Source of the DNA: an uncultured Porphyromonadaceae bacterium
GTDB taxonomy: Bacteria; Bacteroidota; Bacteroidia; Bacteroidales; Barnesiellaceae_A
DNA length: 64,000 bases
Reading direction: 5' to 3'
NCBI GenBank assembly: GCA_937891845.1
Contig: CALATP010000053.1
Span: 3,709-67,708, forward strand
Position 1 is the stretch's first letter, and each line of letters starts with the position of its first letter. The notes under the pieces were generated by a model. That model searched no databases, was not told the DNA's origin, and saw nothing but the letters and a program-made list of their open reading frames with translations. This document shows positions 1 to 64,000 of the stretch, one piece after another. The position numbers and the translations under genes were made by a program.

Positions 1-92
1 ATATTCTCTCTTTAGCAAAAGATGACGAACTCGGTATGGCGTTGCAAGATATGAATTTGCCACAGCGTGAAAGGGCGTCTAAAAAGGAGTAG
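1..92 (+). CDS. 3' end of an upstream ORF cut by the window edge; possibly the antitoxin/regulator partner of the downstream HipA kinase (identity not determinable)
   Basis: Frame 3 is open from the window edge to TAG at 90-92 (..ILSLAKDDELGMALQDMNLPQRERASKKE*). It ends 6 nt before the hipA ATG. Only 29 codons are visible. Confidence 0.3.
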   Translation, partial: ILSLAKDDELGMALQDMNLPQRERASKKE

Positions 93-98
93 TAGGCT

Positions 99-1358
99 AT
101 GAAGAAATTGTATGTATATGCCGATTTTGATTGGCTCAAGGATATTGAACTCATTGGAGAACTTGGCTACGAATCGCTTCGTGGCTCGGACAGTTATAGT
201 TTCAAGTTTGCCGATAGTTGGATTAAAAAATATAATGCCATCACCTTAAGTGAAGATCTTAACAACTATCCGGGGATACAATATACCCAACCGAATAAAG
301 ATATCTTCGGCTGCTTTGCCGATGCACTGCCAGACAGATGGGGGCGCACTCTTCTCCTCCGTCGTGAACAAATTTTGGCACAAGAGGAGAGCAGACCAGT
401 TCGCCGACTATCATCGTTTGACTTCTTGACGGGTATTGATGACTTTTCCCGTATGGGCGGATTCCGTTTCAAAGAAACGCCTGATGGTGAGTTCATAAAC
501 GCTGACAACTCTTTGCGTATTCCACCATTGACAGACTTGCGTGAACTCATTGCAGCGAGTAAAGAGATTGAGAAAAGTGAGGAGACCAATGCACTCCCCG
601 AAAAAAGATGGATTGCTCAACTTGTGCAACCGGGCTCTTCGCTCGGTGGTGCTCGCCCCAAAGCAAATGTTGTAGATACGGACCGCAGTATATATGTCGC
701 AAAGTTCCCATCATTGAAGGATGACTACGATGCAGGATTGTGGGAACATCTCTGCCATCTATTAGCCAAAAATGTGGGCATAAACGCTGCCGAAACAAAG
801 GTGATTAAAACAAACGATAAGCATCACACGCTTCTTTCTCGTCGTTTTGATAGAACGGATAGCGGCAAACGAATACATTTTGCATCTGCAATGACATTGC
901 TCGGGTTAAATGATGGCGACAACGCTACAACAGGACACGGATATATTGACATTGTTGATTTTATCATTAGCGGTTGCACCGATGTTGACGCGAACTTGCG
1001 AGAACTATTCCGCCGAGTTGCATTCAATATATGTGTCGGCAATAGCGACGACCATTTCCGCAATCATGGTTTTTTACTTACTGCAAAAGGTTGGACTCTT
1101 TCGCCTGCATACGATATGAACCCGACACTGAACGACCATCAAAGTTTGCTCATTAATAGCAAGACCAACAAAGCAGATTTGTCAATTCTGCTTGACTCGT
1201 GCGAGGAGTATATGCTCACCCCAGAGGTTGCCAAGGGCATAATCAACGAGGTTGTAACTGCTGTCAAAGATTGGCGAGTATTAGCAAATAGATTGGGTAT
1301 TGCCAAGCGAGAAATGAGTTTGTTTGAAGGTGTGTTTGATAATAGGATTAAGTTATAA
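99..1358 (+). CDS. hipA: HipA-family serine/threonine kinase toxin (type II TA), full length with N-terminal coupling domain
   Basis: 419-aa ORF. Motifs: SSLGGARPKANV (HipA P-loop-like), RRVAFNICVGNSDDHFRNHGFLL (catalytic D-x-H-x-x-N loop), SPAYDMNP. AAGGAG at 84-89 lies upstream of the ATG. Confidence 0.85.
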   Translation: MKKLYVYADFDWLKDIELIGELGYESLRGSDSYSFKFADSWIKKYNAITLSEDLNNYPGIQYTQPNKDIFGCFADALPDRWGRTLLLRREQILAQEESRPVRRLSSFDFLTGIDDFSRMGGFRFKETPDGEFINADNSLRIPPLTDLRELIAASKEIEKSEETNALPEKRWIAQLVQPGSSLGGARPKANVVDTDRSIYVAKFPSLKDDYDAGLWEHLCHLLAKNVGINAAETKVIKTNDKHHTLLSRRFDRTDSGKRIHFASAMTLLGLNDGDNATTGHGYIDIVDFIISGCTDVDANLRELFRRVAFNICVGNSDDHFRNHGFLLTAKGWTLSPAYDMNPTLNDHQSLLINSKTNKADLSILLDSCEEYMLTPEVAKGIINEVVTAVKDWRVLANRLGIAKREMSLFEGVFDNRIKL

Positions 1359-1375
1359 GATTAAGGAGGTTTATT

Positions 1376-1777
1376 ATGTACGATGACAACAATGATATAA
1401 AGAAAAGACAAGTAGAAGTTCTCAAAGAAGGTTTAGAACTACAGAATGATGTAAACGAATTTGCAAAAGAAATAAATAAGGGCATTTCTGATATAAACTA
1501 TGCTTTATTTGGTAATAATATAGTACAGATGCGTGAGTGTGCTATTTCAATTAAAAGAAAATACCCACTATTTTATTGTTATCTCCCTAAGCAAGTTCTT
1601 CCATTCATACCTTCTATTCCAATTGAAGATATGGAATATGGACAAATACGCACAGTCCTTATAGCAGAGATTAATGCACTGCGAAATATGGTAGATGATT
1701 ATGGATTATCGCAAGGTATTAAGAAGGGTTTAGAACTTGCAGTAAAATGGCGTATAGAAGATATTATGAAAAAATAA
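1376..1777 (+). CDS. hypothetical protein (133 aa, predicted helical), apparently co-transcribed with hipA
   Basis: ORF starts 17 nt after the hipA stop and is preceded by AAGGAGG at 1363-1369. No recognisable family. Confidence 0.5.
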   Translation: MYDDNNDIKKRQVEVLKEGLELQNDVNEFAKEINKGISDINYALFGNNIVQMRECAISIKRKYPLFYCYLPKQVLPFIPSIPIEDMEYGQIRTVLIAEINALRNMVDDYGLSQGIKKGLELAVKWRIEDIMKK

Positions 1778-1791
1778 GATTGCAGTTCCCA

Positions 1792-1821
1792 TTTGTATAT
1801 AACAATAATTATATACCTTTG
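1792..1821 (+). promoter_or_regulatory. candidate Bacteroides-type promoter (TTTG N18 TAccTTTG)
   Basis: TTTG at 1792-1795 and TACCTTTG at 1814-1821, in an ORF-free gap and about 170 nt upstream of a terminator hairpin. Confidence 0.3.
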
Positions 1822-1992
1822 CATCAAAGTAGGAACTCGACTCTGCGAGACACTGCAAAATGGTGCAGAATTTAGGTGGAGCAATAGCGGGAGATTACGT
1901 TTGTTGCGATTCTTTAACGCAAAGATATAGAGCCATTTAGAAATGAAACTCGTTTTCTGGTGGCACCACAGCAAAGAAAAGCAAAACAACGT

Positions 1993-2032
1993 AAAATCCT
2001 GATTTTCAACGAAAATCGGGATTTTTTATTTT
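1993..2032 (+). terminator. rho-independent terminator-like hairpin
   Basis: 14-bp stem, AAAATCCTGATTTT (1993-2006) / AAAATCGGGATTTT (2012-2025), with one G-U pair and loop CAACG, followed by TTATTTT. Confidence 0.6.
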
Positions 2033-2429
2033 CTCATCCTGACAATACATCTTACACTTCACACTCCCCCAACTACAATGATAGAGATATCTTAGATGAA
2101 ACAATACGCAAAGTTTGTAATTATTATGAATACAATGTAAGTGAACACAATTTACTAGTAAATTTGCTACTAAATATTTTTGAGTGCAAAAATTGAGCAA
2201 CTTACCACAATAGAAACAGAACTACTATAAAAAATGCAGCAATAGTTAATAAAATTTCAAAACCAAAGTTTGTTGCAGAATAAAATGTCTATGTTTATAG
2301 AATATAGACAGCTTTCGCTATGAAAATATTTAAGCGAGCTCAATCATTCTCGCTTGTTTATTACTATATTTGCCATAAAATGATTGCAAGAAAAACTCCT
2401 GTGTTTATAATGTTTCTTTATTACATAGT

Positions 2430-3542
2430 ATGGAATATAGTATAGGATTCAAAGATTTACCATTCATTCCCGAGGCGAATCAAGTTGTTTATGTCGAAAA
2501 TACATTTGACAAGAGGGTTAATGATTTTGTTATACACAATTATGACCTATTGTGTGCTGAATTCATAAAGCACAAGTTGGACTTTGTCTATCTTCCATTT
2601 TATTTCAATACACCCACACAGGAAGAGAAGGTGCGGTATTATGTTCCGTATTTAGTTTCTCAAATAAATAAACTAGGTACTATAAGCAACTCTTTTTTGC
2701 TCAACTATATGGCGCGTCCCGAGAATAGGTCCAAGATACAGCCATCTCTTCTTTCCTATTCACAAAAAGAAGATGCCGAGTGGATTTTCTCGGGGTTTAC
2801 TCTTGATGATATGATTGACGACAATGCAGATGTATCATCTATTGTCGAAAGAGTAATAGGCAAGAGGAAGGGGGTAGAAGAATATAAAATGGCTGATATT
2901 CGCTTCAGATCTGTAAGTGAAGACGACATATTAAGTGATGCGAATGAACAAGCTAATCACAAAGCTAAGATTATGATGCATAGATTAGATTTGGGATCGC
3001 TTTTTGGTAAAGAGTATACCGACGAACAGGATGCTGAAGATGATATAGACAGGATATTAATTGACCTAAAAACTACCATAGAGACCTTAAGACTGCGAGG
3101 AGTGGCATTGGGCGCAATACACGAATTTATAGACAAGCAAGAACCTATATCACCGCTTGTGATAACAGAAGACTTGCGTCTATTTCTGCCATTATACAAT
3201 AATATAGAGATAGAATTGAGTGCGCAGAAAAAGGCTTTGTTCTTCTTATTTCTGAATCATCCCGAAGGTATTGTGTTGCAGCGTTTGGATGAGTATCATA
3301 GCGAGTTGATGAATTACTACAAGCAGACTAATAAAGGTGTGCTTACCCCTAAAATGGAAAGGAGTATGAGAAGACTTGAGGAGTATGGGAATAACCAATT
3401 ATATGTAGTAATTGCTCGCATCCGAGAGGCTTTTTGTACAAAATTTGATGAGCGGTTGGCTCGCAATTATTATATTAGCGGCGAGAAGGGACTGCCCTAT
3501 AGTATACCTCTCAATCCCGACTTGATTAAATGGGAGGATTGA
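2430..3542 (+). CDS. hypothetical protein (370 aa), ORFan; acidic central region
   Basis: Long ORF with coding-like composition, own upstream TATATTTG box (2365-2372) and own terminator (3573-3606). No family recognised. Confidence 0.55.
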   Translation: MEYSIGFKDLPFIPEANQVVYVENTFDKRVNDFVIHNYDLLCAEFIKHKLDFVYLPFYFNTPTQEEKVRYYVPYLVSQINKLGTISNSFLLNYMARPENRSKIQPSLLSYSQKEDAEWIFSGFTLDDMIDDNADVSSIVERVIGKRKGVEEYKMADIRFRSVSEDDILSDANEQANHKAKIMMHRLDLGSLFGKEYTDEQDAEDDIDRILIDLKTTIETLRLRGVALGAIHEFIDKQEPISPLVITEDLRLFLPLYNNIEIELSAQKKALFFLFLNHPEGIVLQRLDEYHSELMNYYKQTNKGVLTPKMERSMRRLEEYGNNQLYVVIARIREAFCTKFDERLARNYYISGEKGLPYSIPLNPDLIKWED

Positions 3543-3572
3543 TTCCTTAATAAGAAAACGTATTAAAAACAT

Positions 3573-3606
3573 AAAGCAAGCTTTGCAAGGCTTGCTTTTT
3601 TGTTTT
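3573..3606 (+). terminator. rho-independent terminator
   Basis: AAAGCAAGC (3573-3581) / GCTTGCTTT (3590-3598), 9-bp stem, followed by a T-run. Confidence 0.65.
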
Positions 3607-3623
3607 CCTCGTCATTATCGGTA

Positions 3624-3674
3624 TATATCAATACATTTGCAATACAACTCTTAGTTGTTAAATGTATTGATATA
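3624..3674. promoter_or_regulatory. 51-nt composite palindrome (15-bp perfect arms plus inner 6-bp stem) overlapping a -7-like box; candidate operator
   Basis: TATATCAATACATTT (3624-3638) is the exact reverse complement of AAATGTATTGATATA (3660-3674). Inner stem is ACAACT (3644-3649) / AGTTGT (3653-3658). TACATTTG at 3632-3639 lies inside the left arm. The next ATG is at 3701. Confidence 0.6.
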
Positions 3675-3700
3675 AAAATAAATAGAAAAGAATACTAACT

Positions 3701-5062
3701 ATGAATATTATTTACTCAAAAAAGGATTCTGTCGACAAAGAGCAGGCCAATTGGATACGACAAATGGAGTATATACATAGTCTATGTGTTGATTTTCGAT
3801 TGTCTTGCTATAACTATAATGGCAAATGGGGTGTATGGCAAACCTTAAGAGATGAAAGAATACTTGTAGATCCATTGAGTTTGGTAAATTCATTGTTTGT
3901 TGATGATACCTACAGCATCTTTATATCGGATGAAGCACAGAAACGCAGCTCGTGTTGGGTGGATATACGCAAGGATTTTTTCTGTATGACTTGGAACACA
4001 AACCACCCTGACTCTCCGATAAAAAAGCAGTTAATGTTCCGATTTGATGAGTATATAGCCCAAATAGCAACATCAGTTGGGCAACTCTATGATGTGATGA
4101 AAGCTGGAGAGACCGTATGTTATAATAGGTATGACCTAAATCTTGAAGCACTTGAGACAGCTGTAGCTCAATTGAGAATAAAGTCGGTACAACCCAATGT
4201 GTATCGTTTAAGAGCCTGCGACGTGGTGGAAGAGCGGTTCGATTTTACTCCATTATGTAGTGATGAATACCGCATAGGCATAGGAGATAGGCACTTTACA
4301 ACATTTATGGTTGGCGACCTAGAGTTGATACGCTATCAACTTGAAAGTATTTTTTATGGCGAAAATGCCACAATTAAAGTTGCCTATGAATATGATGAGA
4401 CAGTAATGAAGATTGAACATAGAAGTATATTGGATGAGATAATTCGTACAAATGAGGGCTATCGGTATACATACAAAGATTATGCAAAGGTAACGATACA
4501 ACCCAATTCCTTTGTACAAACACCAATAATAGCAGGCTATTGCAACTATACAGATACTATCCGTACATTCTATGAGGGATTGTTGCGTATGGCATTACTT
4601 CACGACAAAAAGGAGTATGATTATATTCCCGGGTGCATAGAGGCGTATAATATGTGTAAATCGCCTTTGATAGAAACTTTCTTGAACAACAATAAACGAG
4701 ATAGTTGTAAATCGAGCATAAGGCAGGTGCGAATAAAGGAAATTGTAACCATAAGCCCCGATTATGATTATTTTCTAATAAATCAGGAAAATTATACCAT
4801 CGACCTTGGAGATTTGCCTGATGAACAAGGCAACCCAATAGTAATGCCAGAGTTGGAAACGTGGCAAAGCGAGATAAAGCATCTTATTGTCGAGGCCGCA
4901 GTGGGTAGAGATGTATTTTTCGATTGGGCTGACTGGCACAGGCGTGGCATAGAACTTGCCAAACGGTTACGTAAGCAATTGACTACATACTATGATTTGT
5001 GGTACAGTGCACCAAGCGAAGATAAAAGCGGTATAATAAAAGACAAGATTCTAATTATATAA
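3701..5062 (+). CDS. hypothetical protein (453 aa); long member of an island-specific paralog family with a conserved C-terminal module
   Basis: Residues ~190-440 align by eye with the 355-aa protein at 7744-8811 (GDRHF..ELIRYQLESI / FYEGLLRMAL / YNMCKSPLIETFL / IDLGDL..PELETW..DWADWHRRGIELAKRLRKQL..YDLWY). Confidence 0.7.
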   Translation: MNIIYSKKDSVDKEQANWIRQMEYIHSLCVDFRLSCYNYNGKWGVWQTLRDERILVDPLSLVNSLFVDDTYSIFISDEAQKRSSCWVDIRKDFFCMTWNTNHPDSPIKKQLMFRFDEYIAQIATSVGQLYDVMKAGETVCYNRYDLNLEALETAVAQLRIKSVQPNVYRLRACDVVEERFDFTPLCSDEYRIGIGDRHFTTFMVGDLELIRYQLESIFYGENATIKVAYEYDETVMKIEHRSILDEIIRTNEGYRYTYKDYAKVTIQPNSFVQTPIIAGYCNYTDTIRTFYEGLLRMALLHDKKEYDYIPGCIEAYNMCKSPLIETFLNNNKRDSCKSSIRQVRIKEIVTISPDYDYFLINQENYTIDLGDLPDEQGNPIVMPELETWQSEIKHLIVEAAVGRDVFFDWADWHRRGIELAKRLRKQLTTYYDLWYSAPSEDKSGIIKDKILII

Positions 5063-5070
5063 AGAAGGAA

Positions 5071-5535
5071 GTGACTATAAAAGAGAGGATTATTAAATTT
5101 ATCAAAAGAAAGGATATTACGCAGAAGTTTTTTTGTGACAAGTTGGGTGTGTTGCATAATTACATTACAACCATTAACAAGTCTATACCATCTGATAGAT
5201 TGGTCCAGATAATAGAGCTATACCCAGACCTCAATATAGATTGGTTGCTAACCGGTCAAGGAGAGATGCTGCGAGAGGTGAAGCAAAATGATAATGCACA
5301 ACCTGCTTTGTCGGTGGATGTGTTGGCTTATTTGCGCGAGAAAGATAGCGAACTCCGCGCAAAAGATGATGAGATAAGAGAGCTTCGTGCGCGTATAGAT
5401 GAACTTACACGCGAACTTCACGAACGCGAACTAGAGATTGTAGAACTTAAAAAAAGAGAACCACCTTGTGGCGAAGCGTGCCGATGTTGTGGCATCATCG
5501 CAAAAGGTTGGTTGAGAGTGAGGATAAAGGAATAA
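5071..5535 (+). CDS. helix-turn-helix protein of the phage CI-repressor-like type with a coiled-coil and a Cys-rich C-terminal tail
   Basis: N-terminus ..ITQKFFCDKLGVLHNYITTINK..IDWLLTGQGEML is typical of Bacteroidales CI-type HTH proteins. This is followed by a heptad-like ELRAKDDEIRELRARIDELTRELHERELEIVELKK and CGEACRCCG. GTG start at 5071, 8 nt after the preceding stop. Confidence 0.7.
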   Translation: MTIKERIIKFIKRKDITQKFFCDKLGVLHNYITTINKSIPSDRLVQIIELYPDLNIDWLLTGQGEMLREVKQNDNAQPALSVDVLAYLREKDSELRAKDDEIRELRARIDELTRELHERELEIVELKKREPPCGEACRCCGIIAKGWLRVRIKE

Positions 5536-5559
5536 ACAACCAATAAAAATAAAAAGGAT

Positions 5560-6096
5560 ATGAAAAAAGAATTAAAAGATTTAACAATAGCAGTTGGAGG
5601 CTTTATTTTAATTGAAGGATTGGGAATATTGGCAATTATGTTGTTGGATGGATTAGATGGCAAAATATATAGTGCGACAATTAAAGCAATTACAACGACA
5701 ATGGCTGCGTGTTTATGTGGATTGTGCTACTATGTTTACTCTGTGATTAAGTCTTTATTTAACCTCAAAATTAAAAAACACAGTTGTAAGCATCTCGAAA
5801 CAATATTACACAGCGGTTGTAAAACATTAGGGAAAGAGGAGGTGCAACAATTGTATGATATTGCATTTGGTGATAATGATGTTGCAATAGAATGGATGAA
5901 TGAAAACCAAGAAATAAGAAATAAGCTCAACAAGAAAATTCTATATTATGATTTGTCGCAAAGTGAAAAAGCGGAGTTAAAAGAAAAATATGATGTAATA
6001 AATAAAAGGTCGGATATTGTGTTTTATTTAAGGTTTTACAAAAGACAAAGTTATGAAGTTGATGAGATATACAATAAAATATTAAATCAATATTAA
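5560..6096 (+). CDS. hypothetical membrane protein (178 aa, two N-terminal TM helices, helical soluble C-terminus)
   Basis: Hydrophobic stretches IAVGGFILIEGLGILAIMLL and AITTTMAACLCGLCYYVYSVI. Tightly packed in the operon. Confidence 0.5.
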   Translation: MKKELKDLTIAVGGFILIEGLGILAIMLLDGLDGKIYSATIKAITTTMAACLCGLCYYVYSVIKSLFNLKIKKHSCKHLETILHSGCKTLGKEEVQQLYDIAFGDNDVAIEWMNENQEIRNKLNKKILYYDLSQSEKAELKEKYDVINKRSDIVFYLRFYKRQSYEVDEIYNKILNQY

Positions 6097-6098
6097 TT

Positions 6099-6344
6099 AT
6101 GAAAAAGATTATTATTACAATGTTAATGCTTATAGCCGGGATGTCCGGTATAGTAAGCGTCGATGCACAAGATTATGATGCATCGGCCAGTAAAGTGTGG
6201 ATATGTGTAAGTCCTAATGCCAAGCGTTACCATAGAGATTACGACTGCAAGGGATTGCAAAGCTGCAAGCACGACATTATAGAAGTGTCGGTAGCCGAAG
6301 CACAAGATAGAGGATTGACAAAGTGTAAAATGTGCTACGACTAA
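6099..6344 (+). CDS. small secreted Cys/His-rich protein (81 aa)
   Basis: Signal-peptide-like N-terminus MKKIIITMLMLIAGMSGIVSVDAQ. Mature part has a C..YH..YDC..L..C......A...G...C..C pattern resembling Ada-type/zinc-ribbon-like YHxxxC...CxxC motifs. Starts 2 nt after the upstream stop. Confidence 0.55.
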   Translation: MKKIIITMLMLIAGMSGIVSVDAQDYDASASKVWICVSPNAKRYHRDYDCKGLQSCKHDIIEVSVAEAQDRGLTKCKMCYD

Positions 6345-6368
6345 TGTGCTACCTTTTGTGCTACCTTT
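6345..6368. repeat. perfect 12-nt tandem duplication TGTGCTACCTTT x2
   Basis: Copies at 6345-6356 and 6357-6368, directly after the stop codon. A third TGTGCTAC lies at 6331-6338 inside the CDS end. Confidence 0.8.
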
Positions 6369-6511
6369 AGCTAATTATCGTTGTAAGTAATTGATAATAA
6401 ATATATTCTGATACTCCCCATAGGTGTACGAAGATTTAAGATAATTAGTAATTGTAACACGCTATAAATAAGATAGTTAAGCACATCTTGTTATAGTTTA
6501 AATTGGAGTTG

Positions 6512-6563
6512 TGACACACAAAAGGTAACACAGAATAACCCCAAATAACATCTTTGTGTGTCA
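6512..6563. repeat. 11-bp perfect inverted repeat with 30-nt spacer between the two island operons
   Basis: TGACACACAAA (6512-6522) / TTTGTGTGTCA (6553-6563), followed by TTTTG. Confidence 0.6.
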
Positions 6564-6657
6564 TTTTGTGATACCCCTAAAATTACTAATTATATATGAA
6601 GTTATACTAGACAAAGCATAGACTAATTGTAAATATACCATTAAAAAGGAGGATACT

Positions 6658-7014
6658 ATGGAAATCGAAAAAAGATGGATGAAAAAATGGATTGAGTGGT
6701 TGCTTAATATAAGCATTTTTTTGACTGCGTTTGATTTTATCAAGTTGCTTGTGGCAATTCAATATTTGACTGTTGTAGAACTTGTATTCAGCACTCTAAC
6801 TGGTGTGATGAGTATTGCCGGTTGCATTATGATACTCTACACACAAAAAAAGAGGTATGGAATAATATTATTCTTTACTAGTATTTTGCTATCATTGGTC
6901 ATCCTCTACAATGAGTGGTATCTAGTAGTAGGAAAACTTGCTTTATGGGGTATATTGCTTGGTGTAGTAAAATATAAAGGCAAGAGTGTTATTGAGGTTT
7001 GTTTTTCTGAATAG
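6658..7014 (+). CDS. hypothetical small membrane protein (118 aa, 3-4 TM)
   Basis: Strong AAGGAGG at 6646-6652. Hydrophobic segments (LLNISIFLTAFDFIKLLVAI, LTGVMSIAGCIMILY, GIILFFTSILLSLVILY, LALWGILLGVV). Confidence 0.5.
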   Translation: MEIEKRWMKKWIEWLLNISIFLTAFDFIKLLVAIQYLTVVELVFSTLTGVMSIAGCIMILYTQKKRYGIILFFTSILLSLVILYNEWYLVVGKLALWGILLGVVKYKGKSVIEVCFSE

Positions 7015-7028
7015 AATTTTATTGAGCT

Positions 7029-7658
7029 ATGAAAATTGATGATAATTCGAACTATATAAAATATGAAATCAAAAAAGGCAAAGAGTGTGCCTATATGTCT
7101 CACTATGGCGAGGTATGGGAAGATGGGTTTGCAGTAGAAAATTATGATATTTCTAATAATAATATATACTATGAAGATGCTGTTTGGAATGGACATTCTG
7201 CACACATCGATAATTGTTGGAAACGAATCCTTGCAAGGGACTTTAATCGTTGGAGAGATGAGATAAATAAAACAAAGCAGAACCTTATTGATAAGGGCAC
7301 AAGAGCAGGTACAGAAATTGTCAAGGAGTTGAAGGAGGGCGATTATGTCTTCATTGCTGTGCATCCTTATGATTTGGAAGATGAATTTGAAAGAATAGAG
7401 TATTGCTTTCTTGAGGTTGATTCTGTTGACAACAATTTTGTATGTGGCAAACAGATGTATATAAGCACTTATTTTTTTGCTTACAGTTATAATAAAATGG
7501 AGCTAAAGGGTGAGGATTATTGGTTAGATTGTGCATTGGAAGAAAATAATGTGATACGCATAGATAAAAGTGAGTTTTATCTCGCAGTTGAGGATTTTCA
7601 CCGGCTTACTACAAAGCTTATGTCCGAAATAAAGAAGATGTATCACGGTATATTGTAA
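7029..7658 (+). CDS. hypothetical protein (209 aa), ORFan
   Basis: ORF begins 14 nt after the preceding stop. No family recognised. Confidence 0.5.
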   Translation: MKIDDNSNYIKYEIKKGKECAYMSHYGEVWEDGFAVENYDISNNNIYYEDAVWNGHSAHIDNCWKRILARDFNRWRDEINKTKQNLIDKGTRAGTEIVKELKEGDYVFIAVHPYDLEDEFERIEYCFLEVDSVDNNFVCGKQMYISTYFFAYSYNKMELKGEDYWLDCALEENNVIRIDKSEFYLAVEDFHRLTTKLMSEIKKMYHGIL

Positions 7659-7746
7659 AAGTAATAGTCCTATTATTAATGTGCTATATCAAACGCTGTG
7701 TCACAAGAGAAGTATATTATATGTTGAATTATAAAAGAAAATAGTG

Positions 7747-8811
7747 ATGGCTTTTCACGAAAATTTTCAAGAGGAATTTAATGTTTACTACACACCCAAA
7801 TGGTTTAAGTTGCGAAGCGAACTCTATGCCGAGGCGTGTGAGTGGAAGCCCCGCAATCCGGATGAAATCTTCTTCCACTTTAAAAATCTCGATGCGGGTT
7901 GGATGGATTTTGACGTTTATGTTAATGGAGAAAAGAGGCACGAGTGTTATTTTAGTGCTGTTTTTAATCCTTTTCATAATCTGAAGGTGTGGATGGAAGA
8001 TATTGTTAATGATTTTAAGATGAGCAGTACACTGCCTATAAATATAGAGGGGCGCACGTTGATATTTCATTATGAGAATATAAAATTGTGCGAAATCTCT
8101 GATAGACGTCGGTGGATTAGCAATGAGAGGGATAAGGACGAATGGGAGTTAACCGATGCCTATACACATCCTACCATAGGATTGTTTTATATCTATGATT
8201 CGGCTTGCAAAACCTTACCGGTTGTGTGTATGTGCCAAGCAAAACAACTGTTATCGTGCCTATATAATGCACTTTTGCGTTATGCTATAGGCCCACATAG
8301 TGAGAAAATAGCTCAAGAGTGGTACGACGATGACTATGATAATTGGTACTTTTATAATACCATCAAATCACCGTTGATTGAGTGGTTTATATACTCAAAA
8401 TGGGGATATAGGCATCAAGTTCCTCAATTCACAGCTACATCGGTAATAAAGGAGGCTATACATATGTGGGCCGAATGGGGTGATGGCCTTTTCTGGAGCA
8501 ATGGACTTTGCTGTGGTAATGCCGAGGGGTTTGTGGTAAAAACGGATAATAAGCGAATAGATCTTACTGATATTCCGGAGCTACGAGTATGGTATGACGA
8601 GTTTGACAATAGTTATTGTGAGGAGAAATGGTCGGATGACAAGTATCAAGAATGGCTTAAAAGAGGATGGGAACTAGCTCAACTTGTAAGAAAGAAGCTA
8701 CCTGATAGTATCGATCTCTTCTACCAGTGGAAAGAATACTCACTACAGTGTAACATTCAAGGTGATAGCGATATACCATTTATAGTCCCTAATGAGAATA
8801 ATAATTTATAG
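7747..8811 (+). CDS. hypothetical protein (354/355 aa); short member of the island paralog family
   Basis: The ORF track starts at GTG 7744; the first ATG is at 7747. It aligns with the 453-aa protein over most of its length and carries the C-terminal module IDLTDIPELRVWYDEF..YQEWLKRGWELAQLVRKKLPDSIDLFY. Confidence 0.7.
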   Translation: MAFHENFQEEFNVYYTPKWFKLRSELYAEACEWKPRNPDEIFFHFKNLDAGWMDFDVYVNGEKRHECYFSAVFNPFHNLKVWMEDIVNDFKMSSTLPINIEGRTLIFHYENIKLCEISDRRRWISNERDKDEWELTDAYTHPTIGLFYIYDSACKTLPVVCMCQAKQLLSCLYNALLRYAIGPHSEKIAQEWYDDDYDNWYFYNTIKSPLIEWFIYSKWGYRHQVPQFTATSVIKEAIHMWAEWGDGLFWSNGLCCGNAEGFVVKTDNKRIDLTDIPELRVWYDEFDNSYCEEKWSDDKYQEWLKRGWELAQLVRKKLPDSIDLFYQWKEYSLQCNIQGDSDIPFIVPNENNNL

Positions 8812-8823
8812 TACCGCAATATT

Positions 8824-10419
8824 ATGAAGAACAAAAAACATCCCAATATTCAAGATTTATATAGCATTGAAGATATAAATAAAGCAAAGGCTTGCTATAA
8901 ACTCACCGGATATTATCCAATTTCGTTGATGCCCGGTGATCAAGAGGAGGTACTAGGCAACACTAGGTCTTTGGGTGTCTACAATCTTTCTAATACCTCA
9001 CAAAGGACTTACACTCTGAAGTATTGGTATGCAGTGCAGGTATGGAATACTGCAATAGCAATAATAAGTAATAGTATCGTTGGGAATGAACTGATATATA
9101 TTCTACCCCATTGGGAGGATAGGGATGACTCTTTCCGAAAACTTGTTAATAATGATAAGTTTACTCCCGATATGGTTGGGAAACTATGGAAGTTATTAGA
9201 AGATCTTGCAAACTCCGGCAATATAAAGGTACACGAGGGGTTCTTTATTGAGAATGCTACAAAAGGTTATTGGGGCGCTCCTTCAAAATGTCACATAGAG
9301 ATGAACTGCCGATTCTACATCAACATAATTCTTGATACAGAAAGCTTCCACAATCACACATTCCCAATTGAAAATATTTGGGAGTACAAGTTTAACAAAA
9401 AGAACAAAAGCTACAAATGGGATGAGATAAAACACCTCTTTTGTGAAGTGTCACTATCCGTTCGCGAGTTGCTCAATCACAAATGGATGAATAGAATAAA
9501 TAAGTATGACAAAGAACTTATAGAGGCTTGTTCTAATTTTGATATTGAAGGAGTAAAAAGAGCTGTTGAGAGAGGAGCTAACGTCAACACCCTTAGCAAT
9601 ATGGACGAAACACCATTAACCCAAGCTATTGGTATGTACAATGATTGCTTTGCATATAAAGATTATACAGAGACTGAACGAGAAGTGATTGAAAACGAAA
9701 ATTATCACAAACTATTACCCATAATAGATTATCTACTCAAGCAAGGTGCCGATATAAATCTTTTTGGATATGATGGAGATTCACCTCTTGTTGCTGCCTA
9801 TTACACACGTTCTACTCGTTTGGTAGAATATCTATTAAAGAAAGGAGCCAATCCCAATGTAAATTGTCATTTGACAGACTCTGCCAACGAAAGTATATTT
9901 TGTAGTTCTATATTGAGTATTATTTATTATTTATATAGCGATGATGATGGAATTGGTGAAGATATAAAGCGTGTCGTGAAACAATATGGTGGCAGGCTAT
10001 ACTATTTCGGCTACAATCCTATCAAGAAGGAGTATTCCGGCAGAGCTTTTGTCGTGTTTCATCCTACAGAAAACGCCTTGTTTCTGGATTGCGCCTATGA
10101 TAATTGTGGTGACAGCAAAACACTACACATAGAGGTAAGCGAAAATGAGTTTGTAGATATAGATATATCTACAGTAACAGGGCTTGAAGAATGGCATCAA
10201 GAGTTTATAAATCTTTTTTATAATAATTCCGATAGGAGTGACGAAAAGTGGCGCGATTGGTTCGACCTAGGACTTAAATTAGCTCGGAAAGTAAAGTTGC
10301 TCTTGCCCGACAATGTAGATTTATACTATCTGCGTGATAGCAATCCACTTTTCATAATTCGCAATGATGGCAGTAAACAGTGGAACTATTACAATGGGAA
10401 ACATATTTGGGTAGAATAA
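8824..10419 (+). CDS. ankyrin-repeat protein (531 aa) ending in the same C-terminal module as the two paralogs
   Basis: ANK-like repeats at ~aa 228-347 (..GVKRAVERGANVNTLSNMDETPLTQAI.. / ..IIDYLLKQGADINLFGYDGDSPLVAAY.. / ..LVEYLLKKGANPNV). C-terminus DIDISTVTGLEEWHQEF..KWRDWFDLGLKLARKVKLLLPDNVDLYY. Confidence 0.75.
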   Translation: MKNKKHPNIQDLYSIEDINKAKACYKLTGYYPISLMPGDQEEVLGNTRSLGVYNLSNTSQRTYTLKYWYAVQVWNTAIAIISNSIVGNELIYILPHWEDRDDSFRKLVNNDKFTPDMVGKLWKLLEDLANSGNIKVHEGFFIENATKGYWGAPSKCHIEMNCRFYINIILDTESFHNHTFPIENIWEYKFNKKNKSYKWDEIKHLFCEVSLSVRELLNHKWMNRINKYDKELIEACSNFDIEGVKRAVERGANVNTLSNMDETPLTQAIGMYNDCFAYKDYTETEREVIENENYHKLLPIIDYLLKQGADINLFGYDGDSPLVAAYYTRSTRLVEYLLKKGANPNVNCHLTDSANESIFCSSILSIIYYLYSDDDGIGEDIKRVVKQYGGRLYYFGYNPIKKEYSGRAFVVFHPTENALFLDCAYDNCGDSKTLHIEVSENEFVDIDISTVTGLEEWHQEFINLFYNNSDRSDEKWRDWFDLGLKLARKVKLLLPDNVDLYYLRDSNPLFIIRNDGSKQWNYYNGKHIWVE

Positions 10420-10706
10420 TAATAACCGCCAATAACGATAATCGGCAATCTTGTAACAATAAAACATATTGCGTATTTTTTCATAATATAATTGTGCTAT
10501 TCAAAGATATATAACAATAAATTACTCGGCAAATAGAGAACTTAAAAATGGATAAACTCGAACTCGTCTCGTTTTCACAGCGACATTATTATTGACAACT
10601 AGAATTAGAAATAGCTTGCGATAGAAGGTCTGGATGGCTGTAAAAGATATTCACAATCAAATATGCAAAGAGGTAAATCTATAAAGAACTCGTTAAAATT
10701 ATTAAT

Positions 10707-11096
10707 ATGAAGACAAATGCATTGAGACTTTTAGAGGACGTCAAGAGCCAACTTAATCAAATTAAAATACCCAATGCCGAAAAATATGAGGCTAATATAA
10801 TAGCTTTTCTCAATCAGTGCCCCCACGATCTAATATTACAAGATGCGCAAGTTAAATGGGATGAGAAAGAAGAATTTGACTTTCGTTGGGATACAGCGCA
10901 CCTTGATTGCAGATTTTCAATCGGTCTGGAGGAAACCACTTGGCACATATGGGTTGGCATTAACACCCATAACCAAAATGATGAATGCTACCAACATGGA
11001 ATTGGAGGCATAGAAATAGACGGTAATGAGGATTGCTTCGCTAAAATCTTTTATGAAACAATGGAATGGGAAATTTTAATATGCCAAAGAATGTAA
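10707..11096 (+). CDS. hypothetical protein (129 aa), ORFan, last gene before the tRNA
   Basis: ORF only; no family recognised. Confidence 0.45.
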   Translation: MKTNALRLLEDVKSQLNQIKIPNAEKYEANIIAFLNQCPHDLILQDAQVKWDEKEEFDFRWDTAHLDCRFSIGLEETTWHIWVGINTHNQNDECYQHGIGGIEIDGNEDCFAKIFYETMEWEILICQRM

Positions 11097-11160
11097 TTAT
11101 CCATCAATTATTACCAATAGCCAATCCCAATAAACACCAATAAGTAGGCAAAAATATAAA

Positions 11161-11202
11161 AGAAAAATCGCTAAGTGTTGTTTTTCAACTGCTTAGCGAT
11201 TT
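11161..11202 (-). terminator. rho-independent terminator downstream of the tRNA gene (minus strand)
   Basis: Stem ATCGCTAAG (11167-11175) / CTTAGCGAT (11192-11200). On the minus strand it is followed by TTTTTC. Confidence 0.65.
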
Positions 11203-11208
11203 GTTATG

Positions 11209-11282
11209 TGGTCCCACTTGGGCTTGAACCAAGGACCCCCTGATTATGAGTCAGATGCTCTAACCAACTGAGCTATAGGACC
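11209..11282 (-). tRNA. tRNA with CAT anticodon (elongator Met or lysidine-modified Ile2; acceptor C4-G69/C5-G68 leans towards Ile2)
   Basis: Reverse complement is GGTCCTA TA GCTC AGTTGGTTA GAGC A TCTGA CTCATAA TCAGG GGGTC CTTGG TTCAAGC CCAAG TGGGACC A. This gives a full cloverleaf with a 7-bp acceptor, GTTCAAGCC T-loop and anticodon CAT. No encoded CCA. Confidence 0.9.
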
Positions 11283-11312
11283 GATATTCAGATTGATTAC
11301 TGAATGTGGGTG

Positions 11313-11344
11313 CAAAGGTAATATTCTTTGATTATATGTGCAAG
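11313..11344 (-). promoter_or_regulatory. candidate promoter of the tRNA gene
   Basis: Minus-strand TACCTTTG (11313-11320) with CTTG about 20 nt upstream (11341-11344), and T/A tracts further upstream. Confidence 0.4.
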
Positions 11345-11609
11345 TTTTTTTGGTTTTTTATTTTCGATTTTAAGTTTTTCTTATTTCTATTTATATTTCT
11401 AATGTTTACTTTCGTTGGCCGTTTTTGCATTCAACGACACCACATTCAACTTATATACAACATATTACAAGTGTTATAAAAGATATCCGCTTGTATTTCG
11501 TTGCAGATATAGATTCTTTTTGATTAAAAAAATATCTTTCACGGGGAACTTTTATAGCTTGTTATTTGTTATTATTGTTAGAATTTATCACTATTAATTT
11601 TATTACGCT

Positions 11610-11867
11610 ATGAAAAATGAGATTAAAGCATACATTATGAAAAGTGAGAGGTGTTACGATATAGAGGATATAAATGAGCTTATCTCTAACTTGCCTCATC
11701 ACAAAGCTAAGATTTTGGGGATGTATCTTGCGGGTTATACTTACGACGAGATTGCGTCTATGTATATGGGTACTCCGGAATATATAAAAGATACGGTGAA
11801 TGATTGTATTACCGACCTAGAAAATCAAAGTCTTATAAGCAAACTTATGAGGATCTATTTACAATAG
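11610..11867 (+). CDS. small protein (85 aa) with possible sigma-70 region 4/LuxR-like HTH
   Basis: ..KAKILGMYLAGYTYDEIASMYMGTPEYIKDTVNDCITDL.. resembles a region-4-type HTH. AT-rich context. Confidence 0.4.
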   Translation: MKNEIKAYIMKSERCYDIEDINELISNLPHHKAKILGMYLAGYTYDEIASMYMGTPEYIKDTVNDCITDLENQSLISKLMRIYLQ

Positions 11868-12022
11868 CACGTTATAGGCTGTTGATATGGGGCTGTGCTC
11901 AACTGCTTGCGGGTAGCTACTCTCGCGATATGGGGGCTATATTGTAAGCGAAATTAGACGGCTTATTTCTTGGTGCGTAGTACTATAATTATTAATTTTG
12001 CGCACCTCAAAAAGCTACACAA

Positions 12023-13249
12023 ATGAGCAGATGCCTAACATATATGATGAGTAACGGACTGCAATTGGTGCATTACCCGCAGGCGGGTCGTGTGTCATAT
12101 TGTGGTTTTATTGTCAATGCAGGTTCTCGCGATGAGAGACCCGACGAGTATGGATTGGCACACCTTGTAGAGCACACTATCTTCAAGGGGACAGCTCGCC
12201 GACGTGCCTGCCACATACGCAACAGGATGGAGGCTGTCGGGGGAGAACTTAATGCCTTCACGTCGAAAGAGGAGACTGTTATATATAGTATTTTCCCATC
12301 GGGGTATTATGAGCGTGCAATGGAACTGATGGGCGATTTGGTAGCCAATGCCAACTTTCCCGACACCGAGTTTGAGAAAGAACGTGAAGTGGTTGTCGAA
12401 GAGATTGATATGTATCGCGACACGCCCTCTGAGCTGATTTATGATGAGTTTGAAAATCGTCTTTTCGCCAACCATTCGTTAGGTCATAACATACTTGGAA
12501 CTCCTTCCGACTTGGCACAAATCTCGTCCGACAAAGCGCGACAATTTTTATCCCGCCATTATATACCTTCTCAAATGGTATTTTTCTCGCTTGGAGATAT
12601 TCCTTTCGAGCGCATCATACGATATGCCGAGAAGTATTTTACCACAATAACAGCCCGTCCCGATATGCGCAAACGCGTTGCGCCCGAGGTAGTAATGCCT
12701 TTTGAAGAGCGTATTTCGTGCGACACACATCAGGCTCACGTTGTACGCGGGTGTCGCACTTATAGTCTTTACGACGAACGTCGGTTGCCTATGTTGCTAT
12801 TAAATAATATTTTGGGCGGACCTTGTCTCAACAGTCTGCTCAATGTATCGTTACGAGAACAATGCGGGTATGTATACACTGTAGAGTCGGCAGTTACCAA
12901 TTATACCGATACCGGAATATTTTCGATATATTTTGGCACAGACGTACGTTACGTCGACAAGTGTCTACGACGCATACGCAATATTCTCGATCGCATAAAG
13001 GGCTCATATTTAACCCCATCACGAATAGCAGCGGCCAAGAAACAATATTTGGGACAGCTTATGGTGGCCGAGGATAATAATGAAGGATTGGCTCTTGCCA
13101 TTGGCAAAGGTTATTTGCGACACGGCACTATATTGTCGCCCGAAGAACAGATAAGTCGCATCGAGGCCATTCGTCTCGACACAATGCAAGAGGTAGCCAA
13201 TGAGATGCTAGATGCCGATAAGTGGTCTATGCTTGTTTTTCAACCTTAA
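12023..13249 (+). CDS. M16-family (pitrilysin/insulinase-like) zinc peptidase
   Basis: HLVEHTIFKGT (HxxEH zinc motif), 408 aa, typical M16 architecture. Confidence 0.85.
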   Translation: MSRCLTYMMSNGLQLVHYPQAGRVSYCGFIVNAGSRDERPDEYGLAHLVEHTIFKGTARRRACHIRNRMEAVGGELNAFTSKEETVIYSIFPSGYYERAMELMGDLVANANFPDTEFEKEREVVVEEIDMYRDTPSELIYDEFENRLFANHSLGHNILGTPSDLAQISSDKARQFLSRHYIPSQMVFFSLGDIPFERIIRYAEKYFTTITARPDMRKRVAPEVVMPFEERISCDTHQAHVVRGCRTYSLYDERRLPMLLLNNILGGPCLNSLLNVSLREQCGYVYTVESAVTNYTDTGIFSIYFGTDVRYVDKCLRRIRNILDRIKGSYLTPSRIAAAKKQYLGQLMVAEDNNEGLALAIGKGYLRHGTILSPEEQISRIEAIRLDTMQEVANEMLDADKWSMLVFQP

Positions 13250-13261
13250 AAATCATAGGAG

Positions 13262-14269
13262 ATGAAGATAGGAACCGTAGAGTTGGGTAGCCAGCCGGTG
13301 TTGTTAGCACCAATGGAAGACGTTACCGATACATCTTTTCGATTACTGTGCAAGGAGTTTGGTGCCGATATGGTTTACACCGAGTTTGTAAGTGCCGATG
13401 CCCTTGTACGCAGCATCGATTCGACAAGACGCAAATTGCACATTTGCGACGAAGAGCGTCCTGTTGTGATACAGATATACGGTCGTTACGTCGAGTCGAT
13501 GGTTGAAGCGGCAAAGCTGTGCGAGGAAGCACATCCCGATATTATCGACATCAACTTTGGTTGTCCGGTCAAGAAAGTAGCGGGAAAAGGAGCCGGAGCC
13601 GGAATGTTGCGCGATGTACCCAAGATGCTGGAGATAACTCGCGCTGTGGTTGATGCCGTAAAAACACCTGTTACAGTAAAGACCCGATTGGGATGGGATT
13701 GCGAATCGAAAATTATTGTCGACCTAGCCGAACAACTACAAGATTGTGGAATAGCCGCACTTGCCATACACGGGCGCACTCGCAGCCAAATGTATACAGG
13801 CGAGGCCGACTGGACACTTATCGGTGAGGTGAAAAACAACCCTCGTATGACCATCCCCATTATTGGCAATGGCGATATAACAACACCTCAACGAGCCAAA
13901 GAGTGTTTCGATCGTTACGGTGTCGATGCAATAATGGTGGGACGAGGTGCAATAGGGTCACCGTGGATTTTTAAAGAAATAAAGCATTACCTCAACACGG
14001 GAGAGTTATTGCCCACACTCAGCATCTCAGAGAGAATGAACGTAATACGTCGTCAGTTGAGCGAAAGCGTGGCACGCCTTGACGAACGCCGAGGCATCAC
14101 ACACATACGCCGCCACTTGGCTGCAACGCCCTTATTCAAGGGTATTCCCAATTTCCGTGACACTCGTATTGCTATGCTACAAGCCAATACCGTACCCGAA
14201 CTTCTAGACATACTGCACAGAGTAGAATACGACATCCTACCCGGCATTGGTTGCGAACAAACTGCTTGA
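13262..14269 (+). CDS. dusB: tRNA-dihydrouridine synthase
   Basis: LAPMEDVTD, DINFGCP, HGRTR motifs; 335 aa. Confidence 0.9.
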   Translation: MKIGTVELGSQPVLLAPMEDVTDTSFRLLCKEFGADMVYTEFVSADALVRSIDSTRRKLHICDEERPVVIQIYGRYVESMVEAAKLCEEAHPDIIDINFGCPVKKVAGKGAGAGMLRDVPKMLEITRAVVDAVKTPVTVKTRLGWDCESKIIVDLAEQLQDCGIAALAIHGRTRSQMYTGEADWTLIGEVKNNPRMTIPIIGNGDITTPQRAKECFDRYGVDAIMVGRGAIGSPWIFKEIKHYLNTGELLPTLSISERMNVIRRQLSESVARLDERRGITHIRRHLAATPLFKGIPNFRDTRIAMLQANTVPELLDILHRVEYDILPGIGCEQTA

Positions 14270-14287
14270 AAATATTATTATATCGTT

Positions 14288-15385
14288 TTATTGGGTATCG
14301 ATATGTAGTGTTGTAAACACACTACCCTGCCCTACGGCTTGATTGAGATAATCCTGCGAAATAGCGTCATATTGAGGATTGATGGCATATACTCCTTTGT
14401 CATTGACAAATCCCCACATAATACCTGTTTGCACTGCTGCCAAGTCACCTACAAAGGGATATGCATCTGTAAATTGACGTTTGATTACTATATTACCTTC
14501 CTTACTTATATATGCCCATTTACCGGCTATTCTGACAGGAGCCAATCTGGCATTACCAAATGGCTTAACATCCTCATACACGCACTCAATAAAAGTTTTA
14601 CCGGAGGCATCACACCAACCCCAATACCCATTATTGCATATCATATATATGCTACCATCGGGAATCATTCTTTCGTGTTGGAATTCGTGAATGAGAGTGC
14701 CCTTGCGATCGATGGCAAAATAGCGGTCATTAGCTTTTATCAACGCATAGCCTTCATCGTTAAACGAGTGAGCCTCTTGATATTGATAAGGTATAACCAA
14801 CTCACCCAACAGGTTGATATATCCCCATTTACCCTCTACATTATCCTGAACTGCCGCCAATCCCAATCGGAAATCACGAACAGCCCTGAATTGCGCCGTA
14901 ATAATCTCGTTGCCATTCTTGTCCAGATACCCCCAAAAATAGTAATTCTTTTTGAAGGTTGAAAAAGCCGCTCTGCCTTCTTGAAAGACGCGCACCTCTT
15001 TGGTCTTACGCAATGAGACTTTTACCTCACCCTTGTCATTTATTGCTCCCGGCATATCACCTTTTTTAGATACCCAGGCAAGACCTTCGCTAAACACCGT
15101 TGCTTTTTCATACACTGCCGGAAGAGCAGGCATACCTTTGCGATCGATATATCCCCAATTACCATCTTTGTCCTGTATAAGGGCAAAACCATTATAGAAT
15201 AACGACGCATCTGTAAAACTGTTGGTAAAGATATACTCATCCATATAATTGATACATCGACAACTATCGTCACTAAAAGCAAAAAGATAATCGGTCTGTG
15301 GCTTGGTAGCATTATCTTTACCGCCACAAGACATCATCACAAGTGTTAATATACAGAAAAATAGCAGGTTATCAAAACGTTTCAT
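14288..15385 (-). CDS. WG-repeat (KWG-like) lipoprotein
   Basis: Repeated WGYIDRKG / WGYLDKNG / WGYINLLG / WGWCDASG / WAYISKEG / WGFVNDKG. Likely start is MKRFDNLLFFCILTLVMMSCGG (CAT at 15383-15385), with a lipobox. The ORF-track start at 15409 is probably an extension. Confidence 0.8.
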   Translation of the reverse strand: MKRFDNLLFFCILTLVMMSCGGKDNATKPQTDYLFAFSDDSCRCINYMDEYIFTNSFTDASLFYNGFALIQDKDGNWGYIDRKGMPALPAVYEKATVFSEGLAWVSKKGDMPGAINDKGEVKVSLRKTKEVRVFQEGRAAFSTFKKNYYFWGYLDKNGNEIITAQFRAVRDFRLGLAAVQDNVEGKWGYINLLGELVIPYQYQEAHSFNDEGYALIKANDRYFAIDRKGTLIHEFQHERMIPDGSIYMICNNGYWGWCDASGKTFIECVYEDVKPFGNARLAPVRIAGKWAYISKEGNIVIKRQFTDAYPFVGDLAAVQTGIMWGFVNDKGVYAINPQYDAISQDYLNQAVGQGSVFTTLHIDTQ

Positions 15386-15529
15386 AATACTAAATCGAGT
15401 AATGCACAAAGTTAATAATTATCGGTCAAAAAAAAATAAAAATGTATACTAAAAAATTGAGTAAAATAGAATGTTTTTTGCTAACTTTACACGATAATTG
15501 CAAATAGTAGCTACGACGCAAAAAGTTTT

Positions 15530-16450
15530 ATGCAAACACCTGTATATCACATACCTGCATTATTAGACGAATGCATTGAAGGATTAAATATAAATCCCAA
15601 CGGAATATATGTCGATGTGACATTTGGAGGAGGAGGACACTCGCGCGAGATTTTAAAACATCTGGGAGCGAGCGGGCATCTGTATTCATTTGACCAAGAT
15701 GAAGATGCGCAAAGCAACATAATGGGAGATGAGCGATTTACTTTTGTATATAGCAACTTCAGATATCTGAAAAACTTTCTACGCTATCACAACGTAGAGT
15801 CGGTAGACGGAATTTTGGCCGATTTGGGCGTATCTTTCCACCACTTTGACGACTCGGAACGAGGTTTTTCATTCCGCTTTGACGCGCCACTGGATATGCG
15901 AATGAACAAACAAGCACATCTATCGGCTGCCGATGTGTTGGCAACTTACTCGGAAGAACGATTAGGAGAGCTTTTTGCTCTATATGGCGAGTTGCGCAAC
16001 GCACGACGCATAGCAAAGGCCATTGTGGCACAAAGAGCCGTGGGTGGCGTAAAAACAACAGGACAACTACTCGACATAGTATCACCCTTTATCAATCGCA
16101 AGCAAGAAAAGAAAGAGTTGGCTCAACTGTTTCAAGCCTTGCGCATAGAAGTAAACAACGAAATGGACAGCCTGCGTGAGATGCTCAATCAAGCAGCCCG
16201 GCTCCTCAAACCCGGAGGACGATTGGCGGTTATAACCTACCATTCGCTAGAGGATCGCATCGTTAAGAATTTTATCAAAACAGGAAATGTAAACGGAGTG
16301 GTCGATAAAGATTTCTTTGGAAGAGTCAACTCACCTCTGAAAGCAATCAATAACAAAGTAATTGTTCCGTCAGAAGAAGAGATTGAGCGCAACCCACGTT
16401 CACGCAGTGCCAAGTTACGTCTGGCCGAGAAAGGAGGAGTCAATGAGTAA
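15530..16450 (+). CDS. rsmH: 16S rRNA (cytosine1402-N4)-methyltransferase
   Basis: TFGGGGHSREIL, 306 aa, first gene of the dcw cluster. Confidence 0.95.
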   Translation: MQTPVYHIPALLDECIEGLNINPNGIYVDVTFGGGGHSREILKHLGASGHLYSFDQDEDAQSNIMGDERFTFVYSNFRYLKNFLRYHNVESVDGILADLGVSFHHFDDSERGFSFRFDAPLDMRMNKQAHLSAADVLATYSEERLGELFALYGELRNARRIAKAIVAQRAVGGVKTTGQLLDIVSPFINRKQEKKELAQLFQALRIEVNNEMDSLREMLNQAARLLKPGGRLAVITYHSLEDRIVKNFIKTGNVNGVVDKDFFGRVNSPLKAINNKVIVPSEEEIERNPRSRSAKLRLAEKGGVNE

Positions 16451-16832
16451 AGAGAGAGAAAACACCGGAAAGACAACTCCCAAAAGAACGAGAAGAGTTG
16501 CCGCATTGATTCTGGCAGGAAAGTTCTTCCCTCGCAAGTTTTTTATTGACAATTGGGGAATACTTGTCACATTTGTAGTCTTGTCATTGGCCTCAATTGC
16601 CCACCGTAATATGTTCTTATTGCAGCTCAATAAAATCAAAAAACTTGAGACTGTACTAGCCGACCGCACAACAACTCGTACGCTGTTACAATATGAACAA
16701 GAAGAAAACTTGCGTCTGCACGAAATAGATATGGCTCTAGAACGATATGACTTAAACCTCATACACTCTCCCGAGCCTCAAAAAGAGATTGTAGTACCCA
16801 ATAAGCCGGAGGTAGAGAATGTCAGAGAATAA
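16443..16832 (+). CDS. ftsL: FtsL-like cell division protein (Bacteroidota type)
   Basis: ATG at 16443 overlaps the rsmH stop. Basic N-terminus, one TM (WGILVTFVVLSLASIA), then a coiled-coil. Positioned between rsmH and ftsI. The ORF-track start at 16362 lies inside rsmH. Confidence 0.7.
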   Translation: MSKERENTGKTTPKRTRRVAALILAGKFFPRKFFIDNWGILVTFVVLSLASIAHRNMFLLQLNKIKKLETVLADRTTTRTLLQYEQEENLRLHEIDMALERYDLNLIHSPEPQKEIVVPNKPEVENVRE

Positions 16833-19017
16833 GTCAAAGAAGAGATTTAACAGCCCTTACTGGTTGGTTTTTACCATCTTTGGGTTGTTGGCAACGGCTA
16901 TTGTGTACAATATGGTGCGCATATCGATTATAGAAGCACCCGAATGGAACAAAAAAGCCAAAGAGATGCTCCACCTGGACACCCTGCACAATGTAGCACC
17001 TCAACGCGGTGATATATTGGCACACGACGGTACACCTCTGGCACAAACGGTAGCGTTGTATACCGTAAGCATCGACTTTAAAGACCCGGGACTCGACCCT
17101 TACCTTTATGTCAACACCATTCATCCCGAGGGAAGCCCCCTACCCGATACACTGAACCTCGACACGCTATGCGAATACTTGGCTACGCACTATCCCGTGC
17201 GCACGAAAGCCGAATATGCAGCATATATATCACAACGACGCGACTCCCTACATTACTGTGAGTTGATAAAGGATATTGATGTCAGCCAGCTCAACGACCT
17301 CAAAGCCCTCTCCATTTTCAAGCATAAAACAAAAGGCAAAAACACCGGTCTTGTGAGTAGCAGAGTATACAAGCGCCTATATCCTTTCGACTCATTGACA
17401 TCAGTGGTGCTGGGTAGAGCATCATTGGTTACAGCCGAGATGTTGGAAAAAGACTCAACCTACCAACGCAATGAGTGGCACGGTACATCGGGACTGGAGC
17501 GTGGATTGGAGGAAGTACTTTTTGGCACACGAGGCAGTAGTGAGAACCGTCAACGGCACTGGGGTTTCAGCCAATATGTTGTCATTCCTCCGGTTCCGGG
17601 TAAGGATGTTATCACAACATTGGACTTGACAATGCAAGAAATCGCTGAACGTAATTTGATGGAAATGGTGAGCAAACAACACGCCAGCTATGGCACAGCT
17701 ATAATTATGGATGTTGCCACCGGAGAGATACGCGCAATGGCCAATGTTGACAAAAACAGAAAAGGCAAGTACACATTCAAGACATCACGCAACTATGCCG
17801 TGACTGCCATAGAACCCGGCTCGGTGATAAAAACACTGTCGATGGCCGTTGCTTTGGAAAAATTGGGCAACATAGATGTTCACAGAAAATTTGATTCGCA
17901 CGGCGCAGTACCGGAGATAAGGGGTTTCAAAGCATTAAAAGCATACGAGGATATCATCTCCCCTCACCGAGTAATCGTACGCTCCGACAATAGAGGTATA
18001 TGCAAGATGATAACCGACATCTATCGTCCCAATTACAATAACTTCATTGAGGACGTGCGTGAAACGCAAATTATCAAAACCGGATATCTGAAAGAACTAC
18101 CCGGCTCAATGAACCCCATCATCAATAAATTGAAATTACACCCCGACACACCTCACCACTTCTACTCATTTGCTCAAGCCGTATTTGGCTATCATAGCCT
18201 TATATCACCCCTATCTACTTTGTCGGTATATAACGCCATCGCCAATAATGGCCGATTGATGCAGCCACAAATTGTCAAAGGACTGATGGTAAATGGCGAA
18301 ATTGATACCATCTATGCACCAATATGCCTCAACGAACAACTCTGTACACCCACACACGTTCAACAACTACGCGAGATGTTGTATGGAGTAGTTTATGAAG
18401 ATGGTGGAACCGCAATACGTATACGTGGTGGCCGCGTAAAGATAGCCGGCAAAACAGGTACTGTTACGGCTCAACAAGAGTTTGAATGGAAAGACAGCGA
18501 AGGTAACATACGCCACGGTGTCCGTTATCTAGAAGGTGAATATCGATTGGCCTTTGCCGGATTTTTCCCTTACGACAACCCGCAATACTCGTGCATAGTG
18601 GTCGTCGATAAGCCTCGAGACCACTCGGCTGGCGGTGTGGCCGGCGGAGTATTCCGCGCCATAGCCGAGGAGATGTATAGTCGCAATCTACTTTCGAGCG
18701 ATGTAGATTATAGACCTATATCGGCCAATAAAAACATACCTCAAACAAAGAGCACAACCCAATATGAAGAGGCGGTATATAGATACCTCAATCAGTACCC
18801 ATTGCCCGACAGCAACAGGGTTGAAGTAGAACACCCGGCCGACAATCCCAACGAGATACCATCTGTATTGGGTTACACAGCCAAGGATGCGATGTTTATC
18901 CTTGAACAGTACGGAATAGAAGTTGAAATAATAGGAATGGGACGAGTAGAAAACCAATCTTTGGCAGCAGGAACTCCCATTCTACCCGGAATGAAAATAA
19001 CACTAATGTTGAAATAA
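16819..19017 (+). CDS. ftsI: penicillin-binding protein (class B transpeptidase, FtsI/PBP3-like) with C-terminal PASTA domain
   Basis: SVIK (SxxK), SDN, KTGT motifs. C-terminal ..VLGYTAKDAMFILEQYGIEVEIIGMGRV.. is PASTA-like. Confidence 0.9.
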   Translation: MSENKSKKRFNSPYWLVFTIFGLLATAIVYNMVRISIIEAPEWNKKAKEMLHLDTLHNVAPQRGDILAHDGTPLAQTVALYTVSIDFKDPGLDPYLYVNTIHPEGSPLPDTLNLDTLCEYLATHYPVRTKAEYAAYISQRRDSLHYCELIKDIDVSQLNDLKALSIFKHKTKGKNTGLVSSRVYKRLYPFDSLTSVVLGRASLVTAEMLEKDSTYQRNEWHGTSGLERGLEEVLFGTRGSSENRQRHWGFSQYVVIPPVPGKDVITTLDLTMQEIAERNLMEMVSKQHASYGTAIIMDVATGEIRAMANVDKNRKGKYTFKTSRNYAVTAIEPGSVIKTLSMAVALEKLGNIDVHRKFDSHGAVPEIRGFKALKAYEDIISPHRVIVRSDNRGICKMITDIYRPNYNNFIEDVRETQIIKTGYLKELPGSMNPIINKLKLHPDTPHHFYSFAQAVFGYHSLISPLSTLSVYNAIANNGRLMQPQIVKGLMVNGEIDTIYAPICLNEQLCTPTHVQQLREMLYGVVYEDGGTAIRIRGGRVKIAGKTGTVTAQQEFEWKDSEGNIRHGVRYLEGEYRLAFAGFFPYDNPQYSCIVVVDKPRDHSAGGVAGGVFRAIAEEMYSRNLLSSDVDYRPISANKNIPQTKSTTQYEEAVYRYLNQYPLPDSNRVEVEHPADNPNEIPSVLGYTAKDAMFILEQYGIEVEIIGMGRVENQSLAAGTPILPGMKITLMLK

Positions 19018-19024
19018 AGAATAT

Positions 19025-20470
19025 ATGAATACTCATAATCTGATATCGGCAATCAAGGTCGCAGCTATACAAGGAACACTGCCCGAGCAAATAGCAGGCA
19101 TAGAATCCGACTCACGCAAGATAGCCAAAGATTATCTTTTTGTAGCTGTAAGAGGCTCACAAGTAGATGGTCACCAATATATAGACAAGGCAATAGAACA
19201 AGGAGCAACTATTGTGGTATGCGAAGAGATACCTCAACAATGCAACGACAAAGTAGCTTATGTACAAGTAGACAATAGTGCACAAGCACTAGGTTGTCTT
19301 GCTTCACGCCTCTATAACGATCCTTCAAAAGAACTCACATTGGTAGGTGTTACCGGTACAAACGGAAAGACTACAACAGCAACATTGTTGTACGAGATGT
19401 TCCGTCTGATGGGCGAAAAAGTGGGATTGTTATCGACTGTATGTAATTATATCGATAGTGAAATAGTACCCTCAACCCATACGACTCCCGACCCCATTTC
19501 GCTCAACGCATTGTTGCGCCGTATGGTCGATGCCGGTTGTAAATATGCCTTTATGGAGGTAAGTTCACACGCGGTTCATCAACATCGAATAGCAGGTTTG
19601 AAATTTGCAGGAGGAATCTTCAGCAATCTCACTCGTGACCATTTGGACTATCACAAGACATTTGACGCCTACCTTCAAGCCAAAAAGATGTTCTTCGATG
19701 CACTGCCGGCCGATGCGTTTGCCTTGACCAATATCGATGACAAGGTAGGAGAAGTAATGCTACAAAACACCAAAGCAAAGAAATACAGATACTCTCTGCG
19801 AGCAATGGCCGACTTCAAGGCACGAGCCATAGAAAATCGTCTTGACGGCACCTTGATAGCCTTTGACGGGAGAGAAGTAGAAACTCACTTTGTAGGACGT
19901 TTCAATGTCTACAACCTATTGGCCGTATACGCAGCCACTTGCCTGCTAGGTCGTGACAAGGAGCAAGTTCTCATCAATATGAGCTTGCTAATTCCTGTAG
20001 CCGGTCGTTTCCAAACAGTATATTCGCCACAAGGCGTTGTGGCTGTTATCGACTATGCCCATACACCCGACGCATTGACCAACGTATTGACAACCCTGCG
20101 AGATGTTATTAACAACGGACGCATCATCACCGTTGTCGGAGCCGGAGGAAACAGAGATAAAGGCAAGCGCCCCATTATGGCTCAAGAGGCCGCCAAAGGT
20201 AGCGACCAATTGATACTCACATCGGACAATCCTCGATATGAAAACCCTGATGATATACTCGCTGATATGATGGCAGGGCTAGATGCAACTGCAAAGAAAT
20301 ATACTCTTGCCATTGCCGACCGTCGACAAGCCATCCGCGCAGCAGCACAAATGGCTCAACCGGGTGACGTTATACTCATTGCAGGTAAAGGACACGAAGA
20401 TTATCAAGAGATACAAGGTGTAAAACACCACTTTGATGACCGCGAAGAGGTAGAAAAAATCTTTGCCTAA
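19025..20470 (+). CDS. murE: UDP-N-acetylmuramoyl-L-alanyl-D-glutamate--2,6-diaminopimelate ligase
   Basis: GVTGTNGKTTT, TSDNPRYENP (DNPR) motifs. Confidence 0.95.
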   Translation: MNTHNLISAIKVAAIQGTLPEQIAGIESDSRKIAKDYLFVAVRGSQVDGHQYIDKAIEQGATIVVCEEIPQQCNDKVAYVQVDNSAQALGCLASRLYNDPSKELTLVGVTGTNGKTTTATLLYEMFRLMGEKVGLLSTVCNYIDSEIVPSTHTTPDPISLNALLRRMVDAGCKYAFMEVSSHAVHQHRIAGLKFAGGIFSNLTRDHLDYHKTFDAYLQAKKMFFDALPADAFALTNIDDKVGEVMLQNTKAKKYRYSLRAMADFKARAIENRLDGTLIAFDGREVETHFVGRFNVYNLLAVYAATCLLGRDKEQVLINMSLLIPVAGRFQTVYSPQGVVAVIDYAHTPDALTNVLTTLRDVINNGRIITVVGAGGNRDKGKRPIMAQEAAKGSDQLILTSDNPRYENPDDILADMMAGLDATAKKYTLAIADRRQAIRAAAQMAQPGDVILIAGKGHEDYQEIQGVKHHFDDREEVEKIFA

Positions 20471-20494
20471 TATATTCAATAAAAACTTCAAACT

Positions 20495-21748
20495 ATGCTA
20501 TATCACTTATTTCACGACTTAAATATACAGATGCCCGGCGTGGGTCTGTGGAACTATATCTCATTCAGAGCAGGATTGGCACTCATCCTATCTTTGTTCC
20601 TATCCACCATTATAGGAGCTCGCATTATCAAATACCTGAAATTGAAACAAATGGGTGAGCTTGTACGAGACCTGGGATTGGAAGGTGAAAACAGTAAAAA
20701 GGGTACACCCACAATGGGTGGTATTATTATCATCATCTCCATTCTTGTTCCTTGTTTATTGGTAGGACGTTTCGACAGTCTCTATATGATACTTATGCTA
20801 GTCACAACAGTGTGGTTGGGACTTTTGGGATTTGCCGATGATTACATCAAGGTGGTAAAAAAAGACAAGGAAGGAATGCACGGCAAGTCAAAGATAATCG
20901 GTCAGGTAGGACTTGGACTTATCGTGGGCATTACGCTCTACCTCAGTCCCGATTTTGTAATACGAGAGAATGTTGAAGTAATAGGCGAAAATGGGACAGA
21001 GATAGAGTACAGACAAGAAAATATCAAATCGACACAGACAACCATTCCATTCGTTAAAAATCACAATTTCGACTATGCCGACTTGGTATCATTTATGGGT
21101 GAATATCAAGAGATAGCCGGATGGATAGTATTCATATTGGTTATTATTTTGGTAGTAACAGCAGTATCAAACAGTGCCAATCTCACTGATGGCCTTGACG
21201 GACTTGCTACCGGAACATCAGCTATAATAGGTGTGGCACTTGGCATTCTGGCCTATTTCTCCGGACACATCGAATATGCCTCATACTTCAACATAATGTA
21301 CATTCCGGGTAGTGGCGAACTAGTAGTATTTATGGCAGCCTTCATTGGTGCTACCATTGGTTTCTTGTGGTATAATGCTGCACCGGCTCAAGTATTTATG
21401 GGAGATACCGGCAGCCTCACTTTGGGCGGTATCATTGCTGTTTTTGCCATACTCATTCACAAAGAGTTGCTCATACCCATCCTATGCGGTGTTTTCTTTG
21501 TAGAAGCATTATCGGTAATAATGCAAACAATTTACTTCAAATACACCAAAAAACGTACGGGCGTGGGACGTCGCATATTCAAGATGACCCCTCTACACCA
21601 CCACTTCCAGAAAGCCGGAAACAGTGGTATTGATGCCATCATACAACGCCCCTTGAATATAATTCCTGAAACGAAGATTGTTACACGTTTCTGGATTATC
21701 GGAATAATGTTGGCAGTTATCACGCTAGTAACCCTAAAGATACGTTAA
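20495..21748 (+). CDS. mraY: phospho-N-acetylmuramoyl-pentapeptide transferase
   Basis: MGDTGSLTLGG, LTDGLDGLA motifs; polytopic membrane protein. Confidence 0.95.
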   Translation: MLYHLFHDLNIQMPGVGLWNYISFRAGLALILSLFLSTIIGARIIKYLKLKQMGELVRDLGLEGENSKKGTPTMGGIIIIISILVPCLLVGRFDSLYMILMLVTTVWLGLLGFADDYIKVVKKDKEGMHGKSKIIGQVGLGLIVGITLYLSPDFVIRENVEVIGENGTEIEYRQENIKSTQTTIPFVKNHNFDYADLVSFMGEYQEIAGWIVFILVIILVVTAVSNSANLTDGLDGLATGTSAIIGVALGILAYFSGHIEYASYFNIMYIPGSGELVVFMAAFIGATIGFLWYNAAPAQVFMGDTGSLTLGGIIAVFAILIHKELLIPILCGVFFVEALSVIMQTIYFKYTKKRTGVGRRIFKMTPLHHHFQKAGNSGIDAIIQRPLNIIPETKIVTRFWIIGIMLAVITLVTLKIR

Positions 21749-23109
21749 TGCGAAATAAAAAGCGATATATGGAAAACAAAAAAATAGTAGTATTAGGAGC
21801 CGGAGAAAGTGGTGCCGGCGCTGCAATCCTAGCCAAGGTTAAAGGTTTTGACGTATTTGTATCGGATATGTCAACCATCAAAGATAAATACAAAACGATG
21901 CTCGACACGCACCACATCGCGTGGGAAGAGGGTAAACATACAGCCGAGCGCATAATGGATGCCGATGAAGTAATAAAAAGCCCCGGAATACCCGATACAG
22001 CACCACTCATCGTCGCATTGAAAGAAAAAGGCACTCCTATAATCTCTGAAATAGAATTTGCAGGTCGCTACACCAATGCTCGTATGATATGCATCACCGG
22101 TAGTAATGGAAAAACCACAACTACACTGCTCACATATCATATACTCAAGAGTGCAGGTCTCAAGGTTGGATTGGCGGGCAACGTAGGTCAGAGCCTGGCT
22201 TATCAAGTTGCAACTTGCGACTACGACTACTATGTTGTGGAATTGAGCAGTTTCCAACTCGACAATATGTATGAGTTTAAGGCCGATGTTGCCGTCTTGC
22301 TCAACATTACCCCCGACCATCTCGACCGCTACGACTTCAAGATGGAAAACTATATCGATGCCAAGTTCCGCATTACACATAACCAGACATCTGAAGATGC
22401 CTTCATATATTGGAATGATGACCCTGTTATCAACGAGAAACTACAATCATTGCAATTGCAATCGAAAGTATATCCTTTCTCCGAGATACAAGAAGAAGGC
22501 TCTAAGGCATATACACAAGACAACAAGGTTATTATCAATATGCCCGACGAAACATTTACAATGTCAGAAGAAGAGTTGGCACTACCGGGTCGACACAATC
22601 TTTACAATTCGTTGGCAGCCGGCATCTCGGCCAATATACTCCACATCGAGAAAGAAGAAATACGCAAGGCTCTCAGCAATTTTCAAGCCGTTGAGCATCG
22701 CCTCGAGCCGGTGGCAACTGTCAAAGGGGTGCGTTTTATCAATGACTCGAAGGCTACAAATGTCAACTCTTGTTGGTACGCATTGGAAAGTATGGACACA
22801 CCGGTAATTCTCATTTTGGGAGGTAAAGACAAAGGCAATGACTACACCGAGATAGAACAACTAGTGCGCGACAAAGTGAAAGCAATAGTATGTATGGGTG
22901 TAGACAATAGTAAATTACACGCATTCTTCGATAACAAGGTATCGCACATTGTAGATGCCGGCTCAATGGCAGAAGCCGTTTCACTAGCCTATGCAGCAGC
23001 ACAACCCGGCGACACCGTTCTGTTGTCACCTTGTTGCGCAAGTTTTGACCTCTTTACCGGTTATGAAGATAGAGGCAAACAATTTAAGGAATGTGTGCGT
23101 AAATTATAA
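21748..23109 (+). CDS. murD: UDP-N-acetylmuramoylalanine--D-glutamate ligase
   Basis: VLGAGESGAGAA, ITGSNGKTTTT. TAATG overlap with mraY; an alternative start is the ATG at 21769 (MENKKIVVLG). Confidence 0.95.
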   Translation: MRNKKRYMENKKIVVLGAGESGAGAAILAKVKGFDVFVSDMSTIKDKYKTMLDTHHIAWEEGKHTAERIMDADEVIKSPGIPDTAPLIVALKEKGTPIISEIEFAGRYTNARMICITGSNGKTTTTLLTYHILKSAGLKVGLAGNVGQSLAYQVATCDYDYYVVELSSFQLDNMYEFKADVAVLLNITPDHLDRYDFKMENYIDAKFRITHNQTSEDAFIYWNDDPVINEKLQSLQLQSKVYPFSEIQEEGSKAYTQDNKVIINMPDETFTMSEEELALPGRHNLYNSLAAGISANILHIEKEEIRKALSNFQAVEHRLEPVATVKGVRFINDSKATNVNSCWYALESMDTPVILILGGKDKGNDYTEIEQLVRDKVKAIVCMGVDNSKLHAFFDNKVSHIVDAGSMAEAVSLAYAAAQPGDTVLLSPCCASFDLFTGYEDRGKQFKECVRKL

Positions 23110-23121
23110 AGCATAAAACCA

Positions 23122-24474
23122 ATGGAGTTGAGAAATACAACAACATCTAACAAACGAAAGATAAAGTACACCTCCGACTGGACTCTATGGGCGTGCTACA
23201 TAATCTTATGTGGTATTTCGGTCGTCGAAGTATTCAGTGCTAGTAGTTACTACCTCAAGCAAGGAAGTGTATATCTTCCTATTACACAGCACATACAATG
23301 GTTGGCGTTGGGGTTTGTTATGATGTTTATTATAGAACACATACACTACAAATACAGCAAAGGAGTAATGCCTTTTCTGGGTGGCATAGCCATAATATTG
23401 GCTATTCTTACTCCGTTTATCGGAGAGACCTCCAACGATGCCGCCCGCAGTATCGATTTGGGAATTGTATCGGTACAGGCCGCCGAGCCGTGCAAGTTGG
23501 CCAGTGCCTTGATGCTGGCATATTTCCTTTCACGTTTCCAAAATCCCGATGGCAGCGGATTATCGAAAAAAGGCGTTTATTGGGGATTGGGCATTATTTT
23601 TATGTTTGTAGCCCTATTGGTTACGCAAGGAGGTTCCAATGCTCTACTCATTATGTTGGTAGGTTGCACTATGATGATGCTGGCCGTATTACCACGTAAG
23701 TTGGCAATAATAGTATATTCAGCAGCAGCGGTAATTATTATTGCAGCGGTTGTATTTTTCGTGAGTTATAATATCAATCTCAAAAATCACCCCAAAGAGA
23801 CAGAGGCGGTTGTGGAGACAACAATCGAAACATCATTGGAGGAGAAAGAAGAAAAGTCGGCATTTGGTCAATTTATCGACAAATATTTCCGTTCAGAGAC
23901 TTGGGAGCGACGCATTAAAGACTGGCTGCCCGATGGTGAACCCGAATACACAAAAGATACTACCGACGATAACTCGCAAGAACATCACGCCTATATGGCT
24001 ATCGCTCACGGTAACGGAGTGGGAGTTATGCCCGGAAACAGTCGCGAATGTTCTCGACTGCAATTGGCCTACTCCGACTATATCTATGCCATCATTCTCG
24101 AAGAGTTAGGAATACTGGGAGGTGTCATTGTACTCTTGTGCTACTTGGGTATTGTGATACGCGCCTGTATGATAAGTAAAAAGTGTAAAAATGCCTACGC
24201 ATCGTTACTTATTATGGGTATGTCGCTTGTGATTGTATATCAGGCATTCTATCATATGTGCATCTCGGTGGGAGTACTTCCCGTATCAGGCCAACCATTA
24301 CCCTTCATCAGTCGTGGTGGTACGTCTATCGTAATTATGAGTATCGCAATGGGTATAATGCTGAGTGTGAGCAGATATGCTGTCGAGCGTACTCCTAGCG
24401 GACTGAAAACAATTGTTGATGATGATGAATTACCGGATGACTTAAAAGCCGAAAATCCGGCTCGAGGATTTTAA
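23122..24474 (+). CDS. ftsW: FtsW/RodA/SpoVE-family peptidoglycan glycosyltransferase
   Basis: SGQPLPFISRGGTS motif, multiple TMs, dcw position. Confidence 0.9.
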   Translation: MELRNTTTSNKRKIKYTSDWTLWACYIILCGISVVEVFSASSYYLKQGSVYLPITQHIQWLALGFVMMFIIEHIHYKYSKGVMPFLGGIAIILAILTPFIGETSNDAARSIDLGIVSVQAAEPCKLASALMLAYFLSRFQNPDGSGLSKKGVYWGLGIIFMFVALLVTQGGSNALLIMLVGCTMMMLAVLPRKLAIIVYSAAAVIIIAAVVFFVSYNINLKNHPKETEAVVETTIETSLEEKEEKSAFGQFIDKYFRSETWERRIKDWLPDGEPEYTKDTTDDNSQEHHAYMAIAHGNGVGVMPGNSRECSRLQLAYSDYIYAIILEELGILGGVIVLLCYLGIVIRACMISKKCKNAYASLLIMGMSLVIVYQAFYHMCISVGVLPVSGQPLPFISRGGTSIVIMSIAMGIMLSVSRYAVERTPSGLKTIVDDDELPDDLKAENPARGF

Positions 24475-24484
24475 ATATAAAGCT

Positions 24485-25600
24485 ATGAACGAAAAAATGA
24501 AAGTACTGATAAGCGGTGGTGGTACAGGCGGACATATTTTTCCCGCTGTGTCTATTGCCAACGAGATAAAACAACGTTATCCCGATGCCGAAATTCTATT
24601 TGTAGGCGCTGAAAACCGTATGGAGATGGAGAAAGTACCTGCTGCCGGTTATAAAATTATAGGCTTGCCCGTTCAAGGCTTCGACCGCAGCAACATTCTC
24701 CGCAATTTTAAGGTTATTGGCAACCTGTTTACAAGCATAAACAAGGCTCGCAAGATCGTAAAAGAATTCAAACCCGACATAGCTGTTGGTGTAGGCGGTT
24801 TTGCAAGTGGCCCGACGCTATGGGCAGCCTCACGAATGGGAGTTCCCACACTGTTACAAGAGCAGAACGGATTTGCAGGAGTGACCAACAAATTATTAGC
24901 TTCGCGAGCCGATGCGATATGCGTGGCTTATGAGGGGATGGAGCGATTCTTCCCTGCCGACCGCATCGTTCTCACCGGTAATCCTGTACGTCAGGATCTT
25001 TTCAATAACGACATAAAAAGAAGTGATGCCATAGAATTCTTTGGTCTTGATAAAAACAAGAAAACAATACTTGTGGTAGGAGGCAGTTTGGGCGCTCGCA
25101 CTATCAATCGCAGCATAGCAGGTGCCATCAAACAGTTGGCCGAAAGCGATGTCCAACTTATATGGCAAACGGGCAAATTGTATAACGAGGAGGCTCAGAG
25201 ACAATTGGCTCAAACACCTTGTAACAACATCAAGCAAATGCCTTTTATATCTCGTATGGATATGGCCTACGCGGCTGCCGACTTGGTTATTTCACGCGCC
25301 GGCGCCAGCTCTATATCAGAGTTGTGCTTGCTAGAAAAACCGGTTATACTAGTACCCTCACCCAATGTAGCCGAAGACCACCAAACAAAAAATGCGATGG
25401 CTCTATCCTCACGTGGTGCTGCGATACTTATCAGAGATGCTGATGCCGAACGTGACCTGGTAAACACAGCCCTACAACTGATTGCCGACAGCGTAAGTCT
25501 CGACACAATGTCACAGAAGATTGCAGAGATGGCACTGCCCAACTCGGCAGCACGCATCGTCGATATTATAACACAAATTGTTGAAAAAAACAGGAAATGA
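24485..25600 (+). CDS. murG: undecaprenyldiphospho-muramoylpentapeptide beta-N-acetylglucosaminyltransferase
   Basis: GGGTGGHIFPA motif; dcw position. Confidence 0.95.
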   Translation: MNEKMKVLISGGGTGGHIFPAVSIANEIKQRYPDAEILFVGAENRMEMEKVPAAGYKIIGLPVQGFDRSNILRNFKVIGNLFTSINKARKIVKEFKPDIAVGVGGFASGPTLWAASRMGVPTLLQEQNGFAGVTNKLLASRADAICVAYEGMERFFPADRIVLTGNPVRQDLFNNDIKRSDAIEFFGLDKNKKTILVVGGSLGARTINRSIAGAIKQLAESDVQLIWQTGKLYNEEAQRQLAQTPCNNIKQMPFISRMDMAYAAADLVISRAGASSISELCLLEKPVILVPSPNVAEDHQTKNAMALSSRGAAILIRDADAERDLVNTALQLIADSVSLDTMSQKIAEMALPNSAARIVDIITQIVEKNRK

Positions 25601-26973
25601 GAAAATTGGAAACATATAAGTCGGTCTACTTTGTAGGAGCCGGAGGTATAGGTATGAGTGCTTTGGTACGATACAGCCTATCCAAAGGTTTGCGAGTAGC
25701 CGGCTACGACCGTACCCCAACCCCTCTCACTCTACAATTGCAACAAGAGGGAGCAGAACTTTTCTTTGACGAATCGGCGTCACTTATACCCGATTATTGT
25801 CGCAATGCCGAAGACACATTGATAGTATATACTCCGGCTATCCCCAACGACCACGAAGGATTATTGTTTTTCCGACAAGGAGGTTTTGAAATTATCAAGC
25901 GTGCCCGACTATTGGGTATCATCACCCACTCACTCAAAGGGCTCTGCTTTGCCGGCACACACGGCAAGACAACAACATCGAGTATGGCAGCCCATATATT
26001 CACCCAGTCGGCTTCCGGTTGTAATGCTTTTTTGGGTGGTATTCTGCGCAACTATGATAGCAATCTTATCTTGTCACAAGCCAGTCCTTATGCTGTTGTA
26101 GAGGCCGACGAGTTTGACCGGTCTTTTCATCAGCTATTGCCATATATTGCTGTCATAACTTCAACCGACCCCGACCACCTCGATATTTATGGAACTGAGG
26201 AGGCATATTTGCAGAGTTTTGCTCACTTCACCTCTCTCATAGCTCCCGATGGCGCTTTGATATTGAAAAAAGGTGTGAAATTACAACCAATACTGCAACA
26301 AGGAGTACGCCTATACAGTTATTCAAAGGACGAAGGAGACTTCCACGTCGAAAACATACGCATCGGTGATGGTCACATATTTTTTGACTTTGTTGCACCC
26401 AACGGCCGAATTGACAACGTTGAATTGGGAGTACCCATAGAGATTAATATCGAAAATGCCATAGCAGCAATGGCATCGGCTTGGTTATGCGACATAGAAC
26501 CCGAAGCTATACGACAAGCCATTGCATCATTTCAAGGTGCCAAACGTCGTTTTGAATTCTGGTTGCGCACACCGCAAAAGGTAATGATTGATGACTATGC
26601 GCACCACCCCGATGAGTTGAAAGCCAGCATCAAGTCGGTCAAAGCCCTCTACCCCGACAAGAAACTTACAGTTATCTTTCAACCACACCTTTACACCCGC
26701 ACGCGCGATTTTGCTCCACAATTTGCCGAAGCATTATCATTGGCCGACGAAGTAATCTTGTTGAATATATATCCGGCTCGCGAGTTACCCATCGAAGGCG
26801 TGACTTCTCAAATAATATTTAATGATATTTCTTTGCCCAACAAAGAACTTTGTGTACGTGAAAAGTTGCTAGAAAGAATAAAAGAATATAACTTTGAAGT
26901 CTTGTTGACAATGGGAGCCGGCGACATAGATCGTCTGTTACCACAAATATGTGATATAGTGAAACAACAATGA
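25597..26973 (+). CDS. murC: UDP-N-acetylmuramate--L-alanine ligase
   Basis: GAGGIGMSAL, AGTHGKTTTSSM; ATGA overlap with murG. Confidence 0.95.
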   Translation: MRKLETYKSVYFVGAGGIGMSALVRYSLSKGLRVAGYDRTPTPLTLQLQQEGAELFFDESASLIPDYCRNAEDTLIVYTPAIPNDHEGLLFFRQGGFEIIKRARLLGIITHSLKGLCFAGTHGKTTTSSMAAHIFTQSASGCNAFLGGILRNYDSNLILSQASPYAVVEADEFDRSFHQLLPYIAVITSTDPDHLDIYGTEEAYLQSFAHFTSLIAPDGALILKKGVKLQPILQQGVRLYSYSKDEGDFHVENIRIGDGHIFFDFVAPNGRIDNVELGVPIEINIENAIAAMASAWLCDIEPEAIRQAIASFQGAKRRFEFWLRTPQKVMIDDYAHHPDELKASIKSVKALYPDKKLTVIFQPHLYTRTRDFAPQFAEALSLADEVILLNIYPARELPIEGVTSQIIFNDISLPNKELCVREKLLERIKEYNFEVLLTMGAGDIDRLLPQICDIVKQQ

Positions 26974-27731
26974 AACGTTTCTTGAAAATAACACTCATCA
27001 TAGTCCTTTTGGGCTACCTTATTGCCGCCTTTATACTTATTGGTAAAAAGGACAGCAGTGTTATATGCCATAAGTTTCATATTGTAGTAACTGACAGCAC
27101 CGAGTGCAACCTGATAAAGGCCGATGAATTACGATACTATCTTGATGAGAGAGGTCTACTACCCGAAGGGAAAAAGTTGGGCGAAATAAGCACATCGCAA
27201 ATAGAATATGCCATCAATGAGATAGATCTACTCACCAATACAGAGTGTTATTACAAAAGCAATGGTGAAGCATATCTCTATGTATCGCAAAAACGACCAA
27301 TAATGCGTGTAAGAACATACGACGAGGACGATTACTATGTAGATGCCAATGGCCAATATATTGCAACAGATACGATGTATGCGGCATACGTACCACTAGT
27401 GACCGGCTATCTCGATGAAGTCGTAACACCGGCCAGTCTGTTGCCTATGATACAATATATCGATGCACACGAATTTTGGCAAGCACAGACAGCTCAAATT
27501 TACGTCCTTCCCAATCGCGACATTTTGATATATCCTCGTGTAGGCAATCACGTGATTATGCTTGGTAATTCAGACAACTATGAGAAAAAACTGAACGCAG
27601 TACTGGAGTTATACCGTCAGCATATGCCATCAGTCGGTTGGGCTGCCTATGACACTATATCGGTCAAATATAAAGACCAAATAATCTGCACAAGAAGAGA
27701 TAAAAGTTATCGACACAATTCCTGGAATTAA
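26970..27731 (+). CDS. ftsQ: cell division protein FtsQ
   Basis: Single N-terminal TM plus a POTRA-like region, between murC and ftsA; ATGA overlap with murC. Confidence 0.8.
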   Translation: MKRFLKITLIIVLLGYLIAAFILIGKKDSSVICHKFHIVVTDSTECNLIKADELRYYLDERGLLPEGKKLGEISTSQIEYAINEIDLLTNTECYYKSNGEAYLYVSQKRPIMRVRTYDEDDYYVDANGQYIATDTMYAAYVPLVTGYLDEVVTPASLLPMIQYIDAHEFWQAQTAQIYVLPNRDILIYPRVGNHVIMLGNSDNYEKKLNAVLELYRQHMPSVGWAAYDTISVKYKDQIICTRRDKSYRHNSWN

Positions 27732-27746
27732 ATTAATAATAAATAT

Positions 27747-29096
27747 ATGAATGAGTATATTGTAGCAATTGAGTTTGGCAGCACCAAGATAGTAGGTATT
27801 GCCGGTTACCGAGACGAAAAAGGGCTATTGGTCGTTTCGGCAATAGATGAAATCAGCACCACCGGCATTGTCAAGCGCGGTTGTGTACAGAATGTAGAGG
27901 AGGCATTTTCTTGCGTAAAAAAACTGATAAGAATGCTTGAAAATCGCCTGGCACCTGCCAAGATTGTAAAGGTATATGTAGGTGTAGGTGGTGTATCGGT
28001 TTCGGCCGAAGAGAAAATAACCAGCCTATCCTATCACGAAGATAGCATCATAAAGCAATCGGATGTATTGAAACTCAAAGAAGAGTGTCGCAATATGCTT
28101 CCTTCGGGTATCGATACCCTTGATATCGTTCCGGCAGGATTTATCATCGATGGTCGTCCCGAGCGCAATGCCATAGGTGTTACAGGTACCAATGTTGAAG
28201 CCCACTACAAACTTATTACGGCCAAACAAGTATTAAAGAAAAATATCGACCGTTGTATTGTAGAACGCCTCAAACTACCCATTGCCGGTTATATAACATC
28301 GGCTCTTGCCACTGCCGACGTTGTGTTATCGAAAGAAGAACGTATGCTGGGTTGTGCTTTGGTAGACTTTGGTGCCGAAACAACTACTGTATCGGTATAC
28401 AAAAACGACACACTGGTACTACTCGAAACTCTGCCTATGGGTGGTCGCAATATAACTCGTGATATTATGAGCCTCAACCTCATTGCCAGCGAAGCCGAGC
28501 GATTGAAAATCGACTCAGGTATGGCCAAAGGTTTTAAGAGTGAGAACAATGCACCACTCAAATTTGAAGGCGACAATATGGTAGACATTGATCGCGCCAA
28601 ACTTTCATTGGTTGTAGAGGCTCGTTCCGAAGAGATTATAGCCAACGTAGAGGAACAAATAAAACGTTCGGGGCTCGAACGCAAAGAACTCACAGCCGGT
28701 GTTATCGTATTGGGAGGTGCCACCAAACTAAGAAGATGGAACGAACTTCTTGAAGAGCGTCTTGGTATGAAAGTACGTGTAGCCGCACTACGCAAGGACA
28801 TTCAAGTTGTAGAAAAAGAGTTACAATATATCAACGAATATATGCAAGCTGTAGGTTTGCTTTACGCAGCCAAAGAAGATTGTACATTTACATCCGACCT
28901 TGCTAAGGTTGATAAAGAGCCTCCGGTAGTAATATCAGTAGACACCCCCGAAGAGGAGGAAGAAGAGCTGGTAATCACTCCTGAGAAAGTCGTAAAACCT
29001 CGTCGCCAAAACATTTTCACACGCCTCTTTGATAAGTTTGGACAACTCATCGAAGAAGGTGAAAATGATTATGAAGATGATGATGAAACCAAATAA
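27747..29096 (+). CDS. ftsA: cell division protein FtsA
   Basis: Actin-like fold motifs (IEFGSTKIVGIAG, DFGAETTTVSVY, VLGGATKL). C-terminal amphipathic helix NIFTRLFDKFGQLI. Confidence 0.95.
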   Translation: MNEYIVAIEFGSTKIVGIAGYRDEKGLLVVSAIDEISTTGIVKRGCVQNVEEAFSCVKKLIRMLENRLAPAKIVKVYVGVGGVSVSAEEKITSLSYHEDSIIKQSDVLKLKEECRNMLPSGIDTLDIVPAGFIIDGRPERNAIGVTGTNVEAHYKLITAKQVLKKNIDRCIVERLKLPIAGYITSALATADVVLSKEERMLGCALVDFGAETTTVSVYKNDTLVLLETLPMGGRNITRDIMSLNLIASEAERLKIDSGMAKGFKSENNAPLKFEGDNMVDIDRAKLSLVVEARSEEIIANVEEQIKRSGLERKELTAGVIVLGGATKLRRWNELLEERLGMKVRVAALRKDIQVVEKELQYINEYMQAVGLLYAAKEDCTFTSDLAKVDKEPPVVISVDTPEEEEEELVITPEKVVKPRRQNIFTRLFDKFGQLIEEGENDYEDDDETK

Positions 29097-29118
29097 GAAC
29101 CTATAAAACGGAAATACT

Positions 29119-30453
29119 ATGCCCGAAGATATAAAAAACCTCACCCCGTTTGCCGATATGGGTGATGCACAACCAGAAGAAAAATTAAGCACCGAAATGA
29201 TGATTATCGGTGTTGGAGGCGGTGGTGGTAATGCAGTACGCTATATGTACAACCGACGCAACATTGATAGCATCAGATATGTAGTATGTAATACCGATTC
29301 TCAAGCGCTCAACGAGTCGGGTATACCCACCAGACTATTGCTGGGTCCTACTGTAACCAAAGGTGGTGGAGCCGGAAATATGCCCGATGTGGCTCGCGCT
29401 GCGGCCGAAGAGAGTGTAGAAGATATTAAGGCTCTACTATCAACCTCACCGATGCCCAATATGGTATTTATCACAGCCGGTATGGGTGGTGGTACAGGTA
29501 CCGGTGCAGCCCCTGTTGTAGCTCGTGTTGCCAAAGAATTGGGTATTCTCACCATCGGTATTGTTACACTTCCTTTCCTCTTTGAGGGTCTACCCAAAAT
29601 CAAGAAAGCTCTTTCGTACATCGAAGAAATGCGCAAACACGTCGATGCACTGCTTGTCATCAACAATGAGCGTCTGCGCGAGGTATATCCCAACCTCACA
29701 TTTATGAATGCCTTCTCTAAGGCCGATGATATTCTTGCTACTGCGGCCGGCAGTATCATTGAAATTATCATTCGCGATGGATATGTCAACTGCGACTTCC
29801 GAGATGTGCGCTCTACACTCTTCGAGGGAGGCACTGCAATCATCAGTACTGGCTATGGAGAGGGTCAAGGTCGCGTCACCTCGGCAATTGAAGATGCCAT
29901 ACGTTCACCGCTGCTGAAAAATGCCGACATTTATACATCCAAAAGCCTGCTTATGGTTGTTTACCTATCGCCCGACGAAGATAAACAGATGACATTGGCC
30001 GAGAGTGATGAACTCACTGCATTCACCTCTAAATTTGTAAATGCACCCGACGTTATCACCGGTATATATTTTGATGACCAGATAGGCGATAAGATGAAGA
30101 TTACAATCCTAGCATCGGGTTTTGAGGCTAGTGATTCTGTATCGGTGCCGGTTACCAGTCGCAACACAAATACCGGCAAGCCAAATGATACTAATCAGAT
30201 AATTGAAAATGAGGTAGTACACAACTATGGACACGACGTTGTACGCGATATAGAACGTAAACGGATGCAGATTGCCGTCCTCACACCCGAGCAAATGGAC
30301 AATGATGTATTGCTCGAAATTTTTGATGGAGAGCCCACATACAACCGTACTGCCGACTTTAAGCAACGCCTTCTCAATGCCGGAACTGCTCGTAATACCG
30401 AACCTGCTACCAACATCGAGAGCGGCACAAAAACTATTAATTTTGGAGACTAA
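29119..30453 (+). CDS. ftsZ: cell division GTPase FtsZ
   Basis: GVGGGGGNAV and GMGGGTGTGAAPV tubulin signature. Confidence 0.95.
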   Translation: MPEDIKNLTPFADMGDAQPEEKLSTEMMIIGVGGGGGNAVRYMYNRRNIDSIRYVVCNTDSQALNESGIPTRLLLGPTVTKGGGAGNMPDVARAAAEESVEDIKALLSTSPMPNMVFITAGMGGGTGTGAAPVVARVAKELGILTIGIVTLPFLFEGLPKIKKALSYIEEMRKHVDALLVINNERLREVYPNLTFMNAFSKADDILATAAGSIIEIIIRDGYVNCDFRDVRSTLFEGGTAIISTGYGEGQGRVTSAIEDAIRSPLLKNADIYTSKSLLMVVYLSPDEDKQMTLAESDELTAFTSKFVNAPDVITGIYFDDQIGDKMKITILASGFEASDSVSVPVTSRNTNTGKPNDTNQIIENEVVHNYGHDVVRDIERKRMQIAVLTPEQMDNDVLLEIFDGEPTYNRTADFKQRLLNAGTARNTEPATNIESGTKTINFGD

Positions 30454-30467
30454 AAAATATATTTACA

Positions 30468-30920
30468 ATGAACTTGTTTGATACTGTCAGCACCGACATC
30501 AAGAATGCAATGCTGGCCAAAGATAGAGTAAAATTGGAAGCTCTGCGCGGCGTGAAAAAAGAGTTTCTTGAAGCCAAAACAGCCAAGGGTGGTAATGGTG
30601 AACTTACCGACGAGGCCGCGTTGAAAATTCTTACCAAAATGGTAAAGCAACGTCGCGAAAGTGCTACTATTTATAAAGAACAAAATCGTCCCGAACTTGC
30701 CGAAAGCGAACTTGCCGAGGCTGCTATTATAGAGGCCTACTTACCCAAACAACTCACCGAAGAAGAGTTGACAACCGAACTAAACGCTGTTATAGCCGAG
30801 GTAGGTGCCAACGGCCCGCAAGATATGGGCAAAGTGATGGGCGTAGCCTCAAAGAGATTGGCCGGTCGCGCCGACGGTCGTGCCATTTCGACCAAAGTCA
30901 AAGAATTATTGAACAAATAA
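30468..30920 (+). CDS. GatB/YqeY domain-containing protein
   Basis: 150 aa; N-terminus LFDTVSTDIKNAMLAKDRVKLEALRGVK is typical of the YqeY family. Confidence 0.85.
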   Translation: MNLFDTVSTDIKNAMLAKDRVKLEALRGVKKEFLEAKTAKGGNGELTDEAALKILTKMVKQRRESATIYKEQNRPELAESELAEAAIIEAYLPKQLTEEELTTELNAVIAEVGANGPQDMGKVMGVASKRLAGRADGRAISTKVKELLNK

Positions 30921-30939
30921 TGTTGTAATACGTTTAGAA

Positions 30940-32211
30940 ATGCTTACACTTGATACTATTAAGAAAAATACCGAAGAGGTTATTGCTCGTCTGGCAATAA
31001 AACACTTCGATGGTCGTGAAAAAATAGAACGCATCATAGAGCTAGACAAGACTCGTCGTGCATCACAAAATGAATTGGATGCCCGATTGGCCGAACTCAA
31101 AAAATTGGCTGCCGAAATAGGTAAGTTGATGAAAGAAGGCAAACGTGATGAAGCCGAGGCTGTAAAAACTCGTGTTGCCGATATGAAAGCCGGCAATGTA
31201 GCTATTGAAGAGGCTATGGTCACTGCCGAGAAAGAAATTACCGATATATTGCTCACCATCCCCAATCTCCCCTGCGATGCAGTACCACAAGGTCGCACTG
31301 CCGAGGACAACATCATAGAGAAAGAAGGTGGTGTAATTCCCCAATTGGGCGAAGATGCACTTCCTCACTGGGAATTGGCCAAGAAGTATGACCTCATCGA
31401 CTTTGAGTTGGGTGTAAAAATTACCGGTGCCGGTTTCCCCGTATATAAAGGCAAAGGTGCCCGCTTGCAACGTGCCCTCATTTCGTTCTTCCTCGACCGC
31501 GCACGCGAGGCCGGTTATCTCGAGATACAACCTCCTTATGTGGTCAATGAGGCTTCGGGCTACGGTACAGGTCAATTACCCGACAAAGAGGGTCAAATGT
31601 ACTGTTGCACAGCCGACAACCTTTACCTTATTCCCACAGCCGAGGTTCCTGTAACCAATCTATATCGTGATGTGATATTCAATGAGAATGAACTTCCTAT
31701 TAAGAACGCAGCCTACTCGGCTTGTTTCCGTCGTGAGGCCGGCTCTTACGGTAAGGATGTACGTGGACTCAACCGCCTGCACCAATTTGACAAGGTTGAA
31801 ATTGTACAAATACAACACCCCGACCACTCTGCTACCGCATTGGAGGAGATGAAAGACCACGTACAAAGCCTTGTTGAAGCTCTCGAATTGCCTTGGCACA
31901 TCTTGCGCTTGTGTGGTGGTGATATGAGCTTTACATCGGCCATAACATTCGACTTTGAAGTTTATTCTGCTGCTCAAAAACGTTGGTTGGAAGTAAGTTC
32001 AGTATCAAACTTTGAAAGCTATCAGGCCAACCGCTTGAAATGCCGTTATCGCGGTGCCGATAAGAAAACACACCTCTGTCACACGCTCAACGGTAGTGCT
32101 TTGGCGTTGCCTCGCATTATGGCTGCCCTATTGGAGAACAACCAAACGCCCGAAGGTATTCGTATTCCTCGCGCTCTTGTTCCCTACACCGGATTTGATA
32201 TCATAGACTAG
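30940..32211 (+). CDS. serS: serine--tRNA ligase
   Basis: N-terminal coiled-coil, TAEVPVTN, FRREAGSYG class II motifs. Confidence 0.95.
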   Translation: MLTLDTIKKNTEEVIARLAIKHFDGREKIERIIELDKTRRASQNELDARLAELKKLAAEIGKLMKEGKRDEAEAVKTRVADMKAGNVAIEEAMVTAEKEITDILLTIPNLPCDAVPQGRTAEDNIIEKEGGVIPQLGEDALPHWELAKKYDLIDFELGVKITGAGFPVYKGKGARLQRALISFFLDRAREAGYLEIQPPYVVNEASGYGTGQLPDKEGQMYCCTADNLYLIPTAEVPVTNLYRDVIFNENELPIKNAAYSACFRREAGSYGKDVRGLNRLHQFDKVEIVQIQHPDHSATALEEMKDHVQSLVEALELPWHILRLCGGDMSFTSAITFDFEVYSAAQKRWLEVSSVSNFESYQANRLKCRYRGADKKTHLCHTLNGSALALPRIMAALLENNQTPEGIRIPRALVPYTGFDIID

Positions 32212-32260
32212 ATTTCTTATATACAGAGTATTTCCCAATAGATTCTCGTCTACGTTAAAA

Positions 32261-32301
32261 GGAAGCTCGACAGCCGATGGCTGTCGAGCTTCCCTTTTTT
32301 T
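32261..32301 (+). terminator. rho-independent terminator after serS
   Basis: 15-bp perfect stem GGAAGCTCGACAGCC (32261-32275) / GGCTGTCGAGCTTCC (32279-32293) plus T7. Confidence 0.85.
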
Positions 32302-32342
32302 ACACAACTTATTAAATTCTTTTCCTTACGAAAAAAACAAGG

Positions 32343-32675
32343 TTATTTTCTAGCCCATTTAATACCCCATACACCTAAAGCAACCGCCCACACAACGATT
32401 ATTGCAACAATTATAAGCGTTACTATCATAGCCTGTTTCTCATCAAGAAAGGCAATAGTACACAATAGAGGAAGTAACACAGCTATTCCATACAGCATAA
32501 CAGAAATAACCCTACGCAGACGCAAAATATTGTATTGAGCCTTCTCTTCGGGCGATGAAGTATTATAACCGGCAATAAACTCATCGGCCTCACCTCGAGC
32601 TATACTGCGTGCAAGCCATACAAAACCTAGCGCACACAAGAGTATAATGACACTGTATAGAACAATAAAGACCAT
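32343..32675 (-). CDS. DUF3784-like small membrane protein
   Basis: AGYNTSSPEEKAQYN motif between TM helices; 110 aa. Confidence 0.6.
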   Translation of the reverse strand: MVFIVLYSVIILLCALGFVWLARSIARGEADEFIAGYNTSSPEEKAQYNILRLRRVISVMLYGIAVLLPLLCTIAFLDEKQAMIVTLIIVAIIVVWAVALGVWGIKWARK

Positions 32676-32686
32676 ATTACCGTAGA

Positions 32687-33265
32687 TTACTCACCCCTTG
32701 CTATGCGATTGCGTATGCGACTGAGTGTTTCTTGTGAGATATTGAGATACTGAGAAATATACTTGAGCGGAATTTGCGCAATTGTTTTCTTGCCTCTCAT
32801 CTTGATATACTGCTGATAACGAGTATATGCGTCACCGATACTGGTGAGCGTACTTCTCTTCTCAAGGGTATAAAGTTGATATAGCTGATAATGACTCTGC
32901 CAACGCATAAGGTCGGGGCATTCGTCACAAACAGCCCAAAAGTCATCAAAAGAGATACTATATACTTCAACATCGCTGATAGCCTCGAACGAAGTTTGCG
33001 AAGGCTGACCAAACACTATCGAAGCCAATGACACAAACAGATTGCCTGCTACGCCAAATAATATGGTGGCTTCGGTACCTGCATTCTCGTATAGGCAACG
33101 AACAACACCCGATTTCACTATATATAAATGTGAAGATTTACTTCCTTGCTGCACTATTCGCGTTCCCTTACTGTATTTCTCATATTCCAACAATAACTTC
33201 AACCTTTCAATAGTAGCATCTTCTATATGGTATATATCACGAAACGCTTGCGCTATATCACTCAT
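32687..33265 (-). CDS. Crp/Fnr-family transcriptional regulator
   Basis: cNMP-binding-like N-terminal domain plus C-terminal HTH (ISQYLNISQETLSRIRN); 192 aa. Confidence 0.8.
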   Translation of the reverse strand: MSDIAQAFRDIYHIEDATIERLKLLLEYEKYSKGTRIVQQGSKSSHLYIVKSGVVRCLYENAGTEATILFGVAGNLFVSLASIVFGQPSQTSFEAISDVEVYSISFDDFWAVCDECPDLMRWQSHYQLYQLYTLEKRSTLTSIGDAYTRYQQYIKMRGKKTIAQIPLKYISQYLNISQETLSRIRNRIARGE

Positions 33266-33434
33266 AACTTGTCAAAATTTTGTTCAAATGTAAGTTTGCT
33301 TGCCAAAGATACCATTTTTTTTGTAAAAAAATAATAATTTGACAAATATCAATTTCGAATATATAAATTTGGATTATATTTGCAAAAAATAAGTTATATA
33401 CATTGTTAAGGATTTAAGGCTCCATCCTTTCACA

Positions 33435-35831
33435 ATGTCAACCAAAGAGCCCCTCCTTTCTTATATGAAAAGACTTTTTATCTCTTTGCTTACTTTGTGC
33501 TTATTTGCAGCACCTATGTTTGCACAGGTAGTTTTCTCAACCGAATTTCTTACAAAAGAAGATTTTAATGAATGGACTGTTGTCGATGTCAACTCAGACC
33601 AAAAAACTTGGACGTTTGATGAAACAGCCGATCCTCGTGTATTCTACCCCTACCACGGCACCAATGGTGGTGATGACTGGTTGATTTCTCCCGCAATCAC
33701 CCCCGAAACATCAGGAATGTTTGCAATCAGTTTTGTAGCCAAAGGTAGCTCTTACGGTGAAAAATTGGAAGTATTATATGGTAACTCAGCCACCTCAGAT
33801 GCTATGACCAATAGAGTATGTGATGTTTTACAACTGAGCAATGACCTTACAACACATCTATACCTTATCAATGTTACTGCCAATGAACCTATTTATATAG
33901 GTTTTCACGCTTGTAGTGATGCCGACAAATGGCGTCTGTCATTGGCTAGTGTAACAGTTCAGGCAACTAGCAACCCCGTTGACATTCAAGTTTCGGAATT
34001 CCTTTCTCCGGCCGATGGTTTTGGTCTTGACCAAGAGACTGTAACTGTTAAAGTTCAGAATGTAGGTGGTGTTGATGTCAACACATTCGACATTGCATTA
34101 TCGGTTGATGATAATGTTATTGCCACAGAAACCATCAATGAGACTCTTGCCGTAGGTGGCGAAATGGAATATACTTTCACTGCTAAAGCCGACTTATCAA
34201 CACCTCGTAAAAGTTTTACACTGAAGGCTTGGACAATTCACAGTGACGATGTAAACACAGCCAACGACAGTTGTTATATCGATGTATTGCATAAAGCACC
34301 CGCGACTGTACCCTACTTTATGGGATTTGAGGCTAACGAGTATACCGAAGGTATTACATTCTTCGACCTCAATGAAGACGAGGGTAACTGGGATCTCTAT
34401 ACCGATCCTTGGTGGTCAATGGCTCATACAGGTGATTACTGTCTAGCCTACAATTATGACAAATACAACAACGGTAATGACTGGGCTATTCTAGAGCCTA
34501 TCACAATCGAGGAAGCCGGATATTATGTATTGAAATTCTGGTACTCCGGTGATGATACTCACCCCGAAAAGTTGGGCGTATACTATGGTACTGAAGGCAC
34601 TCCCGAAGCTATGGCCAATAAGATTGTTGAATATGCACCATTTGCACGCAGTGCATACGATGAGTCTATCAGTATTTTCTACATTGATGCTCCTCAAACA
34701 ATATACATTGGTTTCTATGCATTCAGCGACAAAGACGAAAACTGGCTTTGCGTGGATGATGTATCTCTCGAGAAAGTTTCTAGCGAAAATCCCGATCTTG
34801 CGACCTTCGGTATTACCAACCCTACCGAATATGTTCACGCAGGAAGCAAAAATGCTATCAACTTTGCAATACGCAGTTTGGGTATTACAGATGTAGAAGC
34901 TACAATACGTGCCAAGATTAATGAATCTGTCATTTATGAGGAAAACGTAACAATTCTTGCACAAGAAATCAAGAATTTTGAAGTAGCAAATGCATTTACC
35001 GATTTGGCTGAAGGTCTACACACTCTAGTTGTAGAAGTTACCAGCGAAAAGGACAACAATATCGAAAACAACACCGACACCCTTCAATTCCGAGTTATGG
35101 GTACACCTTCTGCGTTCTGGGACTTTGAAGATGGTGAACTCCCCGCCGAGTTTACATTCCGTGCTGAAGATGAGGGTACTATAAATCCCAGCGCAGGAAG
35201 CGAATTTAACGAAGCAGGTTGGGGTATCTTCAATATCCAACAACACGAACTCTACGGCGAACATATGTTGGCCGCAACATCGTGGTTGGATGGTACCGAA
35301 CAAGCCGACCGTTGGTGTGTATTGCCTCCTTTCTGTCCTTCGGGTAAGTCATTCTTGGTATGGGATGTAGCTTCTTTCAACCCCGCATTCCTTGAGACCT
35401 ACTCAATTATGGTATCGACTAACGGAGATGACTCGTGGTATTACTTCACAGAAGAGGAATTTGTTGCCGAAACTCCTGATTTCAAAACTCGCGGTGTCGA
35501 CTTGAGCAGCTACAGCGATACTATCTATGTTGCCATCCGTCTTCGCTCAAAGAACTGCGAACACCTCATCCTCGACAATATTGGTCTATATGGTGGCGAG
35601 TTGGCCGGTGTTAAGGCTACTGTTGGCAACGACAACTATCGTTTGATGGTTGAGTCGGGTCGAGTTACTGTAATGGGTGTAGAAACCGAAACTCTCAAAG
35701 TATATGATATGAGTGGTCGTGAGGTTGCCTCAGTAAACGGTAATACAATTGAAGGTCTTGCTATGGGTGCATACATCATAAGAGTGAAAACCACCGACAA
35801 TGTATACACAAGTAAAATTATAATGAGATAA
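33435..35831 (+). CDS. secreted modular surface protein with T9SS C-terminal sorting domain (three choice-of-anchor-J/cleaved-adhesin-like domains alternating with two CARDB-like domains)
   Basis: Signal peptide (possible start also at ATG 33465, MKRLFISLLTLCLFAAPMFAQ). Three repeats of the ..W..D......W......GDDW/NDW..SP.. pattern. C-terminal ..LKVYDMSGREVASVNG..GAYIIRVKTTDNVYTSKIIM matches the Por_Secre_tail pattern. Confidence 0.8.
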   Translation: MSTKEPLLSYMKRLFISLLTLCLFAAPMFAQVVFSTEFLTKEDFNEWTVVDVNSDQKTWTFDETADPRVFYPYHGTNGGDDWLISPAITPETSGMFAISFVAKGSSYGEKLEVLYGNSATSDAMTNRVCDVLQLSNDLTTHLYLINVTANEPIYIGFHACSDADKWRLSLASVTVQATSNPVDIQVSEFLSPADGFGLDQETVTVKVQNVGGVDVNTFDIALSVDDNVIATETINETLAVGGEMEYTFTAKADLSTPRKSFTLKAWTIHSDDVNTANDSCYIDVLHKAPATVPYFMGFEANEYTEGITFFDLNEDEGNWDLYTDPWWSMAHTGDYCLAYNYDKYNNGNDWAILEPITIEEAGYYVLKFWYSGDDTHPEKLGVYYGTEGTPEAMANKIVEYAPFARSAYDESISIFYIDAPQTIYIGFYAFSDKDENWLCVDDVSLEKVSSENPDLATFGITNPTEYVHAGSKNAINFAIRSLGITDVEATIRAKINESVIYEENVTILAQEIKNFEVANAFTDLAEGLHTLVVEVTSEKDNNIENNTDTLQFRVMGTPSAFWDFEDGELPAEFTFRAEDEGTINPSAGSEFNEAGWGIFNIQQHELYGEHMLAATSWLDGTEQADRWCVLPPFCPSGKSFLVWDVASFNPAFLETYSIMVSTNGDDSWYYFTEEEFVAETPDFKTRGVDLSSYSDTIYVAIRLRSKNCEHLILDNIGLYGGELAGVKATVGNDNYRLMVESGRVTVMGVETETLKVYDMSGREVASVNGNTIEGLAMGAYIIRVKTTDNVYTSKIIMR

Positions 35832-35863
35832 CCGGCTTTATCACTCCGGTACAAATCCTAAAT

Positions 35864-35905
35864 AATAGGGGCTGCACGAAGATTTACCACAGTGCAGCCC
35901 CTATT
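35864..35905 (+). terminator. terminator-like hairpin after the T9SS substrate gene
   Basis: 14-bp stem AATAGGGGCTGCAC / GTGCAGCCCCTATT with a 14-nt loop; no clear T-run. Confidence 0.5.
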
Positions 35906-36237
35906 ACTATATTATATTATGTGTAGACTACTATACAATAGTATCTGTAAGCACACTCACAGTACCATCTGTAAATACAAACATCGCACTGCAAATGTGA
36001 AACTACGATTGTGAGCTTGCTACACACAACCATCGGCAACGTATGAAAAACATAGAAGGGCGACACACTACACATCGCCCTACATACAAAAGGAGGATGC
36101 CTCATTTTGAGACACCCTCTGAACTATTAACGACAACTGTCGCAAGATGATTTATAGCGTTGATATCCGATTTGTTTGCCCCATTTTTGTGTGCTCAAAA
36201 AGCCACATTACGGACATCTTTTTCTTCTTTATTTTTG

Positions 36238-36280
36238 CATAAAAAATACCTTTGATGAAACGTGTTTTATCAAAGGTATT
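36238..36280 (-). terminator. rho-independent terminator of the YfhO gene
   Basis: 12-bp stem AATACCTTTGAT (36245-36256) / ATCAAAGGTATT (36269-36280). A T-run follows on the minus strand. Confidence 0.7.
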
Positions 36281-36358
36281 ATAATTATCTGTATTATAGT
36301 AAATTACACGTAGCTTTACCAACTACTTTTTGCCATTATACCTTATAAAACGATTGAT

Positions 36359-38809
36359 TTATTCGACCGGCACATTTTCACCTTTCTTTCGTCTTATAAA
36401 AGGCATTGAAACAGCCGCCAATAATAACAACAATATACCTCCCATTGAAGCGAAAGCAACGCCCTCGGTTTTGGCAATTGATTCCGGTTCAAAGCGGAAT
36501 ACAATCTCGTGAGTACCGGCCGGTACAGTGAGCGCACGCAACACGTAGTTGGCACGAGCCTCTTTCACAACATTACCATCTATTGTTACGTTCCAACCCC
36601 ACGGGAAATATATCTCGGAGAAAACAGCAATGCGATTATTAGCAGCTTTGCTCTTATAACGCAATTCATTGGGCTTGTACGATGTGAGCATAATTGTATC
36701 ACCGGGCGTAGCCAACACAGCATCGGCATCGATAAGACTCTCAAAACGACAATCTACAATAGCCGTACGAGAAGGCTCAAAGTTGTTGAGTGCCGCCATC
36801 TCTGCATCGGCATTGTCTACCCATTGTACTTCCGATACAAACCACGCATTACCCAATGCACCGGGATTTTGTTCCACTGTCACACCACCATTTTGTGTAG
36901 GCAATATAAAGTACTTGGTATTGAGCATATTCAGTACCGGCTCATTCATCTGCGACAACTGACGATCGATGAGGTCTTGATAACGAGTGAGCTTGGCTGC
37001 GTGATAGCCACCTATCGACTTATGATAGTACGAGGTACGCGCATCATTAAACGGATTGCCACCATAAAGATTGAACACTCGATAATTGGGATCGGGATCT
37101 TGCAAGATATATCGGTCTACATCGGTCATAGGGAAAGGATCGGCCAAACGACGCTTCTCTACGAAATGCTCGCCATTGAGATAACGTTTGTTTACAGTAC
37201 CCATATCGGCAACCAACAATACCGCCAATATCACAAGAGCCCATTGAGCCTTAAACTTACCCTTCGCAGCCAATAACATCACAACTGCGGCAAGCAAGAT
37301 AAATAGCACAGTGCGCATCGCATCGGCTTTAAATACAGCTATACGTGCATCAGCTACGCCATCGAATATTGTAGCCAATTGAGGTGATTGAGCGACCATT
37401 TCGCGCTCATACTCGCTAGTAAACGGACCAAACAATCCGGGTACAATCCAAGCCAACAAAGCCACTCCGGCTGTGATACCGGTAGCAATATATAATGCTT
37501 GCAACTGTTTCTTGTCGTGTTTTTCGAAGAACTCCTTCAATGCCATTATAGCCAATACAGGAATACAAAATTCGGCTACAACTAAGATACTCGAAACGGT
37601 TCTGAATTTATTGTACATCGGGAAATAGTCTATAAACCATTCGGTAAGAGGCATAAAATTCTTGCCCCACGACAATAATATAGAGATGATGGTTGCTACA
37701 ATCAAAGCCCACTTAATAGGCGATTTGACAGTTATACAACCCATTACAAACAGCATACATATAATTGCACCTACATATACCGGACCTGAAGTACCGGGCT
37801 GATCGCCCCAATAACTATTGACCTGCGACAGATAGGGTTTTACCGAAGCGGGCGCAGCATCTACTGCAGCCTCTTGAGCGGCCAATACACCCGAAGCACC
37901 ACCTTTCACATTGGGAATAAGCAACGATACAGTCTCCATCTTACCATAGCTCCATTGTGTAATATACTCCTTATTCAATCCGTCGCTTGCTTTATCAACA
38001 TCGGCATCGACCGGAGTCAACTCCGAATGACCGCCACGCATCGTCTCTTTACTGTACTTCTGTGTATGATACAACGAGGGCAAGTTTGCTCCGATAGCAA
38101 GAGCTGCCGCTACTACCAACACGCCACTAGCCTTGAAGAATTGAGCTGTTTTCTTCTCACGAATAAGCTCGACGGCATAAGCAATTACCAAAGCAACTAT
38201 AACAAAAAGGAAATAGTAACTCATCTGTATATGGTTAGAAGCAATCTGCAGCATAGCAAACAACGCGGCCACACCTGCTCCCAGCAAATAACGACCTCGA
38301 TATGCCCACACAATACCAGCCAACGTAGGAGGTATATAGGCTAGCGTGATAAACTTCCATATATGGCCTGCTTGTATGATTATAAAGAAATATGACGAGA
38401 ATGTGTAGGCTATAGCCCCCAATACAGCATAATACCACTTGTAACCCATTGATAGCATAAAGATAAAGAAGCCCACCAACATCATAAAGATGAGTGAGGC
38501 CGGACTAGTCATCCAAAGGGTATAAATATCCTCTACGGCACGTATAATAGGATGATTGGCGTATGCCGGAGATATCTGGAATGTGGGCATACCCGAAAAG
38601 GAAGTGTTGGTCCAACGAGTGGTTTCGCCCGTTGCCTCTTTATACAATTTTGCCTCTTGTCCGAGGGCTATACCTTGCTGTGTATCGTGTTGAAAAAGTA
38701 CCTTGCCTTCAAATATTTCCGGGGCAAAATAGAGATACGAAACGACCGCAAAAAATACTATCGACAATACATACGGTAATGCCTTTTTGACTGTTGCTTT
38801 CCAATCCAT
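36359..38809 (-). CDS. YfhO-family polytopic membrane protein (putative glycosyltransferase)
   Basis: 816 aa, many TM helices across the N-terminal ~500 aa, large C-terminal extracytoplasmic domain, terminal TM. Architecture and N-terminal region are typical of YfhO. Confidence 0.7.
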   Translation of the reverse strand: MDWKATVKKALPYVLSIVFFAVVSYLYFAPEIFEGKVLFQHDTQQGIALGQEAKLYKEATGETTRWTNTSFSGMPTFQISPAYANHPIIRAVEDIYTLWMTSPASLIFMMLVGFFIFMLSMGYKWYYAVLGAIAYTFSSYFFIIIQAGHIWKFITLAYIPPTLAGIVWAYRGRYLLGAGVAALFAMLQIASNHIQMSYYFLFVIVALVIAYAVELIREKKTAQFFKASGVLVVAAALAIGANLPSLYHTQKYSKETMRGGHSELTPVDADVDKASDGLNKEYITQWSYGKMETVSLLIPNVKGGASGVLAAQEAAVDAAPASVKPYLSQVNSYWGDQPGTSGPVYVGAIICMLFVMGCITVKSPIKWALIVATIISILLSWGKNFMPLTEWFIDYFPMYNKFRTVSSILVVAEFCIPVLAIMALKEFFEKHDKKQLQALYIATGITAGVALLAWIVPGLFGPFTSEYEREMVAQSPQLATIFDGVADARIAVFKADAMRTVLFILLAAVVMLLAAKGKFKAQWALVILAVLLVADMGTVNKRYLNGEHFVEKRRLADPFPMTDVDRYILQDPDPNYRVFNLYGGNPFNDARTSYYHKSIGGYHAAKLTRYQDLIDRQLSQMNEPVLNMLNTKYFILPTQNGGVTVEQNPGALGNAWFVSEVQWVDNADAEMAALNNFEPSRTAIVDCRFESLIDADAVLATPGDTIMLTSYKPNELRYKSKAANNRIAVFSEIYFPWGWNVTIDGNVVKEARANYVLRALTVPAGTHEIVFRFEPESIAKTEGVAFASMGGILLLLLAAVSMPFIRRKKGENVPVE

Positions 38810-38962
38810 AACACTACTTTTTTGTGCTAAAAGTTATTCAATATTAGTACGTGCAAATATACTACAATGGCTCAAAATAGAGTCTAGACATTGTAAAAAA
38901 GTTCTTCTTACACTCTAGGTTATCATACGAGATTGCGTCCAATGTCATCGATTTATACACTA

Positions 38963-39002
38963 TCAAAAACAAGCTGTGCCAACGCAATCTGACACAGCTT
39001 GT
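38963..39002 (-). terminator. rho-independent terminator of the TPR lipoprotein gene
   Basis: ACAAGCTGTG (38969-38978) / CACAGCTTGT (38993-39002). TTTTTG follows on the minus strand. Confidence 0.7.
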
Positions 39003-39026
39003 ATATTTCTCTATCTCAATAAGATA

Positions 39027-40703
39027 TTATAATCCTGACAAATTAAAACGAGCGAACTCTATATCGCTGGCGGCAACTTGACGCAACTCGGGATTAAGGC
39101 GGAAAGCCTGACGCAAGTTGGAAGTTACCATTTGCTGGTTATTGGTGCGAGCGCCTAGCAAAGCCAACAAATAATATGTAGTTGCATCGGGAGTGGGAAT
39201 AGCAGCCAATGTAGTGCGTGCTTTGTTATAATCCTTAACAAGTATATGAGCCAAAGCTGCGTTATTACTCTTATTCTCGCCAAATGCATTTACTGCTGCG
39301 CGATAATCACCTTTCTTGATATAATAAGTACCAAGAGCCTCATTTACTTCGGGTACTTCACCGGCGGCACCGAATGCAGCGGCAGCCTCATCATAGCGAC
39401 CCTCTCTCATAGCGAGCAAACCTAGGTTCATACCTACCTCGGCCGACTCGGGAGCTTTCTTGGCTGCAATCTCAAATTGACGCTCGGCCTCGGCAAAATC
39501 GCCTGCTATATAATGCATCATACCCAAGTTGTTATAACCACGATAATCATTGGGGTGCAATTCTACAACCTTCTCATATACAGCTTTCTTTGCGGCATTG
39601 CTACGCTCCAAAGAAGCGGCATACAACATTTCATCAACTGTAAGAACCGAAGGATTGTTTTGCATCAAATCTTTGATTTCTTCGTCCGACTTACCTATTA
39701 CATTGATAGATGCTGTGATACGTGAGCGACGCAATTGAGGAAGAATTTCATCGGCCAAATCACCATAAATAGACGATAGATTCTTTATTTCACGCTCGCG
39801 CTCTTCGGGGTCAGAGTACATCTCAAGTACACGCAAGATAAGGTCTTTATCTTGGATATTCGATGCAGCAACCAACTCTCTAAAGCCCTCCCAGTCCTCG
39901 GCTGTAAACTCGGCAGTGAGGTCGGCAGTAATATTATCGCGACGCCATTGCTCTTGCATCATTTGCACTGTACTTGCCTCACGTCCTTCGGCAAGACGTG
40001 TATTGAGGTCGACATTTCCATCGGGAGAGGCATAAGATGAGATGTTTACACCTTCTATCTCCATACTGTCTGTAGCATTAGCTTCACGTATTTGAGCGTG
40101 CAACGCTGTCATATCGCTTGAACGTAGTTCCTCGGCACGAATATTGGTCTGTTGAATGAGAAACTGTATGTCGGCTGTATAAGTCTCTTTGATAATACGT
40201 TGGAAACAGTCGGGAGTAATAGCCGGAGATACACGATCCACGTCTACCCACTCGGCAGTTGCATTTACACCTTCAGCCACCTTGACACGGGGCAACTCAT
40301 ACACTTTCTTTCCTTGTACTACATTGAAACCCAAGTACAATCCTGCATTACGCATTTCGGGCACATAATCAAACGATGTGGGCATTGTAATAACACCGCC
40401 GGCTTTGTAGCTGATAGCTTGGTTGTTGCCTTGTATCTTCTCTCCTTGATATGTAAAAGGAGTGCCTGCAGACTCGCCATCACTCCATACCATATAGGGA
40501 GTAACTGTAACAACTGCATTTTTATTAAAATACTTCTCAGGGAATGTTCCTGTAATAGTCGCATTTACTTTTCCGCCCTTAGCCTCCAGAGGAGAAGGAT
40601 TTACCTTGAAATAATCGGCTGTTAACGGAGTCATCTCTTTGTTACAACCCACCAATGCCAATAGACATAGGATGAGCAAAGGGAATGTTTGAATTCTTTT
40701 CAT
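39027..40703 (-). CDS. lipoprotein with C-terminal tetratricopeptide repeats
   Basis: Lipobox LLALVGC. The C-terminal ~200 aa carry TPR-like repeats (..YNNLGMMHYIAGDFAEAERQFEIAAKK.. / ..NLGLLAMREGRYDEAAAAF.. / ..GTYYIKKGDYRAAVNAF..). Confidence 0.7.
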   Translation of the reverse strand: MKRIQTFPLLILCLLALVGCNKEMTPLTADYFKVNPSPLEAKGGKVNATITGTFPEKYFNKNAVVTVTPYMVWSDGESAGTPFTYQGEKIQGNNQAISYKAGGVITMPTSFDYVPEMRNAGLYLGFNVVQGKKVYELPRVKVAEGVNATAEWVDVDRVSPAITPDCFQRIIKETYTADIQFLIQQTNIRAEELRSSDMTALHAQIREANATDSMEIEGVNISSYASPDGNVDLNTRLAEGREASTVQMMQEQWRRDNITADLTAEFTAEDWEGFRELVAASNIQDKDLILRVLEMYSDPEEREREIKNLSSIYGDLADEILPQLRRSRITASINVIGKSDEEIKDLMQNNPSVLTVDEMLYAASLERSNAAKKAVYEKVVELHPNDYRGYNNLGMMHYIAGDFAEAERQFEIAAKKAPESAEVGMNLGLLAMREGRYDEAAAAFGAAGEVPEVNEALGTYYIKKGDYRAAVNAFGENKSNNAALAHILVKDYNKARTTLAAIPTPDATTYYLLALLGARTNNQQMVTSNLRQAFRLNPELRQVAASDIEFARFNLSGL

Positions 40704-40844
40704 TGTGTAATGTATAAAAGTGTTTTATTTATCTTTAATATATCAACGTACAAAAATAGGAAAATCTTGTCTACAATACCAGATAATGAATATATTTTTT
40801 AAATAAATTAAGCAAAAAGAATATTTCTACACGCTCAATCATAT

Positions 40845-41753
40845 TCACCCTTGCATATTACGAGGATGATGATTTATTATCTCTCGTCGCAAAAAGTGAT
40901 TATCAAGGTGAACATAAACCTCGGTAGTGGTTATGCTTTCGTGTCCCAACATCTGCTGTATGGCTCGCAAGTTGGCTCCATTTTCGAGCAGATGCGTGGC
41001 AAAAGAGTGTCGCAATGTATGCGGGCTCACTCGCTTACGTATTCCACATAAGTTACAAGCGTCACGCACTATATAGAATACCATTACACGCGACAGATGC
41101 TTACCACGACGATTGAGAAAAACATAATCTTCTTCTCCCGGCTTGATATCGAGCATACTTCGCTGTGGTAAGTAACGTGTTATTTCATCAATGGCTTGCT
41201 GTGAGATAGGAACCAACCTTTGTTTCTCGCCCTTACCCACTACACGTATATATTCGTCCGAGAGATACAGTTGTGACAATCTCAATTCTACCAACTCCGA
41301 CACTCGCAGACCACAACTATACAACACCTCGATAATAGCCCTATTTCGTTGCCCCTCGGGCAGTGAAACATCAATATTGTCGATCATTCGATTTACCTCC
41401 GAGACGGTCAAAACCTCAGGCAAATGTCGCCCCAAACGTGGCATCTCCAAAAGTAAGGCCGGATCTTCTTGAATAACATCTTCAAGTAGCAAAAAATGGA
41501 AGAATGATTTCACTCCCGAAATGACCCGCGCTTGCGATCGTGCTGCGATACCTACATCTTGCAATGTGCATACAAACTCGTGCAACTTGTCGGCAGTGAC
41601 ATCTTGCCAAGAGATATCTTCTACATCAAGAAAATCGTACAACTTCGACACATCATCCCAATATGCCTCAATAGTATTGACAGTAAGACCTTTTTCAAGG
41701 CGCAGATACGCCATATACCGTTGTAATAGTCTATCTGATTTATCAGCATTCAT
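40845..41753 (-). CDS. xerD: site-specific tyrosine recombinase XerD
   Basis: GLRVSEL (R), HTLRHSFATHLL (HxxR), LGHESITTTEVYVH (H..Y). Start chosen at MNADKSDRLLQRYMAYL (CAT at 41751-41753). The longer ORF to 41954 overlaps the divergent aroQ start. Confidence 0.85.
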   Translation of the reverse strand: MNADKSDRLLQRYMAYLRLEKGLTVNTIEAYWDDVSKLYDFLDVEDISWQDVTADKLHEFVCTLQDVGIAARSQARVISGVKSFFHFLLLEDVIQEDPALLLEMPRLGRHLPEVLTVSEVNRMIDNIDVSLPEGQRNRAIIEVLYSCGLRVSELVELRLSQLYLSDEYIRVVGKGEKQRLVPISQQAIDEITRYLPQRSMLDIKPGEEDYVFLNRRGKHLSRVMVFYIVRDACNLCGIRKRVSPHTLRHSFATHLLENGANLRAIQQMLGHESITTTEVYVHLDNHFLRREIINHHPRNMQG

Positions 41754-41877
41754 AACGTAATCACTATTCCGATTTTTTTTCTTAATTTTGTAGCCGATAT
41801 ATTCTTGTTTTGTTAAACAAAGGTATAGAAAAATATCCAAAGCATAAAGTTCTAAACCACAATTTACACTATACGAT

Positions 41878-42303
41878 ATGGATATACTTATTATCAATGG
41901 CCCTAATCTCAATCTGCTAGGTCGTAGAGAGCCTGAAATATACGGATACAACACATTTGAAGATTACTTGCAACAACTGCAAAAGAACTATCCTCAACAC
42001 AACATCCGGTATTTTCAAAGCAATTGCGAAGGTACTATAATAGACTGCCTGCACGACAATGGGTTTGATGCGGATGGCATTATACTCAATGCAGGAGCCT
42101 ATACACACACATCCATTGCCATTGCCGATGCCATACGTTCTATCGAAGCACCGGTCATCGAGGTACATATATCCAACATCTTTGCTCGCGAGGAGTACCG
42201 TCACATATCGATGATTGCAGCAGCTTGTCGCGGTACGATAAGCGGTTTGGGGCTCGACTCCTACCGATTGGCTCTGGAAAATCTAACTAACAACCCACAA
42301 TAA
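41878..42303 (+). CDS. aroQ: type II 3-dehydroquinate dehydratase
   Basis: ILIINGPNLNLLGRREPEIYG, NAGAYTHTSIA, EVHISNI motifs. Confidence 0.95.
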   Translation: MDILIINGPNLNLLGRREPEIYGYNTFEDYLQQLQKNYPQHNIRYFQSNCEGTIIDCLHDNGFDADGIILNAGAYTHTSIAIADAIRSIEAPVIEVHISNIFAREEYRHISMIAAACRGTISGLGLDSYRLALENLTNNPQ

Positions 42304-42324
42304 GTAAATACCCCATTCAATACA

Positions 42325-42963
42325 ATGTACGACGCAATAGAAGAATATATATGTAAACATATTGACCCTGCCGAGCCGGCTTTGGCACGACTCGACCGGG
42401 ACACTCACGTCTACCACTTACGTCCTCGTATGGTATCGGGGCATTTACAAGGTCGCATTCTCAAGATGATATGTCGTATGGTGCAACCACAACGAGTACT
42501 CGAGCTGGGTACTTTTACAGGTTATTCCGCCCTATGTTTTGCCGAGGGTATAGCCGAGGATGGCGAGGTTCACACCCTTGAGATTGATGATGAGGTTGAA
42601 GACTTTGCACGCGAGCATTTTGCCCAATCGCCCTACGGGCACAAAATAAAAATGATAATAGGCGATGCACTAGAGACCATCGCCACACTCACCGACACCT
42701 ACGACCTCGTATTTATCGATGCCAACAAGCGCGACTATCTGCGATACTATGAGGCTGTACTACCATTGGTACGACCCGGTGGTTTTATTCTTGCCGACAA
42801 CACATTGTGGGATGGCAAGGTAGTCACCGAGCCCGATAGCAAAGACCCACAGACCGTTGGCATCAATCGTTTTAACGACTTCGTTACAACCGACCCACGA
42901 GTAGAAAAAGTCATACTTCCCCTACGCGACGGGCTCACAATTTTGTGGAAAAAACCCCAATGA
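42325..42963 (+). CDS. class I SAM-dependent O-methyltransferase (caffeoyl-CoA OMT-like)
   Basis: VLELGTFTGYSALCFA SAM motif, FIDANKRDY, 212 aa. Confidence 0.85.
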   Translation: MYDAIEEYICKHIDPAEPALARLDRDTHVYHLRPRMVSGHLQGRILKMICRMVQPQRVLELGTFTGYSALCFAEGIAEDGEVHTLEIDDEVEDFAREHFAQSPYGHKIKMIIGDALETIATLTDTYDLVFIDANKRDYLRYYEAVLPLVRPGGFILADNTLWDGKVVTEPDSKDPQTVGINRFNDFVTTDPRVEKVILPLRDGLTILWKKPQ

Positions 42964-43022
42964 CACTTGTTACATTGTAAGGAAATACGTTTATTTGCAA
43001 AACAATAATTAAACAACAATAT

Positions 43023-43358
43023 ATGGAGACAACAAGACAAAACAAAATATGTCGCTTGCTACAAAAAGAGTTGAGCGAAATTTTCTTGACCGAAACACGC
43101 AAATTGCCCGGAACACTTGTTTCGGTGAGCATCGTGCGCATCAGTCCCGACCTAAGCATTGCCAAGGCATACCTCAGCATCTTCCCCTCAGAGAAGGCTC
43201 AAGACACCATCAATGCCATCAACGCATCGTCCAAAGAGATACGTTATCAATTGGCACAACGAGTGCGTTTCCAATTACGCAAAATTCCCGAGTTGAACTT
43301 CTATCTAGACGACTCGCTCGACTACATTGAAAATATCGATAAACTTCTAAAAAAATAA
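43023..43358 (+). CDS. rbfA: ribosome-binding factor A
   Basis: 111 aa; ..VSIVRISPDLSIAKAYLSIF.. is the typical RbfA core. Confidence 0.9.
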   Translation: METTRQNKICRLLQKELSEIFLTETRKLPGTLVSVSIVRISPDLSIAKAYLSIFPSEKAQDTINAINASSKEIRYQLAQRVRFQLRKIPELNFYLDDSLDYIENIDKLLKK

Positions 43359-43367
43359 TCATTCGAT

Positions 43368-44591
43368 ATGCGGCTGGCATTGCGCATTGCTTCACGCTAT
43401 CTCTTCTCCAAGAAGTCACACTCCGCCATCAACATCATATCCATCATATCGGTGTGCGGGGTGTCTCTCATTACAGCCGCTCTTATATGCACACTTTCGG
43501 TATATAACGGATTTTCACAACTTATAAGTTCGTTATTATCCGACATACAACCTGAGATAAAGATTCTACCGGTTTCAGGAAAGACAATAGATGGCACACT
43601 GCAAGTGTGGGATGAAATAGCCAATTGGGATGAAATCGATTACCTCACACCCATCATAGAGGAGACTGCATTGGCTGTTTACGACCGTCAAGTACCGGTT
43701 ATTGTCAAGGGAGTTCCCGACGATTACAACACCGGCATACCATTGTCCAACACAATTGTTTCGGGCGAGTATATTCTGCGCGACAATATCACATCATACG
43801 CCATTATAGGTGCCGGTGTAGGTGTACGAATAGAAGCCGGCAGCAACTATTCTCGTCCTATCGAGCTATATGCACCACGACGACAAGGACGTGTAAACAT
43901 AGCCAATCCGGCCAACTCCTTTACATCACAACACTTCTATGTATCGGCCGTATTTTTTACCAATCAGGCTCAACTCGATGACAATGTAGTGTATATACCA
44001 CTCGATGATGCTCGCACTCTCTTCGACTATCCCACCGAGGCTAGTTACATAGAATTAAGCACGACCGACAAAGCTTCGTCTCAACACATCATCGACAAGT
44101 TGCAAGCACGTCTGGGCAATGAATATATCATTCAAGACCGACTGATGCAAAACGGGGAGTCATTCCGTTGGATACAAATAGAAAAGTGGATAACATTCCT
44201 TATATTGGCATTTATTCTACTTATTGCCACATTCAACATTGTAGGCTCTCTTTCGATGCTCATTGTCGATAAACAGGACGACATCGCCACCTTGCGCAAA
44301 TTGGGAGCTGATGACAACCTCATTACTCGTATTTTTATGACCGAAGGCTGGCTCATATCTATGATAGGTGCTATGTCGGGACTTATCATTGGTGTGACAC
44401 TCTGTTGGTTGCAACAACACTTCGGGCTACTCCGACTGGGTAGTTCCGATGCATTCATTGTCGAAGCCTATCCTGTACAACTACGTTGGGGCGACACGCT
44501 CATTGTTACAGCCGTGGTATTACTTCTTGGAGCATTAACTGCAACATATCCCGCACGTATCCTGCGTAGCAAATTGGAAAAGAAAGCATAA
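43368..44591 (+). CDS. FtsX-like ABC transporter permease (LolE-like)
   Basis: N-terminal TM, large periplasmic loop and three C-terminal TMs. LRKLGA.. motif. The position downstream of rbfA is common in Bacteroidota. Confidence 0.85.
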   Translation: MRLALRIASRYLFSKKSHSAINIISIISVCGVSLITAALICTLSVYNGFSQLISSLLSDIQPEIKILPVSGKTIDGTLQVWDEIANWDEIDYLTPIIEETALAVYDRQVPVIVKGVPDDYNTGIPLSNTIVSGEYILRDNITSYAIIGAGVGVRIEAGSNYSRPIELYAPRRQGRVNIANPANSFTSQHFYVSAVFFTNQAQLDDNVVYIPLDDARTLFDYPTEASYIELSTTDKASSQHIIDKLQARLGNEYIIQDRLMQNGESFRWIQIEKWITFLILAFILLIATFNIVGSLSMLIVDKQDDIATLRKLGADDNLITRIFMTEGWLISMIGAMSGLIIGVTLCWLQQHFGLLRLGSSDAFIVEAYPVQLRWGDTLIVTAVVLLLGALTATYPARILRSKLEKKA

Positions 44592-44901
44592 CCGACTTTT
44601 TTATTCTTCCACAAAAGCAACTGCTACATTTTTACTGAATGCCGATATATTACACAACTGCATCCCAATAATACATTGGTACTACTTTTATCGATATACA
44701 CAAGACATCGATTGAGTCAATGATTTTATACTGTAAAATGTGACAAACAACCTGATTTTATCCCATCTTCAACCACACTCTATTTACCACAAGAAGTATA
44801 TATCGGCTTAAATATTGTGTGTAAAAAACAAAAAAATCGCCCATTCGTATGGTTATCGAAAAAAACTTATGTATATTTGAAGGTTGATAACCTTAACACG
44901 T

Positions 44902-45885
44902 ATGAAACACATCTTGTTACCCGACAATACCCCACGTAGGTTGGTCTTCTATCTGGCGATGGAAGAGTATGTAGCGCGCCATCTCGACGAAAAAGAGTGT
45001 TTCTTTATGTGGCAAGTTGCACCCACTGTTATTTTCGGGCGCAATCAAGTTCTTGAAACCGAAGTCAATCTCCCATACTGCCAAGAGCACAACATCGCAA
45101 TTTTCCGTCGCAAAAGTGGCGGTGGATGCGTATACTCCGATATGGGTAATATTATGATGTCATACATCAAGCAAGGTGACTCGGTAGGTTTTATCTTCGA
45201 TAGTTATATGCGTCGTATTGCCTTCATTATGCAGCGAGCAGGCATCGCTGCAGAAGTATCGGGTCGAAACGATATTCTCGTCGATGGGCACAAGGTGTCG
45301 GGCAATGCTTTTTATCAACTGCCGGGCAAGAGTATTGTACACGGCACAATGCTGTTTGACACCAACTTCGACCACTTGGAAATGGCCATCACCCCATCGG
45401 GCAATAAGTTGCGTAGCAAAGGAGTTGCTTCGGCACGACAACGTGTCACCAACCTATGTGAGCACACCACAATGAGCATCGATGAGTTTAAACAATATGT
45501 AATAAGCAACCTATGTGACAGTGAGCGCACACTCACCTATGACGAAATTGCTGCTATCGAAGCCATAGAACGCACCTACCTTGACGAGGACTTTATTTAC
45601 GGTCGCAATCCACGATACAGCTATGACAGCGGATTACAACACACAGATGCCGGAGATGTAGGAGTAGAGATAGAATTGCGACACCGTAATATAGACCACA
45701 TTAAGCTCAAAGGCGATTTCTTTACATTGCACGACTATACCGATGAGTTAAACAATCGTCTGCGTGGAGTAAAATTCACTCGTAACGATGTAGAAAACGC
45801 CCTTGCCGATTGGGCGGCTGATGAATACATCAAGAACCTCTCAACGAAAAAATTGATAGAAATAATATTTATAGAAACTAACTAA
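44902..45885 (+). CDS. lplA: lipoate--protein ligase A
   Basis: RRKSGGGCVYSD and HKVSGNAF motifs. ATG at 44902 is preferred over the TTG at 44884. Confidence 0.85.
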   Translation: MKHILLPDNTPRRLVFYLAMEEYVARHLDEKECFFMWQVAPTVIFGRNQVLETEVNLPYCQEHNIAIFRRKSGGGCVYSDMGNIMMSYIKQGDSVGFIFDSYMRRIAFIMQRAGIAAEVSGRNDILVDGHKVSGNAFYQLPGKSIVHGTMLFDTNFDHLEMAITPSGNKLRSKGVASARQRVTNLCEHTTMSIDEFKQYVISNLCDSERTLTYDEIAAIEAIERTYLDEDFIYGRNPRYSYDSGLQHTDAGDVGVEIELRHRNIDHIKLKGDFFTLHDYTDELNNRLRGVKFTRNDVENALADWAADEYIKNLSTKKLIEIIFIETN

Positions 45886-45897
45886 TACCAAGAAATT

Positions 45898-46998
45898 ATG
45901 GACAATCTATTGAAAACCTGTCTTTATGACAAACACGTTGCTCTCAAAGCACAAATGAGCCCCTTTGCAGGCTATATGATGCCTATACAATACACCTCTA
46001 TCGTCGAGGAGCATCAAGCTGTGCGCAACAATGTGGGTATGTTTGACGTATCACATATGGGAGAAATATATATATCGGGACCCGATGCCGAGAAATTTGT
46101 AAACTATGTTTTCTCTAACCAAGTAGCCAATATGCCCGTAGGAAAGGTATTGTATGGTTTTATGCTCTATCCTACCGGTGGCGTTGTTGATGACTTGCTG
46201 GTATATCGTATGCAAGCCGAGAACACATTCCTTTTTGTTGTCAATGCCTCAAACATAGCCAAAGACTATCAATGGGTATATGAACAAAGCAAGGGTTTCG
46301 ATGTAAAAGTAGAAAATGCGTCGGACGAAATAGGCCAAATTGCCTTACAAGGCCCCAAAGCCGAGGAAGTAGCAGTACATTTGTTAGGCTTACCCGTTGC
46401 CGACCTCGAGTTCTACACATTTAAAGAGCTCACCTACAACGGTCACTATCTCATTGCCAGCCGCACCGGTTACACAGGAGAAGACGGATATGAGTTCTAT
46501 GCCGACCACGCTACTATCATAGCTTTGTGGGATAAACTTTACAACGAAGGTAATGTAGCAGCTTGCGGTCTTGGTTGCCGCGACACATTGCGCTTTGAAG
46601 CAGGTTTGCCCCTTTATGGTCACGAAATAGATGTAGACATCACTCCCGTAGAAGCCGGCTTGAGTATGTTTGTAAAACTTGACAAAGAGTGCGACTTCTT
46701 GGGCAAAGAGGCTTGCGCACGTCAAAAAGCCGAAGGCGTAACTCGCAAATCGGTAGGTATCGAACTGCACGACAAGGCCATACCTCGTGCCGATTATGAT
46801 GTAGAGGTTGACGGCCAAGTAGTAGGTCGCGTAACAACCGGTTACCGTTCTATCTCGGCCGACAAGAGCGTATGTGTTGCTCTCGTACAGAAAGAGTATG
46901 CCGCTATGGGTAGCGAGGTAGAAGTTCGCATCCGCAAAAAAACATTCAAAGGCACAATATGCAAACGTCGTTTCTACGAAGCCAAATACAAAAAATAA
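45898..46998 (+). CDS. gcvT: glycine cleavage system aminomethyltransferase (T protein)
   Basis: FAGYMMPIQY, MFDVSHMGE, TGYTGEDGYE motifs. Confidence 0.95.
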   Translation: MDNLLKTCLYDKHVALKAQMSPFAGYMMPIQYTSIVEEHQAVRNNVGMFDVSHMGEIYISGPDAEKFVNYVFSNQVANMPVGKVLYGFMLYPTGGVVDDLLVYRMQAENTFLFVVNASNIAKDYQWVYEQSKGFDVKVENASDEIGQIALQGPKAEEVAVHLLGLPVADLEFYTFKELTYNGHYLIASRTGYTGEDGYEFYADHATIIALWDKLYNEGNVAACGLGCRDTLRFEAGLPLYGHEIDVDITPVEAGLSMFVKLDKECDFLGKEACARQKAEGVTRKSVGIELHDKAIPRADYDVEVDGQVVGRVTTGYRSISADKSVCVALVQKEYAAMGSEVEVRIRKKTFKGTICKRRFYEAKYKK

Positions 46999-47044
46999 TA
47001 ACACAATAATAAAAATTATCTAACTTTAAAAAAACAGAAATATT

Positions 47045-47431
47045 ATGAGCACAGTATTGAACGGTCTGTATTACAGCGAATCACACGAATGGGTAAAAGT
47101 TGAAGGCAATGTTGCTATCGTAGGTATCACCGACTATGCCCAACACGCATTGGGTAGCATCGTATATGTAGATATGCCCGAGGTTGATGACGAAGTAGCT
47201 AAAGAAGAGGACTTCGGTGCAGTAGAAAGCACCAAAGCTGCCAGCGACCTTATTTCGCCCGTAAGCGGTACAGTAGTTGAAATAAACGAGGCTCTCGAAG
47301 ATAACCCCGAACTTATCAACGAAAACGCATTTGAGAACTGGATTATGAAAGTAGAAATGAGCGACGCTAGCGAACTCGAAAGTTTGATGGACGCTGCTGC
47401 TTATGAAGCTTTCTGCGCTAACGAACATTAA
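47045..47431 (+). CDS. gcvH: glycine cleavage system H protein
   Basis: HEWVK.., lipoyl-lysine motif VESTKAASDLISPVSG. Confidence 0.95.
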   Translation: MSTVLNGLYYSESHEWVKVEGNVAIVGITDYAQHALGSIVYVDMPEVDDEVAKEEDFGAVESTKAASDLISPVSGTVVEINEALEDNPELINENAFENWIMKVEMSDASELESLMDAAAYEAFCANEH

Positions 47432-47443
47432 TCGGATAGGACT

Positions 47444-48772
47444 ATGAGTTTTGCCTATTTTCCCCATACCGAGGAAGATATACAGGCGATGTTGGAACGT
47501 ATCGGCATAAAGTCTCTCGAAGACCTCTATGCCGATATTCCACAAGAAGTTATCTTCTCGGACGACAAAGAGTATGAACTTCCTTCGGCTTATAGCGAGG
47601 AGGAAATACGTCGCCGCTTTGCCGAGTTGGAGAGTCGCAATCGCAACCTCACTGTATTTGCAGGTGCCGGTGCATACGACCACTATGCTCCCTCGGTAAT
47701 CCCCTACTTGTTGCAACGTTCTGAGTTTATTACCGCATACACTCCCTACCAAGCTGAGATTTCGCAAGGTACATTGCGTTACATCTTTGAATTCCAAAGT
47801 ATGATTGCAGCCCTTACTGGTATGGATTGCAGCAACGCATCGATGTATGACGGCCCCACTGCGGCTGCTGAGGCTGTAATGATGGCATTGGCATCGACTC
47901 GTAAGAAAACTCGCGTGTTGGTTTCGGCAACATTACCCGAAAATGCACGTCACGTAATAGATACTTATGCCAAGTATCGTGGCATCAATATTACTACTGT
48001 ACCTCACAAAGACGGTACAACTTCACTCGATGCAGTTAAAGCAGAGTTGGCAGCCGGTGATGTAGCCGGATTGTTGGCTCCCGCTGTAAACAAATATGGT
48101 ATCATTGAAGACTTTACCGGCTTTGCCGACACAATGCACGAACAAAAGGCACTCTTTATGGTATATGCCGATCCTTCGGCTCTTGCAGTCATAAAGACTC
48201 CCGGTGAATGGAATGCCGACATTGCTTGTGGTGATGGTCAGACATTGGGTATGCCGATGAACTTTGGCGGTCCATACGTAGGTTTCTTGGCCTGCAAGAA
48301 AGAGCACGTACGCAAATTGCCCGGACGTATAGTAGGTGCTACTCGTGACGTTGATGGCAAACGAGCTTTCGTTCTCACATTGCAAGCCCGCGAACAACAC
48401 ATACGTCGTGAGAAAGCCACCAGCAACATCTGTTCAAACCAATCGCTTATGGCATTGTACGTAACCATCTACTTGGCTCTTATGGGTCCCAAAGGCCTCA
48501 AGGAAGTCAATGAAATGTGTTATGGCGGTGCTCACGAACTATACAATCGTCTCATTGCAACCGGTAAGTTTACACCCGTGTTTGACAAGCCTTTCTTGAA
48601 AGAGTTTGTTCTCAAAACCTCATTGCCCGTCAACAAGTTGCAAGAGGCATTGCTCAAAGAAGGTATCTTCGGAGCATTACAAACCGAAGAGGGATACGTA
48701 TCGTTCTGTGTAACAGAGCGTCGCACACCTCAAGAAGTAGACCATTTAATCAATGTCATTAATACACTGTAA
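47444..48772 (+). CDS. gcvPA: glycine dehydrogenase (decarboxylating) subunit 1
   Basis: 442 aa; AYTPYQAEISQGTL motif; split P-protein N-terminal half. Confidence 0.95.
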   Translation: MSFAYFPHTEEDIQAMLERIGIKSLEDLYADIPQEVIFSDDKEYELPSAYSEEEIRRRFAELESRNRNLTVFAGAGAYDHYAPSVIPYLLQRSEFITAYTPYQAEISQGTLRYIFEFQSMIAALTGMDCSNASMYDGPTAAAEAVMMALASTRKKTRVLVSATLPENARHVIDTYAKYRGINITTVPHKDGTTSLDAVKAELAAGDVAGLLAPAVNKYGIIEDFTGFADTMHEQKALFMVYADPSALAVIKTPGEWNADIACGDGQTLGMPMNFGGPYVGFLACKKEHVRKLPGRIVGATRDVDGKRAFVLTLQAREQHIRREKATSNICSNQSLMALYVTIYLALMGPKGLKEVNEMCYGGAHELYNRLIATGKFTPVFDKPFLKEFVLKTSLPVNKLQEALLKEGIFGALQTEEGYVSFCVTERRTPQEVDHLINVINTL

Positions 48773-48775
48773 GTT

Positions 48776-50242
48776 ATGAAATACTACGATAAATTAGTTT
48801 TCGAATTATCGAAAGAGGGACGTATAGGTTATACACTACCTCGCAACTTATGGACACAGAGCACTAGTGACATTCCCGAGGGTTTGCGTCGTACTACCGA
48901 CACCGGTCTGCCTCAAGTAGACGAACTAGGCGTTGTGCGCCATTATACCAACTTATCTAATATGAACTTTGGTGTTGACACCGGATTCTATCCTCTTGGT
49001 AGCTGTACAATGAAGTACAACCCCAAAATCAATGAGGAAATGGCCGGTCTCAACAGCTTCAAGAACCTTCACCCTCTGCAACCCGCAGAGACTACTCAAG
49101 GTGCATTGGAACTCTACTACGAATTGAACCGCTCACTTGCCACTATCACTGGTATGGCCGAGTGTACACTCAATCCATTTGCCGGAGCACACGGAGAGTT
49201 GACAGGTTTGATGATTATGCGTCAATATCACCTACTACGTGGTGATACAAAACGCACCAAAGTAATTGTTCCCGACAGTGCGCACGGTACCAATCCCGCC
49301 AGTGCTGCCGTATGCGGCCTTGATGTTGTTGAGGTAAAATCTCGCCCCGATGGTACTATCGATATAGAGTCTTTGCGCTCGGTACTCGATGACACCATTG
49401 CCGGTATTATGATGACCAACCCCAATACACTGGGTCTGTTTGAAACTCGCATTCTCGAAATAGCCAAGATGGTACACGATTGTGGTGGTTTGCTATACTA
49501 CGATGGTGCCAATATGAACCCCCTATTGGGTCGTTGTCGTCCCGGTGATATGGGATTTGACATCCTACACCTCAACTTGCACAAGACATTCTCTACACCT
49601 CACGGTGGTGGAGGCCCCGGTGCAGGAGCAGTAGGTGTGGCAGCTCACCTTACAGAATATTTGCCCAATCCTCGCGTTATCCGCACTGCCGACGGTCGTT
49701 ATGAGGCCGTACAAGGTAAAGACGCAATAGGTCAAATTTCAGGCTTTTTGGGCAACTATGCCGTTTTGCAACGTGCATACACCTATATTTTGGCTCTCGG
49801 CAAAGAGAATATCCGCTATGCAGGTCCGTTGGCAACACTCAATGCCAATTATATCAAGGAAGAGTTGAAAGGCGACTACAAGCTGCCTATCGACACCTTG
49901 TGCAAACACGAGTTTGTATTTGACGGATTGGCCGACACCTCAACCGGTGTGACAACACTCGACATAGCCAAGCGTCTGCTTGACTACGGTTACCACGCAC
50001 CCACAATCTACTTCCCGTTGTTGTTCCATCAATCTATAATGATAGAACCCACCGAGACCGAATCGCTAGAGACTATCACCGAGTTTATAGCCATAATGAA
50101 GAAGATTGCCGAGGAGGCTCGCACAATGCCCGAAGAGTTGAAGACAGCACCCCACAACACACCGGTGCGTCGTCTCGACGAGACAACTGCAGCCAAGAAT
50201 CCTATCCTCACTTATACCGAGTTGAAAAACCAAGCCGAATAA
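48776..50242 (+). CDS. gcvPB: glycine dehydrogenase (decarboxylating) subunit 2
   Basis: 488 aa; HLNLHKTFSTPHGGGGPG PLP-lysine motif. Confidence 0.95.
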   Translation: MKYYDKLVFELSKEGRIGYTLPRNLWTQSTSDIPEGLRRTTDTGLPQVDELGVVRHYTNLSNMNFGVDTGFYPLGSCTMKYNPKINEEMAGLNSFKNLHPLQPAETTQGALELYYELNRSLATITGMAECTLNPFAGAHGELTGLMIMRQYHLLRGDTKRTKVIVPDSAHGTNPASAAVCGLDVVEVKSRPDGTIDIESLRSVLDDTIAGIMMTNPNTLGLFETRILEIAKMVHDCGGLLYYDGANMNPLLGRCRPGDMGFDILHLNLHKTFSTPHGGGGPGAGAVGVAAHLTEYLPNPRVIRTADGRYEAVQGKDAIGQISGFLGNYAVLQRAYTYILALGKENIRYAGPLATLNANYIKEELKGDYKLPIDTLCKHEFVFDGLADTSTGVTTLDIAKRLLDYGYHAPTIYFPLLFHQSIMIEPTETESLETITEFIAIMKKIAEEARTMPEELKTAPHNTPVRRLDETTAAKNPILTYTELKNQAE

Positions 50243-50246
50243 TTCT

Positions 50247-51596
50247 ATGCACACACCTCTTATCATAATAGGAGCCGGCCCCGGTGGTTACGAAACCGCT
50301 GTGCTGGCAGCGCAAAGAGGAATAGAAGTTGTTCTCATTGAGGCAAACGCCATTGGCGGTACTTGCCTCAATGAGGGCTGCATTCCCACCAAATCATTCT
50401 GCAAGAATGCTCAAGTCATCAACGACTTGAAAGAAGCCGAACTATACGGAGTGGAAAATGTAAGCTACAACTTCAACTTTGCAGCCGTTACCGAGCGTAA
50501 AAATCGCATCGTCGAGCAACTCAAACAAGGCGTGGGAACTCTTTTGAGCAACAAGCTCATACACCTTGTAGAAGGCAAAGCTCAATTTGTTGATGCACAC
50601 ACCGTAGAAGTGAACGGAGAACAATACAGTGCCGACAACATCATTATCGCCACCGGTTCGGTAAGTAAGTTCCTCCCCATCGAAGGCGCACATCTTCCCG
50701 GTGTACTCACCTCAAAGGAGATGCTTGAACTCACCGAGATACCTCGCCGTTTGTGTGTTATAGGTGCCGGTGTTATAGGATTGGAATTTGCATCTATCTT
50801 CAACAGTTTTGGCAGTGAAGTAACTGTAGTTGAATTCTGCAAGGAAGTACTGCCTCGTTTCGATACCGATATAGCCAAACGACTGAAACAGAGTCTCTCA
50901 AAAAGAGGCATCGAAATTCTCACCCAGACAGGTGTTACCGCCATCAAACAAGAGGGTGAAGAGATGGTCGTATCATACTCTCGCAAAGGCAAAGAGGAGA
51001 GCATCACTGTCGATCGCGTACTGATGGCCGTAGGGCGTCGTGCCAACACCGACTCGCTCAATCTCGCCGATGTGGGCATCGAATTTAGCCCGGCCGGTAT
51101 CAAGGTAAATGATATGATGCAAACCAACATTCCTCACATCTACGCTATCGGTGATGTGATAGGTGGCATTATGTTGGCTCACGCTGCCACCTGGCACGGC
51201 ATACGCGCCCTCAACCACATCTGTGGTAATGACAATGACGGAATACGTCTAGATGTCATTCCGGCAGCAGTCTTCACTGTTCCCGAAGTAGCTACAGTGG
51301 GTATTACCGAGGATGAATGTAAAGATAAAGGTATTGCATACCGTTGTGGCAAGGCTTTCTTCCGCGCCAATGGCAAGGCTCTCTGTATGAACGAGCCTGA
51401 TGGATTATGCAAAGTGATAGCCGATGCCGATGGCAAACTGCTAGGTTGCCATCTGTATGGCCCTCACGCAGCCGACTTGGTACAAGAAGTATGCGCTCTA
51501 ATCTCGACAGGTGCTACTGTCGACCAACTACAACGCATCATCCACACTCACCCCACTCTTGGTGAAGTGATACAAACAGCAGCACATAGTATGTAA
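50247..51596 (+). CDS. lpdA: dihydrolipoyl dehydrogenase (L protein/E3)
   Basis: IIGAGPGGY, GGTCLNEGCIPTK redox disulfide, HTHPTLGE. Confidence 0.9.
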   Translation: MHTPLIIIGAGPGGYETAVLAAQRGIEVVLIEANAIGGTCLNEGCIPTKSFCKNAQVINDLKEAELYGVENVSYNFNFAAVTERKNRIVEQLKQGVGTLLSNKLIHLVEGKAQFVDAHTVEVNGEQYSADNIIIATGSVSKFLPIEGAHLPGVLTSKEMLELTEIPRRLCVIGAGVIGLEFASIFNSFGSEVTVVEFCKEVLPRFDTDIAKRLKQSLSKRGIEILTQTGVTAIKQEGEEMVVSYSRKGKEESITVDRVLMAVGRRANTDSLNLADVGIEFSPAGIKVNDMMQTNIPHIYAIGDVIGGIMLAHAATWHGIRALNHICGNDNDGIRLDVIPAAVFTVPEVATVGITEDECKDKGIAYRCGKAFFRANGKALCMNEPDGLCKVIADADGKLLGCHLYGPHAADLVQEVCALISTGATVDQLQRIIHTHPTLGEVIQTAAHSM

Positions 51597-51623
51597 CGTG
51601 CGCTTGCTGCACCATACCACTCT

Positions 51624-51663
51624 ATGAGGGTGTATCAAAAAACTCTTTTTGATGCACCCTCAT
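51624..51663. terminator. long hairpin after lpdA (terminator-like, no clear T-run)
   Basis: ~18-bp stem ATGAGGGTGTATCAAAAA / TTTTTGATGCACCCTCAT with one G-U pair. Confidence 0.5.
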
Positions 51664-51806
51664 TAGGTCTACGAATATCGACAAGAGACAAGCTATTGAT
51701 ATTAGAGAAACAAAAGATGCGCTAGTTATCCAACATAAATATATCGACACTGATGCTTGTTGATTATGCACGACATAATTATATCATCTACATCAAATAT
51801 GAAACA

Positions 51807-52097
51807 ATGGAACAAGGTATAATATACGAAATATGCGGATATGTTGCCAGTATCGGTATGATACTTGGTTATCTGCCACAAGCTGTTCGCACCGTACGCA
51901 CACGCAAAACCGACGATATTGCGCTCCCAACATTTATAATGATGGCTATAGGTGCTTTCTGTTTTATGTTGCAAGGACTGTTACACAAGCCCGACATTAT
52001 TTGGTCTTTATTTCTGACCAACCTCATTACGACTATTTGCAGCACTATTATCTTCAGTATCAAGTTGTACAACGACTTCTTCAAAAAGAAAAGATAA
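51807..52097 (+). CDS. PQ-loop/SemiSWEET-like small transporter
   Basis: ~96 aa with 3 TMs and ..ILGYLPQAVRTVRTRKTDDI.. (PQ motif). Start taken at MEQGIIYE (51807) rather than 51753. Confidence 0.6.
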   Translation: MEQGIIYEICGYVASIGMILGYLPQAVRTVRTRKTDDIALPTFIMMAIGAFCFMLQGLLHKPDIIWSLFLTNLITTICSTIIFSIKLYNDFFKKKR

Positions 52098-52206
52098 GAG
52101 GTTTATTGCAACCTTCATACAGCACATTGTGGTATCGACCAACCGACACAAACATTCTTCATTGTCAGTTGTTATAGAAAAGAATTATAACAAAAATCAA
52201 TAGACA

Positions 52207-52782
52207 ATGAAAAACATTCACGGTACTGTTACAGAACAAAATCTACTCAAAGCATTTGCCGGAGAGTCACAAGCCCGCAATCGCTACAACCTCTTTGCCG
52301 AGGTAGCCAAAAAAGAAGGTTACGAACAAATTATGAGCATCTTTGCCGAGACTGCCGAACAAGAGTACGCTCACGCTTCTCGATTCTTCAAGTTTCTGGA
52401 CGGAGGGATGTTGAGCATTACAGCCGAATATCCGGCCGGTCGCATAGGCACGACTACCGAAAACCTCCTAGAAGCTGCTGAAGGCGAAAAACTTGAATGG
52501 AGTTCACTATACTTCGACTTTGAGCAGACTGCCATTGATGAGGGCTTTAAAGATATAGCTGTTGCCTTCAAGAAAATAGCAGAAGTTGAATCTTTCCACG
52601 AATGGCGATACCGACGTATGCTCAAACGTCTGGAAGAGGGTACAATGTTTTTACGCCCCAACATCATTATCTGGCAATGTCGCAACTGCGGTTATCTGTT
52701 TGAAGGAACAAAAGCCCCCGGCATATGTCCCGCCTGCCTTGCCGAAAGAGCCTACTTCGAACCCAAACGCGAAAACTACTAA
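52207..52782 (+). CDS. rbr: rubrerythrin
   Basis: Ferritin-like diiron motifs (E..EY.H) plus C-terminal rubredoxin CRNCG...CPAC; 191 aa. Confidence 0.9.
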   Translation: MKNIHGTVTEQNLLKAFAGESQARNRYNLFAEVAKKEGYEQIMSIFAETAEQEYAHASRFFKFLDGGMLSITAEYPAGRIGTTTENLLEAAEGEKLEWSSLYFDFEQTAIDEGFKDIAVAFKKIAEVESFHEWRYRRMLKRLEEGTMFLRPNIIIWQCRNCGYLFEGTKAPGICPACLAERAYFEPKRENY

Positions 52783-52928
52783 TTGTAGAGCTATAAAGCG
52801 GCCGATACTACCATAATAACTATTGCATCCACCTTCCTCTCTCATATCTGCAACCATAATACGATATAAAACATTGACTATATTCGGCTCACACTGCAAA
52901 ACATCAATGTGAGTTCTATATATTTCGT

Positions 52929-53032
52929 TCGTTTGCTACTATATTTGAGTAGAACCTCCAATATATACTGCACTCGCTGTGAAAAATATTGGAGTAAACT
53001 TCTTATTTCTCGCTCGTTTGTTACTATATTTG
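52929..53032 (+). promoter_or_regulatory. duplicated promoter-like box flanking a 9-bp inverted repeat upstream of mtnN-luxS
   Basis: TCGTTTGCTACTATATTTG (52929-52947) and TCGTTTGTTACTATATTTG (53014-53032), each containing TATATTTG. Inverted repeat CTCCAATAT (52956-52964) / ATATTGGAG (52986-52994). Confidence 0.5.
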
Positions 53033-53056
53033 CATATACATAACACAAACCGCAAT

Positions 53057-53743
53057 ATGAAAATAGGAATTATCGTAGCAATGCAAGAAGAACTATCGTG
53101 TGTCGAAGGTATGTTGAACAACAAAACCACCATAACAGCCGATAGTGGCAACTTATACATCACCGGCACAACCGGCCAACACCACATTATACTCTCACAA
53201 TGTGGCATTGGCAAGGTCAATGCAGCGGTACGTGCATTTGAACTTATTGACAAATATCAGCCCGATATTGTCATCAATACCGGTGTAGCCGGTGGTATAG
53301 ACCCCGAAACCCGCGTAATGGATATGATAATAGGTACTTCGGTAGTATACCACGATGTGTGGTGCGGAGAGGGAAACGAATATGGACAAGTGCAAGGACT
53401 GCCGGCACAATTTGAGGCCGACAAAGAGTTGGTAACAAAAGTTCTATCGGCCAACAGCGGCAAACGGGTATATGGCGGACTCATTTGCAGTGGTGATAAG
53501 TTTATTACCGACCGGACAGAGTTGGAAGCCATAAAGAAACAATTCCCCCAAGGTATGGCTTGCGATATGGAAAGCGGTGCCATTGCCCAAGTGTGCCACA
53601 TATGTCACAAGCCTTTTGTATCGATGCGTATTATTAGCGACACACCGGGTGTAGAAGACCATTGGGAACAGTACACCGACTTTTGGAAGGCGGCACCTCA
53701 ACAATCATTTGCCATTCTGCGCAATACAATAGAAAATCTTTAA
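53057..53743 (+). CDS. mtnN: 5'-methylthioadenosine/S-adenosylhomocysteine nucleosidase
   Basis: MKIGIIVAMQEE, GVAGG, DMESGAIAQV. ATG at 53057; the ORF-track GTG at 52979 is an upstream extension. Confidence 0.9.
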   Translation: MKIGIIVAMQEELSCVEGMLNNKTTITADSGNLYITGTTGQHHIILSQCGIGKVNAAVRAFELIDKYQPDIVINTGVAGGIDPETRVMDMIIGTSVVYHDVWCGEGNEYGQVQGLPAQFEADKELVTKVLSANSGKRVYGGLICSGDKFITDRTELEAIKKQFPQGMACDMESGAIAQVCHICHKPFVSMRIISDTPGVEDHWEQYTDFWKAAPQQSFAILRNTIENL

Positions 53744-53755
53744 TCACACACTTAT

Positions 53756-54238
53756 ATGAAAAAGATACCTAGCTTCACTATCGACCACCTCAACCTATTG
53801 CGTGGTATATACGTATCGCGCAAGGATTATATGGGCGAACACGTTGTTACTACTTTCGACATACGTATGAAAGAACCCAACCGCGAACCGGCATTAGGCT
53901 ACGGAGCATTGCACACAATAGAGCATTTGGCCGCCACTTTCTTGCGCAATCACCCTGTGTGGGGCGAAAAGATTGTTTTCTGGGGGCCTATGGGATGCTG
54001 CACCGGCAACTACTTCCTTATGCAAGGTGACTTGGAGAGTCGCGACATCGTAGAGCTGATGCGCGAAACATTCCGTTTCATTCGCGACTTTGACGGAGAA
54101 GTTCCCGGCCAAGCAGCCAAAGACTGTGGCAATTACCTACTGCACGACCTGCCAATGGCACGTTGGGAGGCCGACAAATATCTGCGCGAAGTACTCGATG
54201 TTATTGAGGATAAAAACCTCATCTACCCCACATTGTAA
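53756..54238 (+). CDS. luxS: S-ribosylhomocysteine lyase (AI-2 synthase)
   Basis: HTIEHLAATFLRNH (HxxEH) and PMGCCTGNY motifs; 160 aa. Confidence 0.95.
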   Translation: MKKIPSFTIDHLNLLRGIYVSRKDYMGEHVVTTFDIRMKEPNREPALGYGALHTIEHLAATFLRNHPVWGEKIVFWGPMGCCTGNYFLMQGDLESRDIVELMRETFRFIRDFDGEVPGQAAKDCGNYLLHDLPMARWEADKYLREVLDVIEDKNLIYPTL

Positions 54239-54267
54239 TATACAACGCACTTTATTGTAATAACTAT

Positions 54268-54309
54268 AAAAAGGAACTGCATCGAAATAAATCGATGCAG
54301 TTCCTTTTT
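54268..54309. terminator. bidirectional rho-independent terminator between luxS and the convergent OM barrel gene
   Basis: A5 - GGAACTGCATCGA (54273-54285) / TCGATGCAGTTCC (54292-54304) - T5. Confidence 0.8.
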
Positions 54310-54329
54310 ATATATGTTGCGTACAACTA

Positions 54330-54809
54330 TTAGAATTTATAGCTGATACCCAAATTGATATAGCTGCTATTGGTGTGACCTGCCTCTACGTTGAGGGCAA
54401 AATTATTGGTCAGATAATAACGGGCACCTATTGAAGATGTCCAGTCAAAAATACCATCTGCGTATTTATGAGCCATAGCTACGCCACCACCAAAACCTAC
54501 TACTACATAAGTATCTAGATTATCGACAAATTGATAGTGGAAAGAGCAGTTGGCTATGAGTGATAATACGTCACCACCCCTCCAGCCGATAGTATTATTC
54601 AACGATGCACCGATACCAAGAGATGCATTACCATCAATCCATCCATCGGCAACACCATAATCTACAGCTATACGTTGAGCAAAACCATCTCCAAAACCAA
54701 TAGTGAACGAACCTACCAAGTCGTTCTTTGCAAAAGCACTCTGTGCATTTGCACTACTTGCTACCAAGCTCAATACAGCAACAAGTGCCAGCGTCCATAA
54801 CTTTCTCAT
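54330..54809 (-). CDS. small outer-membrane beta-barrel protein (porin-family/OmpW-like size)
   Basis: Signal peptide MRKLWTLALVAVLSLVASSANAQ, alternating beta-strand pattern, C-terminal ..GISYKF. Confidence 0.7.
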   Translation of the reverse strand: MRKLWTLALVAVLSLVASSANAQSAFAKNDLVGSFTIGFGDGFAQRIAVDYGVADGWIDGNASLGIGASLNNTIGWRGGDVLSLIANCSFHYQFVDNLDTYVVVGFGGGVAMAHKYADGIFDWTSSIGARYYLTNNFALNVEAGHTNSSYINLGISYKF

Positions 54810-55068
54810 AATTCTTTGTGTTAATTTAATGTGTTATTAATACGTTCTTAATTGATGTCTAATTATTCATAGTTGCAAATATATAAAATTATTCAAATAA
54901 TACAACCATACTTTACAAATTATCATACCATAGAACAACAATACCCATTGATATAATCACAAAGCTATGAAACAGCTACAATAATGGCCGTACACTGCAC
55001 CATCGATATAGATACATACGAGATGTGCAGAATACAGCCTTATATTTTTTTGTAGAGTGAAGAGGTAG

Positions 55069-55572
55069 CTAGAACTTCCAGTTGACACCGGCTAGAATAT
55101 AACTACCAAAGGTATATCCGGCCTCAATATTCATTGCCAACGAACGACTGAAATACCACCTGACACCTAGATTGGTACTCCACGAAAAGAAACCACCATC
55201 ATTGCCATATAGTTCCTCATACCATTTATATCCACCTCCGGCACCTACGCTCACATAGGTGTCTAGACGATTGGCCATCTGATAGTGAAGACTGGCTGTT
55301 ACTTCCAATGATAGCCTATCCCAATGATTGGCTATACAATTTCCTACCGATGCTCCTATTCCCAACGAGCCTCGGTCGGCAAACCAATTGTCCAATACAC
55401 AATAATCGAAAGACAATTTCTGTGTAAAACCATCGCCATAACCCAATAAAAGGCCCAATGTCTGGTCGCCACGGCCAAAGGCTCGTTCGGTAAACGATGG
55501 CAATGCCGCAAACGAACTTATAGACACTACACTCATCACAGTAAGTACTATACTCTTAATCGACTTTTTCAT
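55069..55572 (-). CDS. small outer-membrane beta-barrel protein, paralog of 54330-54809
   Basis: Start MKKSIKSIVLTVMSVVSISSFA (CAT at 55570-55572). Shared blocks G(F/Y)GDGF(A/T)Q, SLGIGAS, LDTYV(V/S)VG.GGG, C-terminal ..GVNWKF. Confidence 0.7.
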   Translation of the reverse strand: MKKSIKSIVLTVMSVVSISSFAALPSFTERAFGRGDQTLGLLLGYGDGFTQKLSFDYCVLDNWFADRGSLGIGASVGNCIANHWDRLSLEVTASLHYQMANRLDTYVSVGAGGGYKWYEELYGNDGGFFSWSTNLGVRWYFSRSLAMNIEAGYTFGSYILAGVNWKF

Positions 55573-55710
55573 AACACATCTACTTTTATTGTTAATACTT
55601 ATTCTCAACACACAAGGTGCAGCAACCTTGCCCACCTTACATACTATAACAACAAATAAATGTTTAGAGTGTTTGTTGAGCCAAAATCATAAAGGCAGCT
55701 TTTACAAAAC

Positions 55711-55745
55711 AAAAAAAGACCTCACTGCCACTACGCAATGAGGTC
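55711..55745 (-). terminator. rho-independent terminator of the HIT gene
   Basis: GACCTCA (55718-55724) / TGAGGTC (55739-55745). T7 follows on the minus strand. Confidence 0.65.
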
Positions 55746-55765
55746 GTGTTATGTGTATGTATGGC

Positions 55766-56158
55766 TTACATATTGGCAGCTATACGAGCTGCTATATCGG
55801 CCATCTCCTCTGCAGGTAACGACAACTTCTCACGGAAGAAATTCATATCACCCTCAGTTGTGATAGGAATGAGGTGAATGTGAGTGTGAGGAACTTCCAA
55901 CCCCATCACAGCAACACCTACGCGTTTACAATCGATAGCACTTTCGAGGGCTCGAGCCACACGACGAGCAAAAGCCATAAGACCGGCATAGGTTTCATCA
56001 TCAAGGTCAAAGATATAATCAACCTCTTGCTTGGGTATTACAAGTGTATGTCCTTTGGCTACAGGACTGATGTCGAGGAAAGCAAAGAAACGATCATCCT
56101 CGGCTACTTTGTAACAGGGAATTTCGCCCGCTACAATTCTACTGAAAATTGTTGCCAT
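55766..56158 (-). CDS. HIT-family (histidine triad) protein
   Basis: HTHIHLIP histidine triad; 130 aa. Confidence 0.9.
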   Translation of the reverse strand: MATIFSRIVAGEIPCYKVAEDDRFFAFLDISPVAKGHTLVIPKQEVDYIFDLDDETYAGLMAFARRVARALESAIDCKRVGVAVMGLEVPHTHIHLIPITTEGDMNFFREKLSLPAEEMADIAARIAANM

Positions 56159-56182
56159 AAAACGTCTATACTTTATATGTTA

Positions 56183-57727
56183 TTATTGAATTGTTACACG
56201 ACCATCTGTGGTAGCACTCATACTCTTGCCTTGTGCTGTAAGATTGCGTACATACGATGCAAAAATATTGTAAACATCACCGGCATACTCGTGAATAACC
56301 TCACCACGAGTAAAAGCTACTAGCCCATCACCACCGTAAGCAAGAAAATTGAGAGTTGCAATGTTATAGTAACGATTATCATCAATAGGCTTACCGGCAA
56401 TAGTAACTTGCTCTACCGCACCTTCTACAATAGAAAGGCACACATCACGACTTACACCCTCACCTCCTCGATTGGCAATCTGCTCAAAAAGGTCGCGCAC
56501 ATCGCTGCCTTTGAGTCGTACTATAAACATATGATTGGCAAAGGGGAAAGCCTCAAAAATTTGCCCCAATGTAACCTCTCCCGGAGCAATATCGGCTCTA
56601 ATACCACCCATATTCAATACTGCAAAATCTATCTTATCACGACAACGCTTACGAGCCACCTCGACAAAGGCATCACACGCCCAGTTGGAGAAAGGACTCT
56701 CGGGACGAGCTCTGTACAACGTATCGGAAGCGACTCCCACTACGTCTCCCATAATACTGTCAACAGTATGTGTATATTGAGCCAATGCCGTAGCAAAATC
56801 GGCATCTACACGATTATCATATCGCTCATCTACGGGGAATAAACGATATTCCACAAGGTTGTTTCGCGATCTATCGGTAGCGAGAGTTATATCGACATAA
56901 CCCAGATAGGCACCACGATTACCGGTCTGTACCACCGGAACAGACAGACCATCGGCATCTGTAAAGTACGCCGGCTCAGTCAATAATGTGTGTGAATGAG
57001 CACCTATGACAAGGTCGATGCCGCGTGTATTTTGTACCAATACCGAATCGAGTACATCTTTATAATCTTCGGCACTTGCTGTAAATCCCAAATGCGACAA
57101 TACAACAACAACATCGGCACCCTCGGCACGAAGTGCTTTCGATAGGCTGTCGGTTACTGCTATAGGGTCGTTATACACCACTCCTTGCGCGTGAGACGGA
57201 AAGAACAATCCATCGGGATTGACATTTAGGCCTATAAAGCCCACCTTCACGCCATCAGTTTCAACCATATAAGAAGGGACTATCTGCTCTCTCAAAGCCG
57301 GTACTTTATGTTCATAATTGGAAGATACGGTCACACCGTCAAATGCAGCAAGTGTAGCAGCTAGAGCTTCACAACCATTATCAAACTCGTGATTGCCCAA
57401 TGTGCGTACATCATAGCCCAAACTATTCATTACAAAAGTTTCGACCTCTCCGGCAAATATCTTGAAATAGCCTGTACCTTGCACAGCATCCCCTGCATCG
57501 ACCAACAAAGCCGCCGGATGCTCACTGCGCAAACTATCGATAAGAACTTTGCGACGCTCTACACCTCCCATTGCCGGATAATACTTGTCATCTGCTTTGA
57601 TAGGCAGTATTTGGCTATGGGTATCATTGGTAAACATCAGCACTACGTGCTTTTCGCGTGACACGCACGATACTAAAAGTATCATTGAGATAGCCATCAA
57701 GACTATATGGGCTATAAACTTTTTCAT
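56183..57727 (-). CDS. bifunctional metallophosphatase/5'-nucleotidase lipoprotein (UshA-like)
   Basis: TNDTHS, DAGDAVQGT, GNHEFD motifs. Lipobox LLVSC. Start MKKFIAHIVL (CAT at 57725-57727). Confidence 0.85.
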   Translation of the reverse strand: MKKFIAHIVLMAISMILLVSCVSREKHVVLMFTNDTHSQILPIKADDKYYPAMGGVERRKVLIDSLRSEHPAALLVDAGDAVQGTGYFKIFAGEVETFVMNSLGYDVRTLGNHEFDNGCEALAATLAAFDGVTVSSNYEHKVPALREQIVPSYMVETDGVKVGFIGLNVNPDGLFFPSHAQGVVYNDPIAVTDSLSKALRAEGADVVVVLSHLGFTASAEDYKDVLDSVLVQNTRGIDLVIGAHSHTLLTEPAYFTDADGLSVPVVQTGNRGAYLGYVDITLATDRSRNNLVEYRLFPVDERYDNRVDADFATALAQYTHTVDSIMGDVVGVASDTLYRARPESPFSNWACDAFVEVARKRCRDKIDFAVLNMGGIRADIAPGEVTLGQIFEAFPFANHMFIVRLKGSDVRDLFEQIANRGGEGVSRDVCLSIVEGAVEQVTIAGKPIDDNRYYNIATLNFLAYGGDGLVAFTRGEVIHEYAGDVYNIFASYVRNLTAQGKSMSATTDGRVTIQ

Positions 57728-57946
57728 ATTACTACTACATTTATTTCCAAGAACAAAGATAAGCAAAAGCAAGCAAATAACTTATACACCGGTTTTATTT
57801 TCTTTGGGGATACTTCAATTATACCCCCCAAAAAACGACTTGATATTACCAAGATATTCATAATTAACATTCTTTGCCCTCCGGTAGCGAACCACTCAAT
57901 AGCAACAGTTGTTGTGCATATACTAACCTTTAATAAACAAACAATT

Positions 57947-58372
57947 ATGACAACTCCAGCAAAACGTACACAAAATTGGTTGCCGGGTATTTTCAATGAT
58001 TTCTTCGGTAATGAATGGATTGCAAAAACCAGTGCATCGGCTCCTGCACTCAACATTGTTGAGACAGAAAAAGAGTATATTGTGGAAATAGCAGCCCCCG
58101 GCGTTACCAAAGATGACTTTCGTGTCACGGTAGACAAGCACGACCAACTAATCGTTACTGTAGAAAGTCGCAACAACGACGAATATGGTAAAAAAGGTAA
58201 ATTCTTGCGACGAGAGTTTGCTTATTCTCAGTTCCAACAGACACTAATCCTTCCGGAAAATATCAACAAAGATGAAATACGAGCCTCGCAAAACAATGGA
58301 GTGCTCACGATAACAATTCCCAAAAATCACGCATCGGTCGAAGCTGAGCCCAAACGCATCGAAATAGAATAA
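57947..58372 (+). CDS. Hsp20/alpha-crystallin small heat-shock protein
   Basis: EYIVEIAAPGVTKDDFRVTV.. and NGVLTITIPK motifs. ATG at 57947; the longer ORF from 57707 overlaps the divergent gene. Confidence 0.9.
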   Translation: MTTPAKRTQNWLPGIFNDFFGNEWIAKTSASAPALNIVETEKEYIVEIAAPGVTKDDFRVTVDKHDQLIVTVESRNNDEYGKKGKFLRREFAYSQFQQTLILPENINKDEIRASQNNGVLTITIPKNHASVEAEPKRIEIE

Positions 58373-58403
58373 CACAGCTATCAGCATCCCATATATTATT
58401 AGT

Positions 58404-58447
58404 AAACAAGATATTGAGTGCAATCAACTCAATATCTTGTTTTGTTA
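58404..58447 (+). terminator. rho-independent terminator after hsp20
   Basis: 15-bp perfect stem AACAAGATATTGAGT (58405-58419) / ACTCAATATCTTGTT (58427-58441), followed by TTGTT. Confidence 0.8.
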
Positions 58448-58676
58448 TACACCTACTCTACATTTTTTCACAACGCAAAACATCCATAATCTTTCATCGA
58501 TAATTTTGGATAGCATCATTGCAATATTGCCAATAAAATGCGTATCTTTACAGCCTGAGAGAGAATTGAATTGATATTTTTGTGTAGCATATTACACAAA
58601 AACAAGATATTGATTTGAGTATCTACAAGTTAACCTAAATAACACAAATACCAAATAGCAAACCAACTCTGATACT

Positions 58677-59750
58677 ATGAAAAAATCTATCGCGGTGCTT
58701 ATGATGGCAATGTGTACCATATTTGTTATGGCACAAAACCAAGAGAACGACCAAGACGACAAGAATTACGTGGTAAATCTCAAAGCCGCAGTGCGTGTTG
58801 ACTTTATCCAAGACTATTGGGATAGCAACTTAAACAAGCCCACTTCGGGATTTAAAGGTAAATATCTAACCATCGCACTTGACGGATACATAAGCAAACA
58901 CTTCTACTATGCCTATCGTCAACGCCTCAATCGCGCTCCCAAAGATGAAAGTTTCTTTGATGCTACCGACTTTGCTTATATTTCATACCGCCCCAATAAG
59001 CATTGGGATTTTTCGATGGGTAAGCAAGTTGTAGGTATAGGAGGTTATGAATATGACCGCGCCCCTATCGACCTATATTTCTGTTCGGAATATTGGAACA
59101 ACATTGCCTGCTATCAATTGGGTGCAAGTATTGCCTACAATATTGGTGATGGAAGTGACCGCTTGATGGCTCAAGTATGCGAGAGCCCCTACACAGTCAA
59201 TCACAAAGATTTCTTATTTGCCTATAACCTTATGTGGTATGGCCATCACGATTGGTTCAACAGCATCTATTCTCTCAACGCAATAGAGTACGAAACAGGC
59301 AAGTATATCTACTATGCCACATTGGGTAATCAATTTACATTTGACAACTTCCGCATTCAACTCGACTATATGCATCGCTTTGCCGAGGGTCAAAAGAATT
59401 TCTTTGATGACATCTCGGTAATGGGCGAATTGTCATATATGATAAAGAACAAAGTAAACGTATTTGGCAAAGCATCGTATGATGTCAACCGTAGCAATGT
59501 AGGAGGCGACTTCAGCGTAATGCCCGGAACCGACCTCACTCGTGTAGGAGCCGGTGTAGAGTATTATCCGTTGAAAAACGGCCGTCAGGACTTGCGCGTA
59601 TTTGGCTATTATAGCTACTCTTGGGGTATCAACGGCAATCCGGCCGGAGCCATACAAAACAAGCAACACCTCTTTGGCGTAGGTGTCAAATGGCAAATCG
59701 ATATTATTTCATTAACACGCAAAACATTCAAGGGCAATGAAGGTGCATAA
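58677..59750 (+). CDS. outer-membrane porin-like beta-barrel protein
   Basis: Signal peptide MKKSIAVLMMAMCTIFVMAQ, 357 aa, alternating aromatic beta-strand pattern, ..FGVGVKWQ near the C-terminus. The family is not firmly recognised. Confidence 0.5.
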   Translation: MKKSIAVLMMAMCTIFVMAQNQENDQDDKNYVVNLKAAVRVDFIQDYWDSNLNKPTSGFKGKYLTIALDGYISKHFYYAYRQRLNRAPKDESFFDATDFAYISYRPNKHWDFSMGKQVVGIGGYEYDRAPIDLYFCSEYWNNIACYQLGASIAYNIGDGSDRLMAQVCESPYTVNHKDFLFAYNLMWYGHHDWFNSIYSLNAIEYETGKYIYYATLGNQFTFDNFRIQLDYMHRFAEGQKNFFDDISVMGELSYMIKNKVNVFGKASYDVNRSNVGGDFSVMPGTDLTRVGAGVEYYPLKNGRQDLRVFGYYSYSWGINGNPAGAIQNKQHLFGVGVKWQIDIISLTRKTFKGNEGA

Positions 59751-60897
59751 ATCAAACTTTTCTAAGTACATCCCAACCGGTGTACCTTGTCTACTCATCG
59801 TTGTAGGCTTATTCTCTATTATTGGTGTGCGTATGGGTGTATCACCTATGTTCAAGACTATAATGAACACCGCACACGACTTGTTGCTCAACACCGTATT
59901 CTTCCTTATGGCCGTATGTGTTATAACAGGTGCCATCGGTCGCATTTTTATGGATTTTGGCGTAGTAAAACTATTGGAAAAGCTCTTACGACCGTTGATG
60001 AAACCCCTATTCAACCTTCCCGGAGTTGCATCACTGGGAGCTGTAATGACTTTCTTGTCGGACAATCCTGCCATTATCTCATTATCACAAGACAAACGCT
60101 TCTGCAGCTATTTCAAGAAATATCAATATATCTCACTTACCAACTTCGGTACAGCCTTTGGTATGGGATTGTTGGTTATCGTATATATGATAGGGCTAGG
60201 TTACTTTGCCGAGCCTTTTATCGGTCTTTTAGGTGCATTCTGCGGATGCATTGTATCTACACGTTTGATGCAACACTTTATTCTCAAAGAGTATCCCAAT
60301 TATGCCAATGAAGACGTGGTTGAGGAGATTGTAAAACGTAACACCGCCACTCAAGTCAAAGAGGAATCTATGTTTACCCGCATACTTAATGCACTACTTG
60401 ATGGAGGTCGTACCGGTGTCGACGTGGGCTTGGCTATTATTCCCGGTGTACTCATTATCTCTACTTTTGTGATGATGCTTACATTTGGTCCCGGTGCAAA
60501 CGGAGAATACACAGGTGCTGCCTATCAAGGTATCGAATTGCTACCTTGGTTGGCCGGAAAAATCAACTTTATCTTCGATTGGTTGTTTGGTTTTAAAGAC
60601 CCACATTTGGTAGCCTTCCCTATCACAGCCCTAGGAGCAGTAGGTGCGGCATTAAGTCTTATTCCCGAATTTATCAATGGCGGATATATCGATGGTAATG
60701 CCATAGCCGTATTCACAGCAATAGGTATGTGTTGGAGTGGATATTTGAGCACTCACACAGCAATGCTCGATTCTCTCGGCTACCGCCAACTCACATCTAA
60801 AGCCATCCTATCGCACACCATAGGTGGTCTTGTAGCGGCAATTGTAGCACACTGGGTATACGTATTATTTACACTCATTGTAGGTCTTATAGCCTGA
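59737..60897 (+). CDS. polytopic inner-membrane protein with nucleoside-recognition (Gate)-domain-like features (YjiH/SpmA-like)
   Basis: 386 aa, about 10 TMs. ..LLRPLMKPLFNLPGVASLGAVMTFLSDNPA.. resembles Gate-domain transporters. The start overlaps the porin gene by 14 nt. Confidence 0.5.
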   Translation: MKVHKSNFSKYIPTGVPCLLIVVGLFSIIGVRMGVSPMFKTIMNTAHDLLLNTVFFLMAVCVITGAIGRIFMDFGVVKLLEKLLRPLMKPLFNLPGVASLGAVMTFLSDNPAIISLSQDKRFCSYFKKYQYISLTNFGTAFGMGLLVIVYMIGLGYFAEPFIGLLGAFCGCIVSTRLMQHFILKEYPNYANEDVVEEIVKRNTATQVKEESMFTRILNALLDGGRTGVDVGLAIIPGVLIISTFVMMLTFGPGANGEYTGAAYQGIELLPWLAGKINFIFDWLFGFKDPHLVAFPITALGAVGAALSLIPEFINGGYIDGNAIAVFTAIGMCWSGYLSTHTAMLDSLGYRQLTSKAILSHTIGGLVAAIVAHWVYVLFTLIVGLIA

Positions 60898-60928
60898 TAA
60901 TTAGAGAATATCGCCGCATTACGATACT

Positions 60929-62392
60929 ATGCGCAAGATTTTCAGTATCATATTACTACTCACAGCCCTCATCCCTACACCGGCACAAACCAAGTATGAG
61001 ATGCGGGCTGTGTGGCTTACTACCAATTGGGGGCTTGACTGGCCATCACAACCCGCACGCACCCATCAAGAGACTATCAACCAGCAGGCCGAGCTATGCA
61101 ATATGCTCGACAGCATTGCATCAATGGGTTTCAACACTGTTTTTTTTCAGGCTCGTATCAGAGGAGAGGTATTCTATAACTCCGAGTTAGAGCCTTGGAG
61201 CCCATTGGCAAGCGGTACCGCAGGTAAGGCTCCCAATTATGACCCACTCTCCTACGCTATCGAACAATGCCACAAGCGCGGATTGGAATGCCACGCGTGG
61301 CTTATCACCATCCCCACAGGAAGTAACAAGGTAGCCCAACGACACGGCACGTCGGCCGTATCGGCACAACAGAAACACTTGTGCGTTGCGCTCAAAGGAG
61401 AATACTATTTCAATCCCGGTCTTCCGGGCACAGCTGCCTACCTAGCCCAACTGACAGGAGAGATAGCCCGGCACTACGATGTCGACGGCATACATCTCGA
61501 TTATATACGCTACCCCGATGAGGCGGGAAAGTTTCCCGACGCCGACACCTACAAGCGTTACGCCCCCATAGGTATGACATTGAAAGATTGGCGTATGAAC
61601 AACATCACACATATAGTGCGTACCATATCTACCACCGTAAAGGCTATAGACCCCACAATAATGGTAAGTGCTGCCACTCTGGGTCGATATACATCGATAG
61701 AAGGACGTGAACCTATTACGTGGGCTTGCACCGAAGGCGCGTCACAAGATGCTATTATGTGGTTGGATTCGGCTTATTGCGACTTCATCACACCAATGTT
61801 ATATTATAAAGGGGAGAGTTATGCCCCTTACCTCATCGACTGGTGTGAACGAACCGAAGAGAGCAACGGTATCGTTGCCGGACTGGGTATCTATCGGATG
61901 GATAAAAAAGAGGGGAACTGGTCACTTGGCGACATATCGACACAAATAGCAGAGTCCCGATTATACGGAGCGAGTGGACAGGGTTGCTTTCGCGCCCGCC
62001 ACCTTTGGCAATTTCCCGAACTTGCAATTTTGCTACGCAATTATTTCTACACCACACCCGCATTGGTTCCGCCTATGCGCAATATCGATGCACCCTCACT
62101 AGCCCCAATCGAACAATTGTATGTACACAAAGATAACGAGTCGACAATACTATCGTGGCAACCGGTCGATGGAGCCAAACGTTATGTTGTGTATGCTTCG
62201 CAAAATGACAGTGTGAATATCAACGATACTTCACACATTTTGAGTACTTGTCCGGTAGACGAAAGTAACAGCGACAAATCACAGGTCACATTTGTCATAC
62301 CCTCGGCTACACCCAATTACCATTCATTTGCTGTCACAGCTATTGATGCCTATCGTAGAGAAAACACTCCGGTATATTACAATGCTCCTTAA
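60929..62392 (+). CDS. glycoside hydrolase-like family 10 (GHL10/DUF187, YddW-like) secreted protein
   Basis: Signal peptide, then MRAVWLTTNWGLDWPS.. and ..GIHLDYIRYP.. typical of GHL10. Confidence 0.75.
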   Translation: MRKIFSIILLLTALIPTPAQTKYEMRAVWLTTNWGLDWPSQPARTHQETINQQAELCNMLDSIASMGFNTVFFQARIRGEVFYNSELEPWSPLASGTAGKAPNYDPLSYAIEQCHKRGLECHAWLITIPTGSNKVAQRHGTSAVSAQQKHLCVALKGEYYFNPGLPGTAAYLAQLTGEIARHYDVDGIHLDYIRYPDEAGKFPDADTYKRYAPIGMTLKDWRMNNITHIVRTISTTVKAIDPTIMVSAATLGRYTSIEGREPITWACTEGASQDAIMWLDSAYCDFITPMLYYKGESYAPYLIDWCERTEESNGIVAGLGIYRMDKKEGNWSLGDISTQIAESRLYGASGQGCFRARHLWQFPELAILLRNYFYTTPALVPPMRNIDAPSLAPIEQLYVHKDNESTILSWQPVDGAKRYVVYASQNDSVNINDTSHILSTCPVDESNSDKSQVTFVIPSATPNYHSFAVTAIDAYRRENTPVYYNAP

Positions 62393-62530
62393 CAGCAATG
62401 CTATTGGATATTATATAATTTTCACTAAAAAGGGAAATAAGAAATCAAAGCGATATTGACAATATTTCATATCTTTGCGAACAATCGAGGTACAAACTTC
62501 AATATATCAACCGTGAAATAGTATATAATA

Positions 62531-63523
62531 ATGTACATACTTAAGTTTCAAGATATATACAAGACACCTATTTGGGGCGGAAACAAGATAGGGACATTCA
62601 AAGGCAAGCAGCTCAACCTTGAGTCGGTAGGCGAGAGTTGGGAAATATCGGCAGTTGAAGGAGACTTGTCGGTCGTTGCCAACGGAGAAGATGCAGGTAT
62701 GACTATTGCAGACCTTGTGGCTCGTGATGGCGAGAAATTGATGGGACATCACGTTGCGAGATACTTCGGAACGACATTCCCTTTATTGGTGAAATTTATA
62801 GATGCTCACGACAACCTATCAATACAGGTTCATCCCAATGACGAATTGGCACGCATCAAACACAACTCATTCGGCAAGACCGAGATGTGGTATGTTATAG
62901 ATGCAGAGCCGGGAGCCGGACTATACTCGGGCTTTTCACAAAATATCACCCCCGAAGAATATGTAGAACGTGTGGCCAACAACACGATAATGGATGTTCT
63001 GCAATTTCACCAAGTAAGTCCGGGAGACGTCTTTTACCTTCCTTCAGGACGCATTCACGCCATAGGCAGTGGTGTATTTATTGCCGAGATACAGCAAACA
63101 TCCAATATAACCTATCGCATCTACGATTACAATAGAGTAGATAAAAATGGCAAACCACGCGACCTCCACACCGAGCAAGCCCGCGAAGCGATAGATTTTG
63201 CTATGTACGATGACCTTAAAAGCAACTACACTCCACAACGCAACAAAGCCGTAAATCTGGTAGATTGTCCGTATTTTACTACAGCACTATTGCAACTCGA
63301 TACCGATTGTCAACGAGAAATTGCCAAGTACGACTCATTTATGGTATATATGTGTATGCAAGGAAGTGCCACTATCACAGCCAACAACGGTACATACGTA
63401 ACATTAAAACAAGGAGAAACCTGCTTAGTACCCGCTGCAATCGAGCAAGTAGAGATACACCCCACTCCAACAACATCGCTACTAGAATGTTACGTACGCG
63501 ACGACAGCAAGATTGAGCAATAA
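62531..63523 (+). CDS. manA: type I mannose-6-phosphate isomerase
   Basis: SIQVHPND, KTEMWYV, AIGSGVFIAEIQQTSNITYRIYDY motifs. Confidence 0.9.
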   Translation: MYILKFQDIYKTPIWGGNKIGTFKGKQLNLESVGESWEISAVEGDLSVVANGEDAGMTIADLVARDGEKLMGHHVARYFGTTFPLLVKFIDAHDNLSIQVHPNDELARIKHNSFGKTEMWYVIDAEPGAGLYSGFSQNITPEEYVERVANNTIMDVLQFHQVSPGDVFYLPSGRIHAIGSGVFIAEIQQTSNITYRIYDYNRVDKNGKPRDLHTEQAREAIDFAMYDDLKSNYTPQRNKAVNLVDCPYFTTALLQLDTDCQREIAKYDSFMVYMCMQGSATITANNGTYVTLKQGETCLVPAAIEQVEIHPTPTTSLLECYVRDDSKIEQ

Positions 63524-63622
63524 CAAGGGGCAACGAATAAGCCTTCGGGTAGCTCTATAATAAAAACATTCTTTCACAAGCAATCTATCAACCGATATAC
63601 ACCGCACCAATAAAACTGCACT

Positions 63623-64000
63623 ATGGAAGCAAATAAAGAGTCAGACGAGAAATATATGCGGATGGCCTTGCAAGAAGCATATCAGGCAGCCCAAGCAGAT
63701 GAAATACCCGTAGGAGCAGTCGTTGTGTGCAACAATCGCATCATAGCACGGGCACATAATCTCACCGAGACACTATGTGATGTCACTGCACACGCAGAGA
63801 TGCAAGCACTAACCTCGGCAGCCAACAATATGGGGGGAAAATATCTCACCGACTGTACCCTATATGTCACACTCGAGCCCTGTGTAATGTGTGCCGGAGC
63901 AATAGGATGGGCACAAGTAGCACGAGTTGTGTACGGAGCAAGCGACCCACGTCGCGGTTACAGCATTCTCGCACCACAAGCATTACACCCCAAGACACAA
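63623..64000 (+). CDS. tadA: tRNA adenosine(34) deaminase TadA (5' part; runs off the window)
   Basis: ATG at 63623, open to the window end. HAEMQAL and LEPCVMCAGA deaminase zinc motifs. It is not in the ORF track because no stop lies inside the window. Confidence 0.9.
   Translation, partial: MEANKESDEKYMRMALQEAYQAAQADEIPVGAVVVCNNRIIARAHNLTETLCDVTAHAEMQALTSAANNMGGKYLTDCTLYVTLEPCVMCAGAIGWAQVARVVYGASDPRRGYSILAPQALHPKTQ

Follow-up and report, generated by a model that had tools for sequence, protein, structure and literature searches.

Mosaic structure of an AT-rich accessory block with an internal tRNA-Phe(GAA) scar, adjacent to a tRNA(CAT) gene in an uncultured Porphyromonadaceae bacterium

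A low-GC block with all of its genes on one strand, facing the 3' end of a tRNA gene, raises the question of whether it is a genomic island that entered at that tRNA. We addressed this for a block at the start of a 64,000-nt stretch of DNA (hereafter the window, C53:3709-67708), which had been read from its sequence alone as a single 11-kb island integrated at the abutting tRNA(CAT). Our analysis favors a different explanation, to which we assign a probability of about 75%: A hypervariable accessory region lies between convergent tRNA-Phe(GAA) and tRNA(CAT) genes, and is composed of two modules with separate histories, the tRNA(CAT) being a bystander.

Composition and extent of the block

The window encodes 12 plus-strand ORFs between positions 99 and 11096, as the sequence-only reading had it, and its spot checks of base composition are borne out by a computed profile: GC content is ~0.35 in the block (window 1-11.1 kb) versus 0.44 across the remaining window, with 1-kb windows from 1001 to 12000 at 0.33-0.39 and those elsewhere at 0.37-0.51, mostly 0.40-0.49. 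Low GC reaches further than that reading supposed, beyond the tRNA(CAT) up to 11969 and, together with the plus-strand orientation, upstream as far as the contig start, giving a block of at least 15.6 kb. The tetranucleotide distance of C53:1-15600 to the genome is the highest among 228 windows of equal size (0.29; median 0.098), and all of its 5-kb windows are within the 19 lowest in GC of 865; the block is the strongest compositional outlier of the genome. It should be noted that two genes are exceptions to the AT-richness, HipB (GC 0.46) and HipA (GC 0.44).

HipA (PF07804, E=4e-48) and a weak CI-type HTH (PF07022, E=9e-4), the two genes previously called recognizable, were both recovered with Pfam, which in addition matched ankyrin repeats in a 531-aa ORF. 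Upstream of the window, the contig encodes a truncated ATPase, a TIR-like protein, a RES protein, and HipB. None of the 13 same-genus species has island genes adjoining the M16 peptidase gene, and the 453-aa gene of the block is missing from their whole genomes; with the compositional break, this upholds the view of the block as horizontally acquired accessory DNA, within the genus specific to this species.

The tRNA(CAT) gene and its flanks

The right-hand boundary comprises the following features:

11139-11207, minus strand: native 3' flank of tRNA(CAT) with its terminator hairpin, conserved among island-free species of the genus
11208-11282, minus strand: tRNA(CAT), single-copy, non-initiator
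11283-11330, minus strand: conserved promoter region of tRNA(CAT), with a TACCTTTG-type -7 box on the tRNA strand
11331-11969, plus strand: species-specific low-GC spacer (GC 0.32)

The -7 box TACCTTTG was assigned from the known Bacteroidetes promoter consensus. The spacer contains an 85-aa ORF (11610-11867) with a weak sigma-factor/HTH match, and homology to relatives restarts at 11970, immediately before the M16 peptidase gene; the order tRNA-spacer-M16 is found at 99.4-99.7% identity in three other samples.

The distance from the tRNA(CAT) 3' end to the last ORF is 111 nt, in agreement with the ~110 nt noted before. The complete tRNA retains ~55-70 nt of native 3' flank with its terminator, as in six related species without the island. 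Because this flank is retained, the block lies beyond the att position. The 3'-terminal 43 nt of the tRNA (11208-11250) correspond to the att core of a prophage, for which the site is unoccupied here. This prophage lies between the tRNA(CAT) and module 2 (see below) in L118-L120, L124, and L127, and in four other samples its insertion leaves the 43-nt tRNA repeat beside the native flank, with the block on the chromosomal side of att. The repeat is present in L118-L120, L124, L125-L127, and the same-genus genome G004, of which L125, L126, and G004 show the prophage-type junction as well. The tRNA(CAT) is thus an empty attB and simply a neighbor of the block, and both it and the tRNA-Phe described below are real integration hotspots.

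An integrase and a distal repeat had been placed upstream of position 1. No integrase was found in the 3.7 kb from there to the contig start nor elsewhere in the assembly, and the tRNA(CAT) 3'-end repeat has zero further copies in the whole assembly. Their reported absence from the window itself holds for the integrase and for the tRNA(CAT) repeat; a repeat of a different tRNA, tRNA-Phe(GAA), does lie inside the window, at 1949-1968.

Two modules joined at the flank of tRNA-Phe(GAA)

This repeat divides the block. What had been regarded as one island consists of two modules joined at 1969-2083, only the left one (1-1968) being att-bounded, by the tRNA-Phe repeat. The features of module 1 and of the join are as follows:

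1-92, plus strand: 3' end of a HipB-like XRE-HTH gene whose start (C53:3480) precedes the window (PF13560 HTH_31, E=1.4e-8)
99-1358, plus strand: HipA-family kinase, predicted toxin, 419 aa (PF07804, E=4e-48; PF13657)
1376-1777, plus strand: third gene travelling with hipBA, 133 aa, domain-less, located after HipA in L090, L091, and G013
1778-1948, plus strand: non-coding right arm of the putatively tRNA-Phe-integrated element, the end of module 1
1949-1968, plus strand: attR-type scar, the last ~20 nt of tRNA-Phe(GAA), with 3/20 mismatches and an exact 12-nt core CTGGTGGCACCA at 1957-1968
1969-2082, plus strand: native downstream flank of tRNA-Phe, with a terminator hairpin at 1993-2025 (terminator scan)

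From the contig start onward, module 1 has the gene order SMC/AAA ATPase, TIR-like, RES, and HipB-HipA-133 aa. The contig break falls within the ATPase gene; homology indicates that the first genes of the module encode an HTH protein, a PLD-SNF2 helicase, and a type IIG methylase-restriction enzyme. Neither the helicase nor the methylase was located on a contig of this assembly or of related assemblies. These genes are predicted, from homology, to serve phage defence and toxin-antitoxin functions. Near-identical copies of the module exist in other gut bacteria: C53:1-3179 shares 99.8% identity with L092, and C53:1-5683 about 95% with L090 and L091, all three copies sitting in different host contexts, and 556 blocks of the collection list the identical 305-aa RES protein with unchanged gene order. 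Module 1 moves between gut Bacteroidales. The HipB gene order is identical in L090 and L091, and the identity profile along the module marks the HipA here as a diverged allele (DNA identity 83-91% to these two copies) that was found in no other sample. The same-genus genome G013 retains the C-terminal 160 residues of HipA at 95% aa identity. The 133-aa protein, with zero Pfam, PHROG, or PADLOC matches, is 97.7% identical to its counterparts in L090, L091, and G013. The right arm shares 97.6% identity with L090 and L091 as far as the tRNA-Phe core, and its terminal sequence recurs in G013 and G005, where the element end is as here and also located at tRNA-Phe.

The scar (12-20 nt in length) and the native terminator flank together span 1949-2082. 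The exact core with the first 65 nt of flank (1957-2033) is 100% identical to L136, and 31 gut-metagenome contigs contain this core-flank segment, mostly alongside a full tRNA-Phe. The final 17 nt of the flank resemble the native flank of relatives, which there continues with TGTGCAAGCGAG; here it stops at a putative deletion or recombination breakpoint, 2082/2083. A complete tRNA-Phe adjoining module 1 was not recovered in the assembly, one contig of which (C67) terminates with the promoter and first 44 nt of tRNA-Phe. Scars of this tRNA occur in four further same-genus genomes (G005, G006, G009, G013), two of which, G013 and G005, encode defence ORFs of methylase and helicase type in the region downstream of the flank of tRNA-Phe. 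We infer that module 1 is the attR-proximal cargo end of an integrative element, inserted in the tRNA-Phe(GAA) 3' end, probably by an integrase.

Module 2 (2083-11138) comprises:

2083-2196, plus strand: 3' remnant of a 625-aa gene (its final 37 codons); L083, L129, and L130 are homologous from 2083 onward
2430-3542, plus strand: 370-aa ORF, domain-less, 98.7-99% conserved in L083 and L118-L120
3701-5062, plus strand: 453-aa paralogue with a shared C-terminal module (BLASTP to the 355-aa ORF, E=5e-8)
5071-5535, plus strand: CI/XRE-type HTH with a coiled coil, 154 aa (PF07022, E=9e-4; phrog_8, E=7.6e-10)
5560-7658, plus strand: four small ORFs of 178, 81, 118, and 209 aa
7744-8811, plus strand: 355-aa member of the same family (confident structure model, pLDDT 90, pTM 0.89)
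8824-10419, plus strand: 531-aa protein combining ankyrin repeats with an N-terminal domain and the shared C-terminal module (PF12796, E=2.7e-9; paralogy, E=3e-8)
10707-11096, plus strand: last ORF, 129 aa, domain-less

The remnant matches the end of the 625-aa protein at 37/37 aa, and other strains have an intact 625-aa gene, preceded in L129 and L130 by Pif1 and caspase-like genes. A 78-aa ORF listed at 1960-2196 is therefore not a gene, its end being that of the 625-aa gene. A strong terminator-like hairpin (3573-3598) lies 3' of the 370-aa ORF. The 453-, 355-, and 531-aa paralogues have in common a mobile C-terminal module of ~70 aa, which 12 of 109 representatives carry fused to ankyrin repeats; the 355-aa ORF has about 50 metagenomic homologues, all without Pfam domains, and its structure model has zero fold matches in PDB or BFVD. 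Judged by eye from the translations rather than with a prediction tool, the 81-aa ORF has a hydrophobic N-terminus and several cysteines and the 118-aa ORF is largely hydrophobic, making them candidates for a signal peptide or membrane location. Besides ankyrin and HTH, the module 2 genes match no Pfam families, and neither a recognizable defence or immunity domain nor a shared intergenic motif was found among them.

Module 2 occurs at 98.7-99.4% identity in at least eight other samples, one strain variant (L122) having positions 6440-6960 deleted. Its upstream partner varies by strain, the exact 129-aa protein always marks its end (15 contigs), and its core family recurs in other Bacteroidales alongside the same partners. 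These data suggest an accessory block resident in this species, and the context makes a conflict-related role, that is, defence or immunity, the most likely guess. Copies of the modules at other locations have no tRNA within 10 kb.

The region probably arose as follows. A tRNA-Phe(GAA) would lie just off the contig start, convergent with tRNA(CAT); an element inserted into its 3' end would have supplied module 1; and deletion or recombination would have fused the 3' end of the 625-aa gene in module 2 to the native flank of tRNA-Phe. Since synteny in the genus is heavily scrambled, the order of these putative events cannot be reconstructed.

Alternative explanations and known systems

An island of ~11 kb or longer, integrated site-specifically in the tRNA(CAT) 3' end with its integrase and distal att repeat upstream of position 1, would account for an AT-rich, one-strand block faced by the 3' end of a tRNA that is a proven att site of another element. 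We nevertheless consider it highly improbable, given the complete tRNA(CAT) still joined to its native flank, a prophage that uses this att and enters between tRNA and block, the internal tRNA-Phe scar in a mosaic block, the assembly without any tRNA(CAT) repeat, the 3.7 kb upstream without an integrase, and module copies elsewhere that are distant from tRNAs. The join at 2082/2083 is known from one metagenome-assembled contig and was not found in any other sample, which raises the question of a misjoin of module 1, from another organism or locus, to module 2. The genome is a MAG with an estimated contamination of 2.7%, the contig begins inside module 1, copies with 99.8% identity reside in other taxa, and the HipA allele, like the join, is absent from all other samples searched. 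Such an artefact is still very unlikely: No shared repeat underlies the join, the scar is set apart from module 2 by 114 nt of tRNA-Phe flank typical of the genus, the last 17 nt of which match the native flank of relatives, the same element is at tRNA-Phe in same-genus G013 and G005, C67 carries the matching 5' part of the tRNA, and the assembly holds no alternative continuation of the flank.

The other two alternatives concern module 2. Rather than a resident block, it could be the remains of one or more older tRNA-Phe elements pushed outward by tandem accretion, as tRNA-Phe scars are common in the genus, tandem tRNA-Phe flank copies bracket a methylase/helicase pair in G005, and module 2 is low in GC and within the genus confined to this species. 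This is unlikely, as no second tRNA-Phe scar was found in 2083-11138 or in the rest of the assembly, and the strain variants examined all lack a recombinase within module 2 or close to it, in L129 also over a further 6 kb to the left. We regard as quite unlikely that it is an orphan immunity gene array against interbacterial toxins, akin to rAID-1 (recombinase-associated acquired interbacterial defence), and not anti-phage or other cargo. Its genes are co-directional with GC at or below 0.41, polyimmunity loci typically contain ankyrin and small variable domain-less proteins (background knowledge; 10.1101/471110), and in other Bacteroidales the family is again found beside the same partners; against this, no variant has a XerD-like recombinase 5' of the array, intergenic regions share no motif, Pfam matches are limited to ankyrin and HTH, and the genes exceed most immunity genes in size.

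The preferred reading, two modules with separate histories beside a bystander tRNA(CAT), fits ordinary tRNA-flanked defence hotspot and genomic-island biology, with some uncharacterized cargo. Module 1 resembles integrative elements of tRNA 3' ends, with their attL/attR repeats of the tRNA end, in its tRNA-Phe repeat with native flank and in sharing its element end with two related species, likewise at tRNA-Phe, but differs in that no integrase or complete attL was recovered; the textbook arrangement is seen at tRNA(CAT) for the prophage in other strains and G004, whereas the flagged block as a whole departs from it, module 2 lying outside both att sites. HipBA type II toxin-antitoxin systems are matched by the XRE-HTH gene directly upstream of a full-length HipA_C kinase; unlike them, the cassette has a conserved 133-aa third gene after HipA in every copy seen, and it lies, as a diverged allele, within a larger mobile module. 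Module 2 is reminiscent of rAID-1 of Bacteroidales as a low-GC, co-directional, poorly annotated array in a Bacteroidales genome, but it has neither the defining 5' XerD-like recombinase (10.1101/471110) nor repetitive intergenic sequences, nor homology to known immunity families. Defence islands, with clustered restriction, abortive-infection, and toxin-antitoxin genes, differ from module 2, half of the region, which has no recognizable defence gene. Module 1 is like them in its ATPase, TIR-like, RES, and HipBA genes side by side and, by homology, its type IIG RM-like enzyme and PLD-SNF2 helicase, a defence role predicted from the genes alone, and in relatives this position downstream of tRNA-Phe is taken by other methylase and helicase ORFs.

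Extent, composition and gene content of the block

The AT-rich plus-strand block left of the minus-strand tRNA(CAT) gene belongs to an assembly of 2.39 Mb in 67 contigs with a GC of 0.427, estimated to be 94.6% complete with 2.7% contamination. The sequence-only reading had listed 12 plus-strand ORFs within 99-11096, with HipA and a CI-type HTH as the recognizable ones; this inventory was confirmed, the HTH match being weak, and Pfam adds ankyrin repeats in the 531-aa ORF. The low GC previously estimated by eye is borne out by the computed profile, which gives 0.33-0.39 in 1-kb windows across 1001-12000 versus mostly 0.40-0.49 elsewhere in the window. The low-GC, single-strand block reaches the start of the contig (CALATP010000053.1, hereafter C53), 3.7 kb upstream of the window, which corresponds to C53:3709-67708. 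The first 15.6 kb of C53 are the strongest outlier in tetranucleotide composition among 228 windows of the same size, and all 5-kb windows within them are among the 19 lowest in GC of 865. Right of tRNA(CAT), GC stays low as far as 11969, and homology with the M16 peptidase loci of relatives restarts at 11970.

The gene order M16 peptidase, Dus and next gene is kept in all 13 same-genus species, none of which has an island gene beside M16, and the 453-aa gene of the block is missing from the whole genomes of all 13. Atypical composition and absence in close relatives are the generic marks of a genomic island; the block displays both, and its earlier description as an accessory island stands. 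The upstream neighbor of M16 in 9/13 relatives is a cardiolipin-synthase-like gene (cls), which in the genome under study sits on contig C1 with core genes after it, in the order cls-TypA. An attempt to reconstruct the missing left end by synteny (cls-M16 in 9/13 relatives vs. cls-TypA here) failed because the neighbors of TypA vary in nearly all species.

An integrase had been expected upstream of position 1, but no integrase or recombinase gene was found in C53:1-15600, which includes the 3.7 kb upstream of the window, nor was an integrase found on the island side of the strain variants L083, L129, and L118. No att-like repeats were found in 1-12100. There are six integrase-type genes in the genome, none near the block, and the integrase of contig C50 was rejected as a candidate for the block, given that it adjoins another tRNA. 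This orphan contig of 1633 nt, whose 401-aa tyrosine-integrase ORF scores 114 bits against PF00589, breaks off in the first part of that tRNA; it is likely another tRNA-associated element, unrelated to this locus. The strongest Phage_integrase match of the genome (160 bits) is a 372-aa ORF at about 40902-41414 (C53:44610-45122, minus strand), 30 kb from the block. Stretches with a GC of 0.31-0.36 on C3 (42.5-50 kb), C26 (22.5-40 kb), C6 (1-7.5 kb), C20 (32.5 kb), and C10 (37.5-45 kb) are likely further accessory islands.

The block and its right border comprise the following features:

Contig start to 1968: module 1
1969-2082: native tRNA-Phe flank and terminator
2083-11138: module 2
11208-11282, minus strand: tRNA(CAT), 111 nt from the last ORF of the block

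tRNA(CAT) as the empty att site of a prophage

The genome has three different single-copy tRNA(CAT) genes, and the one at the block, whose distance had been put at about 110 nt and agrees with the 111 nt found, is without initiator features; it is therefore a housekeeping tRNA and not island cargo. An identical tRNA(CAT) is found elsewhere in seven relatives, and one with 96% identity in two more. Conservation around it is limited to a unit of ~190-250 nt consisting of a terminator hairpin, the tRNA and its promoter (window about 11139-11330). Both flanks of this unit differ in every species, and tRNA(CAT) lies beside M16 in 0/13.

The complete tRNA(CAT) retains a native 3' flank of 55-70 nt and the hairpin, common to six species without the island; element DNA has not replaced this flank. 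The classical occupied case is provided by the related genome G004, in which the full tRNA(CAT) has a foreign flank and a 43-nt partial copy (C46:498-540) keeps the native one. No second copy of the tRNA(CAT) 3' end was found in the 2.39-Mb assembly, the distal end of the block lying beyond the contig; its absence from the block, like that of an integrase, is as the sequence-only reading had observed, the scar at 1949-1968 belonging to tRNA-Phe.

Four metagenomic contigs (L118, L119, L120, and L124) show 99% identity to window 2365-11250, a span that takes in module 2 and the native flank as well as exactly 43 nt of the tRNA(CAT) 3' end, beyond which they run into a prophage encoding a repressor, HTH_17, a 1065-aa primase, ArdA, AbiEii, a head-maturation protease, and a large terminase. 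L125 and L126 carry this prophage with an identical junction (GATTATGAG followed directly by GCTAT) beside unrelated neighbors, and G004 has the same junction. These four contigs and this junction indicate that the prophage inserts between tRNA(CAT) and the block. No prophage sequence was found in the assembly studied here, and its tRNA(CAT) is an unoccupied att site, with the block on the chromosomal side. Integration of the block at the abutting tRNA(CAT) is thus contradicted both by the retained native flank and by the prophage inserting in between; AT-rich DNA opposite the 3' end of a tRNA does not by itself suffice to call a tRNA-targeted island.

The prophage, covered over >18 kb, also encodes AbiEii/DUF6088 and targets the last 43 nt of the tRNA (11208-11250); it is seen in gut samples including L127 (ERZ28594435), L125, and L126, as well as in G004, with neither its far end nor an integrase within the stretch covered.

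Module 1 and the tRNA-Phe(GAA) scar

Just right of module 1, a 30-nt hairpin recurs in 31 gut-metagenome contigs that match the genome only across window 1950-2033, and in 21 of these 31 a tRNA-Phe(GAA) gene terminates within this segment. Positions 1949-1968 therefore correspond to the final ~20 nt of tRNA-Phe, 12 nt of which form an exact core. Module 1 is thus bounded by a partial tRNA 3' end followed by native flank, and this remnant with its flank is an attR-type scar. A weak Rfam match to the Bacteroides sRNA BTnc005 was rejected, since it scored 29 bits compared with a gathering score of 175 and covered mainly the terminator hairpin. Partial tRNA-Phe scars are present in four same-genus genomes in addition to this one, and the related genomes G013 and G005 show the same element end at their own tRNA-Phe, the HipA and the 133-aa protein of G013 being 95-98% identical to those encoded here. 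Contig C67 runs out 44 nt into the tRNA-Phe gene, whose promoter it also carries; it therefore probably lies across the assembly gap from C53.

From the contig start, module 1 encodes a truncated SMC/AAA ATPase, a TIR-like protein (381 aa, weak PF10137 match), RES, HipB, HipA, and the 133-aa ORF. HipA_C (PF07804) covers positions 1-211 of the 213 of HipA (E=4e-48), and an upstream gene with a PF13560 HTH ends 6 nt before hipA; judged by domains and gene order, the two form a predicted HipBA toxin-antitoxin pair. The collection lists the exact RES protein in 556 blocks, with contigs reaching 457 kb; the gene order is always this one, and genes for an HTH protein, a PLD-SNF2 helicase, and a type IIG methylase-restriction enzyme lie ahead of it. 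Neither this assembly nor the related ones have a contig with the helicase, the methylase or the ATPase N-terminus, and exact-protein look-ups for HipA, M16, and the junction ORF returned no match.

At the DNA level, C53:1-3179 is 99.8% identical to L092, and C53:1-5683 is ~95% identical to L090 and L091, with the hipBA stretch a diverged allele (83-91%). Flanking genes and flank GC differ among all three loci, placing module 1 in three host contexts at 95-99.8% identity, and the RES protein was not found among 300 other species representatives of the order. Given these near-identical copies in different contexts and the absence of RES from the 300 representatives, module 1 is a strain-level mobile module; a HipBA/RES/TIR-like/restriction-modification module circulates nearly unchanged among gut bacteria. 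An integrase adjoins module 1 only in L091, a locus in which no tRNA was found. For module 1, the favored explanation is the cargo end of an element integrated at tRNA-Phe. The tRNA that the block abuts is an unoccupied att site; the actual att scar lies concealed within the block and derives from a different tRNA.

Further arrangements were observed at these loci. In L091 (ERZ19692829, 775-8558), an integrase/HTH_17/AAA_25/DUF6371 primase set of higher GC replaces the left part of module 1; the arrangement resembles insertion of a second element into the module, or recombination with one. In G005 (C35:109488-115134, L179), copies of the tRNA-Phe flank hairpin stand on either side of a 546-aa methylase-like ORF and an 889-aa helicase-like ORF; the two copies are 5.5 kb apart, and the arrangement looks like tandem accretion at tRNA-Phe. 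In G013 (C3, L178, 1585-5179 in flank orientation), the tRNA-Phe flank is directly followed by a 508-aa ORF and two ORFs whose N-termini resemble Dcm methyltransferases; this is different defense-type cargo at the same hotspot.

Module 2: left edge, protein family and comparison with known systems

Module 2 is 98.4-99.4% identical in L083, L084, L118-L124, L129, and L130. Its homology begins in the 3' end of a 625-aa gene, which L083, L129, and L130 have intact and of which 37 codons, identical to the end of that gene, are left here. Upstream of the intact gene and all on the same strand are a 71-aa ORF, a Pif1-type helicase, a caspase-like peptidase, and small ORFs, with no integrase among them and none of them found in the assembly. 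The final 17 nt of the tRNA-Phe flank match the native flank of relatives, which then continues differently. With the flank match ending where the 625-aa remnant starts, 2082/2083 is a deletion or recombination breakpoint joining the tRNA-Phe locus to module 2. There is a small probability that an assembly error made this join, of which no independent copy was found in other samples, including by an exact junction scan; the assembly holds no alternative continuation of the flank, however, and the tRNA-Phe flank at the join is genus-typical, both of which argue against such an error. The best account of module 2 is that of resident variable cargo whose left edge was truncated later. The locus provides a clean natural series in a gut Bacteroidales lineage, with an empty site, a prophage-occupied site and alternative upstream modules. 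One variant of module 2 (L122, SRR32918219) is without ~520 nt (6440-6960), including the start of a 118-aa hydrophobic ORF.

The 453-, 355-, and 531-aa ORFs are paralogous via a common C-terminal module of ~70 aa (C-module). The 355-aa protein has ~50 unnamed homologs and a confident model (pLDDT 90, pTM 0.89), and a fold search of its family gave no match in PDB or BFVD. A C-module profile retrieved 216 representative clusters with proteins of 59-635 aa, in which the module is fused to ankyrin repeats (12/109), DUF6578 (2), an RNA-repair-type HAD domain (1), and otherwise unknown domains. At other loci the family is repeatedly accompanied by an 87-aa gene, a CpXC protein, and a ~520-aa ankyrin protein, the accessory genes around it including HTH_17, RlaP, CYTH, NT5C, and Thg1, with no tRNA found within 10 kb of these loci. 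NCBIfam, PADLOC, and PHROGs searches of module 2 yielded nothing beyond the HTH. In L097 (ERZ27298210), a distant family member is clustered with CYTH, NT5C, RlaP, AAA_33 kinase, and Thg1-like genes, and this RNA-repair-like neighborhood may hint at the role of the family. The 453-aa gene is closely preceded by a perfect 15-nt inverted repeat at 3624-3674 (TATATCAATACATTT and AAATGTATTGATATA, 21 nt apart), a possible operator of the module 2 HTH protein.

The genomic context suggests a conflict-related role for module 2; one part of this context is the methylase and helicase ORFs that follow tRNA-Phe at the corresponding place in G013 and G005. A family with no detectable structural relative in PDB or BFVD and a mobile C-module, located between two tRNA att sites, would be compatible with an undescribed conflict system acting in anti-phage defense, anti-toxin immunity, or damage repair, a tentative proposal that we consider rather unlikely. 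A family that is uncharacterized, confidently modeled and yet without a fold match, placed in a conflict-gene neighborhood, offers a starting point for functional work.

The recombinase-associated acquired interbacterial defense clusters of Bacteroidales (rAID-1) are characterized by a 5' XerD-like recombinase, at least two codirectional downstream genes with a GC of 41% or below, and repetitive integron-like intergenic sequences (10.1101/471110). Module 2 resembles them in its codirectional genes with a GC of 0.29-0.41, but differs in being without repetitive integron-like intergenic sequences: its six intergenic regions share six 12-mers, which is no more than in shuffles (mean 2.05, maximum 9). 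No recombinase domain was found upstream of module 2 in this genome, L083, or L129, and none of its genes matched an immunity family; with recombinase, intergenic repeat and immunity-family match all missing, classification as rAID-1 was rejected. As a whole, the region belongs to a familiar kind of accessory hotspot flanked by tRNAs.

Follow-up and report, generated by a model that had tools for sequence, protein, structure and literature searches.

Polyimmunity loci and the multi-domain immunity proteins of polymorphic toxin systems were reportedly described by Zhang, Iyer, Aravind and co-workers in 2011-2012. A second point of comparison is CdiI^BWH57 of Serratia marcescens BWH57 (PDB 7M5F chain A; CASP14 T1065s2), an immunity protein that attaches to the BECR-fold RNase domain of a contact-dependent-inhibition (CDI) toxin and blocks that domain, and whose family has been described from Proteobacteria and cyanobacteria (PMC8616854). 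Its toxin contacts are K5, D9, Y10, W16, D25 and Y98, and a negatively charged patch of CdiI meets an electropositive surface of the toxin (PMC8616854). The family has one characterised member only. Orphan immunity genes are also found in Bacteroidales in AID/rAID-1 arrays (AID, acquired interbacterial defence; Ross et al., bioRxiv 10.1101/471110). A rAID-1 is recognised by a XerD-like tyrosine recombinase on its 5' side, with at least 44% identity to BF9343_RS08045 and at least two co-directional genes with a GC content of ≤41%, and its intergenic sequences are repetitive and integron-like (bioRxiv 10.1101/471110).

The window, by which we mean the whole 64-kb stretch of DNA that was analysed, carries an island that resembles such arrays. 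From 2 to 12 kb GC content runs at 0.34-0.37, versus 0.43-0.47 in the remaining window, and each of the 13 ORFs listed between 99 and 11096 lies on the plus strand. The ends of the island and three of its genes are as follows.

1960..2196, plus strand: remnant of a 625-aa MreB-like gene (blastn of the window against L028, blastp; weak MreB_Mbl match)
2430..3542, plus strand: P370, with homologs in L004 (52%), L009 (27%) and L027
7029..7658, plus strand: P209, directly upstream of P355, with a 46% identical homolog in L004/5/7
10707..11096, plus strand: P129, small-protein ORF with a homolog in L020
11208..11282, minus strand: tRNA-Met (CAT), found by ARAGORN, 3' end towards the island

The left recombination breakpoint was placed by blastn at ~2083, within the MreB-like remnant, through comparison with a near-identical island, L028. 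In the GC profile the low-GC array ends on the right at the tRNA-Met; identity between the window and L028 reaches 11212, where the L028 contig ends. Like AID/rAID-1, the island is a co-directional, low-GC (≤41%) Bacteroidales array of predicted immunity-type genes without cognate toxins. It differs in having no XerD-like recombinase, either at 1-12 kb of the window or upstream in L028, where the gene in question is the 625-aa MreB-like protein. It also has no integron-like intergenic repeats (at 1-13000, a search for intergenic repeats or an att duplication gave nothing beyond short matches in two copies, of a quality expected by chance), no gene with a match to a known Pfam immunity family, and an interspersed HTH regulator and small membrane proteins. 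The exact sequences of HipA and P531 have no database record.

Three ORFs of the island had been proposed, in a first-pass annotation, to end in a common module. All three are present on the plus strand as described.

3701..5062, plus strand: P453, ORF with an N-terminal extension (~aa 1-135), a 'core' head and a C-terminal CdiI-like module
4712..5059, plus strand: CdiI-like module of P453 (aa ~338-453; alignments A3 and A5, residue mapping)
7744..8811, plus strand: P355, ORF with a 'core' head (aa 1-232) and a CdiI-like module
8440..8808, plus strand: CdiI-like module of P355 (aa 233-355; domain model, Foldseek, hhalign)
8824..10419, plus strand: P531, ORF with a unique N-domain (aa 1-~220), ankyrin repeats and a CdiI-like module
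9496..9873, plus strand: ankyrin-repeat region of P531 (aa ~225-350; Pfam Ank_2 E=2.7e-9, Ank_4, Ank)
10036..10416, plus strand: CdiI-like module of P531 (aa ~405-531; family HMM, residue mapping)

The common module was borne out by composition-adjusted BLASTP, with E-values of 3e-9 for P453/P355, 2e-9 for P355/P531 and 4e-4 for P453/P531. The limit set beforehand, above which the relationship would have been given up, was a composition-corrected pairwise E-value of 0.01, and all three pairs fell below it. A P355-family profile scored P531 at 50.5 bits (aa 416-504) and P453 at 26 bits and matched no other island ORF; a six-frame scan of the full 64 kb found no module in the window outside the three proteins. 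The proposed homology of P453 and P355 upstream of the module also holds, with a profile-profile probability of 99.7% over P453 175-437 and P355 39-329 (hhalign), and the same span backs the view of P355 as P453 less ~135 N-terminal residues. The ankyrin repeats attributed to P531 match Pfam models. No signal peptide or transmembrane segment was detected in any of the three proteins, as had been claimed, and their N-termini are not hydrophobic; this is consistent with a cytoplasmic nuclease inhibitor. P355 is likely to start at ATG 7747, one codon after GTG 7744, a call based on our reading of the family alignment.

The module is longer than the 60-70 aa first assigned to it. It is a complete α/β domain of ~100-120 aa, which begins ~30 residues farther upstream with a β-meander (HMWAEWGDGLFW..GCCGNA in P355) and extends to the C-terminus. 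The predicted layout comprises five short β-strands, two helices and a β-hairpin (β5-α2-β2) in ~115 residues. P453 lacks part of the β-meander and has a shortened β2-β3 region. The sequence LAKRLRKQL forms a basic helix within the module. An origin of the P355 N-domain as a diverged copy of the module, through internal duplication, was ruled out (hhalign probability below 2%).

The relationship to CdiI^BWH57 emerged from both structure prediction and sequence profiles. A domain-only AF2 model of the P355 module (pLDDT 92.2, pTM 0.85) matched 7m5f_A, the 98-residue CdiI chain, in Foldseek with a probability of 1.00, E=1.7e-3, TM 0.55/0.66 and an rmsd of 4.1 over 99 columns. This chain was a lone outlier among PDB structures, the next match having E=0.9. 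The match came solely from the domain-only model: the full-length P355 model (pLDDT 90.9) gave no meaningful match in PDB or BFVD (best E 0.2 and 0.027, respectively, TM below 0.2), and the 'core' head (aa 1-232) has no PDB match. When a 55-sequence module profile, A5, was searched against 177,635 PDB sequences with hmmsearch, 7m5f_A again ranked first (E=1.6e-3), aligned end to end (profile 9-102, chain 4-97). The narrow profiles A3, A2 and A6 retrieved nothing relevant from the PDB sequences.

Comparison of the module with the CdiI family by hhalign gave 95.6% (E=1.3e-8, 94 columns), and a window-type profile gave 93.2% with the register unchanged; reversed and N-domain controls stayed below 1%. 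A narrow standalone-type profile alone did not detect the homology (2.3%). In the reciprocal search with a CdiI HMM, 44 module proteins scored above the first decoy. Module and CdiI share just 17% identity. Sequence profile and predicted fold, then, place the module among the remote homologs of CdiI^BWH57. It resembles that protein in predicted fold, in end-to-end profile similarity, in the DY-x5-W-x7-GD contact motif of the superfamily consensus together with a W and a G of the helical part, and in being acidic and cytoplasmic. It differs in its occurrence in Bacteroidales, in an extra C-terminal β-hairpin and in its position behind heads of 230-400 aa, CdiI being a standalone protein of 98 aa.

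Residue mapping aligned CdiI D9, Y10, W16 and D25 onto the most conserved motif of the module. Among 55 modules, D/E is found in 48, the aromatic residue in 41, W in 41 and G24 in 50. W44 and G75 are invariant in the module family and the CdiI family alike; the superfamily consensus does not conserve K5 or Y98. The three paralogs vary at these sites. P355 has E-W-W-N, with conservative changes; P453 keeps only DY, with I at the W16 equivalent; and in P531 DY and W are replaced (T-E...L), only GD being kept. Judged from the contact positions alone, these differences could mean that the paralogs answer to different toxin variants. The loss of several contact residues in P531 and P453 counts against an immunity function. 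The modules are acidic, with a pI of 4.5-4.9; 95% of the 55 fall below pI 6, and CdiI, with a pI of 4.3, is acidic likewise.

Since the module is homologous to CdiI, P453, P355 and P531 are most likely cytoplasmic immunity proteins. The reading that we favour, and hold to be moderately probable, is that they are orphan members of this kind, carrying a CdiI-like module within an acquired low-GC array. Diversified immunity proteins collected in an island had been among three interpretations offered by the first-pass annotation, and this one is strengthened by the CdiI homology and by the co-directional low-GC array. Another, a translocation tag, loses ground to the finding of a folded domain that also stands alone.

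The family is not island-specific, as first supposed, and a profile search returned 226 representative proteins at E≤1e-3. In a set of 150 representatives the module is C-terminal in 77, standalone in 41 (proteins of 73-170 aa), N-terminal in 9 and internal in 9, and 14 have two module matches; fusion partners include ankyrin and other small domains. A tag for secretion or translocation (T9SS or T6SS loading, for instance) would agree with the C-terminal placement in those 77 and in the three window proteins, and with the basic helix. In the module, however, ~115 aa make up a folded domain, found also in standalone, N-terminal, internal and tandem forms, and the proteins lack the signal peptide that T9SS cargo needs, so the tag reading is unsupported. 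The module also has no match to a Pfam or NCBIfam sorting domain and is homologous to a cytoplasmic immunity protein. We consider a tag extremely improbable.

The standalone, duplicated and fused architectures are typical of immunity domains and speak for an immunity function; the window proteins, at 355-531 aa and multi-domain, speak against it when set beside the 98-aa CdiI. As in polyimmunity loci, the domain is standalone, tandem, ankyrin-fused, clustered as paralogs, patchy in distribution and carried on mobile elements, some members being located on or beside such elements. No phage or plasmid carriage was found in IMG/VR, INPHARED or PLSDB. All 50 full-length homologs of P355 are from Bacteroidales and lack annotation. 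P453 has homologs of 31-40% identity in L004 and L009, the P531 head is common to 16 representatives, and a 63% identical P531 ortholog adjoins a P355 ortholog in L004/5/7.

Two or three module proteins with different heads occur per locus in the window, L004/5/7, L009, L001 (a standalone module paired with a P355-type gene) and L019. Such co-occurrence, with one module common to three window paralogs whose heads differ, would suit a homotypic docking domain (compare effector-associated domains) that joins P453, P355 and P531 in one complex. Yet many loci have a single module gene, the common standalone and tandem-duplicated forms better fit the behaviour of immunity domains, and no NTPase or effector core is associated. 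CdiI, moreover, binds a heterologous toxin and gives no indication of self-association (PMC8616854). With nothing specific in its favour beyond the co-occurrence of paralogs, docking seems to us improbable.

The statement that the module is no named domain proved correct for Pfam and NCBIfam, and CdiI^BWH57 itself has no model in either. For the three proteins and their neighbours, module and heads found nothing in Pfam, NCBIfam, PADLOC or PHROGs except ankyrin. When 55 isolated modules were scanned permissively against Pfam, no weak match recurred, and a word-indexed search with a 3-sequence module alignment gave zero matches. DUF6578 was considered as a relative and set aside, being a separate N-terminal domain in P0158; the literature is silent on it. 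Matches to GatB_N and Semialdhyde_dh among representatives are probable gene-call fusions.

No toxin gene adjoins the module genes in the window or in ~15 module-bearing loci, so these are 'orphan' immunity genes under the favoured reading. A Dickeya CdiA-CT query (phmmer) likewise found no match in the window or ~15 module loci. By contrast, CdiI^BWH57 is encoded directly after cdiA-CT, and a true family member in Dickeya lies immediately downstream of cdiA-CT with a 4-bp overlap. BspA-type LRR and DUF5618 proteins in L010, ComEC in L008 and a 307-aa protein in L012 were examined as toxin candidates, and none was accepted. The absence of a toxin gene at ~15 loci, the absence of other known immunity families from the island and the remoteness of the homology count against immunity.

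The absence of a secreted toxin nearby would also suit a CdiI-like fold co-opted as an intracellular regulatory or antitoxin-like binder in conflict systems (anti-phage, abortive infection), where the module would restrain an endogenous effector or sense a phage protein instead of countering toxins from other bacteria. One member, P0070, joins a weak nucleoside-deoxyribosyltransferase (NDT)-like head to the module within a tight, defence-type operon with an IetA-like AAA ATPase, a ClpP-like protease, a metallophosphatase and a DpdF-like helicase, a setting that counts against immunity. Upstream of the module gene in L021 are a Cas12a-like fragment (by eye only) and an NDT-like ORF, and L027 has a SLOG/DprA-like neighbour. 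Against co-option, the defence-type context is clear in one case, and most module loci have only uncharacterised or housekeeping neighbours. In PADLOC-DB 2.0 there was no match for the module, core, P370, P209 or P129, the ankyrin region of P531 alone matching candidate model PDC-M72A. The sole characterised homolog, besides, is an interbacterial immunity protein (PMC8616854). We regard co-option as possible, if unlikely.

Module genes repeatedly occur together with homologs of P370 and P209, which also agrees with co-option. The P370 homologs adjoin module genes in other genomes, and the P209 homolog of L004 is directly upstream of a P453 homolog. A P129 homolog directly precedes a module gene adjoining an integrase in L020, one case in which homology was judged by eye from N-terminal sequences; the integrase was confirmed. 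P370 and P209 have no family matches in Pfam, NCBIfam, PADLOC or PHROGs. Such recurrent partners (P129 once) are not known as a feature of polyimmunity loci, from which the island also departs in that Pfam has no model for the module or the 'core' head. The recurrence could mean a multi-gene system, which would weigh against simple immunity. An undescribed conflict system might combine 'core + CdiI-like' proteins with P370/P209/P129-like proteins, the CdiI-like domain acting as a toxin- or effector-recognition module on new-fold heads, but we find this rather doubtful.

If the three are orphan immunity proteins, as we favour, we infer that the DY...W...GD loop region would provide each with an acidic face for binding an incoming nuclease-type toxin of positive charge, and that the cell would thereby be shielded from toxins delivered by its neighbours. 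The heads to which the module is fused ('core' domain, ankyrin repeats) may serve as extra binding or immunity modules. The genes would be kept as an orphan immunity set in a horizontally acquired, co-directional, low-GC array adjoining tRNA-Met.

The first-pass annotation had itself held that assignment to a characterised family would refute novelty, and the link to CdiI reduces it accordingly. The module represents a Bacteroidales branch, so far without annotation, of an immunity family that is itself known, and its fusions are new; the novelty is moderate. Arrays of orphan immunity genes were known before, as were immunity proteins with several domains, and no new biological principle is involved. 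The finding does give a functional handle on ~226 representative clusters, most of them belonging to uncultured Bacteroidales of gut type, which are 'hypothetical' or unmodelled in curated libraries. Annotation would benefit from a profile made from these alignments, as CdiI^BWH57 is itself without a model in Pfam or NCBIfam. Should the immunity reading be true, the CdiI^BWH57 family reaches from Proteobacteria and cyanobacteria into Bacteroidota. Toxins related to the CdiA-CT^BWH57 BECR-fold RNase would then be predicted to circulate among gut Bacteroidales, and the three diverged paralogs could be used as probes for them.

Three ORFs of the island end in the same C-terminal module, as the first-pass annotation had proposed. 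They lie, with the features discussed below, as follows.

99-1358, + strand: HipA-family gene
2430-3542, + strand: P370, protein with no family match
3701-5062, + strand: P453, module protein of 453 aa
5071-5535, 5560-6096, 6099-6344 and 6658-7014, + strand: four genes between P453 and P209, order kept in L028 (a near-identical island, described below)
7029-7658, + strand: P209, protein with no family match
7744-8811, + strand: P355, module protein of 355 aa
8824-10419, + strand: P531, module protein of 531 aa
10707-11096, + strand: P129, protein with no family match
11208-11282, - strand: tRNA-Met, 3' end toward the array

Composition-adjusted BLASTP aligned residues 269-435 of P453 with residues 152-327 of P355 (E=3e-9), and the P355/P531 (E=2e-9) and P453/P531 (E=4e-4) alignments were limited to the module. 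An HMM of the three modules detected no additional ORF when all 64 kb of the window were translated in six frames. The P355-family profile gave 50.5 bits for P531 and 26 bits for P453, with zero matches among the remaining island ORFs. Thus, the similarity is real and well beyond chance. The ankyrin repeats noted in P531 were recovered by Pfam (Ank_2, E=2.7e-9), and all three proteins indeed lack a signal peptide or hydrophobic segment.

The module is larger than the 60-70 aa originally assigned to it. We collected 50 full-length P355 homologs, 224-415 aa long and mostly 346-382; none of them is annotated, and the named records are Bacteroidales. In their alignment, conservation starts about 30 residues earlier, with the motif HMWAEWGDGLFW..GGCCGNAE, to which P531 aligns and which is partly deleted in P453. 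The AlphaFold2 model of P355 (pLDDT 90.9, pTM 0.90) builds the C-terminal part, up to the protein end, from five short strands followed by a pair of helices and two more strands, and the domain modeled by itself does as well (pLDDT 92.2). By the upstream motif and these confident models, the module is thus a full α/β domain, about 100-120 aa long. It covers residues 233-355 of P355, about 405-531 of P531 and about 338-453 of P453. Upstream of it, the wider homology of P453 and P355 was confirmed with a profile of nine P453-like proteins, which aligned with that of the P355 family at 99.7% probability, pairing P453 175-437 with P355 39-329; P355 therefore corresponds to P453 without some 135 N-terminal residues, as first suggested. 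We refer to the head common to both as the core (residues 1-232 in P355); P531 has a different N-terminal domain (residues 1 to about 220). A comparison of the P355 N-terminal domain with the module led us to reject it as a diverged module copy.

None of the curated libraries holds a model for the module, in agreement with the first pass, which recognized no named domain in it, and the full-length P355 model had no match in PDB or BFVD. The domain-only model returned a single outlier in PDB, 7m5f chain A (E=1.7e-3, probability 1.00, TM 0.55/0.66, 99 aligned columns), with the runner-up only at E=0.9. 7M5F is a CdiA-CT/CdiI complex from Serratia marcescens BWH57, and the matched 98-residue chain is its immunity protein, CdiI^BWH57, which binds the BECR-fold RNase domain of the toxin by its β1-β2 loop and three 3-10 helices, with a negatively charged patch; the depositors found no close structural homolog of it in PDB (PMC8616854). 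Independently of structure and in agreement with it, a 55-sequence module profile ranked 7m5f_A first among 177,635 PDB sequences, end to end (E=1.6e-3).

We then compared the module with the CdiI^BWH57 family itself, 47 proteins (P0198-P0244) of mostly 92-106 aa, with named records from Enterobacterales, Pseudomonas and Bordetella. Neither Pfam nor NCBIfam has a model for it, and nearly all members are annotated "hypothetical protein." Profile-profile comparison gave 95.6% probability (E=1.3e-8, 94 columns) for the module, 93.2% in an unchanged register for the window-type profile by itself, and 74% for the P355-family C-terminus by itself; reversed-column and N-domain controls stayed below 1%. 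The narrow standalone-type profile by itself was not significant (2.3%). Reciprocally, the CdiI HMM ranked 44 module proteins (best E=1e-6) above every decoy, whether reversed, shuffled or unrelated.

We mapped the reported toxin contacts of CdiI onto the 55 modules: D9 is D or E in 48, Y10 is aromatic in 41, and W16 is W in 41. At G24-D25, glycine occurs in 50 of the 55 and D or N in 34, and W44 and G75 vary in neither family. With a pI of 4.5-4.9 the modules are acidic, as is CdiI (pI 4.3). Taken together, the module is very probably homologous to CdiI^BWH57. The first-pass annotation had named assignment to a characterized family as what would refute novelty; such an assignment has largely been made, and the module's novelty is lowered accordingly.

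When 1.84 billion representative proteins were searched in full by HMMER, the module profile matched 226 at E<=1e-3, 97 of them at E<=1e-10. Among the best 150 of the 226, the module stood alone in 41 (73-170 aa), was C-terminal in 77, N-terminal in 9 and internal in 9; the remaining 14 had two matches, some of them partial. These architectures, together with the missing signal peptides, do not bear out the proposed C-terminal recognition or translocation tag, and a role in secretion is effectively refuted. The non-module regions formed one large cluster of 56 segments, which is the P355/P453 core, a second of 16 in which the P531-type head comes with ankyrin repeats, and some two dozen groups that were small or held a single segment. 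Ankyrin was the sole recurrent Pfam assignment among the best 150; one protein had a DUF6578 head, separate from the module, another a weak nucleoside-deoxyribosyltransferase-like (NDT-like) head, and two others of the 150 are probably gene-call fusions. The P355-type family is rare, with three loci in 185,579 species-representative genomes, all in uncultured Bacteroidales or Bacteroidia MAGs. Pattern scans found neither subfamily in IMG/VR, and tblastn with P355 matched neither INPHARED phages nor PLSDB plasmids.

Module genes elsewhere keep recurrent company. Loci L004, L005 and L007 carry homologs of P370 (52%), P453 (31%), P209 (46%), P531 (63%) and P355 (61%) inside about 9 kb, in an order and orientation unlike those of the window, and L009 combines P453-, P370- and P355-like genes. 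P370, P209 and P129, which have no family or PDB match, recur adjoining module genes in other genomes (L004, L009, L020, L027). In the window and in L004 alike, a core-module gene has a P209-like gene immediately upstream; in L020 a module gene next to a Bacteroidetes-type integrase is immediately preceded by a gene that resembles P129 by eye. In L001 a 127-aa standalone module gene lies immediately 5' of a P355-like gene. In L010 (4329-11056) two P355-like genes alternate, tightly packed and co-directional, with a 604-aa BspA-type LRR protein and a pair of DUF5618 paralogs (211 and 214 aa) that share 40% identity. That the module is a homotypic docking domain among such paralogs we consider improbable.

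Some module genes are cargo of mobile elements or adjoin mobile-element genes. An IS110-like gene, recognized by eye, lies near one in L021. In a non-Bacteroidales marine metagenome (L012, 7081-8852), a double-module gene sits in an element with an integrase, a Toprim/DUF927 primase, ERCC4 and HU; it overlaps by 4 bp an upstream gene whose 307-aa product has no family match, the same geometry as in the Dickeya cdiA-CT/cdiI pair. A tight operon in L017 (4892-14469) encodes Peptidase_M48, an IetA-like AAA ATPase, a fusion of NDT-like and CdiI-like-module parts, a ClpP-like protease, a metallophosphatase and a 1347-aa DpdF-like helicase, and looks like an undescribed defense-type gene set. An intracellular regulatory or antitoxin-like role of the module in defense systems seems unlikely to us.

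The island itself is a co-directional array, with all ORFs at 99-11096 on the + strand and a GC content of 0.34-0.37 at 2-12 kb versus 0.43-0.47 beyond. Samples ERZ1767640 and SRR29514808 carry this island. L028 holds a near-identical island (98.7% identity over window positions 2083-11212, the same ten genes), preceded by an intact gene for a 625-aa, weakly MreB/actin-like protein (L028 118-1995). The window retains a C-terminal remnant of this gene as a 78-aa ORF (1960-2196, breakpoint about 2083). HipA and a 133-aa ORF, P133, take the place of the rest, pointing to recombination or replacement at the island's left border. The HipA-family kinase toxin gene (HipA_C E=4e-48, Couple_hipA) has no HipB-like partner visible in the window, which begins just upstream. 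Of the four genes between P453 and P209, one encodes an HTH protein of phage-CI/RstR-like type whose tail is a coiled coil, two encode small proteins predicted to lie in the membrane, and one encodes an 81-aa protein that is hydrophobic at its N-terminus and Cys-rich at its C-terminus. Just past the tRNA, an 85-aa ORF (11610-11867) resembles, by eye, a LuxR or sigma-70 region-4 type HTH.

Occurrence alone, in tandem or fused to ankyrin, clustering of paralogs and carriage on mobile elements are behaviors of polymorphic-toxin immunity domains, reportedly described in the work of Zhang, Iyer and Aravind. We lean toward reading the module as a CdiI-like immunity domain and P453, P355 and P531 as orphan immunity proteins, with restraint because the function is drawn from remote homology to one characterized protein. 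Each would then bind a nuclease-type toxin sent by neighboring bacteria. The contact positions differ among the three paralogs (E-W-W-G-N in P355; T-E-L-G-D in P531; D-Y-I with a deletion in P453), which could reflect different toxin variants. The Dickeya CdiI homolog lies directly 3' of an orphan cdiA-CT, with a 4-bp overlap; in contrast, no toxin domain adjoined the module genes at any locus examined, and the Dickeya CdiA-CT sequence as query matched nothing in any locus. With rAID-1 (bioRxiv 10.1101/471110) the island shares only co-directionality and low GC; no recombinase was found in the window or upstream in L028, and the search for intergenic repeats was negative.

What is new is a branch of the CdiI^BWH57 family in Bacteroidales that had no annotation, its attachment to ankyrin repeats and to a core head that has no detectable structural relative, and the recurrent company of P370-, P209- and P129-like genes; neither this branch nor that of CdiI^BWH57 has a curated model. 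The assignment is in principle no surprise, and it is useful for annotation and for locating the cognate toxins.
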